From NCBI GenBank assembly GCA_038044345.1, contig JBBTAG010000061.1, positions 1 to 33,977 on the forward strand: a DNA stretch of 33,977 bases, given 5' to 3'. The translations under genes and the position numbers were made by a program. Shown one piece after another: positions 1-33,977 of the stretch. A model generated the notes under the pieces. It was not told where the DNA came from. It did no database searches and saw only the letters and a list, made by a program, of their open reading frames with translations. Each line of letters opens with the position of its first letter. Position 1 is the first letter of the stretch. This DNA is from Nanobdellota archaeon. Lineage in GTDB: Archaea; Nanobdellota; Nanobdellia; Pacearchaeales; GW2011-AR1.

Positions 1-618
1 TCTGGCTGGGAATTGCGTCAGAAAGGAATAAATAGAATTGGAAATATTTTTGTTCCAAATAATAGATATGTTGAATTTGAATCTTTTGTTCAGCCAATAT
101 TTGAGGAAATGTATAAAGAGCAGAAAGAGAAGGGGATTTTTTACACATCTAAAGATATAATTTGGAAGTTAGGTGAGAAGATAAATAACAAGCAGAGTAT
201 TTGTTATTGGGCATGGAAAAACAAAATACCAATTTATTGTCCTGCATTGACTGATGGTGCGCTGGGAGACAATATATATTTCTTCAAGTTTAAGCATAAT
301 GATTTTGTTATTGATATAGCCGAAGACGTGAAAAGGTTGAATGACGCTACAATAAGTTTAAAGAAGAGCGGGGTTATTATTCTTGGCAGCGGAGTTGTTA
401 AGCATAGCATTCTCAATGCCAATATGCTTAGAAATGGGGCAGATTATGCTGTTTATGTTAACACTGCGCAGGAATATGATGGCTCTGATGCTGGTGCAGA
501 GCCTGAAGAAGCTGTTTCATGGGGAAAAATACTTCCTGAAGCTGAGAGTGTTAAATTGTTTGCAGATGCAACAATTGTTTTTCCTTTGATTGTCGCTGAA
601 ACTTTTGCTAGGATATGA
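1..618 (+). CDS. dys: deoxyhypusine synthase, C-terminal ~205 aa (5' end lies beyond the left edge)
   Basis: Frame 1 is open from base 1. The C-terminal NTAQEYDGSDAGAEPEEAVSWGKI matches the conserved DHS ...EAVSWGK region. TGA stop at 616-618. Confidence 0.85.
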   Translation, partial: SGWELRQKGINRIGNIFVPNNRYVEFESFVQPIFEEMYKEQKEKGIFYTSKDIIWKLGEKINNKQSICYWAWKNKIPIYCPALTDGALGDNIYFFKFKHNDFVIDIAEDVKRLNDATISLKKSGVIILGSGVVKHSILNANMLRNGADYAVYVNTAQEYDGSDAGAEPEEAVSWGKILPEAESVKLFADATIVFPLIVAETFARI

Positions 619-619
619 G

Positions 620-1717
620 TTATTTTATTTTTGCACTGGCAATAATTTTGTCTTTATCATAGAAAACTGCTATCTGTCCTGGGGCAATAGATTCTATTGG
701 TTTTTTCAGAATAAATTTATTGTTTATTAGTTTTCCTTGGTGTAATTGCCCTAAATGACGGATTCTTATTTTTAGATTCTTATTTTTAATTGTTTCATAT
801 GGATTAATCAAGTGAAGGTTTTTTATTTTGATTATATTATTTTTTAACATAGGATTTCCTTCTGGAGCAACAATTAGTATGTTTGGTTTGATTTTTTTGG
901 CAATATAAAATCGTTTTTGAGCTAAAAAAGGTGATTTTTTTATTTTTATTCCAACGTGCTCTCCAACTTTTTGGCCTATTGTGTAGAATGAAATGCCTAT
1001 ATGTGTTCCGATGATATTATTTTTTGAATCTTTTACCATTCCTTTTTTTGGCTTGATTTTCTTTTTTAGAAAAGATTGCATGTCTATTTGTCCGACGAAA
1101 CAGATGCCGACAGTGCCATGCTTATTCCAGTTTGGAAAGTGATTCTTTTTTGCAATATTTCTAACTTCTTGCTTTGTCAAATTGCCAAGAGGAAATAAGG
1201 CGTGTTTTAAGTCAGATTGAGATAGGTCAGAGAGAAAATATGATTGGTCCTTTTTCTTGTCTTTTCCTGCTAGCAAATTGTATCCTTTTGAAGTTTTTTT
1301 TATTCGTGCGTAGTGTCCCATGGCAATGTAATCAGCACCTAATTTTTTGGCTTCTTTCCAAAATAATGGAAATTTTATCACTTTGTTGCATAAAATATCA
1401 GGGTTTGGCGTCAATCCTTTTGAATATGATTTGTACATTTCGTCGATGACATATTTTTTGTATTGTTTTTCAAAATCGAAGACAATAAATCTTATTTTTA
1501 ATAGTGATGCTATTCTTTGAGCCATTTTTTTATCTTCTAGATATGAACATTCTCCAGTGTAAGGATTCTTTGTGTCTGAGAAGTTTTTCATGAATGCAGC
1601 AATAACATTGTAACCTTGTTTTTTTAGTAATAGTGTAGAAACTGCTGAATCTACTCCTCCTGAAAGACCGATTACAACTGTTTTTTTGTTTTTGACGTTT
1701 TTTAATTTTTTTTCCAT
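620..1717 (-). CDS. mnmA: tRNA-specific 2-thiouridylase MnmA (bacterial type)
   Basis: ATG start. N-terminal PP-loop VVIGLSGGVDSAVS. Overall MnmA/TrmU-like layout and length (365 aa). Confidence 0.85.
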   Translation of the reverse strand: MEKKLKNVKNKKTVVIGLSGGVDSAVSTLLLKKQGYNVIAAFMKNFSDTKNPYTGECSYLEDKKMAQRIASLLKIRFIVFDFEKQYKKYVIDEMYKSYSKGLTPNPDILCNKVIKFPLFWKEAKKLGADYIAMGHYARIKKTSKGYNLLAGKDKKKDQSYFLSDLSQSDLKHALFPLGNLTKQEVRNIAKKNHFPNWNKHGTVGICFVGQIDMQSFLKKKIKPKKGMVKDSKNNIIGTHIGISFYTIGQKVGEHVGIKIKKSPFLAQKRFYIAKKIKPNILIVAPEGNPMLKNNIIKIKNLHLINPYETIKNKNLKIRIRHLGQLHQGKLINNKFILKKPIESIAPGQIAVFYDKDKIIASAKIK

Positions 1718-1757
1718 GATTAGAAATGTTTAAATTCATTTAAAGATTTAATCCTTT

Positions 1758-1973
1758 ATGTCTGAACAGGTTCAAACGGGCGGATTAATGCAATTTAGGT
1801 ATCCAAAAGAAAGAGTTGTTGCATTAGATCCTGAAAGGAGAAAGGCAATTGGACTGGGTTATGCTCAAGCTGATGAAAGAAAGAGCAAAGAGAAGAAAAA
1901 TAAAATAATATTTTGGATTATTGTTATTTTGATTATTATTGGTATTCTTACTTATATTTTGTTGAAAAAGTGA
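1758..1973 (+). CDS. small tail-anchored membrane protein, unknown function
   Basis: 71-aa ORF with a single C-terminal TM (IIFWIIVILIIIGILTYILL). A TATA-like tttaaatt at 1729-1736 sits 21 nt upstream of the ATG, the same spacing as other genes here. Confidence 0.5.
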   Translation: MSEQVQTGGLMQFRYPKERVVALDPERRKAIGLGYAQADERKSKEKKNKIIFWIIVILIIIGILTYILLKK

Positions 1974-1975
1974 TT

Positions 1976-2317
1976 TTATGATATCTTTATTTGAGTTTGA
2001 ATTTCTTTTTCTTTAGTTTGTCTCTCTTCAACATGTTGCTCTCTATGACAATTTGCGCACAATAAATTACATTTTTTTATTTCTTCCTTAACTTTTTCCC
2101 AACTTCTTGTAAGCCCATTTTGTCCGATTCCGAATTTTTTTTCAGAAGGATTTTTATGATGAAACTCAAGAACTTCAGGACATTTATTATATCCACAACG
2201 AATGCATTTTCCCCCAGCATGCTGGAGAGCCATAAAACGGATTTTTCTTCTTCTGTCTGAAACAGATTTAATTATATATTCAGGTCTGTCTGAATATTTT
2301 CTCATCTCTTTTTTCAT
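1976..2317 (-). CDS. HNH endonuclease
   Basis: CxxC ... LEFHH ... CANCH motif arrangement (CIRCGYNKCPEVLEFHHKNP...LLCANCHREQH). Confidence 0.8.
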   Translation of the reverse strand: MKKEMRKYSDRPEYIIKSVSDRRRKIRFMALQHAGGKCIRCGYNKCPEVLEFHHKNPSEKKFGIGQNGLTRSWEKVKEEIKKCNLLCANCHREQHVEERQTKEKEIQTQIKIS

Positions 2318-2372
2318 ATTCTTGTAAATAGAATTAAAGTTAAAAATATTTCTTTTAATTTGAGAGTGATTA

Positions 2373-2446
2373 CGACTCTGGGAGGGCTCGAACCTCCGAC
2401 CTCACGGTTAACAGCCGCGCGCTCGTACCTGCTGAGCTACAGAGTC
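2373..2446 (-). tRNA. tRNA-Asn (anticodon GUU), no intron, CCA not encoded
   Basis: Hand-folded 74-nt cloverleaf. Acceptor GACTCTG/CAGAGTC (7 bp), D stem GCTC/GAGC, anticodon stem CGCGG/CCGTG, loop CTGTTAA, T arm GGAGG-TTCGAGC-CCTCC, discriminator G. Confidence 0.9.
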
Positions 2447-2470
2447 TCATTTAAGCGAGAAAAAATTGTT

Positions 2471-2478
2471 ATTTAAAT
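2471..2478 (-). promoter_or_regulatory. TATA-like box for tRNA-Asn
   Basis: atttaaat lies 24 nt upstream of the mature tRNA 5' end. Confidence 0.45.
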
Positions 2479-2509
2479 ATTGCTATTATCTCTTTTATTG
2501 AAATTGAAT

Positions 2510-3031
2510 TTATCTCTTATTTTTTATTTTCAATCCCAAGTCTGTACTAAGGTCTTTTTTGCCAGTATTAATTCTCTCTAAAAAGCGGTATACATTTGCC
2601 TGTTTTGTTCCGCGTATTAGGTTCGTTATTGCGGTTGTGGCTTCTTCAATTTGTTCAGCCGGACCGATTATTCCTATTTCGCCATCATTTATTGCAAGGT
2701 CACACCCTGAGATATCTTCTATTGTTCTTTTTGTTTTTCCTTCTTTACCTATTATTCTCCCTCTGACTTCTGTTAAGTTTTTTCTTCTTGTAAAACTTTT
2801 AATAGGGATTTTTCTAAATACAATTTGCTCATCCATCAGTGTTAAGGCTTTGTTGGCTGAAAAACCAAATTGCATTGCTTCTAATATCATAAGTGCCTCA
2901 TATTCTTTAAAAGAATCTCCTTCAATAGTCACTTTTTTACCTTGTATATTGATTTTTACTTCTAATCGCCTTTCTAGTCTTTCCTTTTCATTTTGCAATT
3001 CTTTTACTTTTTTGAAATATAAAGTTTCCAT
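2510..3031 (-). CDS. KH-domain RNA-binding protein (Dim2/Pno1-like)
   Basis: Two KH-like modules. GXXG motif in RGRIIGKEGKTKRTIEDISG. Archaeal size of 173 aa. Confidence 0.75.
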   Translation of the reverse strand: METLYFKKVKELQNEKERLERRLEVKINIQGKKVTIEGDSFKEYEALMILEAMQFGFSANKALTLMDEQIVFRKIPIKSFTRRKNLTEVRGRIIGKEGKTKRTIEDISGCDLAINDGEIGIIGPAEQIEEATTAITNLIRGTKQANVYRFLERINTGKKDLSTDLGLKIKNKR

Positions 3032-3106
3032 ATTAATTTCAGATAAATATCTTTTAAATAACTTTGCAGAGGAAAGGTTTAAAATAGTTATGTGCCAAAT
3101 AGGGAT

Positions 3107-3346
3107 ATGAAAAGACTGGTGACTTGGCCGTTGTTTATGTTTGTTTTAGTTGGTTTTATAAGTTTGACTAATTTTGTTCATGCTGAATCGTGTAGCCCCA
3201 CAGTTACATTATTGAATCAAGACCCATATCCAGTTATTCCTGGAGAATATGTAAAATTGGTTTTTCAAATCGAAGGTTTAGCCAATTCTGAATGTGGAAA
3301 AGTGTATTTTGAATTAATAGAAGATTACCCTATGAAATTTGATTAA
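3107..3346 (+). CDS. surface/S-layer-domain protein, N-terminal fragment (signal peptide plus start of a beta-sandwich domain), ends at an in-frame TAA
   Basis: MKRLVTWPLFMFVLVGFISLTNFVHA signal-like N-terminus. The ATG at 3107 is 21 nt downstream of the TATA-like 3078-3085. The same frame continues into 3347-4006. Confidence 0.6.
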   Translation: MKRLVTWPLFMFVLVGFISLTNFVHAESCSPTVTLLNQDPYPVIPGEYVKLVFQIEGLANSECGKVYFELIEDYPMKFD

Positions 3347-3367
3347 GGTGGTGATGGAAATGTTGTT

Positions 3368-4006
3368 TTGACATCCGGCAATTATGTGAGCAATTATAAT
3401 TCAAACGTTATTGTGCCATTTAAAGTAAGAATAAACGAATCTTCTCTTGATGGGGCGAATGAAATATGGGTTAAATATGCTTATGATTATAATGGGGTGA
3501 AAAGTTCATATTTTCTTAAAGAATTTAACTTAGCAATCAATAATACCAAAGCAGATTTTGAAGTATCAATTAAGAATTATGATTTTAAAACTGGCATTGT
3601 TACTTTTGAAATTGCCAATATCGGAAAAAATGATTTTGAAGGTTTGACTGTCGATTTATTGAAACAGGATGCTTTTGATGTGAAGGGCAGCATGAGAGCG
3701 ATAATTGGAAGTTTAAGTTCTAATGATGATACTTCATTTACCTTCGAGGGATATCCAAAAAAGGGTGAAATTAGTTTATTGATAAGATATAACGACAAAA
3801 TTGGTGTCAGACGAGAAGCAGAGAAGAAGACTATGTTTGATCCAGATTTGTATACTGGAAGGATAAAAGATCAGGTAAAACGAAACTATACTGGTTATCT
3901 TGTTTCGCTGGTTGTGGTTATTTTTGTGGTTATGTGGTGGATTGGCAAAGTAAGAAGAAGGAGAAGAATGGAAAGAATGCAAATGCTTTCTTTAAGGAGA
4001 AAGTAG
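3368..4006 (+). CDS. surface/S-layer-domain protein, C-terminal fragment with TM anchor and RRRRR tail
   Basis: Same frame as 3107-3346 (3368-3092 = 276, a multiple of 3). There is no ATG near the fragment start; the track begins at TTG. C-terminal TM YLVSLVVVIFVVMWWIG followed by KVRRRRRM. Confidence 0.6.
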   Translation: MTSGNYVSNYNSNVIVPFKVRINESSLDGANEIWVKYAYDYNGVKSSYFLKEFNLAINNTKADFEVSIKNYDFKTGIVTFEIANIGKNDFEGLTVDLLKQDAFDVKGSMRAIIGSLSSNDDTSFTFEGYPKKGEISLLIRYNDKIGVRREAEKKTMFDPDLYTGRIKDQVKRNYTGYLVSLVVVIFVVMWWIGKVRRRRRMERMQMLSLRRK

Positions 4007-4008
4007 TT

Positions 4009-4305
4009 TTAAAGAAGTTTTAAGGCGTATGGAATTTCTTGTATTTTTCCTATTGAATCTTCTGATATTATTTCAGCCTTTAGTGCAGCTTCTATTGAAT
4101 CATTTCCAACAATGTTGAAAGTTGCGTCTTCTTTGCCTTGTTGTTGTATTATTTTTATTACTTCTTGTTCTGGTAAATCAGTACCTTTGAAGAAATTTTC
4201 TTGTATATCGAGTTGTTTTATCCCTTCTTCAAATTTTTTTCCTAATAAATTTGAATCACAGATAGCGACAACTGTTCTATAGGATTTATGTATTTTTATG
4301 TACAT
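4009..4305 (-). CDS. DUF424-family protein
   Basis: 98 aa with MYIKIHKSYRTVVAICDSNLLGKKFEEG, the DUF424 pattern. Sits immediately downstream of aIF2-beta (TAA, 1 nt, ATG). Confidence 0.7.
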   Translation of the reverse strand: MYIKIHKSYRTVVAICDSNLLGKKFEEGIKQLDIQENFFKGTDLPEQEVIKIIQQQGKEDATFNIVGNDSIEAALKAEIISEDSIGKIQEIPYALKLL

Positions 4306-4306
4306 T

Positions 4307-4717
4307 TTATATTTTTCTTTTGATTGGAGATTTTGCTCCGCAAGCTAAACAATGTTTAAATTTGACTCCTTTTTCTGAGATTATTTCTGTATCTGGTTTA
4401 GAGCATTCAGGGCAAATGACAAATTCTTTGCTATAAAGAATGATTTTTTCGTTTACTTTGTCTGAATTAAGTTTTGTATTCAAAATTAAACGATCATTTT
4501 CTATTCTCCCAGAAGTTGCCAGTTCTTTCTGCAGGAATTTGGCCAGATGGTCTACTGGGCGTCTAAGATAATTTGCTATTATAGTTATGTTTGTTATTAA
4601 TGTATTTTTCCCCTGAACTTGACCGGTGACTTTTGGAATGTCAAATCTATCTGAGCCCGAATTTATTACTTTTACTTTTTCATATGCTTTTTTTAATAAA
4701 GATTCATATGGTTCCAT
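4307..4717 (-). CDS. eif2b: translation initiation factor aIF2 beta subunit
   Basis: 136 aa with the C-terminal zinc ribbon CPECSKPDT...CLACGA. The N-terminal YESLLKKAYEK is typical of aIF2-beta. Confidence 0.9.
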   Translation of the reverse strand: MEPYESLLKKAYEKVKVINSGSDRFDIPKVTGQVQGKNTLITNITIIANYLRRPVDHLAKFLQKELATSGRIENDRLILNTKLNSDKVNEKIILYSKEFVICPECSKPDTEIISEKGVKFKHCLACGAKSPIKRKI

Positions 4718-4739
4718 GAATATTTGAGGTAAAACAAGG

Positions 4740-4747
4740 TTTATAAA
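4740..4747. promoter_or_regulatory. palindromic TATA box TTTATAAA shared by divergent genes 4717(-) and 4769(+)
   Basis: It is 22 nt from the minus-strand ATG and 21 nt from the plus-strand ATG. It is the only TATA-like element in the 51-nt spacer. Confidence 0.5.
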
Positions 4748-4768
4748 TATGATTTTCTTTATTGCAAC

Positions 4769-5362
4769 ATGAATGTAAAGAATCTTGTGCTTGGAATTGG
4801 TATATTTGTTGTTTTTTTGCTTATGCTACATTTTGGCATTGAGACATTTTATGCGAGCCCAAAATATGAAGAATTTTGTAAACCTGGAGATATTAGGGGG
4901 TATTATCCTGAGAAAGGCTTGGCATATCCGGCATATCCAATAAATTGCACATATTCAAGACAATTGATGGATCAGGAACAGGCATGTTATTCTCAAAATG
5001 GGCAGCCAGTTTATGAATATGATCAAAGCGGATGCAGTATTTCTGTCAAGGAATGTAATTTGTGTAATAAGTATTTTATGGATGAACAGGCAAAACATGA
5101 TAGGGTGGTTTTTGTTATTGCTTTAATAATTGGCATAGTTGTTTTGTTTGTTGGATATGGTGTTTTAAGCGTTGAACCGGTTGGAAGTTCATTAATGGCA
5201 TCTGGAGTTGGAGCAATATTCTACGGTTCGATGAGAAATTGGGTTAATCTAACAAATGTCTGGAGATTTTTGCTTTTACTACTTGCGTTGATTTTGCTTA
5301 TTTGGATTGCTCTTAGGTTGAATAAAAATATAAAGGGTAATGGAAAAAAGAGAAGAAGATAG
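4769..5362 (+). CDS. Cys-rich membrane protein, unknown function
   Basis: N-terminal TM, an extracytoplasmic segment with 7 Cys, C-terminal TMs and a KKRRR tail. Confidence 0.6.
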   Translation: MNVKNLVLGIGIFVVFLLMLHFGIETFYASPKYEEFCKPGDIRGYYPEKGLAYPAYPINCTYSRQLMDQEQACYSQNGQPVYEYDQSGCSISVKECNLCNKYFMDEQAKHDRVVFVIALIIGIVVLFVGYGVLSVEPVGSSLMASGVGAIFYGSMRNWVNLTNVWRFLLLLLALILLIWIALRLNKNIKGNGKKRRR

Positions 5363-5369
5363 TTTATAT

Positions 5370-5891
5370 TTATTTGTTGATTTGGAACAGATTTAATTTT
5401 ACTCCATTGGTTAGATGAATCAGTCCTCCCTTAACTGTGTAAGTTTTTTCTGTTTTCGGTATATCTTTATATTTTGGAAATCTTAACCACTGATCCCATT
5501 CAGAATTTTTTGTTTTACCAATGTGATGAAATCTAGGATATTGATCCATCCATCCCCAATTAACTATGAATAGCTCTCTTTCTATAACTTTTCTTTCTAG
5601 GGCTTGTGGAGTTTTAACATTTATATTTGCAATTTCTTCTGTTAAAGTGTAAAATCCCAATGCCCAATAAGCAGTTTTGCCGTTTTTACCCCATGCCAAT
5701 TCGTGATCTAAAACTCTCCAAGATTTGTGTTTATATTCGTTAAGTAATTGCAAAGTGAATTTTACTTCCACATTCTTATCAGGGCTTATTAAATCTATCC
5801 CTTGATTAGGATTATGAGTCATTTTTAAAACATTTGCAGACCATGTTTCATTTAATGGATGCATAACACTATTAAAAGTTCGATGATACAT
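5370..5891 (-). CDS. PD-(D/E)xK nuclease-fold protein (Hjc-like core motif), function unknown
   Basis: GIDLISPDKNVEVKF gives D...ExK with Hjc-like spacing. The ATG at 5891 follows the upstream TAA (5893-5895) by 1 nt. The track start at 5948 would overlap the upstream gene by 56 nt. Confidence 0.55.
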   Translation of the reverse strand: MYHRTFNSVMHPLNETWSANVLKMTHNPNQGIDLISPDKNVEVKFTLQLLNEYKHKSWRVLDHELAWGKNGKTAYWALGFYTLTEEIANINVKTPQALERKVIERELFIVNWGWMDQYPRFHHIGKTKNSEWDQWLRFPKYKDIPKTEKTYTVKGGLIHLTNGVKLNLFQINK

Positions 5892-5892
5892 T

Positions 5893-6531
5893 TTATCCGA
5901 GCCAGCGAATCTTTCCTGGACGAGGTTCATAAGCGATGCCGTCTTCAAGAAGTTTTTTTATTTCTTTATTGATTATATCCGGATGTTCTTTTAATTCTGT
6001 AATTACCTTCTCAATATCAATGCCTCCATCTTTCTCGGCTTCTTTTACCATATTTATTATTTTATCTTTTAGGGCAGAAATAACTGATTTATCTGGTGTT
6101 TTTGTTTCTTCGGCTTCAGATTCAAGTTTTCTCACAAGGAGGAATGAAGGGTCTTTATTTTTGATTATTTCTGGTGTAATGTATATTTCATTGTTCCAAA
6201 CTCTTAGAATGCCTATTGTCATGATGGTGTCGCCTTGATTTATCTTTGAGAAAAATGATTCAACATCATCGCCAAAAGTTTTTGCTTTTATCTGACCTGT
6301 AGCATCATCTAAAGTTATTGAGCCGAATTTTCTTTCGCCTTCCTGTATGTATTTGTCTATTACATTTGCAATAATGTTAACACGAAAAATTTGCTTGTCA
6401 TTTACATTTATGTATTTTAATTTTTCAGCTTCGATGGTTTGTTTTGCAGATAAAATTGCACCGACTCTTAATTTGTAAGCCGTATGCCTCTTAGGCACCT
6501 GTGAAATTTGTTTAATTGGTGTGTTGTCCAT
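5893..6531 (-). CDS. RPA32-like OB-fold ssDNA-binding protein with C-terminal winged helix
   Basis: Central OB-fold-like segment (FRVNIIANVIDKYIQ...GSITLDDATGQIKAKTF...GDTIMTIGILR). Acidic linker. C-terminal wH-like ITELKEHPDIINKEIKKLLEDGIAYEPRPGK. Lies downstream of mcm. Confidence 0.6.
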   Translation of the reverse strand: MDNTPIKQISQVPKRHTAYKLRVGAILSAKQTIEAEKLKYINVNDKQIFRVNIIANVIDKYIQEGERKFGSITLDDATGQIKAKTFGDDVESFFSKINQGDTIMTIGILRVWNNEIYITPEIIKNKDPSFLLVRKLESEAEETKTPDKSVISALKDKIINMVKEAEKDGGIDIEKVITELKEHPDIINKEIKKLLEDGIAYEPRPGKIRWLG

Positions 6532-6578
6532 TTTTATTTTTGATTATTTGTGTTTTTAATGTTTTATGTTCTGTTTTA

Positions 6579-9500
6579 TTATATTTTTTGAATGAATCCC
6601 TTCCTTGGCTTGAATATATCTCCCGATTTTGATAATTGTGATAACGAATCTTCCAATTCTATGGGCGTCATTTTTCCTTCAATTGCCTTTTCCAGTTCTT
6701 CTATGGGGATTAATTTACCAAGTCTGGACTCGAGTTGTGCTATTGTTTCTCTTACAACTAATATTTTGCTTCTTTTTCCCGCACTAATGCCCGAAGTTAT
6801 TCTGTCGATGTCATAGGTTTTTGTTTCTTCATCATAACCGACTTGAGTTAGCGATACTTTCAAGAGTTCAATGGCTTTAATGGCGTCTTCTCTTTTAACT
6901 TCGTTTCTAAGATGCATCTTAGCATGTGCTTCCGATAGCCTTATAATTCCCTCTAGTTGTCTTGCAGTTATTGCTATTGGTTTTATTGTTGATTCTGAAC
7001 CAGTTGATTGACCTCTCAATTTAACATAAAAGTTTTTTATTTCTTCAATGGCTTCGTCAGTGAGTTTCGGTTTAAATTTTCTTTTTGCGTATGAGATATA
7101 TTTTCTAAGAAGTTTTGGATTTATTGTGTCTCTAACTACCTCTTGTTTGTGTTCTTCCAATACATGGGTTGCTATAGCTTCATCCTGAACTTTGTTTGGC
7201 ATGTCTTTGATGACGAAGATGACGTCAAATCTGCTTAATAATGCTGGAGAAATATCAATTTGTTCTGGGATTGGAACATAAGGGTTGAAACGACCGAGTT
7301 TGGGATTTCCTGCAGCAAGAACGGTTGTTTCTGCTCTCAATGTTGCGTGGATGTTTGCTTTTGAGACAGTGATTGTGTTGTGGAGTATTGCTGCTTGTGA
7401 AATGAATGAGTGATTTGGTTCTATAGTAACATCATAAACCCAATTTTCATCTTCATTTTTTATGATTTCAATTCCAGAAACACGCTCCCACCCAATATCT
7501 TCTGTAAATTGTCTTAAATATTCCTTATTTTCTTCTTTTTTTATTTTGGGAAAAGCTTTTTTTAATAAACTTCGTGAAAATCCAAAGATATTTTTTCTTT
7601 TTTGGTGGTCAGAAATTATATTATAAATTTTATACTTTCCTATACTTTCTATTTTTTCTTCTTTTAGAATTTCTATTATTCTGTTATTAAATTGTTTTGG
7701 GATAACATTTTTTATTTGCCTTTTTATCTTTTTGTTTTGAATATAGTAGGAGATGATTTCATTTTTTTCTTCTGTAACAAAGCCTATATACTTTTGGAAT
7801 GAGAGAATATTATCATAATCTGTTATTCCTACTCTGAAATACTCTCTGTCTGCTGTTATGGAACTTCTTATTCTAAATCTTAGAAGTAAATCTTGTATTT
7901 GTTCAGCGAGACGCTTACTTTTAGTTTTATATCCTATTCTTATCGTCCTTTCTTTTTTGGAGACATATCCATCTCCTTCAAAAAGTGCAGATAGCATTTT
8001 GGCGATATCTTCAGATTTTCCTTTCATTGCCCACAAGGGTATCTGCTTTTCGCCAGATAATTTTAGTATTTCAGGAGATGTTTCTTTTAAGAAGCTGGCC
8101 AGTTCTGTTGAAGTGTATCTATAGCTCCAACGTGTACCATAGTGATCTATGCGTGCTTGTTTGTATGGTGCGATGTTAAATGTATTTTTCATTAATTGAT
8201 TGAAATCGTTAAGAACTCTTACATCTTTGTTAACAAAATTGATTCCAATAAATTTTTTCCTATTTATCTCGCGTGAACCTTCCGCTATAAAGTAACCTAT
8301 AATTTTAAATAATTCTGGGCCATTTTTGACTGGAATATTTATATGAATTTTAGCTCTTTCATTAATTTGCTGCGGAAGAAAGAGTTGTTCTTTTCCTTCT
8401 ATTGGCGAATAAAGTGGTATTGGAATAGGATCTCCAATTATCATCTCATCTGCTCTCTTTGTTGAAATTTTTCCATCTTTCACTGTAAATACTGGATGTT
8501 CTGGAGTAACTATTATTTCTCGCCCATGTGAGAATTTTATTTTTATAAATTTATCAAATGCTTTATGTTTACTTATTCTATTTATTTTGGTTTTATTAAT
8601 TGTTTTAAAATCAGTTGTTAAAACTTCGAGTTGATTGTATGGCAGGATAAAACAATCTTTACCTTCAATTATCTTTTCCTTATTTTCTTGAAGTAGTTTT
8701 TCAACTATTTCTCCAATTTTTACTTCTGAGCCATCTGCGAGGGTTATAACTGTATCATGATGGTAACATTGTTGCTCCATGGCTTCATGCATTGTGCTTC
8801 TATCTTGTTCAGTCATTTTTTCAATTTCATCAATACAAACAGTGCCTTTATTTGCAAGAACCATTGCTCCGGCTTCTAGACTCCAACCGCGTAAAAATTC
8901 ATCTTTAATGACTGCTGCTGTGAGACCTGCAGCAGTTGCCGCTTTTCCAGAAACGTAACGTCCTTTTGGAGCAATTGCAGATATGAACTTTAGCATAACT
9001 GATTTTGCTACTCCAGGATCACCTACAAGAAGAATGTGTATATCGCCTCGAGAAGACCCACCATCTGATTTTAATTTTTTTACTCCACCAAATAATTCTA
9101 AAAGAACGGCCTCTTTTATTCTTTCAAATCCATATATACTTGGAGCAATGCTGCTTGATAGTTTGTAATATACATTTGGGTCTGCTGCCAATTCTAGAAT
9201 TTGTTCAATAGCTTCTTCGTCAATATTTAAGTCCTCAAATGTTTCTTCTAAAGGAATTATATTATTTGCTTCTATTGCTATATCATATCTTGTGGAAATT
9301 GAACCAGTTTTTAACGGTATGGGGACTTCTTTTAAAACTCCAAATATCTTTACTTTGCTTCCAGGTGTAGTTCTTTCTTCCATTTTTGGATCAACAAGAT
9401 CTTCTTGCAGGAAGACATTGATTCTACGTGGCTGTTCTCCACCTTCAAGAGAATCTGGAGATTCTTCGATAACAAGACGTTGAGTGTCAACCATTTCTTT

Positions 9501-9998
9501 CGAAATTAATCTAAATGCTGATTTCCATCCGCAGGTACATCTGCTTGGTTCTCTGAATTTGTTATCAATTTGCAATACTGAAAGCAAGGCTCCGCAGTTT
9601 GGGCATTCAAATTTTGCATTGACAACTTGTGGTCGAACGTCGGAGGCTTGCCTAATTATTCCTTCTATCCAGAGCATTTGGTCTAGGTGCTTAGATCTTA
9701 TTTCTCTTATTTTTATTGCAACCGATTTTGGCAGATCAGTTATTCTTACTCGGATATTTTTGCCTAATCCAGAGTCATCAAGAGCATTTTCTAGGACTGC
9801 AAATGTCTGTTGAGGATTTTCAAGAACTTCTTCTGATAAACTTGGTGAATGTTCAGCCAAATGTTGAAATGGTATGTATATTACCCTTTCCCCAGTTCTG
9901 ATTGATTGACTAATTTCTTTCTTGTATGCATTAAAGAAATTTTTTGCTTCTAAGAGCATTTCCTCTTGTTTTTTTTTCTTGGGCAACACTGATTCCAT
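6579..9998 (-). CDS. mcm: MCM replicative helicase containing one intein
   Basis: Zn motif CPNCG...CTCG, Walker A GDPGVAKS, Walker B CIDEIEKM, EAMEQQ|intein|TITVSKANI, sensor-1 AAGNP, Arg finger SRFD. The ATG at 9998 is 20 nt from a TATA-like box at 10019-10026; the track start at 10013 is TTG. Confidence 0.92.
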   Translation of the reverse strand: MESVLPKKKKQEEMLLEAKNFFNAYKKEISQSIRTGERVIYIPFQHLAEHSPSLSEEVLENPQQTFAVLENALDDSGLGKNIRVRITDLPKSVAIKIREIRSKHLDQMLWIEGIIRQASDVRPQVVNAKFECPNCGALLSVLQIDNKFREPSRCTCGWKSAFRLISKEMVDTQRLVIEESPDSLEGGEQPRRINVFLQEDLVDPKMEERTTPGSKVKIFGVLKEVPIPLKTGSISTRYDIAIEANNIIPLEETFEDLNIDEEAIEQILELAADPNVYYKLSSSIAPSIYGFERIKEAVLLELFGGVKKLKSDGGSSRGDIHILLVGDPGVAKSVMLKFISAIAPKGRYVSGKAATAAGLTAAVIKDEFLRGWSLEAGAMVLANKGTVCIDEIEKMTEQDRSTMHEAMEQQCYHHDTVITLADGSEVKIGEIVEKLLQENKEKIIEGKDCFILPYNQLEVLTTDFKTINKTKINRISKHKAFDKFIKIKFSHGREIIVTPEHPVFTVKDGKISTKRADEMIIGDPIPIPLYSPIEGKEQLFLPQQINERAKIHINIPVKNGPELFKIIGYFIAEGSREINRKKFIGINFVNKDVRVLNDFNQLMKNTFNIAPYKQARIDHYGTRWSYRYTSTELASFLKETSPEILKLSGEKQIPLWAMKGKSEDIAKMLSALFEGDGYVSKKERTIRIGYKTKSKRLAEQIQDLLLRFRIRSSITADREYFRVGITDYDNILSFQKYIGFVTEEKNEIISYYIQNKKIKRQIKNVIPKQFNNRIIEILKEEKIESIGKYKIYNIISDHQKRKNIFGFSRSLLKKAFPKIKKEENKEYLRQFTEDIGWERVSGIEIIKNEDENWVYDVTIEPNHSFISQAAILHNTITVSKANIHATLRAETTVLAAGNPKLGRFNPYVPIPEQIDISPALLSRFDVIFVIKDMPNKVQDEAIATHVLEEHKQEVVRDTINPKLLRKYISYAKRKFKPKLTDEAIEEIKNFYVKLRGQSTGSESTIKPIAITARQLEGIIRLSEAHAKMHLRNEVKREDAIKAIELLKVSLTQVGYDEETKTYDIDRITSGISAGKRSKILVVRETIAQLESRLGKLIPIEELEKAIEGKMTPIELEDSLSQLSKSGDIFKPRKGFIQKI
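7377..8768 (-). mobile_element. intein (464 aa) with LAGLIDADG homing-endonuclease domain, inside mcm
   Basis: Starts with Cys (CYHHDTVITLADG) and ends HN, followed by the +1 Thr. Block B is TPEH. The two LAGLIDADG motifs are IIGYFIAEGS and LSALFEGDGYV. Removing it restores AMEQQ-TITVSKANI. Confidence 0.88.
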
Positions 9999-10088
9999 TA
10001 AATTTGAGCGCAAGGGAGATTTAAATGGTTTATTGTTTTATGTTACACTTGTTTAATGTTGGGTTGTTATTTGAGAATGGCATTTTAT

Positions 10089-11189
10089 TTATTCAATCTG
10101 AAATCTTAAAATGGCGCCAACACCTTTTGTCAGATTGAGAAATTGGTCTCCTTCTTCGGTTTCTGTCGAAATAATTATAACTTTTGCACCAATATTTTCT
10201 GCTTTATCCTCGAAATCTTTAATTTCGCTTTTTGGGAGTTTTTTAGATATTAACAGCTTTTCAACTGCTCCTCTTTCTAAAGCCAAAAGAGTTTTTTCTT
10301 TTCCATAGGCTGCTTTTTCTTTGTTTTTGCCAAGGGTTTCGAAGAATTGTTGAACAATTTCTTTTTCTTTTACTAATTCTTGTTGTGAGATGTCTTCTTG
10401 AGATGCTTCAACTAATAATCTTAGTCCGTGTTCATCAGTATAACCTATGTCTTTGACGGCCATGACTAATTTTTTTAGTTTTGTGACTAACTGTGCTTCT
10501 TCTAAGAATTCGTCTTTTGTTGGTATTGGGCCACCAACAAGAATTCCTTTTAATTTTGGCATGTCGAAGAAAATTTCTTTCATTGCTTCGGCTACTCTTC
10601 TGAAGAATTCTTTTGCTAAGCCTTCTGTGACTCTTGCAAAACGAGCTGAACTTTGTCCACCGGCACGTACTTTTCCTGGAACTCCAGAAGTTAATGTTCT
10701 TATAACTTTGATTTGTTTGCCTTCTAAGATGCCTATAGTTGCTTCTTGTCTGTCTATTGCAAGTAAACCATAAACTTCTGTTATGTCAAGCATTTCTTTC
10801 AATGGATCAAGAACAAATATTTGATCACATCTATAGAGACGGACGTTCAGCGGCTTTGGAGGCTCATTTACCCATAATTGAATATCCTGATTTCCTTCTT
10901 TTTCTGAGATATTTCCACAAAATAGAACCATTCCGTTTGGAGGCGTAACCTTATAATTCTTCAATTCACGGACTATTCTGTCTAATGCGTCAACAACCGC
11001 TTTTCTTGTTGCTTTTGATTTTATGTTTTCTGCCGTTCCAGATTCTGATTCTAATTGTCTGACGACAGCGTCTTTATTGAATCCTGCTGGAATGTAAACA
11101 CTTACTAATTGTGTATGCCTACCTCTAATATTTTCTAATTGAGCAATCAGCTCTTCAAGTTCCTGTCTTTTTTTCTGTTCAGAGTCCAT
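10089..11189 (-). CDS. prf1: peptide chain release factor aRF1
   Basis: NIKS motif (AENIKSKATRK) and GGQ motif (RAGGQSSARF). Confidence 0.9.
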   Translation of the reverse strand: MDSEQKKRQELEELIAQLENIRGRHTQLVSVYIPAGFNKDAVVRQLESESGTAENIKSKATRKAVVDALDRIVRELKNYKVTPPNGMVLFCGNISEKEGNQDIQLWVNEPPKPLNVRLYRCDQIFVLDPLKEMLDITEVYGLLAIDRQEATIGILEGKQIKVIRTLTSGVPGKVRAGGQSSARFARVTEGLAKEFFRRVAEAMKEIFFDMPKLKGILVGGPIPTKDEFLEEAQLVTKLKKLVMAVKDIGYTDEHGLRLLVEASQEDISQQELVKEKEIVQQFFETLGKNKEKAAYGKEKTLLALERGAVEKLLISKKLPKSEIKDFEDKAENIGAKVIIISTETEEGDQFLNLTKGVGAILRFQIE

Positions 11190-11235
11190 GTAAATATTAA
11201 ATAGAAATGGTTAATAAATCTTGGTTTAATTTATG

Positions 11236-13569
11236 CTATAGGATTCTAACTTCTAGTTTGCCAGATTTTATCTCTTTAGCACAGGTAACTGCTTTTAAAT
11301 CGGCAATTATATTTTTTAATAATTTTTGATCTTCTTCTGATAGAGTTAGAATGATTTCAGTCTTCATTGATTTTTGGGATTTTGATTTTTCTTGTCGGAC
11401 TAAAGTGATGATTTCTAAAAGTTTCGACCAAATTTTATCATCTTCTTTGGACTCTTTGATTTTTATTGTTGTTGGCCAGAATTCCAGATGGATTGATTTT
11501 TGTTTTTCGTATTTTTTAAAATGAGACTGATAAATTTCTTCAGTAATAAATGGTGTTATTGGAGCCATTAATTTTAGGAGAGTTAGCAAGGAATTATATA
11601 GCGTATAAAATGCTGAAGCCTTTTCTTGCTCTGAACCTTGATAAACTCTGTTTTTAACAATTTCTAAGTAGTTGTCGGCAAGTGTTTGCCAGAAAAATTG
11701 GTCTGTTTCTAATTTGGCTCTTGAACAGTTGTAATCTTCAAAGGCTTTTGTCGCGGAATTTATTAATTTGTTTAATTGAACTATAAATAAACGGTCTGTT
11801 TCTTCTAGTTTTGGCATTTTCTTTTGATAGGCCATGTTCATAAACACAAAGTTTGTCGCATTTAGAATTTTTGTGACAAACTTTTTACCAGTCAGGATAT
11901 CTTTTTCTTGATAGTCAAAATCTTCTCCTAATTTTGATGAAGCCGCCCAATATCTCATTGCATCTGTGCCGTATTTACTCATGACTTCTTGTGGTGGTAT
12001 GCCGTTACCCTTTGATTTACCCATTTTTTCTCCGTCTAGAGTAACGAATCCTGATATTGTGATGTTTTTCCAGGGTATGCTATCTTCATGGTAAAGAGAT
12101 TTAACAATTGTATAAAATGCCCAAGTTCTAATTATGTCATGAGCTTGCGGTCTTAATGAGTATGGTAGTTTTATTTGATTTTTTACTAATGATGATGCTA
12201 TTTGCGGCGTTAATGATGAGGTTGCCCAAGTATCAAGAACCTTTTCTTCTGCCTGTGCTTGTGATTTGCATTTTGGACAAGTTTTTTTAGTTTGGATTGG
12301 GTCGATAGGGAGTTCTTTCTCTTCAGCAATTATTATTTCATTGCAAGATTTGCAATACCATGCTGGAATAGGTATTCCGAAATGTCTTTCTCTAGATATT
12401 GACCAATCCCATTCCAAACCATTAATCCAATTTTCATATCTTTTGAACATATGTTCAGGATGCCAGGTTATTTTTTTACCTTGTGCTATAAGTTCTTTTT
12501 TCTTATTGAGTACTTTAATAAACCATTGACTAGTTGGAATGAATTCAATTTCCGTTAAACATTTATCATGAACATTTACACTATGTTTTATCGTTTTTTG
12601 ATCTATTATCAAGTCTTTTTCCTTTAAATCTTGAAGAATTTTTTTTCTTGCTTCTTTTATCTTTGATTTTTTGTAAGGTTCTATGTTTAATGTCCCGTTT
12701 TTTTCAAGTATTATTTTTGGATTTAATTTATGACGATTAACTGCATCAACGTCATATTTGTCTCCATATGAACAGACCATAAGAACACCCGTTCCTTTTT
12801 CAATATCTGCAGAGGCATCTGCTATGATTGGAACTTTATGGTTGAATATTGGCACATTAGCTTTTTTGCCTATTAATGACTTATACCTTTTGTCTGTTGG
12901 ATTGACGAATATACAGACGCAGGCACCTAAAAGTTCTGGGCGAGTTGTCGCAATTGGCAAATCAATCCCGTCAACTTTGAACTTTATGGTTGTAAATAAA
13001 GTATCTTTTTCTTTATCTTCAAGTTCTGCTTGTGCTATTGGGGTTTGGCATTCTGGACACCATATTGTGGGGAACTGTGCAGTGTAAATTATATCTTTTT
13101 TGTATAAGTCTAGAAAAGATTTTTGTGATATTTTTTGTGAATCTCTGTTTATGGTAGAATAGTAAAGATTATAATCACATGAAATGCCAAGATTTTTCCA
13201 GTCTTGAATAAAATTTGGAGTGATTTCTTTTAATGTATTCAAGCAAATTTTTATGAAATCTGTTCGACTCATATCTTTGCTTTTAATATTTTTTAATTTT
13301 TCGACTAGTCTCTCTGTTGGCAGACCATTATCATCGGTTCCAAATGGATAGAAAACTTCATTTCCAAACATTCTATTGAAACGCGCAATAAAATCTTGTT
13401 GAGAATAAGAAAATGCATGTCCAAGATGCATTTTTCCAGAAACTGTTGGAGGCGGAGTGTCTATTGAATAGATTTTTTTCTTTGATTTTGGATTGAAAGA
13501 GTAAATCTTTTCTTTTTCCCAATATGATTTCCATTTTTCTTCTATTGCTTTGAAATCTGTTTCTGTCAT
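11236..13569 (-). CDS. valS: class I aminoacyl-tRNA synthetase, most likely valyl-tRNA synthetase
   Basis: HIGH region IDTPPPTVSGKMHLGHAF, KMSKS region EKMGKSKGN, Zn-type CPECQ and CKSC...CPKC inserts. At 777 aa it fits archaeal ValRS better than LeuRS or IleRS. Confidence 0.75.
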   Translation of the reverse strand: MTETDFKAIEEKWKSYWEKEKIYSFNPKSKKKIYSIDTPPPTVSGKMHLGHAFSYSQQDFIARFNRMFGNEVFYPFGTDDNGLPTERLVEKLKNIKSKDMSRTDFIKICLNTLKEITPNFIQDWKNLGISCDYNLYYSTINRDSQKISQKSFLDLYKKDIIYTAQFPTIWCPECQTPIAQAELEDKEKDTLFTTIKFKVDGIDLPIATTRPELLGACVCIFVNPTDKRYKSLIGKKANVPIFNHKVPIIADASADIEKGTGVLMVCSYGDKYDVDAVNRHKLNPKIILEKNGTLNIEPYKKSKIKEARKKILQDLKEKDLIIDQKTIKHSVNVHDKCLTEIEFIPTSQWFIKVLNKKKELIAQGKKITWHPEHMFKRYENWINGLEWDWSISRERHFGIPIPAWYCKSCNEIIIAEEKELPIDPIQTKKTCPKCKSQAQAEEKVLDTWATSSLTPQIASSLVKNQIKLPYSLRPQAHDIIRTWAFYTIVKSLYHEDSIPWKNITISGFVTLDGEKMGKSKGNGIPPQEVMSKYGTDAMRYWAASSKLGEDFDYQEKDILTGKKFVTKILNATNFVFMNMAYQKKMPKLEETDRLFIVQLNKLINSATKAFEDYNCSRAKLETDQFFWQTLADNYLEIVKNRVYQGSEQEKASAFYTLYNSLLTLLKLMAPITPFITEEIYQSHFKKYEKQKSIHLEFWPTTIKIKESKEDDKIWSKLLEIITLVRQEKSKSQKSMKTEIILTLSEEDQKLLKNIIADLKAVTCAKEIKSGKLEVRIL

Positions 13570-13730
13570 GAGCTTGATAAGAACAAAGGGATTTTAAAGT
13601 TTAGTGTTTTTGTAAAAAACAGATTAAATTTTATTTTTTTAAGTAACAACAAAGAACATATAAGAATATTTATAAACCTTGTGGACTTATTTAGTTTGCA
13701 GAGAATAATTTATTTTCTTTGTTTGTTACA

Positions 13731-14213
13731 ATGGGTGCGAGAAAACATAATCTGGAATTGCCTGTGAATCTTCATTCGATAGTTCGTAGAGTTTCTCCTT
13801 CTGCTATTAATGCTTTAGAGGACGTATTAGCACGGAGAGCACACAATATGAATGTTGCGAAAGCAATTTTGCTTTCCGTGGATTATGCAGTGAATAGAGA
13901 TTTTCATTTTGAAGATAAGAAGAAAGTAGATGATTTTACTTTGGCTTCTAGATTAGTGGATCAATCTAGGGAGCTATTATCTCAAAATCAGCCAGTTTAT
14001 GCTCACGCATTAATTGATTTGGCACAAAGAGTGTGTATTGAGCCTAGCTGTTATGGTGGAAGATCTGTTCAGGTTTATCATCATCATACTGATTCTCAAT
14101 TCGCTGAAAATCTGCTTTATGCTTCTGGATTAGACAGTGATGAAGAGGAATTTTTCTTAGATGCTTCTACAGATATTGCTGAGAAGGCTTATGAAGGCGA
14201 GCTTGTAGGATAA
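13731..14213 (+). CDS. hypothetical acidic protein, no recognisable domain
   Basis: Long ORF with its first ATG at 13731 (track start 13719 is TTG). Low Lys content compared with its neighbours. Confidence 0.5.
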   Translation: MGARKHNLELPVNLHSIVRRVSPSAINALEDVLARRAHNMNVAKAILLSVDYAVNRDFHFEDKKKVDDFTLASRLVDQSRELLSQNQPVYAHALIDLAQRVCIEPSCYGGRSVQVYHHHTDSQFAENLLYASGLDSDEEEFFLDASTDIAEKAYEGELVG

Positions 14214-14243
14214 TTTTAATAATTGATGTTTCTTCCTTTAGTT

Positions 14244-14861
14244 ATGAATGTTAAACAGAAGAAGGCACTTAGGCAGTTTAAAAAAATAGAAAAACTTGCT
14301 TCTGAGCTAAGATTGGCTGCAGATGGATGGGATGAAGATTGGAAAACTCTTATTGCTACACTTATGTCTGCCAGGACGACTGATAGAGTTACTATACCAA
14401 TAGCAGAAAGATTATTTGAAAAATATGATAATATTGATAAATTATCGAGAGCCAAGGTTAATGATATTGGTAAGATAATTAGAGGTGTTAATTTTTACAA
14501 AACCAAGAGTAAAAATATAATTAATCTTGCTAATATGCTTGTCAGAGACTATAATTATAGGGTTCCGCATGACTTTGAAAAGTTGATAGAACTTCCTGGA
14601 GTCGGAAGAAAAACTGCAAATGTTTTTCTTGCTGAAAAAGGACATGAGACTATTGGTGTGGACACGCATGTTTCTTTCATTGCAAAGCAGATGAAATGGA
14701 CGAAACATGAAAATCAGGAGAAGGTTGAAAATGATTTGCAAAATCTATTTCCAAAAAAATTATGGGGAAAGTTGAATTGGGTTTTAGTTCGATTTGGACA
14801 AACTTATAAAAGCAGGAAAGAGAAAATCAGGATTTTGAATGAAATTAAAAAGAGAAAATAG
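14244..14861 (+). CDS. nth: endonuclease III-family HhH-GPD DNA glycosylase lacking the C-terminal Fe-S cluster motif
   Basis: HhH LPGVGRKTANVF with the catalytic Lys and VDTH Asp. There are no Cys in the C-terminus. The ATG at 14244 is 21 nt from a TATA-like box at 14215-14222 (alternative ATG at 14226). Confidence 0.8.
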   Translation: MNVKQKKALRQFKKIEKLASELRLAADGWDEDWKTLIATLMSARTTDRVTIPIAERLFEKYDNIDKLSRAKVNDIGKIIRGVNFYKTKSKNIINLANMLVRDYNYRVPHDFEKLIELPGVGRKTANVFLAEKGHETIGVDTHVSFIAKQMKWTKHENQEKVENDLQNLFPKKLWGKLNWVLVRFGQTYKSRKEKIRILNEIKKRK

Positions 14862-14895
14862 ATAACTTTTTATATTGCTCTTTTTTTAGTTTAAT

Positions 14896-15066
14896 ATGGC
14901 AAGTGATAATAAGATAAGTATGCCCGGATCGTTTGGCGGGTTGATGAGGTATGATGAAGAGTATGATACCAAGATAAAGATTAGCCCTATGCAGGTAATC
15001 TTTTATATCGTTTTTATTATACTTGTTGTTTTTGGATTGAATTTGTTTTGGCCTATTTCAGGCTGA
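14896..15066 (+). CDS. preprotein translocase subunit Sec61-beta (56 aa, not in the supplied ORF track)
   Basis: Hand translation: MASDNKISMPGSFGGLMRYDEEYDTKIKISPMQVIFYIVFIILVVFGLNLFWPISG*. It has the GGLMRY..E...IKISP motif followed by a C-terminal TM. Confidence 0.8.
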   Translation: MASDNKISMPGSFGGLMRYDEEYDTKIKISPMQVIFYIVFIILVVFGLNLFWPISG

Positions 15067-15082
15067 TTAAGCATATAACAAA

Positions 15083-16099
15083 ATGAAAAAAGAGAGTAAA
15101 GAGGACAAAGGGAGTTTTTTGACGGTGTTTGTTAAATTATTAGTTTTATTTTTGTTAGGTGTTTTGATTGTTTTTTTCATTGTTGATGTTTATGAAGTAA
15201 GTATTGCATATTCAATTGTGCTGGCTTTTATTTCACTGGTTTTGTTCCATTTGTTCTGGAAAAATGGCTTTTTTAACTTTTTACTGGTTGCCTTGATGGC
15301 GATGTTTACATTCATATGCACTGAAATTAGTTTTGATTTAAATTTGTATGTTATTTTTTTGATATCTTTTTTCCTGGCTTTTATTTTTGGATTGATTTAT
15401 AATAGGTTTGAAAGTAGAGGAACGTATGCCTGGCTGCTTCTAATTGGTTTTGTTGTTCTTTGGATTATTTTGGCTTTTAATGTTTTGTATAGAGATGACT
15501 GGCTGCTTGAAAATTATTTGACAATTCCTTTTGTCATTCTTTTGCTTATTGCATCTAAATGGTTTAAATTTTCCAAGACTTCCTATAGTTTGATATTTAT
15601 TTATATGACTTTGCATGTCATTGGAAGTCATTATACTTATTCTGAAGTGCCTTTTGGTTTTTGGCTTCAGAATTTTTTTGGGTTGGATAGAAATCATTAT
15701 GACAGAATAATTCATTTTTCATTTGGATTTCTTTTAGCTTATCCCGTTAGGGAGGTTTTTATAAGAATTGGAAATTATAAAGGAATATGGGCTCTTTTCG
15801 CCCCGATAATGCTTGTTTTTGGGTTAAGCTGCGTTTATGAGTTGGTTGAGTGGTGGGTTGCGGTCAAGTTTGGAGGAGATTTGGGAGTTGCATATCTCGG
15901 GACGCAGGGTGATGTTTGGGATGCGCAGAAGGATATGTTCAATGCTGGAGTCGGGTCAATAATCGCGATGGCAATTACTGCCATAATTATATTTTCTTAT
16001 CGCAGAAGAGAATACTGGTCTGAACTTAAGGATAGTTTTAGAGTCCACAGGGGGGAATTGGGGGAAGTTGCTTTGCAGAGGTTCAGCAGAAAAAAATAA
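15083..16099 (+). CDS. DUF2238 (YjdF-like) integral membrane protein with extra N-terminal TMs
   Basis: HVIGSHYTYSEVPFG...RNHYDRIIHFSFGFLLAYPVRE signature. Multiple TMs. Confidence 0.7.
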   Translation: MKKESKEDKGSFLTVFVKLLVLFLLGVLIVFFIVDVYEVSIAYSIVLAFISLVLFHLFWKNGFFNFLLVALMAMFTFICTEISFDLNLYVIFLISFFLAFIFGLIYNRFESRGTYAWLLLIGFVVLWIILAFNVLYRDDWLLENYLTIPFVILLLIASKWFKFSKTSYSLIFIYMTLHVIGSHYTYSEVPFGFWLQNFFGLDRNHYDRIIHFSFGFLLAYPVREVFIRIGNYKGIWALFAPIMLVFGLSCVYELVEWWVAVKFGGDLGVAYLGTQGDVWDAQKDMFNAGVGSIIAMAITAIIIFSYRRREYWSELKDSFRVHRGELGEVALQRFSRKK

Positions 16100-16121
16100 A
16101 GTAAGGTTATTTGAATTATAA

Positions 16122-16415
16122 TTAATGGAGTCTTTTTCTTAATATAAGAATACTAACAATAGTCAGAATAAATGGAAGAATAACCAAAGTAGATTGAATG
16201 AACTTACCTTTTATAAATTCAGGAAAATTATATTGTTGGATCTCAGCAGTAGTACAAAAACAGCCTACAAAATAATTTAGTGGAACTCGTTTCTCCGCAC
16301 TATTGTAATTTATGCAACCACAATTAGATTTTACAATAGGCATAAAATTCAATAAGTAAAACGATATAATTAAAATTAGCAGTGAGATTGATATTATTTT
16401 AAACCATTTATTCAT
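16122..16415 (-). CDS. small membrane protein with Cys pairs
   Basis: N- and C-terminal TMs with CGC and CFC motifs between them. Confidence 0.45.
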   Translation of the reverse strand: MNKWFKIISISLLILIISFYLLNFMPIVKSNCGCINYNSAEKRVPLNYFVGCFCTTAEIQQYNFPEFIKGKFIQSTLVILPFILTIVSILILRKRLH

Positions 16416-16537
16416 AAAAAATATAATAAAATCATATTTTTAACCCTTTCTAAAAACCAAGTGTTTGTTTATCGATGAGACTTCTATTACAAAAGATGTT
16501 TAGAATGGCGAGAAAGAGTATATTCATTTTTCAATTC

Positions 16538-16552
16538 AGAAATCTATAAATA
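16538..16552 (+). promoter_or_regulatory. BRE/TATA-like promoter agaaatctataaata (copy 1, HAD gene)
   Basis: Identical 15-mer to 16992-17006. The TATA edge is 22 nt from the ATG at 16575. Confidence 0.5.
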
Positions 16553-16574
16553 GTCTTTTTTTATGGATAAGATA

Positions 16575-16988
16575 ATGATTTCAGTAATAGCTTTAGATAT
16601 ATATGGTACTGTTTTGGCAACGGACGATCCTGACAACGAACTTCCAGCGCGAAAAGGAATTGAAAGTTTTTTTAATGAATGCAATAGACGCAAAATAAGA
16701 GTCGCATCTACTTCTGATGCTCCTAACTGTACTCTTAAGGTGCATCTTGAAGATTACGGACTTTTCAGATTTTTGGATAGTTCTTTTCAATTGAATCAAT
16801 TGCCCCATAAAAACTTTGAGGTTGTTTTGCGTTATTATAGAATTCAGGCTTCAGAATTGTTGGTTATAGGGGATTCGGATAAGGATATAAACGGAGCAAT
16901 TTCTATCGGGGCAAGACATTTAAGAGTTCCAGAGTATATATCTTTCTCGAATGATTTTGATTTTGGACAAATATTTAAGATTATTTAA
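16575..16988 (+). CDS. HAD-superfamily hydrolase (DxYGT, haloacid-dehalogenase-type motif I)
   Basis: Motif I is ALDIYGTV and motif IV is VIGDSDKDINGA. The upstream ATG at 16563 is only 10 nt from the TATA box, so 16575 is preferred. Confidence 0.65.
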   Translation: MISVIALDIYGTVLATDDPDNELPARKGIESFFNECNRRKIRVASTSDAPNCTLKVHLEDYGLFRFLDSSFQLNQLPHKNFEVVLRYYRIQASELLVIGDSDKDINGAISIGARHLRVPEYISFSNDFDFGQIFKII

Positions 16989-16991
16989 TTT

Positions 16992-17006
16992 AGAAATCTA
17001 TAAATA
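16992..17006 (+). promoter_or_regulatory. BRE/TATA-like promoter agaaatctataaata (copy 2, nac)
   Basis: Identical 15-mer to 16538-16552, 21 nt upstream of the ATG at 17028. Confidence 0.5.
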
Positions 17007-17027
17007 CTCTTCTTTTTTTGCATAATT

Positions 17028-17357
17028 ATGTTTGGCGGAATAGATCCTAAGAAAATGCAGGCCATGATGAAGCAGATGGGCATTAAGCAACAGGAAATTG
17101 ATGCTTTACGGGTTATTATAGAATGTTCTGATAAAAAAATAGTGATTGAACCTGCAAATGTGCAAAAAGTAGTTATGCAAGGACAGGAAAGTTGGCAAAT
17201 TACAGGAGAAGCAAGAGAAGAAAGTTCTGAGGTGGGGATAAGCGATGATGATGTTGCTCTTGTTATGGAGAAAACTGGCAAGAATGAAAAAGAAGTTCGC
17301 ACAGTTTTGGAAGAAACTAAGGATATTGCAGAAGCGATTGTTAAATTGAGTGAATAA
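17028..17357 (+). CDS. nac: nascent polypeptide-associated complex protein (archaeal NAC)
   Basis: The MFGGIDPKKMQAMMKQMGIKQQEI N-terminus, a NAC domain and a C-terminal UBA-like region. Confidence 0.88.
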   Translation: MFGGIDPKKMQAMMKQMGIKQQEIDALRVIIECSDKKIVIEPANVQKVVMQGQESWQITGEAREESSEVGISDDDVALVMEKTGKNEKEVRTVLEETKDIAEAIVKLSE

Positions 17358-17380
17358 ATTTATTTTAAAACGAATGAAAA

Positions 17381-18586
17381 ATGAATGAATATAAACCATC
17401 ACCGGATATGTTAGAAAAATATGCAGACGTTTTAGTCAGATGCGCGCTCAATTCTGGAAATGGAATGAAAAAAGGAGAGGTTGTATATCTTGAAGTTCCA
17501 GAATGTGCAAAATCTCTTCTTATTGCTCTACAAAAATCTGTTTTGCGTGCTGGAGGACATTATATTACTAATTTTATACCTGATGAAACTGCTCGCCATT
17601 TTTATGAGTTAGCAGAAGAGCACCATTTGAACTTTTTTGCTGAAAAGCATTTGCGCGGGAAAGTTGACCAGGCGGACCACTTCATTTTTATTATTGCTGA
17701 AGCTAACAAAAAAGAGTTAGAAGGAATAGACCCGAAAAAAATAATGATGAGACAAAAAACGCATAAGCCGTATTTTGATTGGAGAAATGAAAAAGAGAAT
17801 GCTGGCAAATTGACATGGACTCTTGCTTTGTATGGAACGGAAGATGCAGCAAAAGAAGCAGGAGTAAGTTTAGAGGAATATTGGAACCAGATAATAAATG
17901 CATGTTATCTTGATAAGGAAAATCCAGTTGATGAATGGAAAAAGGTTTTTACTGAAATTGATAGATTGAAAAATGAATTGAATAAAATGAAAATCAAGAA
18001 ATTGTATATTAAGTCAGAGAAAAATGATTTTACCATCGGAGTTGGAAAAAATAGACAATGGCTTGGAGGAACAGGAAGAAATATTCCCAGTTTTGAAGTT
18101 TATATTTCTCCAGATTGGAGATTGACAGAAGGAGAGATATATTTTGATCAGCCCCTTTATAGATATGGCAACATGATTAAGAATGTTCATCTTAGGTTTA
18201 AAGATGGAAAAGTTGTTAATGCAATGGCTGAACAAGGAGAGAATGTTTTGAAAGAGATGATTGCAACTGAAAATGCAGACAAAGTTGGAGAATTTTCTCT
18301 TACGGATATTAGGATGTCGAAAATAGATAAATTTATGGCTGAAACGCTGTTTGATGAGAATTTTGGAGGAAAATATGGGAATACACATATTGCTTTGGGA
18401 AATGCATATAAAGATTCTTATCCAGGAAATCCTTCCAAGATAAAGAAGGAAGAATGGGCAGAAATGGGATACAATGAATCTGTAATTCATACAGACATTG
18501 TTTCTACTGAAAACAGAGTTGTTACAGCAGAATTGGAATCTGGAGAGAAAAAGATTATTTACAAAGATGGAATGTTTGTGATTTAG
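17381..18586 (+). CDS. ampS: aminopeptidase, M29 (AmpS/PepS) family
   Basis: 401 aa. LEKYADVLVRCALN...KKGEVV N-terminus, EFSLTD, and FDENFGGKYGNTHIALGNAY metal-site region. Confidence 0.85.
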   Translation: MNEYKPSPDMLEKYADVLVRCALNSGNGMKKGEVVYLEVPECAKSLLIALQKSVLRAGGHYITNFIPDETARHFYELAEEHHLNFFAEKHLRGKVDQADHFIFIIAEANKKELEGIDPKKIMMRQKTHKPYFDWRNEKENAGKLTWTLALYGTEDAAKEAGVSLEEYWNQIINACYLDKENPVDEWKKVFTEIDRLKNELNKMKIKKLYIKSEKNDFTIGVGKNRQWLGGTGRNIPSFEVYISPDWRLTEGEIYFDQPLYRYGNMIKNVHLRFKDGKVVNAMAEQGENVLKEMIATENADKVGEFSLTDIRMSKIDKFMAETLFDENFGGKYGNTHIALGNAYKDSYPGNPSKIKKEEWAEMGYNESVIHTDIVSTENRVVTAELESGEKKIIYKDGMFVI

Positions 18587-18620
18587 ATAGTTATATTAAT
18601 TTTAAATACTTAGATTTAAC

Positions 18621-19118
18621 ATGGAAAGTACGGGAATTGAGAAGAAGTTTGTTGATGCGCTTGTTGAAGCTGAGAGAAGCTGGCAGAGTGCTGAACATGT
18701 GGTTAAAGTGATAATGCCAGTGGTTAAGGACCAAAAATTGCTTCTCAGGGCGCTTGAAACGCTGTATAAGGGAGCTGTTTCAACTGTTTCAACTATATTA
18801 AAATATGAATATTTGTTTAAACATATAACTCTCTATAAAGATTCTGATAAGAATTTGGATACTTTCTTTAAGAAATGTGCTCCCAAATATGGTCTTTCAA
18901 TTGAAGAAAGAGAACTTTTGAAAAGATTGATTATTTTTGGAAAAAAACATAAAGAATCGGGATTTGAGTTTTCAAGGGTTGGAAAAATGGTGATACTTGA
19001 TGATAATTTAACAACAACTGAAGTGAACAGGCAGACAATAGACGATTTTATTCTCATATTGAGAAAGCTTTTGATGAATACTAGAAATGTTTTTGTTAGG
19101 ACGAGAAAACATGAATAA
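18621..19118 (+). CDS. uncharacterised helical protein, paralog A
   Basis: Shares SAEHVVKV / SADHLLYV and a C-terminal E-F-x-(R/K)-x-G...(I/L)L-x-(K/R)-(L/F) pattern with the next gene. Confidence 0.55.
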   Translation: MESTGIEKKFVDALVEAERSWQSAEHVVKVIMPVVKDQKLLLRALETLYKGAVSTVSTILKYEYLFKHITLYKDSDKNLDTFFKKCAPKYGLSIEERELLKRLIIFGKKHKESGFEFSRVGKMVILDDNLTTTEVNRQTIDDFILILRKLLMNTRNVFVRTRKHE

Positions 19119-19252
19119 TTTGTTAATCCGAACTTTTTATTGATTTTTAATATATATTTCAAAGTAGATATCAGAAAGATATAAATAGTTATATTCCTTT
19201 GGAAAATGTACTTTTAAGCCTTTTAAAAGGGGGAATACGGATAGACTTTTGT

Positions 19253-19678
19253 ATGGAAACAATAATCAAAGAAAAAATCAGCGCTGACCACTTGCTTTAT
19301 GTAAGTTTAAAATACACGAAGACTTGCGATGTTATTATTAATTTACTTCTTAGATGGAAAATAATGATTGAAATGGGGATGAACAGATTAGTTGAGAAAG
19401 CTAAAAAACAGAAGAAATGGAAGCCCATACCAAACGCTCCCAGGGCGAAACTTATTCAACTTAAGCAGTTATATGCTGGAAATAAGGATATCATTGAAAC
19501 TCTTAATTTGTATGACTTATTTAGAGACATTGAACAGCTTGAAAAAGTTAGAGAAAATGAATTTAGAAAAGGCGTCAATTTGAAAGTTAATTATTCTGGG
19601 CAGGTAATAAATATTAATCTTGACAAATTGAAAGAATATGCCGCTATCTTAGAAAGGTTTATAAGTGCTTTGAAATAA
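19253..19678 (+). CDS. uncharacterised helical protein, paralog B
   Basis: First ATG in the ORF (track start 19199 is TTG). By eye it aligns with 18621-19118. Confidence 0.5.
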   Translation: METIIKEKISADHLLYVSLKYTKTCDVIINLLLRWKIMIEMGMNRLVEKAKKQKKWKPIPNAPRAKLIQLKQLYAGNKDIIETLNLYDLFRDIEQLEKVRENEFRKGVNLKVNYSGQVININLDKLKEYAAILERFISALK

Positions 19679-19720
19679 TTGTTTTTGTTGAAGCGTTACT
19701 TTAGTTTCGCTCTGTAAAAT

Positions 19721-20476
19721 ATGGCTAAGTTAATTACAATTACTTCGGGAAAGGGTGGTGTAGGAAAAACTACAACTGCAATCAATATAGGTGCTGCTCT
19801 TAATTCATTTGGAAAAGATGTTATTATTTTGGATGCCAATTTAACTACACCCAATGTTGGATTGCATTTAGGGGCTCCAATTGTTCCTGTGAGTTTGAAT
19901 CATGTTCTTCTTGGGAATGCAAAAATTGCTGACGCAATATATGAGCATGAATCTGGGACTAAAATAATTCCTAGTTCTCTTTCCATCAGGGAGTTGAGAA
20001 GGATTGACCATGGTAAATTAAAAGATGTTGGAAAGAAATTGAGAAAGATTGCAGATTATGTTATATTTGACTCTGCTGCTGGATTGGGAGAAGAGGCAAT
20101 AGCGGCAATGGAGTCTTGTGACGAATTGATTATTGTTACTAATCCTGAAATTACTGCTGTTACTGATGCTTTGAAAACAAGCAAAGTGATTGAGGAGCTT
20201 GGAAAAAGTGTAAGGGGAGTTATTGTTAACAGAGTAAGGGGAAAAAGAACCGAAATGCCTATTAGGAATATAAGAGAAATGCTTGAACTGCCTATTTTGG
20301 GCGTTGTGCCTGAAGATAAGAATATGCAATCTGCGCTCGTAATGAAGGATGCTTTGGTGCACACGCATCCGAGAAGCAAGGCAGCCATAGCTTATAGAAA
20401 TATTGCGGCACGGATTATTGGAAATGGGCAGTATAAAAAGAAGGCAAGTTTCATTGATTTTATTCTTGGAAGATAA
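19721..20476 (+). CDS. minD: MinD/ParA-family P-loop ATPase (archaeal MinD-like)
   Basis: Deviant Walker A ITSGKGGVGKTTT and Walker B-like YVIFDSAAG. Confidence 0.85.
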   Translation: MAKLITITSGKGGVGKTTTAINIGAALNSFGKDVIILDANLTTPNVGLHLGAPIVPVSLNHVLLGNAKIADAIYEHESGTKIIPSSLSIRELRRIDHGKLKDVGKKLRKIADYVIFDSAAGLGEEAIAAMESCDELIIVTNPEITAVTDALKTSKVIEELGKSVRGVIVNRVRGKRTEMPIRNIREMLELPILGVVPEDKNMQSALVMKDALVHTHPRSKAAIAYRNIAARIIGNGQYKKKASFIDFILGR

Positions 20477-20488
20477 AATATGTTTTGT

Positions 20489-20881
20489 TTATTCTAGGAT
20501 GTTTATCAGTTCTTCTGTTGTAAAAACTCTGATTGAGGACTGCTGCTTTAGATGCGGGTCGTTTGACCAAATTGGAAGATTAAGAGATAGTGAAAGTGCA
20601 AGATAGGGAATATCTTTTTCATCTATGAAATCTTTAAATTGCTTAAACAACGGAGAGAAATCGGATTCTTTAATGAAAGATACGTGTTGTTTCAATGTTT
20701 CTTTGGTTTTATCAAAAGATATTTTTGATTTTTTTTCGATTTCTGATTTATATTTTGCCAATTCACCAAACGCAAATGAAGGAGAGAAAAGCTTTATGTT
20801 ATGCAGTTTAACAAGTTCGGAGGCAGAAGTTTTAGGATTTACCAAAGAGAATAAAATATTGGCATCTGCCACTAATTTCAT
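20489..20881 (-). CDS. vapC: PIN-domain toxin (VapC-like)
   Basis: N-terminal VADANIL acidic residue and C-terminal WSNDPH. 130 aa. Sits immediately after the antitoxin stop (TAAATG junction). Confidence 0.75.
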   Translation of the reverse strand: MKLVADANILFSLVNPKTSASELVKLHNIKLFSPSFAFGELAKYKSEIEKKSKISFDKTKETLKQHVSFIKESDFSPLFKQFKDFIDEKDIPYLALSLSLNLPIWSNDPHLKQQSSIRVFTTEELINILE

Positions 20882-21130
20882 TTACAATAAACCCTCTTTT
20901 TTCAATCTTGCATGCCCTTCTTTTTTGATTTTTCTTCCTAATTCTACTGTCCAGTCTGTAAATCCAGATTCATTTTCTTCCTTTAGTTTTGCCAGCAACT
21001 CTTGTTTGAGCGAAAGTTGTTTAACTCTGTCTTCAACTAATTTGCGAATAAATGCAGACCAATTCATTTCTGGGAATTGTCTCATTTTGCTGCGTATTTC
21101 TTCGGGAATCGATAAAGTTATGCTTACCAT
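20882..21130 (-). CDS. ribbon-helix-helix-like antitoxin (VapB-like)
   Basis: VSITLSIPEEIRSKM...NWSAFIRKLVED pattern. ATG at 21130 (track start 21145 is TTG). Confidence 0.6.
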   Translation of the reverse strand: MVSITLSIPEEIRSKMRQFPEMNWSAFIRKLVEDRVKQLSLKQELLAKLKEENESGFTDWTVELGRKIKKEGHARLKKEGLL

Positions 21131-21151
21131 TGTAAATTTATTCAATACTGA

Positions 21152-21210
21152 GAAAATTAAGTTTGCGTAAACTCCCTACTTCAGTTCGTGAGAAAGCAAA
21201 CTTAATTTTC
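21152..21210. repeat. perfect 15-bp inverted repeat with a 29-nt spacer
   Basis: gaaaattaagtttgc (21152-21166) is the exact reverse complement of gcaaacttaattttc (21196-21210). Confidence 0.9.
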
Positions 21211-21217
21211 GAGGTGT

Positions 21218-21268
21218 TCAAGAACCATACTTGTTGACACGCCATACACTTTAGTTTATGGTTCTTGA
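21218..21268. repeat. perfect 12-bp inverted repeat with a 27-nt spacer
   Basis: tcaagaaccata (21218-21229) pairs with tatggttcttga (21257-21268). Confidence 0.9.
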
Positions 21269-21276
21269 CATGTTAA

Positions 21277-21294
21277 TAAACGTAATTACGTTTA
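21277..21294. repeat. 18-bp perfect palindrome taaacgtaattacgttta
   Basis: Self-complementary, read directly from the sequence. Confidence 0.9.
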
Positions 21295-21393
21295 AATATA
21301 TAAACTTTTCGGTTCAAAAGAATTTGGTGCAGAATATGCTTGAATGAATAATTAATTGCGTTCAGTGGACTTTATTTATTTTTGGATATGAAA

Positions 21394-21741
21394 TTATTTG
21401 ACTTTACTACCTTCTTTTATGTCTTTTTCAGGCTGTAAAAATATTATATCTGACTCATCTGAACTGACGGCTGCTAAAATCATTCCATTGCTTTCTATTC
21501 CACGCAGGGTTACTGGGGCAAGGTTTGCAACGAAAATTGCCTTTTTGTTTTTCAAATCTTCTTTTTTGTAGTGATTTTTAAGGCCTGCAACAATTGTTCT
21601 TGTTTTTTCTTCACCTAAATCTACTGTAAGAACATAAAGCTTGTCTGCTTTTGGATGGTCTTGAACATCAATTATATTTCCCACTCTTAAATCCATTTTT
21701 TCAAATAAATCATAAGGTATTTTTTCTTCCATTTTTTTCAA
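21394..21741 (-). CDS. tRNA-binding OB-fold protein (Trbp111/CsaA/EMAPII-like)
   Basis: DLRVGNIIDVQDHPKADKLYVLTVDLGEE...IVAGL...LRGIESNGMILAA. Confidence 0.8.
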   Translation of the reverse strand: MKKMEEKIPYDLFEKMDLRVGNIIDVQDHPKADKLYVLTVDLGEEKTRTIVAGLKNHYKKEDLKNKKAIFVANLAPVTLRGIESNGMILAAVSSDESDIIFLQPEKDIKEGSKVK

Positions 21742-21873
21742 CAGTGGAGAGACTTTTTAATCTTTTTGCTTTTAAAATAAGCTTTTTACTGAATGATGTA
21801 TGCAATATCTTGATTTATTGTGCGGTATTATGAGTGGGAATAGATTTAAAAACCAATTTTTTCTCTTCAAAGA

Positions 21874-22446
21874 ATGGCGAAAGGAGCATATCATTACATA
21901 AGGGAAGTGTGGAAGAAACCTGGAAGAGACTTATTGCAGACAAGGTTGATTGAATGGAGGGCTGGAGAGAGTTTTGTGAAAGTTGACAAGCCTCTTAGAC
22001 TTGACAGAGCGAGGGCCTTGGGTTATAAGGCCAAAAAAGGTTTTGTTGTTTTCAGAGTAAGAATTAAAAGAGGCGGCAGAAAGAGAACAAGGCATAAGCA
22101 TGGAAGGAAAAGCAGAAAGCAGTATGTGAAAAAGATATTGAAAATGAATTATCAGTGGGTTGCTGAAATCAGGGTGGAAAAGAAATATCCCAATTTGGAA
22201 GTTTTGAACTCGTATCCTATTGCAAAGGATGGAAAATATTATTTTTATGAGGTTATAATGATTGATCCTTCAAGGCCAGAAATCAGGAATGATCCTGTTT
22301 TCAAGTGGATATGCGATAGTGCAAATCATAATAGAGCTCAGCGTGGTCTGACATCAGCTGCAAGGAAGAGCAGAGGATTAAGAAGCAGAAGCCATAATAT
22401 GAAAGTGCGCCCTAGCTTGAGGGCTTGGGAAAGACGAGGCAAATAG
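21874..22446 (+). CDS. rpl15e: 50S ribosomal protein L15e
   Basis: MAKGAYHYIREVWKKP N-terminus, basic, 190 aa. TATA-like box at 21844-21851, 22 nt upstream. Confidence 0.92.
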   Translation: MAKGAYHYIREVWKKPGRDLLQTRLIEWRAGESFVKVDKPLRLDRARALGYKAKKGFVVFRVRIKRGGRKRTRHKHGRKSRKQYVKKILKMNYQWVAEIRVEKKYPNLEVLNSYPIAKDGKYYFYEVIMIDPSRPEIRNDPVFKWICDSANHNRAQRGLTSAARKSRGLRSRSHNMKVRPSLRAWERRGK

Positions 22447-22479
22447 TTGTTTTTGTATCTTTAATTTGAATGATAATAT

Positions 22480-22791
22480 CTATAGTTTAAGATTTGCAAT
22501 TTCTTCTTCTACCAATTTTTCAGCTTCATTTGTTAAGAAATGAATATCAGGATACTTCTTATCTTTCTTGTCCTTAATAAATTCAATAGATTGAGTCTTT
22601 ATTGCTTGTTTGTCTTCTTCATTCCAATTATATTTTTTAGCATCTTTAATTGCTGCATCTCTATAGGTAATTTCTTCATTTTGCAGATGATTTATAGACT
22701 CTGGTCTATTTGTGTGTTTGATTAATAAATTATGCAATACCACATTGCCTATTCTCTTTCCAAGAGTTTTTATAACGCTATTTTTTCCCAT
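22480..22791 (-). CDS. small protein coupled to the nucleotidyltransferase gene; possible toxin/HEPN-like partner (weak)
   Basis: Its start overlaps the upstream gene by 22 nt. It contains an R-x5-H stretch (RPESINH), but in an atypical N-proximal position. Confidence 0.4.
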   Translation of the reverse strand: MGKNSVIKTLGKRIGNVVLHNLLIKHTNRPESINHLQNEEITYRDAAIKDAKKYNWNEEDKQAIKTQSIEFIKDKKDKKYPDIHFLTNEAEKLVEEEIANLKL

Positions 22792-23603
22792 GGTGCTTTT
22801 TTAATTTCCTCGTCTGTTTTTTCAGATAGCTGTTTTATGTATTGCAATATTAACTTTTTTTCTGACTTGGAGGCGATATTGTTTTTTAGTCTAAATATGG
22901 TATTATTGCCTAATTCTTTATTAACACTTTCTCTCAATGATTGATTGTCCACTATTTTTTTTAAGAGCAGCCTGACTAAAAGAACATTTCTAAGAGATTG
23001 ATATATTTCATTGCCATCAGAGTCTTCATCATCTATATCGCTCCAGTCAAGTTTCATTCTCAAATCCAGTTTTGATAGTTCAGTCTTTGATGGAAGCTTT
23101 ATTTTTCCATAAATCTCTTTATAGTCTTTGAGTTGATAAATTAAAGAAGGACTATGAGAATATTCATTATAAAATGCAGATATATCAATGACTTGAATAT
23201 CCAAGTTTAAACTAAGTCTTTTAGCAGAATCAGTCAATTTCATAATTAGGTTATATTTATCTCCAGTTGAAGACCATATTTTTTTGTTTGTTATAATCAA
23301 AACATCTATATCTTTATAGTCCTTGTAATTGTTTTGAATTGCAGAACCATATATTAATATTGACCTGACTTCTTTTAAGTTTTCTAGGATAAGCTTTTTA
23401 ATTTTATTTTCAATAGATTTTGATTTTTGGTTATATTCAAGCTTGTTTAAAAGAACATGCGCATTAATCTTACTTATTTCTGTTAATTTATGTCTGATAG
23501 ACTTGCTTAGGATGTTTGACTCGTTCTGTGTCAAACTAATTCCTTTAAGTTTCTTGTTTATTATTTCTTTTTCTCTATTTGTGAGTATTGTATAATTTAC
23601 CAT
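22770..23603 (-). CDS. minimal nucleotidyltransferase (MNT/Pol-beta fold) with an N-terminal HTH-like segment and a C-terminal helical extension
   Basis: ILIYGSAIQ...YKDIDVLIIT gives the GS...DxD NTase signature. TATA-like box at 23628-23635, 24 nt upstream. Confidence 0.65.
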   Translation of the reverse strand: MVNYTILTNREKEIINKKLKGISLTQNESNILSKSIRHKLTEISKINAHVLLNKLEYNQKSKSIENKIKKLILENLKEVRSILIYGSAIQNNYKDYKDIDVLIITNKKIWSSTGDKYNLIMKLTDSAKRLSLNLDIQVIDISAFYNEYSHSPSLIYQLKDYKEIYGKIKLPSKTELSKLDLRMKLDWSDIDDEDSDGNEIYQSLRNVLLVRLLLKKIVDNQSLRESVNKELGNNTIFRLKNNIASKSEKKLILQYIKQLSEKTDEEIKKAPWEKIAL

Positions 23604-23670
23604 ATAATACTAATTTATATTAAGTGGTATTTAAAGGTTTCTACGTCAAAAGCTGAGTCATAAGATATAA

Positions 23671-23724
23671 AACATAAAATAAAAAAGAAAAAATAAAAGA
23701 AAAAGATAAAAAAATTAAATAAAA
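23671..23724 (-). terminator. oligo-T tract cluster downstream of the major pilin gene
   Basis: The minus strand reads aattttatttaatttttttatctttttcttttattttttctttttt... directly after the stop. This is the archaeal poly-T type of termination signal. Confidence 0.4.
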
Positions 23725-24228
23725 TTATTTAGCTTGCGCAGTTATAGAACCTGAAGACTGAAGATCCAAAGCAGAACCTGTTTTTGTATAGGTTACTACA
23801 ACATCTCCTCTGAAGGCTCCTTGAGCAACGTCACTAGTACACGTCATAGAAATCTTTCCAGATTTTACATTTGCTGCAATAGCTGCTGTACCTGCTCCCG
23901 TTATAGCAGTAGCACCGACTGTTGTTGGTGCATTTGGTATGCCATCACTATCTCCGCAACCAGATATACTGATTCTACTAATAGTTAGTTGTTCTCCAGC
24001 ACCATTGTATATTTCCATTTCAACTTTAGCTGTCCCAGCAAGTCCTGAAGTTACAACTGCTCCTTCTGGACTAAAAGGTTGATTTATGACAAATTTATCA
24101 GATACAAGCTTACCAGGGCTAAAAACACCATAGTATGCTAGAACTCCTATCGCAATAATAGCAATCAAGATAGCCCATCCATAGGTCATCAAGAACTCCA
24201 TTGCCGCTTGTCCTTTTTTATTTTTCAT
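23725..24228 (-). CDS. type IV pilin-like protein (probable major pilin), class III signal peptide
   Basis: MKNKKG|QAAMEFLMTYGWAILIAIIAIGVL. Gly/Ala/Thr/Ser-rich body. Strong GGAGG 5 nt upstream of the ATG. Own promoter and terminator. Confidence 0.75.
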   Translation of the reverse strand: MKNKKGQAAMEFLMTYGWAILIAIIAIGVLAYYGVFSPGKLVSDKFVINQPFSPEGAVVTSGLAGTAKVEMEIYNGAGEQLTISRISISGCGDSDGIPNAPTTVGATAITGAGTAAIAANVKSGKISMTCTSDVAQGAFRGDVVVTYTKTGSALDLQSSGSITAQAK

Positions 24229-24252
24229 GTTTACCTCCTTTTAAGTATTTTA

Positions 24253-24266
24253 AAGCATAAATGCTT
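24253..24266. promoter_or_regulatory. palindrome aagcat-aa-atgctt at or near the pilin transcription start, with a third half-site at 24318-24326
   Basis: Read directly. The sites flank the TATA-like box at 24291-24298. Confidence 0.4.
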
Positions 24267-24324
24267 AATGCGTAATAGAAGACTATAGGGTATATAAACA
24301 TTTTTATCGACAAATTTTTAAGCA

Positions 24325-25266
24325 TTAAGAACAGGTTGCGACGTTGTATATGATTTTATGTGCATCATCTAAAAGCAAGTTAGCTGGGGCATTTGTTCCA
24401 CTTACTGTGCAAAATGTCGCTGGATTTGTCAAATCAAAATAAATATGATCCACCATAGGTCTTCCCACATAGACGGTTAAGCCTTGCGAGTTAAAGGTGT
24501 TTATGTTGACTAAGGATTCAACACCATATGGACTTTCTGCCGCTAAGTTGCCTTTAAGTCTGTCTATAAAACTAGGCGCTTCGGTTGATGCAATGTAATA
24601 TGAGTTTTCTAAATGAAGAGAGAGGTTTTTCAAATCGGTATTGGAGAGAGTATATGGGGATTTGGAATACTTATTTGGAATTTTTCCTGCTGTGTTAAGG
24701 AGGTAAACTGGATCTTCAAATCTTTCTATTGGTATGTATGCTTTGACTATCAGAGTTTTATTCCAATAGGCGAGATTTGATTTGTCACTCATTGTTAAAT
24801 TAGCTGTCAATATAATTGCAATGTTCCAGGGATCTTCCTGAGTCATGTTCAGTTTGGCACCTGTTATGTTTATTTCAATATTCATTTGCTTAGCATCTGT
24901 TTGCGTCGAGCTTAGAAAGTCAGAGAATTTTATTCCATCATATACATTGCCTTGGCTTTGAGAGTAAAGGGTTCCATTGAAAAAACCTTCTGATGCGAGT
25001 TCCTCCGGGTTTTCAATGTATCTTTTTGAATCAACTACTTTTTTTTCAAATAGAAATATTGTTCTGAATGTTGAGACATACATCTGTCTTTCTAGGTCTT
25101 TTTCAACGGATGAGAGGAAAGAATTCATTGTAGAAACTCTTTTTTGAACCGATTGTCTGTATTCTGCCTGCAAGTAAAAGGTTGATGACACTAATAATAG
25201 GGATAGTAACATAATTACTATTATTGTGAAGAAAAATCCTTTTTTGTTCTTGATGTTTAAGACCAT
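24325..25266 (-). CDS. pilin-like protein (minor pilin candidate), class III signal peptide
   Basis: MVLNIKNKKG|FFFTIIVIMLLSLLLV. 10-nt overlap with the upstream gene. Confidence 0.65.
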   Translation of the reverse strand: MVLNIKNKKGFFFTIIVIMLLSLLLVSSTFYLQAEYRQSVQKRVSTMNSFLSSVEKDLERQMYVSTFRTIFLFEKKVVDSKRYIENPEELASEGFFNGTLYSQSQGNVYDGIKFSDFLSSTQTDAKQMNIEINITGAKLNMTQEDPWNIAIILTANLTMSDKSNLAYWNKTLIVKAYIPIERFEDPVYLLNTAGKIPNKYSKSPYTLSNTDLKNLSLHLENSYYIASTEAPSFIDRLKGNLAAESPYGVESLVNINTFNSQGLTVYVGRPMVDHIYFDLTNPATFCTVSGTNAPANLLLDDAHKIIYNVATCS

Positions 25267-27893
25267 GTTCTTATTTGAATATCTAATTTTGTTAAAAATG
25301 GTATTCCAGAAATAGATGTGGTTTCTGCTCCTAGATTGTCTTCTGTAATTTTTGAATCTATCTTTCCATCACCATCGAAATCAAGTATGGATAGAAGATC
25401 GTAGGCTGCCTGCTGCAATGCGTCATTCGGATCGCAATTCGGAATGTTACAGCCAGTGTTTGAATACTTGCAGTTATTTGAACCAGAGTAGGACGCTGGG
25501 ATTTTCAGCGTTGAGGAAGTATCATCAGAGAAAGAAATACTCCAGTTGCATCCTTCTGCTGAAGCTACAATTGTTGTATTGTATGAGGAAATATTCTTTA
25601 TTATAGTGTAAATTATTTTATTGTACTCAGAACCCGATGAAGTGTTTGTTGCAGAGACACCAGTTGTCAATGTGATATTGTTTGTGCCTAATGAGTTCAA
25701 TGCTGAAACTGGAATATTTATTGAATATGGGTCTCCAAGTGTTGAGAAGTCTGAGCCATACTCGCTAAGATTATATATTGGAACTTCGTTTGCGCTTACA
25801 ACGGAAGTCCATCTTGGGCCTGAATATGATGCGACTTTAGCATCCAATATTTGTGAATTTGGTGGAATAGTAAAGTTACCGTTTGTAGAATTGGCGAACT
25901 TTTTCTCTGTATTTAAAATTAATCCGTATGGATTTGGTTCGTTAACAATTCCAAATTGTATATATGAGTCAGAGTATAACTCTGTAGAAATTTCAGAACC
26001 CGCTATGGCTGTTTGTTCACGATATGTTACTTTTAAAATATAGGACGATATATTTTTATAAATATTTTCTAATTCTTCGACATTTGAGCTGTGGTAATAT
26101 TTGCCTCCGGTCATATTTGCAATTTCTTCTAGAAGTTGACTTGCTTTATTGCAGTTTCCTACTAATCCGAAACCAATTGTGAAAATTGTAATGTCTTGGT
26201 CTCTTTTTGAACGATTAGCTGAATAAATGGCGTTGTTAATAGGATCTAAGCACTTATCATCATTACATCCCTCATAAACGCACGAACCGCCACCACCCTG
26301 AAAATCACAGTATCCATCGCAACTTTTTGTTCCGTATATGCTAGAATTACTTGTGCAGGAACCATCGGCACAATGAGTTGGGAGTCCATCAGTCATTAAA
26401 ACTATGAATTTTCTTTTTGGTGTGCTTGGAATTGTACTTGAATTTAAAATATCATATCCTCTATTGATTGCGCAGGCAAGACAGGTTTTTTCTTTTCCTT
26501 GTTGAGTATAACTATCTATTGCAGTTATAATAGATGTTGGATCACTTGGATTTACAATACTTGATTCAATCTTATCATCGAATATCCATATTGGCCAGAG
26601 TCTTGGACCGGTGACATTAAATATAGAATTTACAAATGTTTTATCCAGGCATTTGGCCAGAGAGGTTTTCCTGGCGTCTGGATTTAAGGCTAAGTTATTA
26701 CAATCTATAGCGGCACTACCTTGAGATGTATCATCATTTATTGCCTTCTTCATACTACCAGACCAATCTGTGACCAGAACTATGTCTGCATCACTTGATG
26801 ATGTTTTTCCAAATGCATCTAAAAATAATCTTATTGGAATTGTCTTTTTGTTTAAATCGGTGTAATCAATCAATGGACTTATGTCACTATTTGGAATTGT
26901 CAAAACTGTTTCTCCAATATGCGTTTGATTAAAAATTGTAGTGTTGCCTATCTTTAGAACCAATGGGAGGGATACTGAGCTATTATAATGGATATATGCG
27001 TCTATAGTGTTTAGTTCAGTTGGAATATAGAAGCCGTCGTAAATATTAATTATCCCCCTTATTCCTGAAAAATATTTTTTATTTTCAATTTCATAAATGC
27101 TTGTGCTGTTGAAGTTTATTTTAATGAACCCTCCGCTGATACGCAGCTTTTCTCCATTTATTCCTCTTAATGAAACTAAATTGTTTCCTGAATGAAAATC
27201 TGTTGTAGGTATGCTATATTTTATTGGTTGAAATTCTGATACTGATTTTTCGTAATTGCCTTGAAGGACTTCATTAACATAGATTGAGAAATTTATGTTT
27301 GTTGCTATCTCAACTTCTGCCAATTGGATATTACCTATGTAGTTTATAGGCGCGGTTATATTTCCATCTCCAGTATATCCTCCAAAGAAATAATATTTTG
27401 TTTGGCTATTGCTTGATAAAAATGCTCTTGCTGAATGACCAGAAACATTTTCACCTTCTCCTCTGATAGCAGTTATTTTTTGCCTTGTAACATCAACATT
27501 TTTAGATTCTTCAAGGGATGTTACGTTTTTTGAAGCTAACAATGTGTTTCCGAACCAAATGCCTATATTTTTATTGCTTGGGACATCGATTAGCATTATT
27601 TGAGACAGAATTATTGCTTTTGTTCTATTTGTATAATAGAATTCTCCAATTTGTTCTATGACTGGTTTATTTAAGTTGACAATTGCTCCTTCCGCTATCC
27701 ACTCTTGGACTTGCAAATTGTTAACTTCTCCTATCTTCAAGTTAGACATAGTTATTAGGAGGTCATAATGAATCTTATTTGTGGGCTTTTGATAGTTTAT
27801 TACCGGGACTGCGATTATTAAAAGAGCGAGGATTATAGTCAAGGCTATTATTGCGTCAATCGTGAAAAAAATTCCCTTCTTTTTTATTTCCAT
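25257..27893 (-). CDS. large pilin-like vWA-domain protein (putative tip adhesin)
   Basis: MEIKKKG|IFFTIDAIIALTIILALLI class III signal. MIDAS DWSGS in DIVLVTDWSGSM, then LMTDG and IFTIGFG. Cys-rich insert between them. Confidence 0.8.
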   Translation of the reverse strand: MEIKKKGIFFTIDAIIALTIILALLIIAVPVINYQKPTNKIHYDLLITMSNLKIGEVNNLQVQEWIAEGAIVNLNKPVIEQIGEFYYTNRTKAIILSQIMLIDVPSNKNIGIWFGNTLLASKNVTSLEESKNVDVTRQKITAIRGEGENVSGHSARAFLSSNSQTKYYFFGGYTGDGNITAPINYIGNIQLAEVEIATNINFSIYVNEVLQGNYEKSVSEFQPIKYSIPTTDFHSGNNLVSLRGINGEKLRISGGFIKINFNSTSIYEIENKKYFSGIRGIINIYDGFYIPTELNTIDAYIHYNSSVSLPLVLKIGNTTIFNQTHIGETVLTIPNSDISPLIDYTDLNKKTIPIRLFLDAFGKTSSSDADIVLVTDWSGSMKKAINDDTSQGSAAIDCNNLALNPDARKTSLAKCLDKTFVNSIFNVTGPRLWPIWIFDDKIESSIVNPSDPTSIITAIDSYTQQGKEKTCLACAINRGYDILNSSTIPSTPKRKFIVLMTDGLPTHCADGSCTSNSSIYGTKSCDGYCDFQGGGGSCVYEGCNDDKCLDPINNAIYSANRSKRDQDITIFTIGFGLVGNCNKASQLLEEIANMTGGKYYHSSNVEELENIYKNISSYILKVTYREQTAIAGSEISTELYSDSYIQFGIVNEPNPYGLILNTEKKFANSTNGNFTIPPNSQILDAKVASYSGPRWTSVVSANEVPIYNLSEYGSDFSTLGDPYSINIPVSALNSLGTNNITLTTGVSATNTSSGSEYNKIIYTIIKNISSYNTTIVASAEGCNWSISFSDDTSSTLKIPASYSGSNNCKYSNTGCNIPNCDPNDALQQAAYDLLSILDFDGDGKIDSKITEDNLGAETTSISGIPFLTKLDIQIRTWS

Positions 27894-28360
27894 ATGTATA
27901 TGTTTAACATTGATGATTTATTTTTGTAAATTACCATTCTTGATATGAAGAAAAGATTGTTTGGGTCATTGTATTGTTTGCCCATACAGTATGGCAAGCT
28001 TGCTGGCATGGAATCTGAAAAATTGAAACAAAAATCGTATTTTGTGTGCATAAGTGAACGCTGTTCTTCATAATTTATGATGCTTAAGTTTTTTAATTTG
28101 TCCTCATCTATTTTGTTATTCGACAAAATTCCAGGCACTATGACATCATCCTTATTCCAGTTTTTGGGATAACCTTCTGAAAGAAGGATATCAGCAACGG
28201 CATTTCCATCGTATTGCATTGCATTTAAAATATCTTCACTTTCTGCTTTATAGTTTATTGAATAAAAAAAGAGAAGTGAAAGTGCTGCTACAAAGATAAC
28301 TATTCCTATCATTAAATCAAATGACCAGGCTTGTCCATTCTTCCTTTTATTTTTTACCAT
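27884..28360 (-). CDS. pilin-like protein (minor pilin candidate), class III signal peptide
   Basis: MVKNKRKNG|QAWSFDLMIGIVIFVAAL. 10-nt overlap with the downstream vWA gene. Confidence 0.6.
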   Translation of the reverse strand: MVKNKRKNGQAWSFDLMIGIVIFVAALSLLFFYSINYKAESEDILNAMQYDGNAVADILLSEGYPKNWNKDDVIVPGILSNNKIDEDKLKNLSIINYEEQRSLMHTKYDFCFNFSDSMPASLPYCMGKQYNDPNNLFFISRMVIYKNKSSMLNIYIWK

Positions 28361-28432
28361 TCTCTCTTTTAATTTTTAGATATAAGAATACAATCTTGAT
28401 ATTATTTAAATCTCTCTGTAAGGCTTGGAAAA

Positions 28433-29152
28433 TTAAGATTTTGGTAAACTTGAGGAGCTTTTTGAAATAGTTATTCCTTTATTTCCAATGTCTAATTTAT
28501 ATATTTTGTCTGAATGATTTGTCCCGCGCATTTTCAATATTTCGATAAAGCGTTCTCTTTTGTCTTTGTTTCTTAAAAAATAAATTTGAATGATTGAATC
28601 TGATTCAAATTCAATTGCCTTTGTCTGCGCCTTATCGCTAAGACTTTCTTCCGAAGGATTTAATTCTAATGTTAGAAGGGAGGTGCAATTCCATTTTCTA
28701 ATCATATTGAATAGATTTAGGGCAGCTTCCCTTTTTGTCAATTCGTCTTCAAAAAGAAGGGCAAACGAAGTTATGCTGTCAATTACTAAACGGGATATTT
28801 TTTTGCTGATAATTGTGGTTTCAATTGAACCTCCGCCTTCTTCAAGCATTGTTTTAACTTTGGCCGGGGCGTATTCTAAAAATGTAAAAAGACCTTTTTT
28901 TTCATAATCTGCGAGATCCCAGCCGAACTCCAGCATGTGCTGATAAAATTGCTGTTTATTTTCTTCAAAAGTAACAAGGAGACATTTTTCTTTTCTTTTC
29001 ATGCAATTGACGAGAAACTGAGTTGCAAATATAGTTTTTCCAGAACCCGGGCCGCCGACAATGAGATTGGTTGAACTATTTTCAAAACCGCCTTCAACTA
29101 GTTTGTCAAAATTAGAGATTCCGAATGGGACTCTATTTTTTAGTTTATGCAT
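28433..29152 (-). CDS. KaiC/RecA-superfamily ATPase (ArlH/FlaH-like)
   Basis: Walker A GGPGSGKT, Walker B-like RLVIDSI, single KaiC-like domain. The ATG at 29152 is 21 nt from a TATA-like box at 29174-29181 (track start 29173 is TTG). Confidence 0.75.
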   Translation of the reverse strand: MHKLKNRVPFGISNFDKLVEGGFENSSTNLIVGGPGSGKTIFATQFLVNCMKRKEKCLLVTFEENKQQFYQHMLEFGWDLADYEKKGLFTFLEYAPAKVKTMLEEGGGSIETTIISKKISRLVIDSITSFALLFEDELTKREAALNLFNMIRKWNCTSLLTLELNPSEESLSDKAQTKAIEFESDSIIQIYFLRNKDKRERFIEILKMRGTNHSDKIYKLDIGNKGITISKSSSSLPKS

Positions 29153-29218
29153 ATGTTTATTTGTAAAAAGCAATATAAAAATCTATCTACGAAAGATTTT
29201 TTTTCATTTATCGTTATA

Positions 29219-29239
29219 CCCTATGGTCTTGCCATAGGG
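29219..29239. repeat. hairpin ccctatgg-tcttg-ccataggg (8-bp perfect stem)
   Basis: Read directly. Shares the 9-nt core ggtcttgcc with 29346-29366. Confidence 0.85.
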
Positions 29240-29345
29240 AGAAAGCCAGGCAGGATTACAATTGGAAGTAAAATAATTATCTAATGTATGATAAGGCTAA
29301 GTTGTTGCAGGAGATAATGAATGTATTGGATTTCGTCTAAAGATG

Positions 29346-29366
29346 CCACTAGGTCTTGCCTCGTGG
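29346..29366. repeat. hairpin ccactagg-tcttg-cctcgtgg (7 of 8 bp)
   Basis: Same loop and closing pairs as 29219-29239. Three stem positions are changed on both arms so that pairing is kept. Confidence 0.8.
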
Positions 29367-29379
29367 AGCTTCACAAAAA

Positions 29380-30390
29380 CTAAGAAAATAATGTTAATAC
29401 AAATTTTGACAGAATTAATTGAATTAGGAAAAATATGCTTATGCTTATTATTGCTACTGGAATTATATAATTGATTCCGCTTTTTTCTTCACCTTTGTTT
29501 ACAATACCTATTACCAGTGAAGACAGTACAGAGATTACTATTAAGTATATGACAGCAAAATAATTTATAAATGCTGTTGTGATGTTTATCTTTCCCATTG
29601 TAAATGGAAGATTGGCTGTGGCGGTAGTGTCAATTTCAGGCACACTTGACATGATGGTGGTTATCGTTTTTACTAAAATAGAAGAAAGACCGAATAGAAC
29701 TGGTGCGCCGACGGCAACTGCAAAAAATACAAAGATAACGTACATTAAGACATTGGAAGCTGCTCTTTTTTCAACGAATGCTCTTTCTCGCATGTTCATT
29801 GCTGTTTCTTCCAGAAGCACGGATAAATTGCCTCCAGAAGCGATGCCTGTAATTATAAGTGCGAGCGTCTTCTTTATTTTTTCTGATTTTATGCGTTCAC
29901 CCATTTCATATAATGCAAGGGTTATTTCCTTTCCAGTCATAATATCTTTGCCTAGACGCAGAATTTCTTCATCGAGTGGAGCAAATTCTTTTCTTGAGCT
30001 GACTAAGAGTGCCTTGTCGATGGTCATGCCAGCTCTTAAATTGGCTGCCATAAGTTCGACGAAATCTGGAAAGACATCTTCTATTTTTTTTATGCGCTGG
30101 GTTGCACGATATTTTTCTCTATAAATTATATAGGCGTTTGTTGATATTAAAACTGCGACTAATATTAAGAGTGATGAGATTATCTTTTGTGTAATAATAT
30201 AGTTCAATGCGGCAAGGAATATTGAGATGCCTATTAGCAGTATGCTTATCAGTAATCTCTTCTTTTTCTTTTTTACAGCGTCTGGCAAATGAGTAGTTTT
30301 AATTTCCTGCTTTTTCTTCTCCAGCAATTCTTTTTCTTTTCTAACTCTACTTTCCAATTCTTCTTTTTTTAATTGTGCTTTTGTTTTCAT
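29380..30390 (-). CDS. T2SSF-domain pilus platform protein (TadC/ArlJ C-half-like)
   Basis: FPDFVELMAANLRAGMTIDKAL T2SSF signature, polytopic. ATGA overlap with the upstream gene. Confidence 0.75.
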   Translation of the reverse strand: MKTKAQLKKEELESRVRKEKELLEKKKQEIKTTHLPDAVKKKKKRLLISILLIGISIFLAALNYIITQKIISSLLILVAVLISTNAYIIYREKYRATQRIKKIEDVFPDFVELMAANLRAGMTIDKALLVSSRKEFAPLDEEILRLGKDIMTGKEITLALYEMGERIKSEKIKKTLALIITGIASGGNLSVLLEETAMNMRERAFVEKRAASNVLMYVIFVFFAVAVGAPVLFGLSSILVKTITTIMSSVPEIDTTATANLPFTMGKINITTAFINYFAVIYLIVISVLSSLVIGIVNKGEEKSGINYIIPVAIISISIFFLIQLILSKFVLTLFS

Positions 30391-31280
30391 AGTAAGCTAG
30401 GCCTCAATGATTTCATTATGCCAAGGAACATTATTTGTATAAAAACCACGAAAAGAAAGACGGCTGCAAACATTAATTTTGAGGTTGCAGCTGAAAGACT
30501 TACCATCGATGCAATGACTGTCAAAAAAGTTATGCTTAACGCAGGGATGATTACTGCCATAAGCATGTAAAACATGAATAAAGGGTTTAATCTATTTCCA
30601 TAAGTTTGCATTTGAAGAAGTTGATCTTGTCTAAGAGATTTAATGCTTTCTCTTATAATTGTTGCAATGTTGCTTCCTGCACGCATACCATTACTTATTT
30701 GCCAAAGTGTTCTTCTGAAGAAAATAGAAGGATTTTTATCACCTATGTCTTCTAGAACTTCTTCTTGGGCGTAACCAGCGTTTATGTTTTTAACCGCTTT
30801 TTTAAATTCTAGACTTAATGATTCATAATCGGCAGCAGAAATGTTTACCATAATGTTGAAGAGGGGAATACCTGAATTTAATTGAACTAACATATCTTCA
30901 AGTCCAGGAATTAGGTTTTTTTCTATGTTTCTTTGCTTTCTTGAACTATAAAGTCTAGGATAATTTACTTGTGTGGAGTAAACAAAAATTCCAAAAATAA
31001 GGGAAATTAGAAAACTAATACCAATCATTCCAAGGAAAGCAGCATTTGGCACTGCTATTAATAGAATTGTACTTAGAACTATGAAAAGGGATGTGAAGTA
31101 TCCTAGAGCATATTTGAAACAGATGGAGATATATTCCTCTCTTGTAAGGTCAAGATCAGAATTTATCAAATATGCATTAAGTTTAGTGTCGCTTTTTGGT
31201 TTTAGAGGCAATCTTAAAAATTTTGTTCTCGTCTTTATTTTTTCTATATCTGAAAATGTAAATGGTATTTTGAATTTCAT
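30387..31280 (-). CDS. T2SSF-domain pilus platform protein (TadB/ArlJ N-half-like)
   Basis: LEDMLVQLNSGIPLFNIM... single T2SSF domain, polytopic. ATGA overlap with the ATPase gene. Confidence 0.75.
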   Translation of the reverse strand: MKFKIPFTFSDIEKIKTRTKFLRLPLKPKSDTKLNAYLINSDLDLTREEYISICFKYALGYFTSLFIVLSTILLIAVPNAAFLGMIGISFLISLIFGIFVYSTQVNYPRLYSSRKQRNIEKNLIPGLEDMLVQLNSGIPLFNIMVNISAADYESLSLEFKKAVKNINAGYAQEEVLEDIGDKNPSIFFRRTLWQISNGMRAGSNIATIIRESIKSLRQDQLLQMQTYGNRLNPLFMFYMLMAVIIPALSITFLTVIASMVSLSAATSKLMFAAVFLFVVFIQIMFLGIMKSLRPSLL

Positions 31281-33103
31281 GTTTTTATTGAAAGTATTGA
31301 ACTTATATCATTGTTTTTTATGTGATTAGCTAATAGTTCCTGGTTTTTATAATATAGGTTAAGAACTTTTCCAAAGTCATTTAGGCTTCTTATGTTATTT
31401 TTAATCATCCAAGATAAAATTCTTCTCTTTTCTGCCATGTCTTTTTCAATTTCTTCTTGTCCCATACCTGTGTTTCTTTGCAGCGATTCAAAAAACTTTT
31501 GACTTTCGCTGTGCTTGATTAGTTTGTCTTCTTCTGGCAACCAACGATAAAGTATGTTTGATCTTGCCTGGTCTTTTTCTGCATCAAATTCAGCGATTTG
31601 CAATATTCTTCTAATCCCCTTTTTTCTGTCACGAAACATTACTATATTAAGATTTACGGCTTTTAATAAGTTTGGGGGGACGTCTAATGGTGGGTTTACC
31701 AAACGAGAAATGGTTTCTGGAGCAGAATCTGCGTGGACAGTGGCATAAACTGAGTGTCCAGTATGCATTGCTTCGAATAAAACCATTGCTTCTTCTTTTC
31801 TTCTCATTTCTCCTAGAACAATTCTATCCGGCCTCATACGCAATGAATTGACGAGAAGGTCAAGCATACTGACTTCTCCTTTTCCTTCTGGGTTTGGAGT
31901 TCTTGTGACGAGAGGAGTCCAATATAAGAAATCTGGAAGCATTAATTCTCTGGTGTCTTCTATGCTTATTATTCTTTGGTTTGGGGGGATGAATGGGAGA
32001 CAGGCGTTTAGGAAAGAGGTTTTACCTGAAGCAGTTCCTCCTGAAAAGAGAATATTCATTTCGAATTCAATGGCAAGCCATATTAACGCTGCAGTTTCAA
32101 GGTCGCAGGTTTTATTGTTAATTAAATCTATTATTGTGTAAGGGTCTCGAGCGAATTTTCTTATTGTAATTGTGTTCCCTTTTGTATCTACAGGATAAAG
32201 AACAGCGTTTATTCTGTCTCCAGTCAATAAATGAGCATCTAGCAGCGGACTGAGCACAGTTATTTGTTTTCCGACGCGTCTTGCAATTATGTTGGAATAA
32301 TTTAAAATATCTTCTTCTTGTTCAATTTTCATATTAGTTGTCAGCCAACCGTATTTTTTGCTGTAAACTCTTATCGGCTCTTTGGCAGAAGAGATGACAA
32401 TTTCTTCTAAATTTGGATCATTTATTAAGAATTCTATGTCGCCCAAGCCGAGCATGTCTTGGATTAATTTACCGATTAAGAATTGCTTTACTTCTTCATC
32501 AAGATTTGGAAGCTTTGCTTGGATAAGATTTGTGGCATCCTCAAGGAATCTTTTTTTAATTGATTCGAAAAATTCAGGATTAATAAGTTCTTTCATCGTG
32601 ATGTTTGTTAATGATATCAGGTCGTGTCTTACATCATCTAGAAGCATTGAAGTTGCAAGGTCTATTTTTGGAACAAATAAATTGTAATAAACACCTAAAT
32701 CGTTTCTTATTATGGAAACTTCTACTTTTGCTCCATCGACGTTTATTTCATATTTTTCTAAGACGCCTATTTTTTTCTGCATAAGAGTTTTTTCTTGGTT
32801 TTCCGATTTTTTGATGTTTGTGGATTGTTTTTCAGATTTATTTAAATGGTGATGGTGTTTTTGATTAATTGCAGTCTTAGGTTCAGTTGTGTTTTGGATA
32901 ATGTTTTGTTTTGGCATATGTGATGGCAATTCAGGCAGGCTTTTGCCACCTAGAAGTCTATTTCTTTCTCTCAGAATAGGCACTTTTTGAGGATTGTTTA
33001 AATTACCTAATTTTTCCGAGAGCAATTGCTTTTCTTTTTCAATGTCTTCCTCACTTAAACTAGGGACATCTTTTTCTTTTTTTATTGTTTTTTTCTTTTT
33101 CAT
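31277..33103 (-). CDS. type II/IV secretion-family ATPase (ArlI/PilB/VirB11-like) with a low-complexity N-terminal extension
   Basis: Walker A GGTASGKTS, Asp box IISIEDTRELML, Walker B RPDRIVLGEMRRKEE, His box TGHSVYATVHA. Confidence 0.88.
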   Translation of the reverse strand: MKKKKTIKKEKDVPSLSEEDIEKEKQLLSEKLGNLNNPQKVPILRERNRLLGGKSLPELPSHMPKQNIIQNTTEPKTAINQKHHHHLNKSEKQSTNIKKSENQEKTLMQKKIGVLEKYEINVDGAKVEVSIIRNDLGVYYNLFVPKIDLATSMLLDDVRHDLISLTNITMKELINPEFFESIKKRFLEDATNLIQAKLPNLDEEVKQFLIGKLIQDMLGLGDIEFLINDPNLEEIVISSAKEPIRVYSKKYGWLTTNMKIEQEEDILNYSNIIARRVGKQITVLSPLLDAHLLTGDRINAVLYPVDTKGNTITIRKFARDPYTIIDLINNKTCDLETAALIWLAIEFEMNILFSGGTASGKTSFLNACLPFIPPNQRIISIEDTRELMLPDFLYWTPLVTRTPNPEGKGEVSMLDLLVNSLRMRPDRIVLGEMRRKEEAMVLFEAMHTGHSVYATVHADSAPETISRLVNPPLDVPPNLLKAVNLNIVMFRDRKKGIRRILQIAEFDAEKDQARSNILYRWLPEEDKLIKHSESQKFFESLQRNTGMGQEEIEKDMAEKRRILSWMIKNNIRSLNDFGKVLNLYYKNQELLANHIKNNDISSILSIKT

Positions 33104-33615
33104 TGTGATAGTATTATTTCAGGGTCTCCAAATTGAGGATAATACATGCTTGCTAAATTGCCGCTTTCCAATATTTTTGCCCACTCCGTAGCAGTTTCTC
33201 TTGGAATATGAAAAACTTTGGATATGGATGCAATTTTCAGATGTTTTTTTTCTTGTAAAATTCCGTATAATACATCTATGTCTGTTTGTTTTTTTTCGTG
33301 AGTATAGTATTTTTTAGTAATGTAAAGGTTAATTATTTCTTTTCTAAGGTCGATTTTTTGTTTTAATATCATAAAAACAGTTCCAAGAATTAGAAACATC
33401 CATTCGAGCACAATAAACATCTCTGAGAAGAATGGAAAAACTGCGTTGTTCTGATTTTCTGGAATTTTTTTAATTGAAAGACCGGAAATGGAATTTGTTC
33501 CTGCAGATTTTGAGTTGTCATTTAAACTGATAGTTAAATAAATGGCTCCGTGTACAACTGATAATATGAAAATTACAAATAGAACGATTCCAAAGTGGTT
33601 TTGTTTTTTTTCCAT
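33100..33615 (-). CDS. two-TM membrane protein with a C-terminal wHTH-like domain, first gene of the assembly operon
   Basis: TMs at about residues 8-28 and 65-85. C-terminal LKIASISKVFHIPRETATEWAKILESGNL. ATGA overlap with the ATPase gene. Confidence 0.55.
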   Translation of the reverse strand: MEKKQNHFGIVLFVIFILSVVHGAIYLTISLNDNSKSAGTNSISGLSIKKIPENQNNAVFPFFSEMFIVLEWMFLILGTVFMILKQKIDLRKEIINLYITKKYYTHEKKQTDIDVLYGILQEKKHLKIASISKVFHIPRETATEWAKILESGNLASMYYPQFGDPEIILSQ

Positions 33616-33626
33616 ACTCTTTTTTT

Positions 33627-33645
33627 ATTCTCTCGCAGAGAGAAT
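33627..33645. promoter_or_regulatory. perfect inverted repeat attctctc-gca-gagagaat in the divergent pilus promoter region
   Basis: Read directly. Lies between a TATA-like box (33647-33654) and the operon ATG at 33615. Confidence 0.45.
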
Positions 33646-33708
33646 GTTTAAATATAATGTATTTCTTTGTATTAGTAGGTGGGGCATTATATAAATCTTA
33701 TTAATAAA

Positions 33709-33977
33709 ATGAAAAAGGGGAAAAAAGGGCAGATAAGCACGGAATATTTGATAGTGATGGGTTTCGTCACATTCATGGTAATTTCATTGATGGGCATTGC
33801 TTTTCTCTATGTTGGACAGATAAGAGACAATATGAAGATGAATCAAATTAATACTTTTGGGAAAAAAATAGTCAATTCGGCTGAAACTGTTTATTTTGCT
33901 GGGAATCCTTCAAGAGCGACGGTTTTATTGAATATTCCTCAAGGAGTTCAGAATATTGTTGTTGCAGGTGCAGAGGA
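33709..33977 (+). CDS. pilin-like protein, class III signal peptide (3' end beyond the right edge; not in the ORF track)
   Basis: Hand translation MKKGKKG|QISTEYLIVMGFVTFMVISLMGIAFLYVGQ... The frame stays open to the window end. Q-x-S-x-E pattern after the predicted cleavage site. Confidence 0.7.
   Translation, partial: MKKGKKGQISTEYLIVMGFVTFMVISLMGIAFLYVGQIRDNMKMNQINTFGKKIVNSAETVYFAGNPSRATVLLNIPQGVQNIVVAGAE

Follow-up and report, generated by a model that had tools for sequence, protein, structure and literature searches.

A type IV pilus-like locus with a candidate vWA tip adhesin, recurrent in Pacearchaeota, Woesearchaeota and Nanoarchaeota genomes

By what means DPANN archaea locate other cells and stay attached to them is still an open question; we know of no cultured members of the Pacearchaeota or Woesearchaeota. 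A MAG contig labelled "Nanoarchaeota archaeon" at NCBI ends in a cluster of genes for a type IV pilus-like machine, which raises the question of what filament such a cluster would build, which known system it resembles and what it would serve. The whole contig, a stretch of 33,977 nt, was analysed and is called the window here. Its GC content is 0.31-0.36, and the translations read from it, among them a 1144-aa MCM-like ORF, ValRS, aRF1 and aIF2-beta, give an archaeal context; tRNA-Asn was the sole match in an Rfam scan.

The locus (Table 1) takes up 30.2% of the window, in agreement with the roughly 30% of a preliminary description made from the sequence, whose coordinates, strands and sizes were recovered for all ten ORFs. 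Nine of them are complete and the tenth is truncated, all lying on the minus strand except the one that starts at 33709. The translational coupling proposed for the assembly operon and for the trio of 158-, 878- and 313-aa proteins is present in the sequence: three ATGA overlaps join the genes for the 171-aa protein, the ATPase, platform 1 and platform 2, with the platform 1 gene overlapped at both its 5′ and 3′ ends, and two 10-nt overlaps lie within the trio. A Pfam HMM search of the ORFs bore out the ATPase, T2SSF (twice), KaiC and vWA identities.

Table 1. Features of the type IV pilus-like locus (a slash within a sequence marks the predicted cleavage site)
Feature	Position	Strand	Remarks
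Type IV pilus-like locus	23725-33977		last ~10 kb of contig; window = whole NCBI contig of MAG
T-rich tract past 167-aa stop	~23724-23680	-	long, oligo-T
167-aa stand-alone pilin	23725..24228	-	MKNKKG/QAAMEFLMTYGW...; candidate major subunit
Shine-Dalgarno GGAGGT of 167-aa gene	24238-24233	-	5 nt 5′ of ATG
TATA-like TTTATATA of 167-aa gene	24298-24291	-	62 nt upstream, read from sequence
313-aa pilin-like protein, last gene of trio	24325..25266	-	NKKG/FFFT; ORF and overlap
878-aa class-III-signal vWA/MIDAS protein	25257..27893	-	Pfam VWA 1.7e-8
158-aa pilin-like protein, gene 1 of trio	27884..28360	-	RKNG/QAWSFDL; ORF and overlap
Single-domain KaiC-family ATPase	28433..29152	-	Pfam KaiC 1.9e-55
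Platform protein 2, 336 aa, single T2SSF domain	29380..30390	-	Pfam T2SSF 1.9e-15
Platform protein 1, 297 aa, single T2SSF domain	30387..31280	-	Pfam T2SSF 1.3e-13
608-aa type IV filament assembly ATPase (T2SSE/VirB11 superfamily)	31277..33103	-	Pfam T2SSE 3.4e-34
171-aa membrane protein, C-terminal HTH-like domain	33100..33615	-	ATGA-coupled to ATPase gene
pil5, divergent pilin-like gene	33709..33977	+	MKKGKKG/QISTEYL; cut by contig end (89 codons)

The cluster is usual within its own lineage and common to many related genomes, and it is an ordinary representative of a familiar surface-filament family, with an assembly machinery that looks complete. Its gene order is repeated in 80 retrieved Pacearchaeota, Woesearchaeota and Nanoarchaeota loci, the order in the MAGs being c5 < pil5 < HTH > ATPase > T2SSF > T2SSF > KaiC > pil158 > vWA > pil313 > pil167, and conserved type IV pilus loci have been published across all three groups. 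The novelty implied by the preliminary description is not supported, since split platforms, KaiC partners and DPANN pilus loci have already been reported and the cluster is found in that many genomes. Its reading as a type IV pilus-like locus of a DPANN-type archaeon is supported, with an assembly operon, a KaiC-like ATPase, a vWA trio and separately expressed pilins.

The assembly ATPase carries an intact Walker A, Asp box, Walker B and His box; about 110 aa at its N-terminus form a low-complexity extension. Its PDB matches were AfGspE (2OAP; 239 bits over 385 residues), FlaI (186 bits) and CpaF (165 bits). The best NCBIfam match was FlaI with 276 bits, which does not reach the equivalog cut-off of 550; the TadA-family model TIGR03819 gave 171 bits, under its cut-off of 373, and the bindosome ATPase BasE 141 bits against a cut-off of 1000. 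Relatives at 60-87% identity run to thousands, and in a 74%-identical homologue Pfam PilB3_C scores above its cut-off, the window ATPase itself having no match to it. Judged by three solved structures used as references and by a single Pfam domain in homologues, the ATPase appears nearest to the euryarchaeal "Clade 2"/PilB3 type.

Directly 5′ of the ATPase gene lies the gene of the HTH-like protein, a position that this family holds in every one of the 77 loci (of 80) in which it occurs. The protein has two TM helices and a conserved external motif, G-x-SGFSIG. Its orthologues give weak Pfam matches to HTH_11/HTH_DeoR (best E 0.008), no relative was found in the PDB, and the family comprises 720 representative clusters at E <= 1e-3. 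We found no published description of this two-TM/HTH-like family that is translationally coupled to the ATPase; its members would probably assist the assembly machine as an anchor or a regulator. Downstream, platform 1 aligns to the N-terminal half of ArlJ-type platforms (12-248 of 555 in the NCBIfam ArlJ model) and platform 2 to their C-terminal half (186-462 of 465 in the ArlJ model). T2SSF-family ORFs occur in 78 of the 80 loci, 152 in total, with two per locus as the norm.

The KaiC-family gene, for which ATG 29152 is a likelier start than TTG 29173, is set off from the platform operon by a 206-bp spacer and would be transcribed separately. It is present in 60-61 of the 80 loci and inverted in some of them. 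The protein has a Walker A, a FEE catalytic pair and a Walker B, and its PDB matches are KaiC (183 bits), PH0186 (109 bits) and, with just 25 bits, FlaH/ArlH. That archaeal pilus operons can include KaiC-family ATPases has been on record since 2016. The spacer 5′ of the gene holds two hairpins with a common GGCAAGACC, which were considered as a structured RNA and rejected: the fold z-score is only -1.85, and the GGCAAGACC motif is unconserved there beyond the closest relative. A sigma-70 promoter and intrinsic terminator scan, a model unsuited to archaea, gave no enrichment.

The class III signal peptides proposed earlier hold up when orthologues are compared (46-64 per family). Across the six pilin-like families, at least 96% of the sequences have G/A/S at position -1 and 84-100% have K/R at -2, and a leader of 5-8 aa is followed by a hydrophobic stretch. 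Since none of the window's own five pilin-like proteins matched a pilin model in Pfam or NCBIfam, Class_IIIsignal included, orthologues were used for matching to pilin families. When pil5 and c5 orthologues were pooled, 18 of 31 matched Pfam Class_IIIsignal, the best reaching 24.2 bits against a cut-off of 23.7. The five pilin-like genes first counted are indeed present in the window, yet that number falls short for the full locus: the sixth family, c5, with a weak TadE match, is carried by relatives just past the position of the contig end. The pil5 orthologue of the closest relative (locus L081) has a full length of 144 aa; pil5 adjoins the operon in 66 of the 80 related loci and has G/A/S at -1 in 64/64 orthologues. 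Within the trio, common N-termini are [KR][GA]/Q[AG]WGFDL for the 158-aa protein (A/G/S at -1 in 51/51) and [KR]G/[IM]FFT for the 313-aa protein (G/A/S at -1 in 46/46), which has no Pfam or NCBIfam family. DUF7287 was matched by a few members of the mixed pil158/pil313 orthologue set (E 1.5e-6).

The enzyme that would process these signals was searched for on three scales. No prepilin peptidase of family A24 was found among the Pfam-scanned ORFs of the window, multi-TM ones included, nor in the 4 kb added by the closest relative, and a crude search for GxGDx[KR] in multi-TM proteins within +/-10 kb of the 80 loci returned platform proteins only.

The 167-aa pilin gene was described as SD-driven and terminator-flanked, and the SD and a T-rich tract past the stop are readily seen (Table 1). 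Mean pairwise identity within its family is 91% over residues 6-38 and 35% over the remainder, with a hypervariable loop at 96-112, and the gene is duplicated in several loci. An AlphaFold2 model (pLDDT 78) predicts an N-terminal helix (5-32) and a beta-sandwich. Foldseek with this model gave nothing at E <= 0.001; archaeal pilus subunits were three of the top nine matches at E of about 0.02-0.03 (best 0.022), which is not significant. A PDB sequence search with the pilin gave no match, the family profile matched the Aap pilin 8Q30 weakly (E 0.054), as did the structure model, and Pilin_N (Pfam) was found in 15 of 80 homologues (best 5.9e-5). An invariant helix, a variable globular domain, an own promoter, SD and terminator, and gene duplications form the pattern of a major pilin, for which we regard this protein as the candidate.

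The central protein of the trio is the 878-aa vWA protein. Its vWA domain spans approximately residues 369-623 and is flanked by beta-rich domains, and the MIDAS residues D376, S378, S380, T470 and D502 are kept in 60-69 of 73 vWA homologues. The N-terminus [KR][GA]/[VI]FFSxDAL is found in 52/52 orthologues, and no canonical pilin module was recognisable after the N-terminal helix in the AlphaFold2 model (mean pLDDT 82). Foldseek matched this model to ITIH1 (1e-10), to the Streptococcus sanguinis vWA pilin PilB (7B7P, third, 8e-9) and to the Mfa5 tip protein. In a longer homologue of 1124 aa, the loop 521-545 holds about 275 additional residues. The conserved MIDAS vWA module, together with lectin-type inserts in homologues, points to protein or glycan binding, and by analogy the protein may be a tip adhesin. 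We found no published description of a class-III-signal protein of about 880 aa that combines a conserved MIDAS vWA with a site of variable insertions.

Which known system does the locus resemble? By its ATPase, and among the references compared, the closest appears to be Clade 2/System 2, represented by PilB3-PilC3 of Haloferax volcanii with its PilA1-6 adhesion pilins and by the AfGspE locus of Archaeoglobus fulgidus. AfGspE, a Clade 2 protein (arCOG01817), tops the solved structures for the window ATPase, whose homologues carry PilB3_C; a further common trait is that the candidate major pilin stands alone and has a hydrophobic N-terminal helix of high conservation. Published Clade 2 loci have KaiC-family ATPases in or near the operon and large adhesin-like proteins, and many of them hold two tadC-like platform genes according to a 2016 census. 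In contrast, a 2026 census gives System 2 one platform gene where this locus has two, the accessories described for Clade 2 include neither a two-TM/HTH-like protein nor a class-III-signal vWA protein, and the bit score to AfGspE reflects a large sequence distance. Two single-domain platform genes are the defining trait of Epd (Methanococcus maripaludis)/System 1 (Clade 1) loci, which the census reports in DPANN too. Shared with these are also pilins of the Q-x-S-x-E class III motif family (Pfam PF04021/UPF0333), many minor pilins and adhesin-like proteins. However, an EppA-type (9-TM) peptidase was not found in this locus, gene order and accessory set differ, and the Epd major pilin has no globular domain, so the predicted beta-sandwich head of the 167-aa candidate argues against Epd/System 1 membership.

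Bacterial Tad/Flp systems likewise have an ATPase followed by two single-domain platform genes and then pseudopilins, with pilin leaders of the G/xxxxE[FY] type. NCBI names the ATPase homologues TadA/CpaF, the sixth pilin family has its TadE match, and TadG has been discussed as a vWA-containing pilus component. Yet CpaF scores under the archaeal references, no RcpA secretin, TadZ or TadV was found in this locus, and the major-pilin candidate is of about 160 aa with a globular head and not an Flp-size peptide. For the vWA protein, S. sanguinis PilB offers a parallel with its class III leader, hydrophobic helix and vWA with a complete MIDAS; that MIDAS is functional, and PilB has been shown to act as an adhesin, which probably sits at the tip of the pilus. 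The likeness is one of architecture and not of orthology (13-16% identity), and the archaeal protein, twice the size of PilB, shows no clear pilin head and has additional beta-rich domains flanking it on either side. As with PilY1 of the minor-pilin priming complex, it is encoded among several minor pilins. The survey of modular pilins, which started from IPR012902, describes bacterial species only. We found no characterised class with the same gene order, and the class III features hold, so the preliminary description is contradicted on neither of the two points that would have refuted it; that the combination itself is novel is unsupported.

What was directly observed is the gene content with its domains, catalytic and MIDAS motifs that are intact, class III features, and synteny over the 80 loci. 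Among these are three traits of the type IV filament (TFF) superfamily: a T2SSE/VirB11-family ATPase with its catalytic motifs, polytopic T2SSF platform proteins, and subunits with class III signal peptides. We consider it likely that the observed features represent a lineage-typical type IV pilus locus of a Pacearchaeota/Woesearchaeota-type DPANN archaeon, which would form a filament, most likely an adhesive pilus with a putative vWA tip adhesin; host attachment by this predicted pilus is plausible. Alternatively, the vWA/MIDAS tip adhesin and the HTH-like ATPase partner might be parts of a distinct, DPANN-specific type IV filament subsystem that is not simply System 1, System 2 or 4A, a possibility that we hold to be rather doubtful. 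The cysteine-rich loop of the vWA adhesin would then take swapped lectin-type modules that confer host or surface specificity.

The same genes could serve a short pseudopilus, a "bindosome"-like stub displaying or releasing the vWA and other class-III-signal proteins at the surface. Binding proteins with class III signals have been reported to be made functional by type IV filament machineries in archaea, five of the six pilin-like families resemble minor, accessory subunits, the vWA protein lacks a canonical pilin head, and BasE does match the ATPase. That match, however, is far below its cut-off and also under the FlaI, TadA and AfGspE scores; Pfam and NCBIfam revealed no substrate-binding proteins in the locus, and the near-invariant helix, strong SD and duplications of the 167-aa pilin follow the pattern of an abundant filament subunit, so we judge such a stub improbable. 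A pilus for DNA uptake (competence-type) or for cell-cell DNA exchange in a nucleotide-auxotrophic symbiont, with adhesion secondary, would use machinery identical to that of an adhesive pilus, so that gene content cannot separate the two, and type IV pili and competence genes have been discussed jointly for ultra-small groundwater organisms. We nevertheless give this little credence: neither the window nor the set of conserved neighbours yielded a ComEC/DprA-like or Ced-like gene, and a MIDAS vWA with lectin-type inserts in homologues suggests a protein or glycan ligand. The locus might finally be a reduced, rotary archaellum, in which the KaiC-like ATPase, which adjoins the motor genes as ArlH does, would take the role of ArlH, while the ArlF/ArlG parts of the stator would be supplied by the small pilin-like proteins; FlaI is, after all, the top NCBIfam match of the ATPase. 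Against this, the FlaI score is half of its equivalog cut-off, AfGspE outscores FlaI in the PDB search, the KaiC-like protein is closer to KaiC than to FlaH, and the platform is split over two genes where ArlJ is a single one. No locus protein matched the ArlF, ArlG, ArlH, ArlCDE, ArlX or archaellin models of Pfam and NCBIfam. Archaellum identity is rejected on gene content, and we see next to no chance for the reduced form.

For the adhesive pilus that we favour, the following course of assembly may be proposed. Prepilins of the six families would enter the membrane and be cleaved after the conserved G/A at -1 by a peptidase encoded elsewhere. A hexameric T2SSE ATPase would dock on a platform made of the two single-domain T2SSF proteins, probably aided by the coupled two-TM/HTH-like protein, and the KaiC-family ATPase may modulate this motor, a role suggested by the analogy to ArlH of the archaellum. 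The co-translated trio, probably with the divergent pilin pair, would prime assembly and end at the pilus tip, where the metal-dependent (MIDAS) vWA adhesin would be exposed, its variable loop setting ligand specificity. Underneath, the 167-aa pilin, presumably expressed separately and strongly, would polymerise via its N-terminal helix, which hardly varies.

This locus leaves current views of archaeal type IV pili unchanged; it contributes a conserved and well-delimited case from a lineage that has been little studied, and extends the idea of a modular pilin with a vWA adhesin from bacteria into archaea. As a lineage-wide surface-filament machine, it provides concrete candidates: a protein that is probably the major pilin, another that is probably a tip adhesin and combines a conserved metal-binding site with a swappable loop, and two uncharacterised motor partners. 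If the locus did prove to be a DPANN-specific subsystem, it would offer a concrete molecular lead on how uncultured DPANN cells select their hosts and stay attached to them.

The pilus locus is real, yet it is an ordinary representative of a known kind of system that is widespread in its lineage. ORF calling and translation of the window recovered all the ORFs listed in the preliminary description at the same positions, together with the three ATGA overlaps of the minus-strand assembly operon (between the 171- and 608-aa, 608- and 297-aa, and 297- and 336-aa genes) and the coupling of the 158/878/313-aa trio, where 10 nt overlap at each junction. The share of the window occupied by the locus, estimated at about 30%, was computed as 30.2%. 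Pfam likewise returned the claimed domains, namely T2SSE (3.4e-34), two T2SSF (1.3e-13 and 1.9e-15), KaiC (1.9e-55) and VWA (1.7e-8).

Features of the pilus locus and its surroundings, with the number of the 80 fetched genome loci holding each family (many loci are cut by contig ends)
Feature	Position (strand)	Length (aa)	Loci of 80
Pilus locus	~23725-33977
c5, sixth pilin-like family	L081: 3338-3742 (-)	134 in L081	59
pil5, pilin-like		144 in L081	66
HTH-membrane protein	33100-33615 (-)	171	77
T2SSE ATPase	31277-33103 (-)	608	80
T2SSF platform proteins		297, 336	78
Spacer before KaiC-like gene	29174-29379 (-)
KaiC-like ATPase			60
pil158, pilin-like		158	52
vWA protein		878	48
pil313, pilin-like		313	46
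pil167, pilin-like	23725-24228 (-)	167	46
Pol-beta-type nucleotidyltransferase and overlapping ORF	22480-23603 (-); L081: 14374-15497	277, 103
MinD/ParA-type ATPase	19721-20476 (+)
MCM-like helicase ORF	6579-10013 (-)	1144
C-terminal-helix ORF	3368-4006 (+)	~200
C-terminal-helix ORF	4769-5362 (+)	~200

The window, with a GC content of 0.31-0.36, equals one whole contig (33,977 bp) of the NCBI MAG 'Nanoarchaeota archaeon'. Translations outside the locus have the archaeal information-processing look that had been described (an MCM-like ORF, ValRS, aRF1 and aIF2-beta), and a tRNA-Asn is present. As read from its translation, the ORF of the MCM-like replicative helicase contains an apparent large insert, intein-like and with a homing-endonuclease region. 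A P-loop ATPase of the MinD/ParA type (Pfam CbiA, ParA, AAA_31) is encoded 3.2 kb away from the pilus locus. According to a prediction of the 2016 census of archaeal type IV filament loci, Clade 2 pili rely on a stand-alone FleN/MinD ATPase. The nucleotidyltransferase and its overlapping ORF, located between the genes for the pilin and for ribosomal protein L15e, form a pair that is also kept in the closest relative. In both ~200-aa ORFs the C-terminus consists of a hydrophobic helix and, after it, a tail rich in Arg/Lys; they gave no convincing family match and may be further surface-anchored proteins.

Relatives of the ATPase at 60-87% identity number in the thousands; those with a name belong to MAGs of Pacearchaeota, Woesearchaeota or Nanoarchaeota, and their annotations read TadA, CpaF or FlaI. 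The 80 fetched loci were compared by tblastn and clustering of all ORFs. Typically the genes run c5 < pil5 < HTH-membrane > ATPase > T2SSF > T2SSF > KaiC > pil158 > vWA > pil313 > pil167, with genes for ribosomal protein L15e and for a type IA topoisomerase often at the flanks; a frequent variant has the trio on the opposite side, adjoining c5. The closest relative, L081, has an ATPase 87% identical to that of the window, and its locus is collinear. In the window the contig end truncates pil5; L081 carries this gene at full length, followed by c5, a small ORF and the topoisomerase. The c5 family (about 130 aa, with a class III signal) adjoins pil5 in relatives, and in the window's genome its gene would be located immediately beyond the end of the contig. 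Because the same order recurs across related loci and L081 is collinear, the cluster is a vertically inherited, lineage-wide feature rather than a peculiarity of one genome.

The ATPase retains intact catalytic motifs and, among solved structures, matches AfGspE (239 bits) better than Sulfolobus FlaI (186) or Caulobacter CpaF (165). The 2016 census lists AfGspE under 'Clade 2, arCOG01817'. Moreover, a 74%-identical homologue matches the Pfam domain 'PilB3_C' above cut-off, a name that points to PilB3-type pilus ATPases; PilB3 is the ATPase of the Haloferax volcanii Clade 2 pilus. The NCBIfam FlaI equivalog reached 276 bits, short of its cut-off of 550. By NCBIfam model matches, the 297-aa T2SSF protein corresponds to the N-terminal half of ArlJ-type platforms and the 336-aa one to the C-terminal half. 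The KaiC-like gene, preceded by a 206-bp spacer, more likely starts at ATG 29152 than at TTG 29173, and its product carries Walker A, an FEE pair and Walker B. Since it matches KaiC with 183 bits, single-domain archaeal PH0186 with 109 and FlaH/ArlH with just 25, it belongs, judging from these sequence scores, to the KaiC family of ATPases and is no orthologue of ArlH; by analogy, its role may be like that of ArlH. Two hairpins with a common GG-CAAGA-CC core were seen in the spacer, and the window holds GGCAAGACC just twice, both times in the spacer (0.09 expected); folding gave a z-score of only -1.85, and the motif is shared with the closest relative alone.

The HTH-membrane protein combines two TM helices with a conserved motif on the external side and an HTH-like domain at the C-terminus, for which its orthologues give weak HTH matches only. 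No Pfam or NCBIfam family was matched at curated thresholds and no solved relative was found. Its family is coherent, with about 720 representative clusters, and its gene is ATGA-adjacent to that of the ATPase in every case. The protein may anchor the motor in the membrane or regulate it.

Pfam pilin and class III models did not match the window's own pilin-like proteins. Across orthologues, the N-termini are family-specific and, at the sequence level, clearly of class III type, with the leaders (the arrow follows position -1) [KR]G↓QAAMEFLMTYGWAIL in pil167, [KR][GA]↓QISxEYL in pil5, [KR][AG]↓QSAIEF in c5, [KR][AG]↓QAWGFDL in pil158, [KR][GA]↓[VI]FFSxDAL in the vWA protein and [KR]G↓[IM]FFT in pil313. 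Position -1 is G, A or S in at least 96% of sequences of the six families and position -2 is K or R in 84-100%; the leader is 5-8 residues long and precedes a hydrophobic stretch. In addition, Class_IIIsignal matched 18 of 31 orthologues of pil5 and c5 taken together (best 24.2 bits, cut-off 23.7), and Pilin_N matched 15 of 80 pil167 homologues (best 5.9e-5), some of which JGI labels 'UPF0333 family'. Weak links to DUF7266, DUF7287 and TadE were found for the pilin-like families. The assignment of class III signal peptides thus holds on the conserved leaders and on the Pfam matches of orthologues, the best of them just above cut-off. A prepilin peptidase was not located among the window's ORFs, in the 4-kb extension of L081 or by a crude motif search of the 80 loci.

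The candidate for the major pilin is pil167, whose own expression signals, proposed earlier, were all found: TATA-like TTTATATA lies 62 nt upstream, the Shine-Dalgarno sequence GGAGGT stands 5 nt ahead of the ATG, and the stop is followed by a long T-rich stretch. Mean pairwise identity is 91% over residues 6-38 against 35% elsewhere, and loop 96-112 is hypervariable. The AlphaFold2 model (pLDDT 78) comprises an N-terminal helix and a beta-sandwich, and the gene is duplicated in several of the 80 loci. The highly conserved N-terminal region with a variable remainder, the fold, the strong expression signals and the duplications make pil167 the likely major pilin. Pilus subunits of Pyrobaculum arsenaticum, P. 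calidifontis and the Sulfolobus Aap pilus are in the top nine Foldseek matches, none significant; they support the modelled architecture and do not demonstrate homology. NCBI annotates the protein as 154 aa from an internal Met (P0241, the deposited record, 100% identity, 92% coverage), and therefore the class III signal peptide is absent from the NCBI record.

AlphaFold2 modelled the vWA protein (mean pLDDT 82) with a membrane helix at the N-terminus, a small helical part and a vWA domain (~369-623) flanked by beta-rich domains (~110-360 and ~637-877). Foldseek returned vWA proteins, with ITIH1 at the top (E 1e-10) and Streptococcus sanguinis PilB (E 8e-9) and Mfa5, the tip protein of type V pili, among the best matches. 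In S. sanguinis PilB, a bimodular type IV pilin, the vWA/MIDAS module has been shown to be an adhesin and probably sits at the tip of the pilus. The five MIDAS residues (D376, S378, S380, T470 and D502) are kept in 60-69 of 73 homologues. Homologues (P0125, P0138, P0189, P0230 and P0232 included) vary in length between about 800 and about 1150 aa, and in P0125 (1124 aa), the longer one aligned, an extra ~275 aa is inserted in a single loop of the vWA domain. This loop, 521-545 in our protein, is cysteine-rich and modelled with low confidence. Precomputed Pfam matches of longer homologues include Laminin_G_3, PF14870, PF13948 and PF02973, which suggests module swapping; loop insert and modules together are what an adhesin with interchangeable modules for specificity would show. 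A survey of modular pilins that started from InterPro IPR012902 described bacterial species only, and our literature search found no link between DPANN pili and vWA proteins.

Conserved pilus loci in the Pacearchaeota/Woesearchaeota/Nanoarchaeota lineage have already been published; those of Hamm et al. contain CpaF, TadC, FlaF, PilA and a P-loop NTPase. The 2016 census described KaiC-family ATPases in archaeal pilus operons and major pilins of PilA type that stand alone; many of its Clade 2 loci have two tadC-like genes. According to the 2026 census, two platform genes define System 1 (Epd-like), which is found in DPANN, some DPANN 4A loci combine two platform genes with a PilY-like adhesin, and large adhesin-like proteins occur in System 2. 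The split platform and KaiC partner, taken in the preliminary description as non-canonical, are therefore already documented in these surveys. The locus resembles bacterial Tad in gene order and G↓xxxxE[FY] leaders, but a bacterial-type Tad system was rejected as its identity, and its major-pilin candidate does not fit the description of Epd. Tentatively, on three solved reference ATPases and one Pfam domain in a homologue, the locus fits best as a Clade 2/PilB3-like motor combined with a split platform and an accessory set specific to the lineage.

We consider it probable that the locus encodes an adhesive type IV pilus, primed by minor pilins and with the vWA adhesin at its tip. A minor-pilin complex carrying the adhesin would prime the pilus, the filament would be built from pil167, the T2SSE ATPase on its two-protein platform would power assembly, and the KaiC-like and HTH-membrane proteins would modulate the pilus. 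A short pseudopilus for display or secretion is unlikely, a pilus for DNA uptake somewhat more so, and a reduced archaellum is very improbable: archaellum identity was rejected on the FlaI score, half its cut-off, and on the faint FlaH/ArlH match.

Two components of this candidate adhesive pilus are worth keeping: an archaeal vWA/MIDAS pilin-like candidate adhesin with a swappable loop, and an uncharacterised membrane protein coupled to the ATPase.

What the first reader, a model, noticed from the sequence alone, without database searches (positions are those of the whole stretch)
25257..27893. 878-aa pilin-like protein carrying a complete vWA/MIDAS domain interrupted by a Cys-rich insert
The N-terminus MEIKKKG|IFFTIDAIIALTIILALLI is a class III (prepilin-type) signal, so the protein should be incorporated into or onto the filament. 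Residues ~368-620 (about nt 26034-26792) form a vWA domain with MIDAS DWSGS, LMTDG and IFTIGFG. Between the last two motifs lies a roughly 40-aa insert with 8 Cys (HCADGSCTSNSSIYGTKSCDGYCDFQGGGGSCVYEGCNDDKC, about nt 26250-26372). I count 23 N-x-S/T sequons in the protein. Bacterial TadG and PilY1/PilC-type tip adhesins also combine pilus association with a vWA domain, so this looks like an archaeal analogue or homologue of a metal-dependent tip adhesin.
Basis: partly seen in the sequence, partly recalled or inferred. Interest (0 to 1): 0.75.

Follow-up and report, generated by a model that had tools for sequence, protein, structure and literature searches.

The report
Archaeal pilus-locus vWA adhesin-like protein
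This gene from a tiny symbiotic-type archaeon (Nanoarchaeota) encodes a large surface protein with a metal-dependent "sticky" vWA domain, sits in a conserved type IV pilus operon, and is a good candidate for the molecule these cells use to grab surfaces or hosts, though that is predicted rather than shown.

Summary
ORF 25257-27893 (-) encodes 878 aa with one N-terminal hydrophobic helix, a vWA domain (residues 367-623; Pfam above threshold; AlphaFold2 and Foldseek agree) and a full MIDAS (D376, S378, S380, T470, D502). It has 23 sequons. The Cys-rich insert has 7 Cys, not 8.

The gene is unannotated in GenBank. It belongs to a family found in 360 species-level genomes, nearly all labelled Pace-, Woese- or Nanoarchaeota. 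The gene is almost always flanked by two smaller genes whose N-termini are related to its own. An assembly ATPase, a split platform, a KaiC-like ATPase and a UPF0333-type pilin lie nearby.

N- and C-terminal modules are constant and family-specific. The vWA is the variable part. The Cys insert sits at a hot spot that carries ConA-like lectin domains in longer relatives.

Best reading (about 0.55): a modular minor-pilin-like adhesin presented by the pilus, working like S. sanguinis PilB or Caulobacter CpaL/TadG. It is not a member of the TadG or PilY1 families. Prepilin processing, tip location and ligand remain untested. I rate it a new variant of a known kind, interest 0.6.

The parts
25257..27893 (-). 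g7: 878-aa vWA protein (GenBank MEK6850553.1, annotated 'hypothetical protein')
   Evidence: ORF; exact match in NCBI; more than 222 homologues; 360 species genomes
27873..27893 (-). Residues 1-7, MEIKKKG: short basic leader ending K-G, the putative prepilin-peptidase site
   Evidence: Position -2 is K/R in 49/50 and position -1 is G/A/S in 50/50 orthologues. Cleavage not tested.
27792..27872 (-). Residues 8-34: the only hydrophobic helix, with invariant D13 (+6), invariant A17 and P30 (45/50)
   Evidence: Hydropathy scan; AF2 helix 12-34; conservation; profile similarity to the N-termini of g6 and g8
26796..27791 (-). Residues 35-366: family-specific N-module (helical region 41-101 and beta-sandwich 109-358)
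   Evidence: AF2 pLDDT mostly 85-95; no Pfam family; mean pairwise identity over residues 1-366 is 48%
26025..26795 (-). Residues 367-623: vWA domain
   Evidence: Pfam PF00092; AF2; Foldseek hits to PilB, Mfa5, integrin I-domain and LapA vWA
26754..26768 (-). MIDAS DxSxS (D376, S378, S380)
   Evidence: D in 46/50, S in 47/50 (+3 T), S in 42/50
26484..26486 (-). MIDAS Thr (T470)
   Evidence: T in 41/50
26388..26390 (-). MIDAS Asp (D502, in LMTDG)
   Evidence: D in 41/50
26250..26375 (-). Residues 507-548: Cys-rich insert (7 Cys) nested directly after the MIDAS Asp strand; clade-specific; low model confidence
   Evidence: The same site carries lectin domains in longer relatives.
25260..26024 (-). 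Residues 624-878: family-specific C-module (beta-rich, jelly-roll-like), with a DxDxDGKID Ca-binding-like motif at 838-846 (nt 25356-25382)
   Evidence: AF2; weak Foldseek match to BcsB carbohydrate-binding domains; a profile finds 656 proteins, and in all 150 listed the domain is at the extreme C-terminus; weak EF-hand hits in 3 of 50 orthologues
27884..28360 (-). g6: 158-aa pilin-like protein (KNG|QAWSFD...); its stop overlaps the g7 start by 10 nt
   Evidence: adjacent to g7 in 71/82 loci
24325..25266 (-). g8: 313-aa pilin-like protein (KKG|FFFT..., no acidic residue in the helix); its start overlaps the g7 stop by 10 nt
   Evidence: adjacent in 76/82 loci
23725..24228 (-). g9: 167-aa candidate major pilin, KKG|QAAMEF (+1 Gln, +5 Glu), UPF0333/DUF361 type
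   Evidence: motif as described for M. maripaludis pilins (PMC3875500)
28433..29173 (-). g5: KaiC/ArlH-like ATPase
   Evidence: Pfam PF06745 E=1.9e-55; NCBIfam
29380..31280 (-). g4 and g3: two T2SSF platform genes (split platform)
   Evidence: Pfam PF00482
31277..33103 (-). g2: T2SSE-family assembly ATPase
   Evidence: Pfam PF00437; NCBIfam FlaI-like and TadA-like, both below cut-off
33100..33615 (-). g1: 171-aa membrane protein of unknown function, conserved at the head of the machinery module

Best explanation
g7 is a large, modular, minor-pilin-like surface protein of a type IV pilus in a Nanoarchaeota (Pace-/Woesearchaeota-type, DPANN) archaeon. The pilus has a split platform and resembles the Epd/Tad type.

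Proposed mechanism, all inferred:
1. The short basic leader (MEIKKKG) is removed by a prepilin peptidase.
2. The remaining hydrophobic helix, with its invariant Asp at +6, packs with the related helices of g6 and g8. These three translationally coupled gene products form a priming or cap complex.
3. The g9 pilin polymerises under that complex, driven by the g2 ATPase, the g3/g4 platform and the g5 KaiC-like ATPase.
4. This places the constant N- and C-modules of g7 as the carrier and the vWA domain as the exposed effector.
5. The MIDAS (D376, S378, S380, T470, D502) holds Mg2+ or Mn2+ and completes its coordination with an acidic group on a ligand, such as a host envelope protein or another surface.
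6. The element nested right after the MIDAS Asp strand tunes specificity. Here it is a disulfide-rich 42-aa insert. In relatives it is a ConA-like lectin domain.

Shown: the fold, the motifs, the family, the synteny and the location of variability. Inferred: processing, filament incorporation, tip position, metal binding and adhesion.
For: Fold and site:
- Pfam VWA scores above its threshold.
- The AF2 model has mean pLDDT 82.
- Foldseek top hits include the S. sanguinis bimodular pilin PilB (7BA2/7B7P, E about 2e-10), the type V pilus tip protein Mfa5, LapA vWA and the CD11b I-domain.
- The MIDAS reads DSSTD in 39/50 orthologues.

Extracellular character:
- There is one N-terminal hydrophobic segment only, 16 Cys, and a sequon density 5-10 times that of cytoplasmic proteins in the window.

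Signal-like N-terminus:
- [KR][GAS] precedes the helix in 49-50 of 50 orthologues, and D13 and A17 are invariant.
- The N-termini of g6, g7 and g8 are related in profile-profile comparison (probability 86-87%, E about 4e-6).

Context:
- T2SSE ATPase, two T2SSF genes, KaiC-like ATPase, g6, g7, g8 and a UPF0333-type pilin.
- g6 is adjacent in 71/82 loci and g8 in 76/82.
- A start codon lies 10 nt before the g7 stop in 77/79 loci.

Carrier/effector pattern:
- Mean pairwise identity is 48% for the N-module, 47% for the C-module and 37% for the vWA. The insert is the least conserved part.
- Long relatives carry Laminin_G_3/ConA-like lectin (E=1e-25), sialidase CBM or DUF4215 domains nested at the same site.

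Precedents:
- PilB is a pilin with a grafted vWA whose MIDAS is needed for adhesion (PMC8179133).
- CpaL/TadG is predicted to be a vWA minor pilin that forms a tripartite tip complex with two small minor pilins (10.1101/2025.02.12.637803).
Against: - The N-terminus of g7 has no Pfam class III signal match. Even g9 only reaches E=0.085.
- g7 mostly lacks the +1 Gln that g6 and g9 have. That residue may be required by EppA-type peptidases.
- The predicted helix is only about 23 residues long, ends at a conserved Pro, and is followed by a helical region rather than a recognisable pilin alpha-beta module. The pilin-module match to PilB could not be demonstrated.
- No prepilin peptidase was found among the ORFs scanned with Pfam in the window. 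A simple motif scan of the window and 83 of the fetched loci also found none.
- The MIDAS is degenerate in 11/50 orthologues, so metal-dependent binding is not universal in the family.
- Between the window and its closest relative, the vWA is the least diverged region, so there is no sign of recent diversifying selection there.
- There are no experimental data for any member.
Confidence: 0.55

Rival explanations
1. g7 is a membrane-anchored partner of the pilus machine, or a cell-surface adhesin that is never polymerised. The N-terminal helix stays in the membrane, cleaved or not. The protein then either anchors or organises the pilus base, which was the original proposal for TadG, or acts as a short-range adhesin co-expressed with the pilus.
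For: There is a single N-terminal TM-like helix. The helix is short, ends at a conserved Pro, and no canonical pilin module is recognisable. g7 lacks +1 Gln, unlike g6 and g9. No class III Pfam hit. Makarova et al. note that TadG was hypothesised to anchor the pilus (PMC4858521).
Against: A generic anchor would not need a conserved [KR][GA] junction or an invariant Asp inside the helix. It would also not share that N-terminal signature with two co-translated neighbours. An 850-aa ectodomain fits a tip position as in PilB and CpaL.
Confidence: 0.25
2. g7 is mainly a priming factor or mechanosensor rather than an adhesin. It would be required to start pilus assembly or to sense load, as proposed for PilY1 and CpaL, with the vWA as a force-sensitive element stabilised by disulfides.
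For: The triad organisation resembles minor-pilin priming complexes. The vWA is Cys-rich, and PilY1 mechanosensing depends on a disulfide. The MIDAS is lost in 11/50 orthologues although the protein is retained. The N- and C-modules are more conserved than the vWA.
Against: No downstream signalling partner is evident in the operon. Lectin domains nested in the vWA of relatives point to ligand binding. This reading overlaps with the best explanation rather than excluding it.
Confidence: 0.12
3. g7 is an ordinary Sec-exported, secreted or S-layer-associated vWA glycoprotein that merely sits next to pilus genes. A further minor alternative is a cytoplasmic ArnB-like vWA regulator.
For: vWA proteins are common. 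ArnB-type vWA regulators of archaeal type IV filaments exist (PMC4858521; Foldseek hit 8S05, E about 7e-7).
Against: The g6-g7-g8 order with overlapping reading frames is kept across the 82 loci examined, out of 360 species genomes that encode a relative. The hydrophobic segment is about 22-27 residues long and lies directly after K-G, which does not look like a Sec h-region with an AxA site. ArnB is cytoplasmic, pairs with an FHA protein and is never in pilus loci. g7 has a membrane helix, 23 sequons and 16 Cys.
Confidence: 0.05

Closest known systems
PilB of Streptococcus sanguinis (bimodular type IV minor pilin, PDB 7B7P/7BA2)
   Same: Both have a class III-type N-terminus, a vWA module with a canonical MIDAS and a predicted tip location, and both are encoded with other minor pilins. 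PilB is among the best Foldseek hits (E=1.8e-10). A lectin module (PilC in S. sanguinis) also occurs in the same system. Here it is nested inside the vWA of relatives.
   Different: PilB is bacterial and 461 aa. Its vWA follows a recognisable small pilin module. g7 is archaeal and 878 aa. Its vWA lies between two family-specific modules (35-366 and 624-878) that PilB lacks. Sequence identity is 13-15%. The match is explained by the vWA alone (TM-score about 0.44 on the target).
CpaL (Caulobacter) / TadG (Aggregatibacter) of Tad pili
   Same: Both are large minor-pilin-like proteins with a MIDAS vWA interrupted by a nested domain. Both act with two small minor pilins (CpaJ/CpaK or TadE/TadF versus g6/g8). 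Both machines have a split platform (TadB/TadC versus g3/g4). Tad pili are thought to derive from archaeal Epd-like pili.
   Different: No Tad/TadE Pfam domain is detectable in g7, g6 or g8. The C-module of g7 is confined to its own family of 656 representatives. The pilin g9 is 167 aa with a globular part, not a short Flp. Homology beyond the shared vWA fold is not shown.
PilY1/PilC tip adhesins of type IVa pili
   Same: Both are pilus-associated, have a vWA domain in some members, and have roles in adhesion, priming and mechanosensing.
   Different: PilY1 is not a pilin and is defined by a C-terminal beta-propeller. g7 has a pilin-like N-terminus, and its C-module is modelled as a beta-sandwich/jelly-roll with no propeller hits.
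Epd pilus of Methanococcus maripaludis (archaeal type IV filament 'system 1')
   Same: Both have an ATPase with two platform genes. Both have pilins of the DUF361/UPF0333 type with +1 Gln and +5 Glu, as g9 does. Both have several minor pilins and adhesin-like accessory proteins. System 1 is reported in DPANN.
   Different: No vWA pilin-like protein is mentioned for the Epd system in the passages read. The g6-g7-g8 triad and the KaiC-like gene within the operon are features of the Nanoarchaeota loci. The assignment to system 1 rests on gene content only.
Mfa5 (type V pilus tip, Porphyromonas) and integrin I-domains
   Same: All use a vWA/MIDAS as the terminal binding module of a filament or receptor (Foldseek E=5e-8 to 1e-6).
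   Different: The assembly systems are unrelated. The similarity is at the fold level only.

Membership tests
vWA domain superfamily (Pfam PF00092 and relatives) | Profile score above the curated threshold | tested here: met
   35.4 bits against a cut-off of 23.8, E=1.7e-8. VWA, VWA_2 or VWA_3 are hit in 39, 27 and 17 of 50 orthologues.
vWA domain superfamily (Pfam PF00092 and relatives) | Rossmann-like alpha/beta fold | tested here: met
   AF2 shows alternating strands and helices at 369-623. 315 PDB matches have E<=1e-3, and the listed top hits are dominated by vWA domains.
MIDAS-type vWA (integrin I-domain-like) | DxSxS + T + D residues present and conserved | tested here: met
   D376, S378, S380, T470 and D502. 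The pattern is DSSTD in 39/50 orthologues and degenerate in 11/50.
MIDAS-type vWA (integrin I-domain-like) | Binds a divalent cation and a ligand through it | not testable with these tools
   Needs recombinant protein (ITC, thermal shift, crystallography).
Archaeal type IV pilin-like proteins (class III signal peptide) | Short basic leader ending [KR][GAS], followed by about 20 hydrophobic residues | tested here: met
   K/R at -2 in 49/50 and G/A/S at -1 in 50/50. Only one hydrophobic segment, residues 8-33.
Archaeal type IV pilin-like proteins (class III signal peptide) | Match to the curated signal model (PF04021, QxSxE type) | tested here: not met
   No hit for the first 40 residues of g7. 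The neighbouring pilin g9 matches below threshold (E=0.085, 13.3 bits against 23.7). g7 has +6 Asp and mostly no +1 Gln.
Archaeal type IV pilin-like proteins (class III signal peptide) | Cleavage by an A24 prepilin peptidase | not testable with these tools
   No peptidase gene was seen in the window ORFs scanned with Pfam. A motif scan of the window and 83 of the fetched loci also found none. The rest of the genome was not available.
Archaeal type IV pilin-like proteins (class III signal peptide) | Encoded with an assembly ATPase and platform protein | tested here: met
   T2SSE and two T2SSF genes are in the same operon. This is conserved in related loci.
Modular pilins (PilB type) | A pilin module (alpha-1 helix packed on a beta-sheet) that carries the extra module | tested here: inconclusive
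   The model has helix 12-34, then helices 41-101 and a beta-sandwich. The Foldseek match to PilB is accounted for by the vWA.
TadG/CpaL | Tad/TadE-type N-terminal domain (Pfam PF13400/PF07811; accessions recalled from memory) | tested here: not met
   No such hits at E<=1 in the window protein or 49 orthologues, nor in g6 or g8.
PilY1/PilC | C-terminal beta-propeller; not a pilin | tested here: not met
   The C-module is modelled as beta-sandwich-like and its best PDB matches are BcsB carbohydrate-binding domains. No PilC family hit.
ArnB-type vWA regulators | Cytoplasmic, paired with an FHA protein and kinase, never in pilus loci | tested here: not met
   g7 has a membrane helix, sequons and Cys. 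It lies inside the pilus operon, and no FHA gene is nearby.

The most novel reading that the evidence does not exclude
The g6-g7-g8 triad is the host-recognition tip complex of Pace-/Woesearchaeota pili. The element nested at the MIDAS face (Cys-knot, ConA-like lectin, sialidase-type CBM) would set host or substrate range. The triad may also be the archaeal counterpart, possibly the ancestor, of the bacterial Tad minor-pilin set TadE/TadF/TadG. This would give uncultivated DPANN archaea a concrete, testable attachment molecule.
Probability: 0.3. Interest if true: 0.8.

Novelty: new variant of a known kind. Interest (0 to 1): 0.6.

Why it matters
How DPANN archaea of the Pace-/Woesearchaeota type attach to surfaces or hosts is unknown, and none of them is in culture. 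One groundwater study even stated that type IV pilus components are missing in DPANN genomes. Here a complete pilus operon with a vWA/MIDAS protein is found in 360 species-level genomes of this group. The window's copy is annotated 'hypothetical protein', and the named homologues carry only generic names such as 'VWA domain-containing protein'. This gives three things:
- a candidate adhesin to express and use as bait for ligands or hosts;
- a marker whose nested variable domains could be compared with host or habitat;
- an archaeal case of the 'module grafted on a pilin' strategy, which the survey read here examined in bacteria only, with a possible bearing on the origin of Tad minor pilins.

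Tried and rejected
- PDB sequence searches were uninformative. The full protein gave one weak hit (E=0.11, a BatA-like C-terminal vWA stretch). The C-module gave Tctex at E=0.04, judged chance. g9 and g8 gave nothing, and g6 gave BUB1 at E=0.056, judged chance.
- Pfam and NCBIfam gave nothing for the N- and C-modules or for g6, g8 and g1. The best NCBIfam hit for g7 was the Myxococcus gliding adhesin CglB, far below cut-off (32.7 against 200 bits). I kept it only as a curiosity.
- Foldseek of the C-module gave only marginal jelly-roll matches (best E=5.5e-4, TM 0.29). I do not claim a carbohydrate-binding function.
- Foldseek against viral structures returned mainly vWA proteins and nothing informative about the other modules.
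- hhalign found no relation between the N-terminus of g7 and that of g9.
- A regex for the GxGD[x]K motif in multi-TM ORFs found no prepilin peptidase in the loci or the window. This is a crude test.
- I looked for diversifying change in the vWA by comparing the window with its 86%-identical relative. The opposite was seen: the vWA is the least diverged part.
- An archaellum reading was rejected. g9 has no archaellin family hit at E<=0.1 in the Pfam or NCBIfam scans, no ArlF/G/CDE/X-type family was hit in the operon, and the FlaI-like score of g2 is below cut-off.
The N-module, g6 and g8 could therefore not be modelled.

Full report
**1. What is there**

The minus-strand ORF 25257-27893 encodes 878 aa. 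There is one correction: the 42-aa string at residues 507-548 (nt 26250-26375) has 7 Cys, not 8. This is still far from chance (P about 3e-7 for one window, about 3e-4 over all windows).

The 23 sequons are confirmed. A shuffle gives 14.3 +/- 3.2. Sequon density is 5-10 times that of the cytoplasmic proteins in the window. A hydropathy scan finds one hydrophobic segment only, at residues 8-33.

**2. Anatomy**

The AlphaFold2 model was built on 50 homologues (mean pLDDT 82). It shows these parts:
- helix 12-34;
- a helical region at 41-101;
- a beta-sandwich at 109-358;
- an alpha/beta domain at 369-623;
- a beta-rich C-module at 637-878.

The Cys-rich insert has low confidence (pLDDT below 50 at 514-520 and 532-539).

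Pfam VWA scores above its gathering threshold. Foldseek against the PDB returns vWA structures. The top hits include ITIH1, the S. sanguinis minor pilin PilB (E=1.8e-10), the type V pilus tip protein Mfa5, LapA vWA and the CD11b I-domain.

The MIDAS is complete: D376, S378, S380, T470 and D502. IFTIGFG is the following beta strand, not part of the MIDAS.

The C-module was modelled alone (pLDDT 75). It gives only marginal matches to the jelly-roll carbohydrate-binding domains of BcsB. It contains a DxDxDGKID motif at residues 838-846. Three of 50 orthologues give weak EF-hand hits.

**3. The family**

The window is a GenBank contig of a Nanoarchaeota MAG, and the protein is MEK6850553.1, 'hypothetical protein'.

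More than 222 homologues were found among the 8000 scored candidates. The named ones come from Pacearchaeota, Nanoarchaeota or unclassified archaeon MAGs, and at best they are called 'VWA domain-containing protein'. A scan of one genome per GTDB species found 360 genomes with a relative. Of the 80 listed, all but two are labelled Pace-, Woese- or Nanoarchaeota, Nanoarchaeia or simply 'archaeon'. The two exceptions are short contigs labelled Methanosarcinales.

Findings from the 50 full-length orthologues:
- The leader junction is conserved, with K/R at -2 in 49 and G/A/S at -1 in all 50.
- D13 (+6) and A17 are invariant, and P30 is present in 45.
- The MIDAS reads DSSTD in 39 and is degenerate in 11.
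- Mean pairwise identity is 48% for the N-module, 47% for the C-module and 37% for the vWA. The insert is the least conserved part.

A profile of the C-module finds 656 representatives in 1.84 billion proteins, 600 of them below 1e-10. In all 150 listed, the domain is at the extreme C-terminus. The module is therefore specific to this family.

**4. The insert**

The segment between the MIDAS Asp strand and the next strand varies by clade:
- In basal members it is 28-30 aa with 2 Cys.
- In the window's clade (P0001-P0004) it is 64 aa with 7 positionally conserved Cys.
- A second clade has a different 7-Cys version.

Relatives of 1000-1140 aa have the same N- and C-parts. At this same site they carry about 250 extra residues. 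These residues are Laminin_G_3/ConA-like lectin (E=1e-25), sialidase-type lectin/CBM or DUF4215 domains, with the VWA profile split around them.

The insert is thus one state of a hot spot for nested binding modules. From general knowledge of I-domains, the site lies on the MIDAS face. This was not checked on coordinates.

**5. Context**

On the same strand, in order:
- g1, a membrane protein;
- g2, a T2SSE ATPase;
- g3 and g4, two T2SSF platform genes;
- g5, a KaiC/ArlH-like ATPase;
- g6, 158 aa;
- g7, the vWA protein;
- g8, 313 aa;
- g9, 167 aa.

The same set recurs in related genomes. The g1-g5 module lies either co-directional or divergent. g6 is adjacent to g7 in 71 of 82 loci and g8 in 76 of 82.

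Both junctions in the window overlap by 10 nt (…A TGG xxx TAA over ATG G…). A start codon lies at -10 of the g7 stop in 77 of 79 loci, and it is ATG in 51. Because W877 is invariant, part of this is automatic.

g9 begins KKG|QAAMEF. That is the +1 Gln/+5 Glu pattern of DUF361/UPF0333 pilins described for M. maripaludis. JGI names several homologues UPF0333, and PF04021 matches below threshold.

The N-termini of g6 (KNG|QAWSFD), g7 (KKG|IFFTID) and g8 (KKG|FFFTII) are related to each other in profile comparison (probability 86-87%, E about 4e-6). They are not related to that of g9. g8 lacks the acidic residue.

An ATPase with a split platform is the hallmark of archaeal 'system 1' (Epd-like), which is reported in methanogens and DPANN. 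I did not do the phylogeny needed to confirm that assignment.

**6. Mechanism**

The best-supported reading is that g6, g7 and g8 form a minor-pilin-like complex that primes and caps a g9 filament and presents the vWA domain. The MIDAS cation would bridge to an acidic ligand group, and the nested element would add or tune specificity. The constant N- and C-modules with a variable vWA fit the carrier/effector logic described for modular pilins.

By analogy with GspK and CpaL, which lack the conserved acidic or aromatic residue and are placed first in the filament, g8 might be the top subunit, with g7 and g6 below it. This order is speculation.

I put 0.55 on 'pilus-presented vWA adhesin'. I put about 0.95 on the narrower statement 'extracellular MIDAS-vWA protein that functions with this pilus operon'.

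**7. Rivals**

- g7 is a non-polymerised membrane-anchored partner or surface adhesin (0.25). This is favoured by the short helix, the lack of a recognisable pilin module, the absence of +1 Gln and the absence of a class III model hit.
- g7 is mainly a priming factor or mechanosensor (0.12). This overlaps with the best explanation.
- g7 is an unrelated Sec-exported glycoprotein or an ArnB-like regulator (0.05). Synteny, topology and the N-terminal signature contradict this.

**8. Comparison with known systems**

It works most like PilB of S. sanguinis and CpaL/TadG of Tad pili. It is not a member of the TadG family, because no Tad/TadE domain is found. It is not a member of the PilY1 family, because it has no beta-propeller.

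In the literature held here, I found no description of a vWA pilin-like protein in archaeal pilus loci:
- Makarova et al. 2016 discuss vWA only as ArnB-type regulators and mention TadG.
- The 2026 survey of archaeal type IV filaments mentions adhesin-like and PilY-like proteins but not this family.
- The modular-pilin survey examined bacteria only.
- Literature searches combining DPANN, Pacearchaeota or Woesearchaeota with pili, pilin, vWA or prepilin peptidase found nothing specific.

**9. Verdict**

The finding is real, well conserved and unannotated. I rate it a new variant of a known kind: a modular pilin with a vWA adhesin module, here in DPANN archaea, with family-specific carrier modules and a nested-domain hot spot. 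Processing, filament location, metal binding and ligand are all inferred. Interest is 0.6.

Noticed in passing
window 24325-25266 and 23725-24228: The GenBank gene models for g8 (267 aa against 313 here) and g9 (154 aa against 167) start at downstream Met codons. This cuts off the conserved basic leader and part of the hydrophobic helix. The longer starts are supported by N-terminal conservation in orthologues.
   Followed up: partly
window 27884-27893 and 25257-25266: The g6/g7 and g7/g8 junctions have the same architecture. The upstream protein ends W-x-stop, and the downstream ATG overlaps the Trp codon (ATGG), giving a 10-nt overlap. W877 of g7 is invariant, and W157 of g6 is present in at least 90% of 16 aligned orthologues. 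Coding constraint and start-codon constraint may reinforce each other.
   Followed up: partly
P0063, P0069, P0110, P0112, P0040 (relatives of g7): Relatives of 1000-1140 aa carry ConA-like lectin (Laminin_G_3), sialidase-type CBM or DUF4215 Cys-rich domains nested inside the vWA, at the site of the window's Cys insert. Some representatives reach 1200-1727 aa.
   Followed up: partly
window 25257-27893 compared with L084 9962-12598: Against the closest relative (86% nt identity over the locus), amino-acid changes pile up in residues 36-108 (30% changed, nonsynonymous/synonymous codon ratio 1.3). The vWA region has unusually few synonymous and nonsynonymous changes. This might reflect recent recombination of the vWA segment or strong constraint.
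   Followed up: no
window 6579-10013 (-): The MCM helicase gene is interrupted by an intein with a LAGLIDADG homing endonuclease (Pfam Intein_splicing and LAGLIDADG_3 between the MCM P-loop and lid domains).
   Followed up: no
L003 14003-15133: In one Pacearchaeota genome, a 376-aa DsbA/thioredoxin-like gene lies just downstream of the pilin gene. This would suit disulfide formation in the Cys-rich exported proteins. No such gene was seen in the window.
   Followed up: no
L046 10001-12463 and 12468-15986: Two g7-like genes lie in tandem between g6 and g8 in one Pacearchaeota genome, the second much longer.
   Followed up: no
window 28433-29173 (-): A KaiC-family ATPase with sub-threshold similarity to the archaellum protein ArlH/FlaH sits between the platform genes and the pilin-like genes. 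It is found next to the machinery genes in most related loci that extend far enough. Its role in a non-archaellum pilus is unclear.
   Followed up: no
window 20489-21145 (-): A small gene pair (87 aa and 130 aa) between minD and the tRNA-binding-domain gene looks like a toxin-antitoxin pair. PIN-domain genes occupy the same neighbourhood in L001. It was not scanned with Pfam here.
   Followed up: no
literature: A groundwater cryo-TEM study used pili to identify cells as CPR bacteria, on the grounds that type IV pilus components are 'missing in DPANN genomes' (10.1101/2020.05.14.094862). The conserved operon found here in 360 Nanoarchaeota-type species genomes argues against that criterion.
   Followed up: partly
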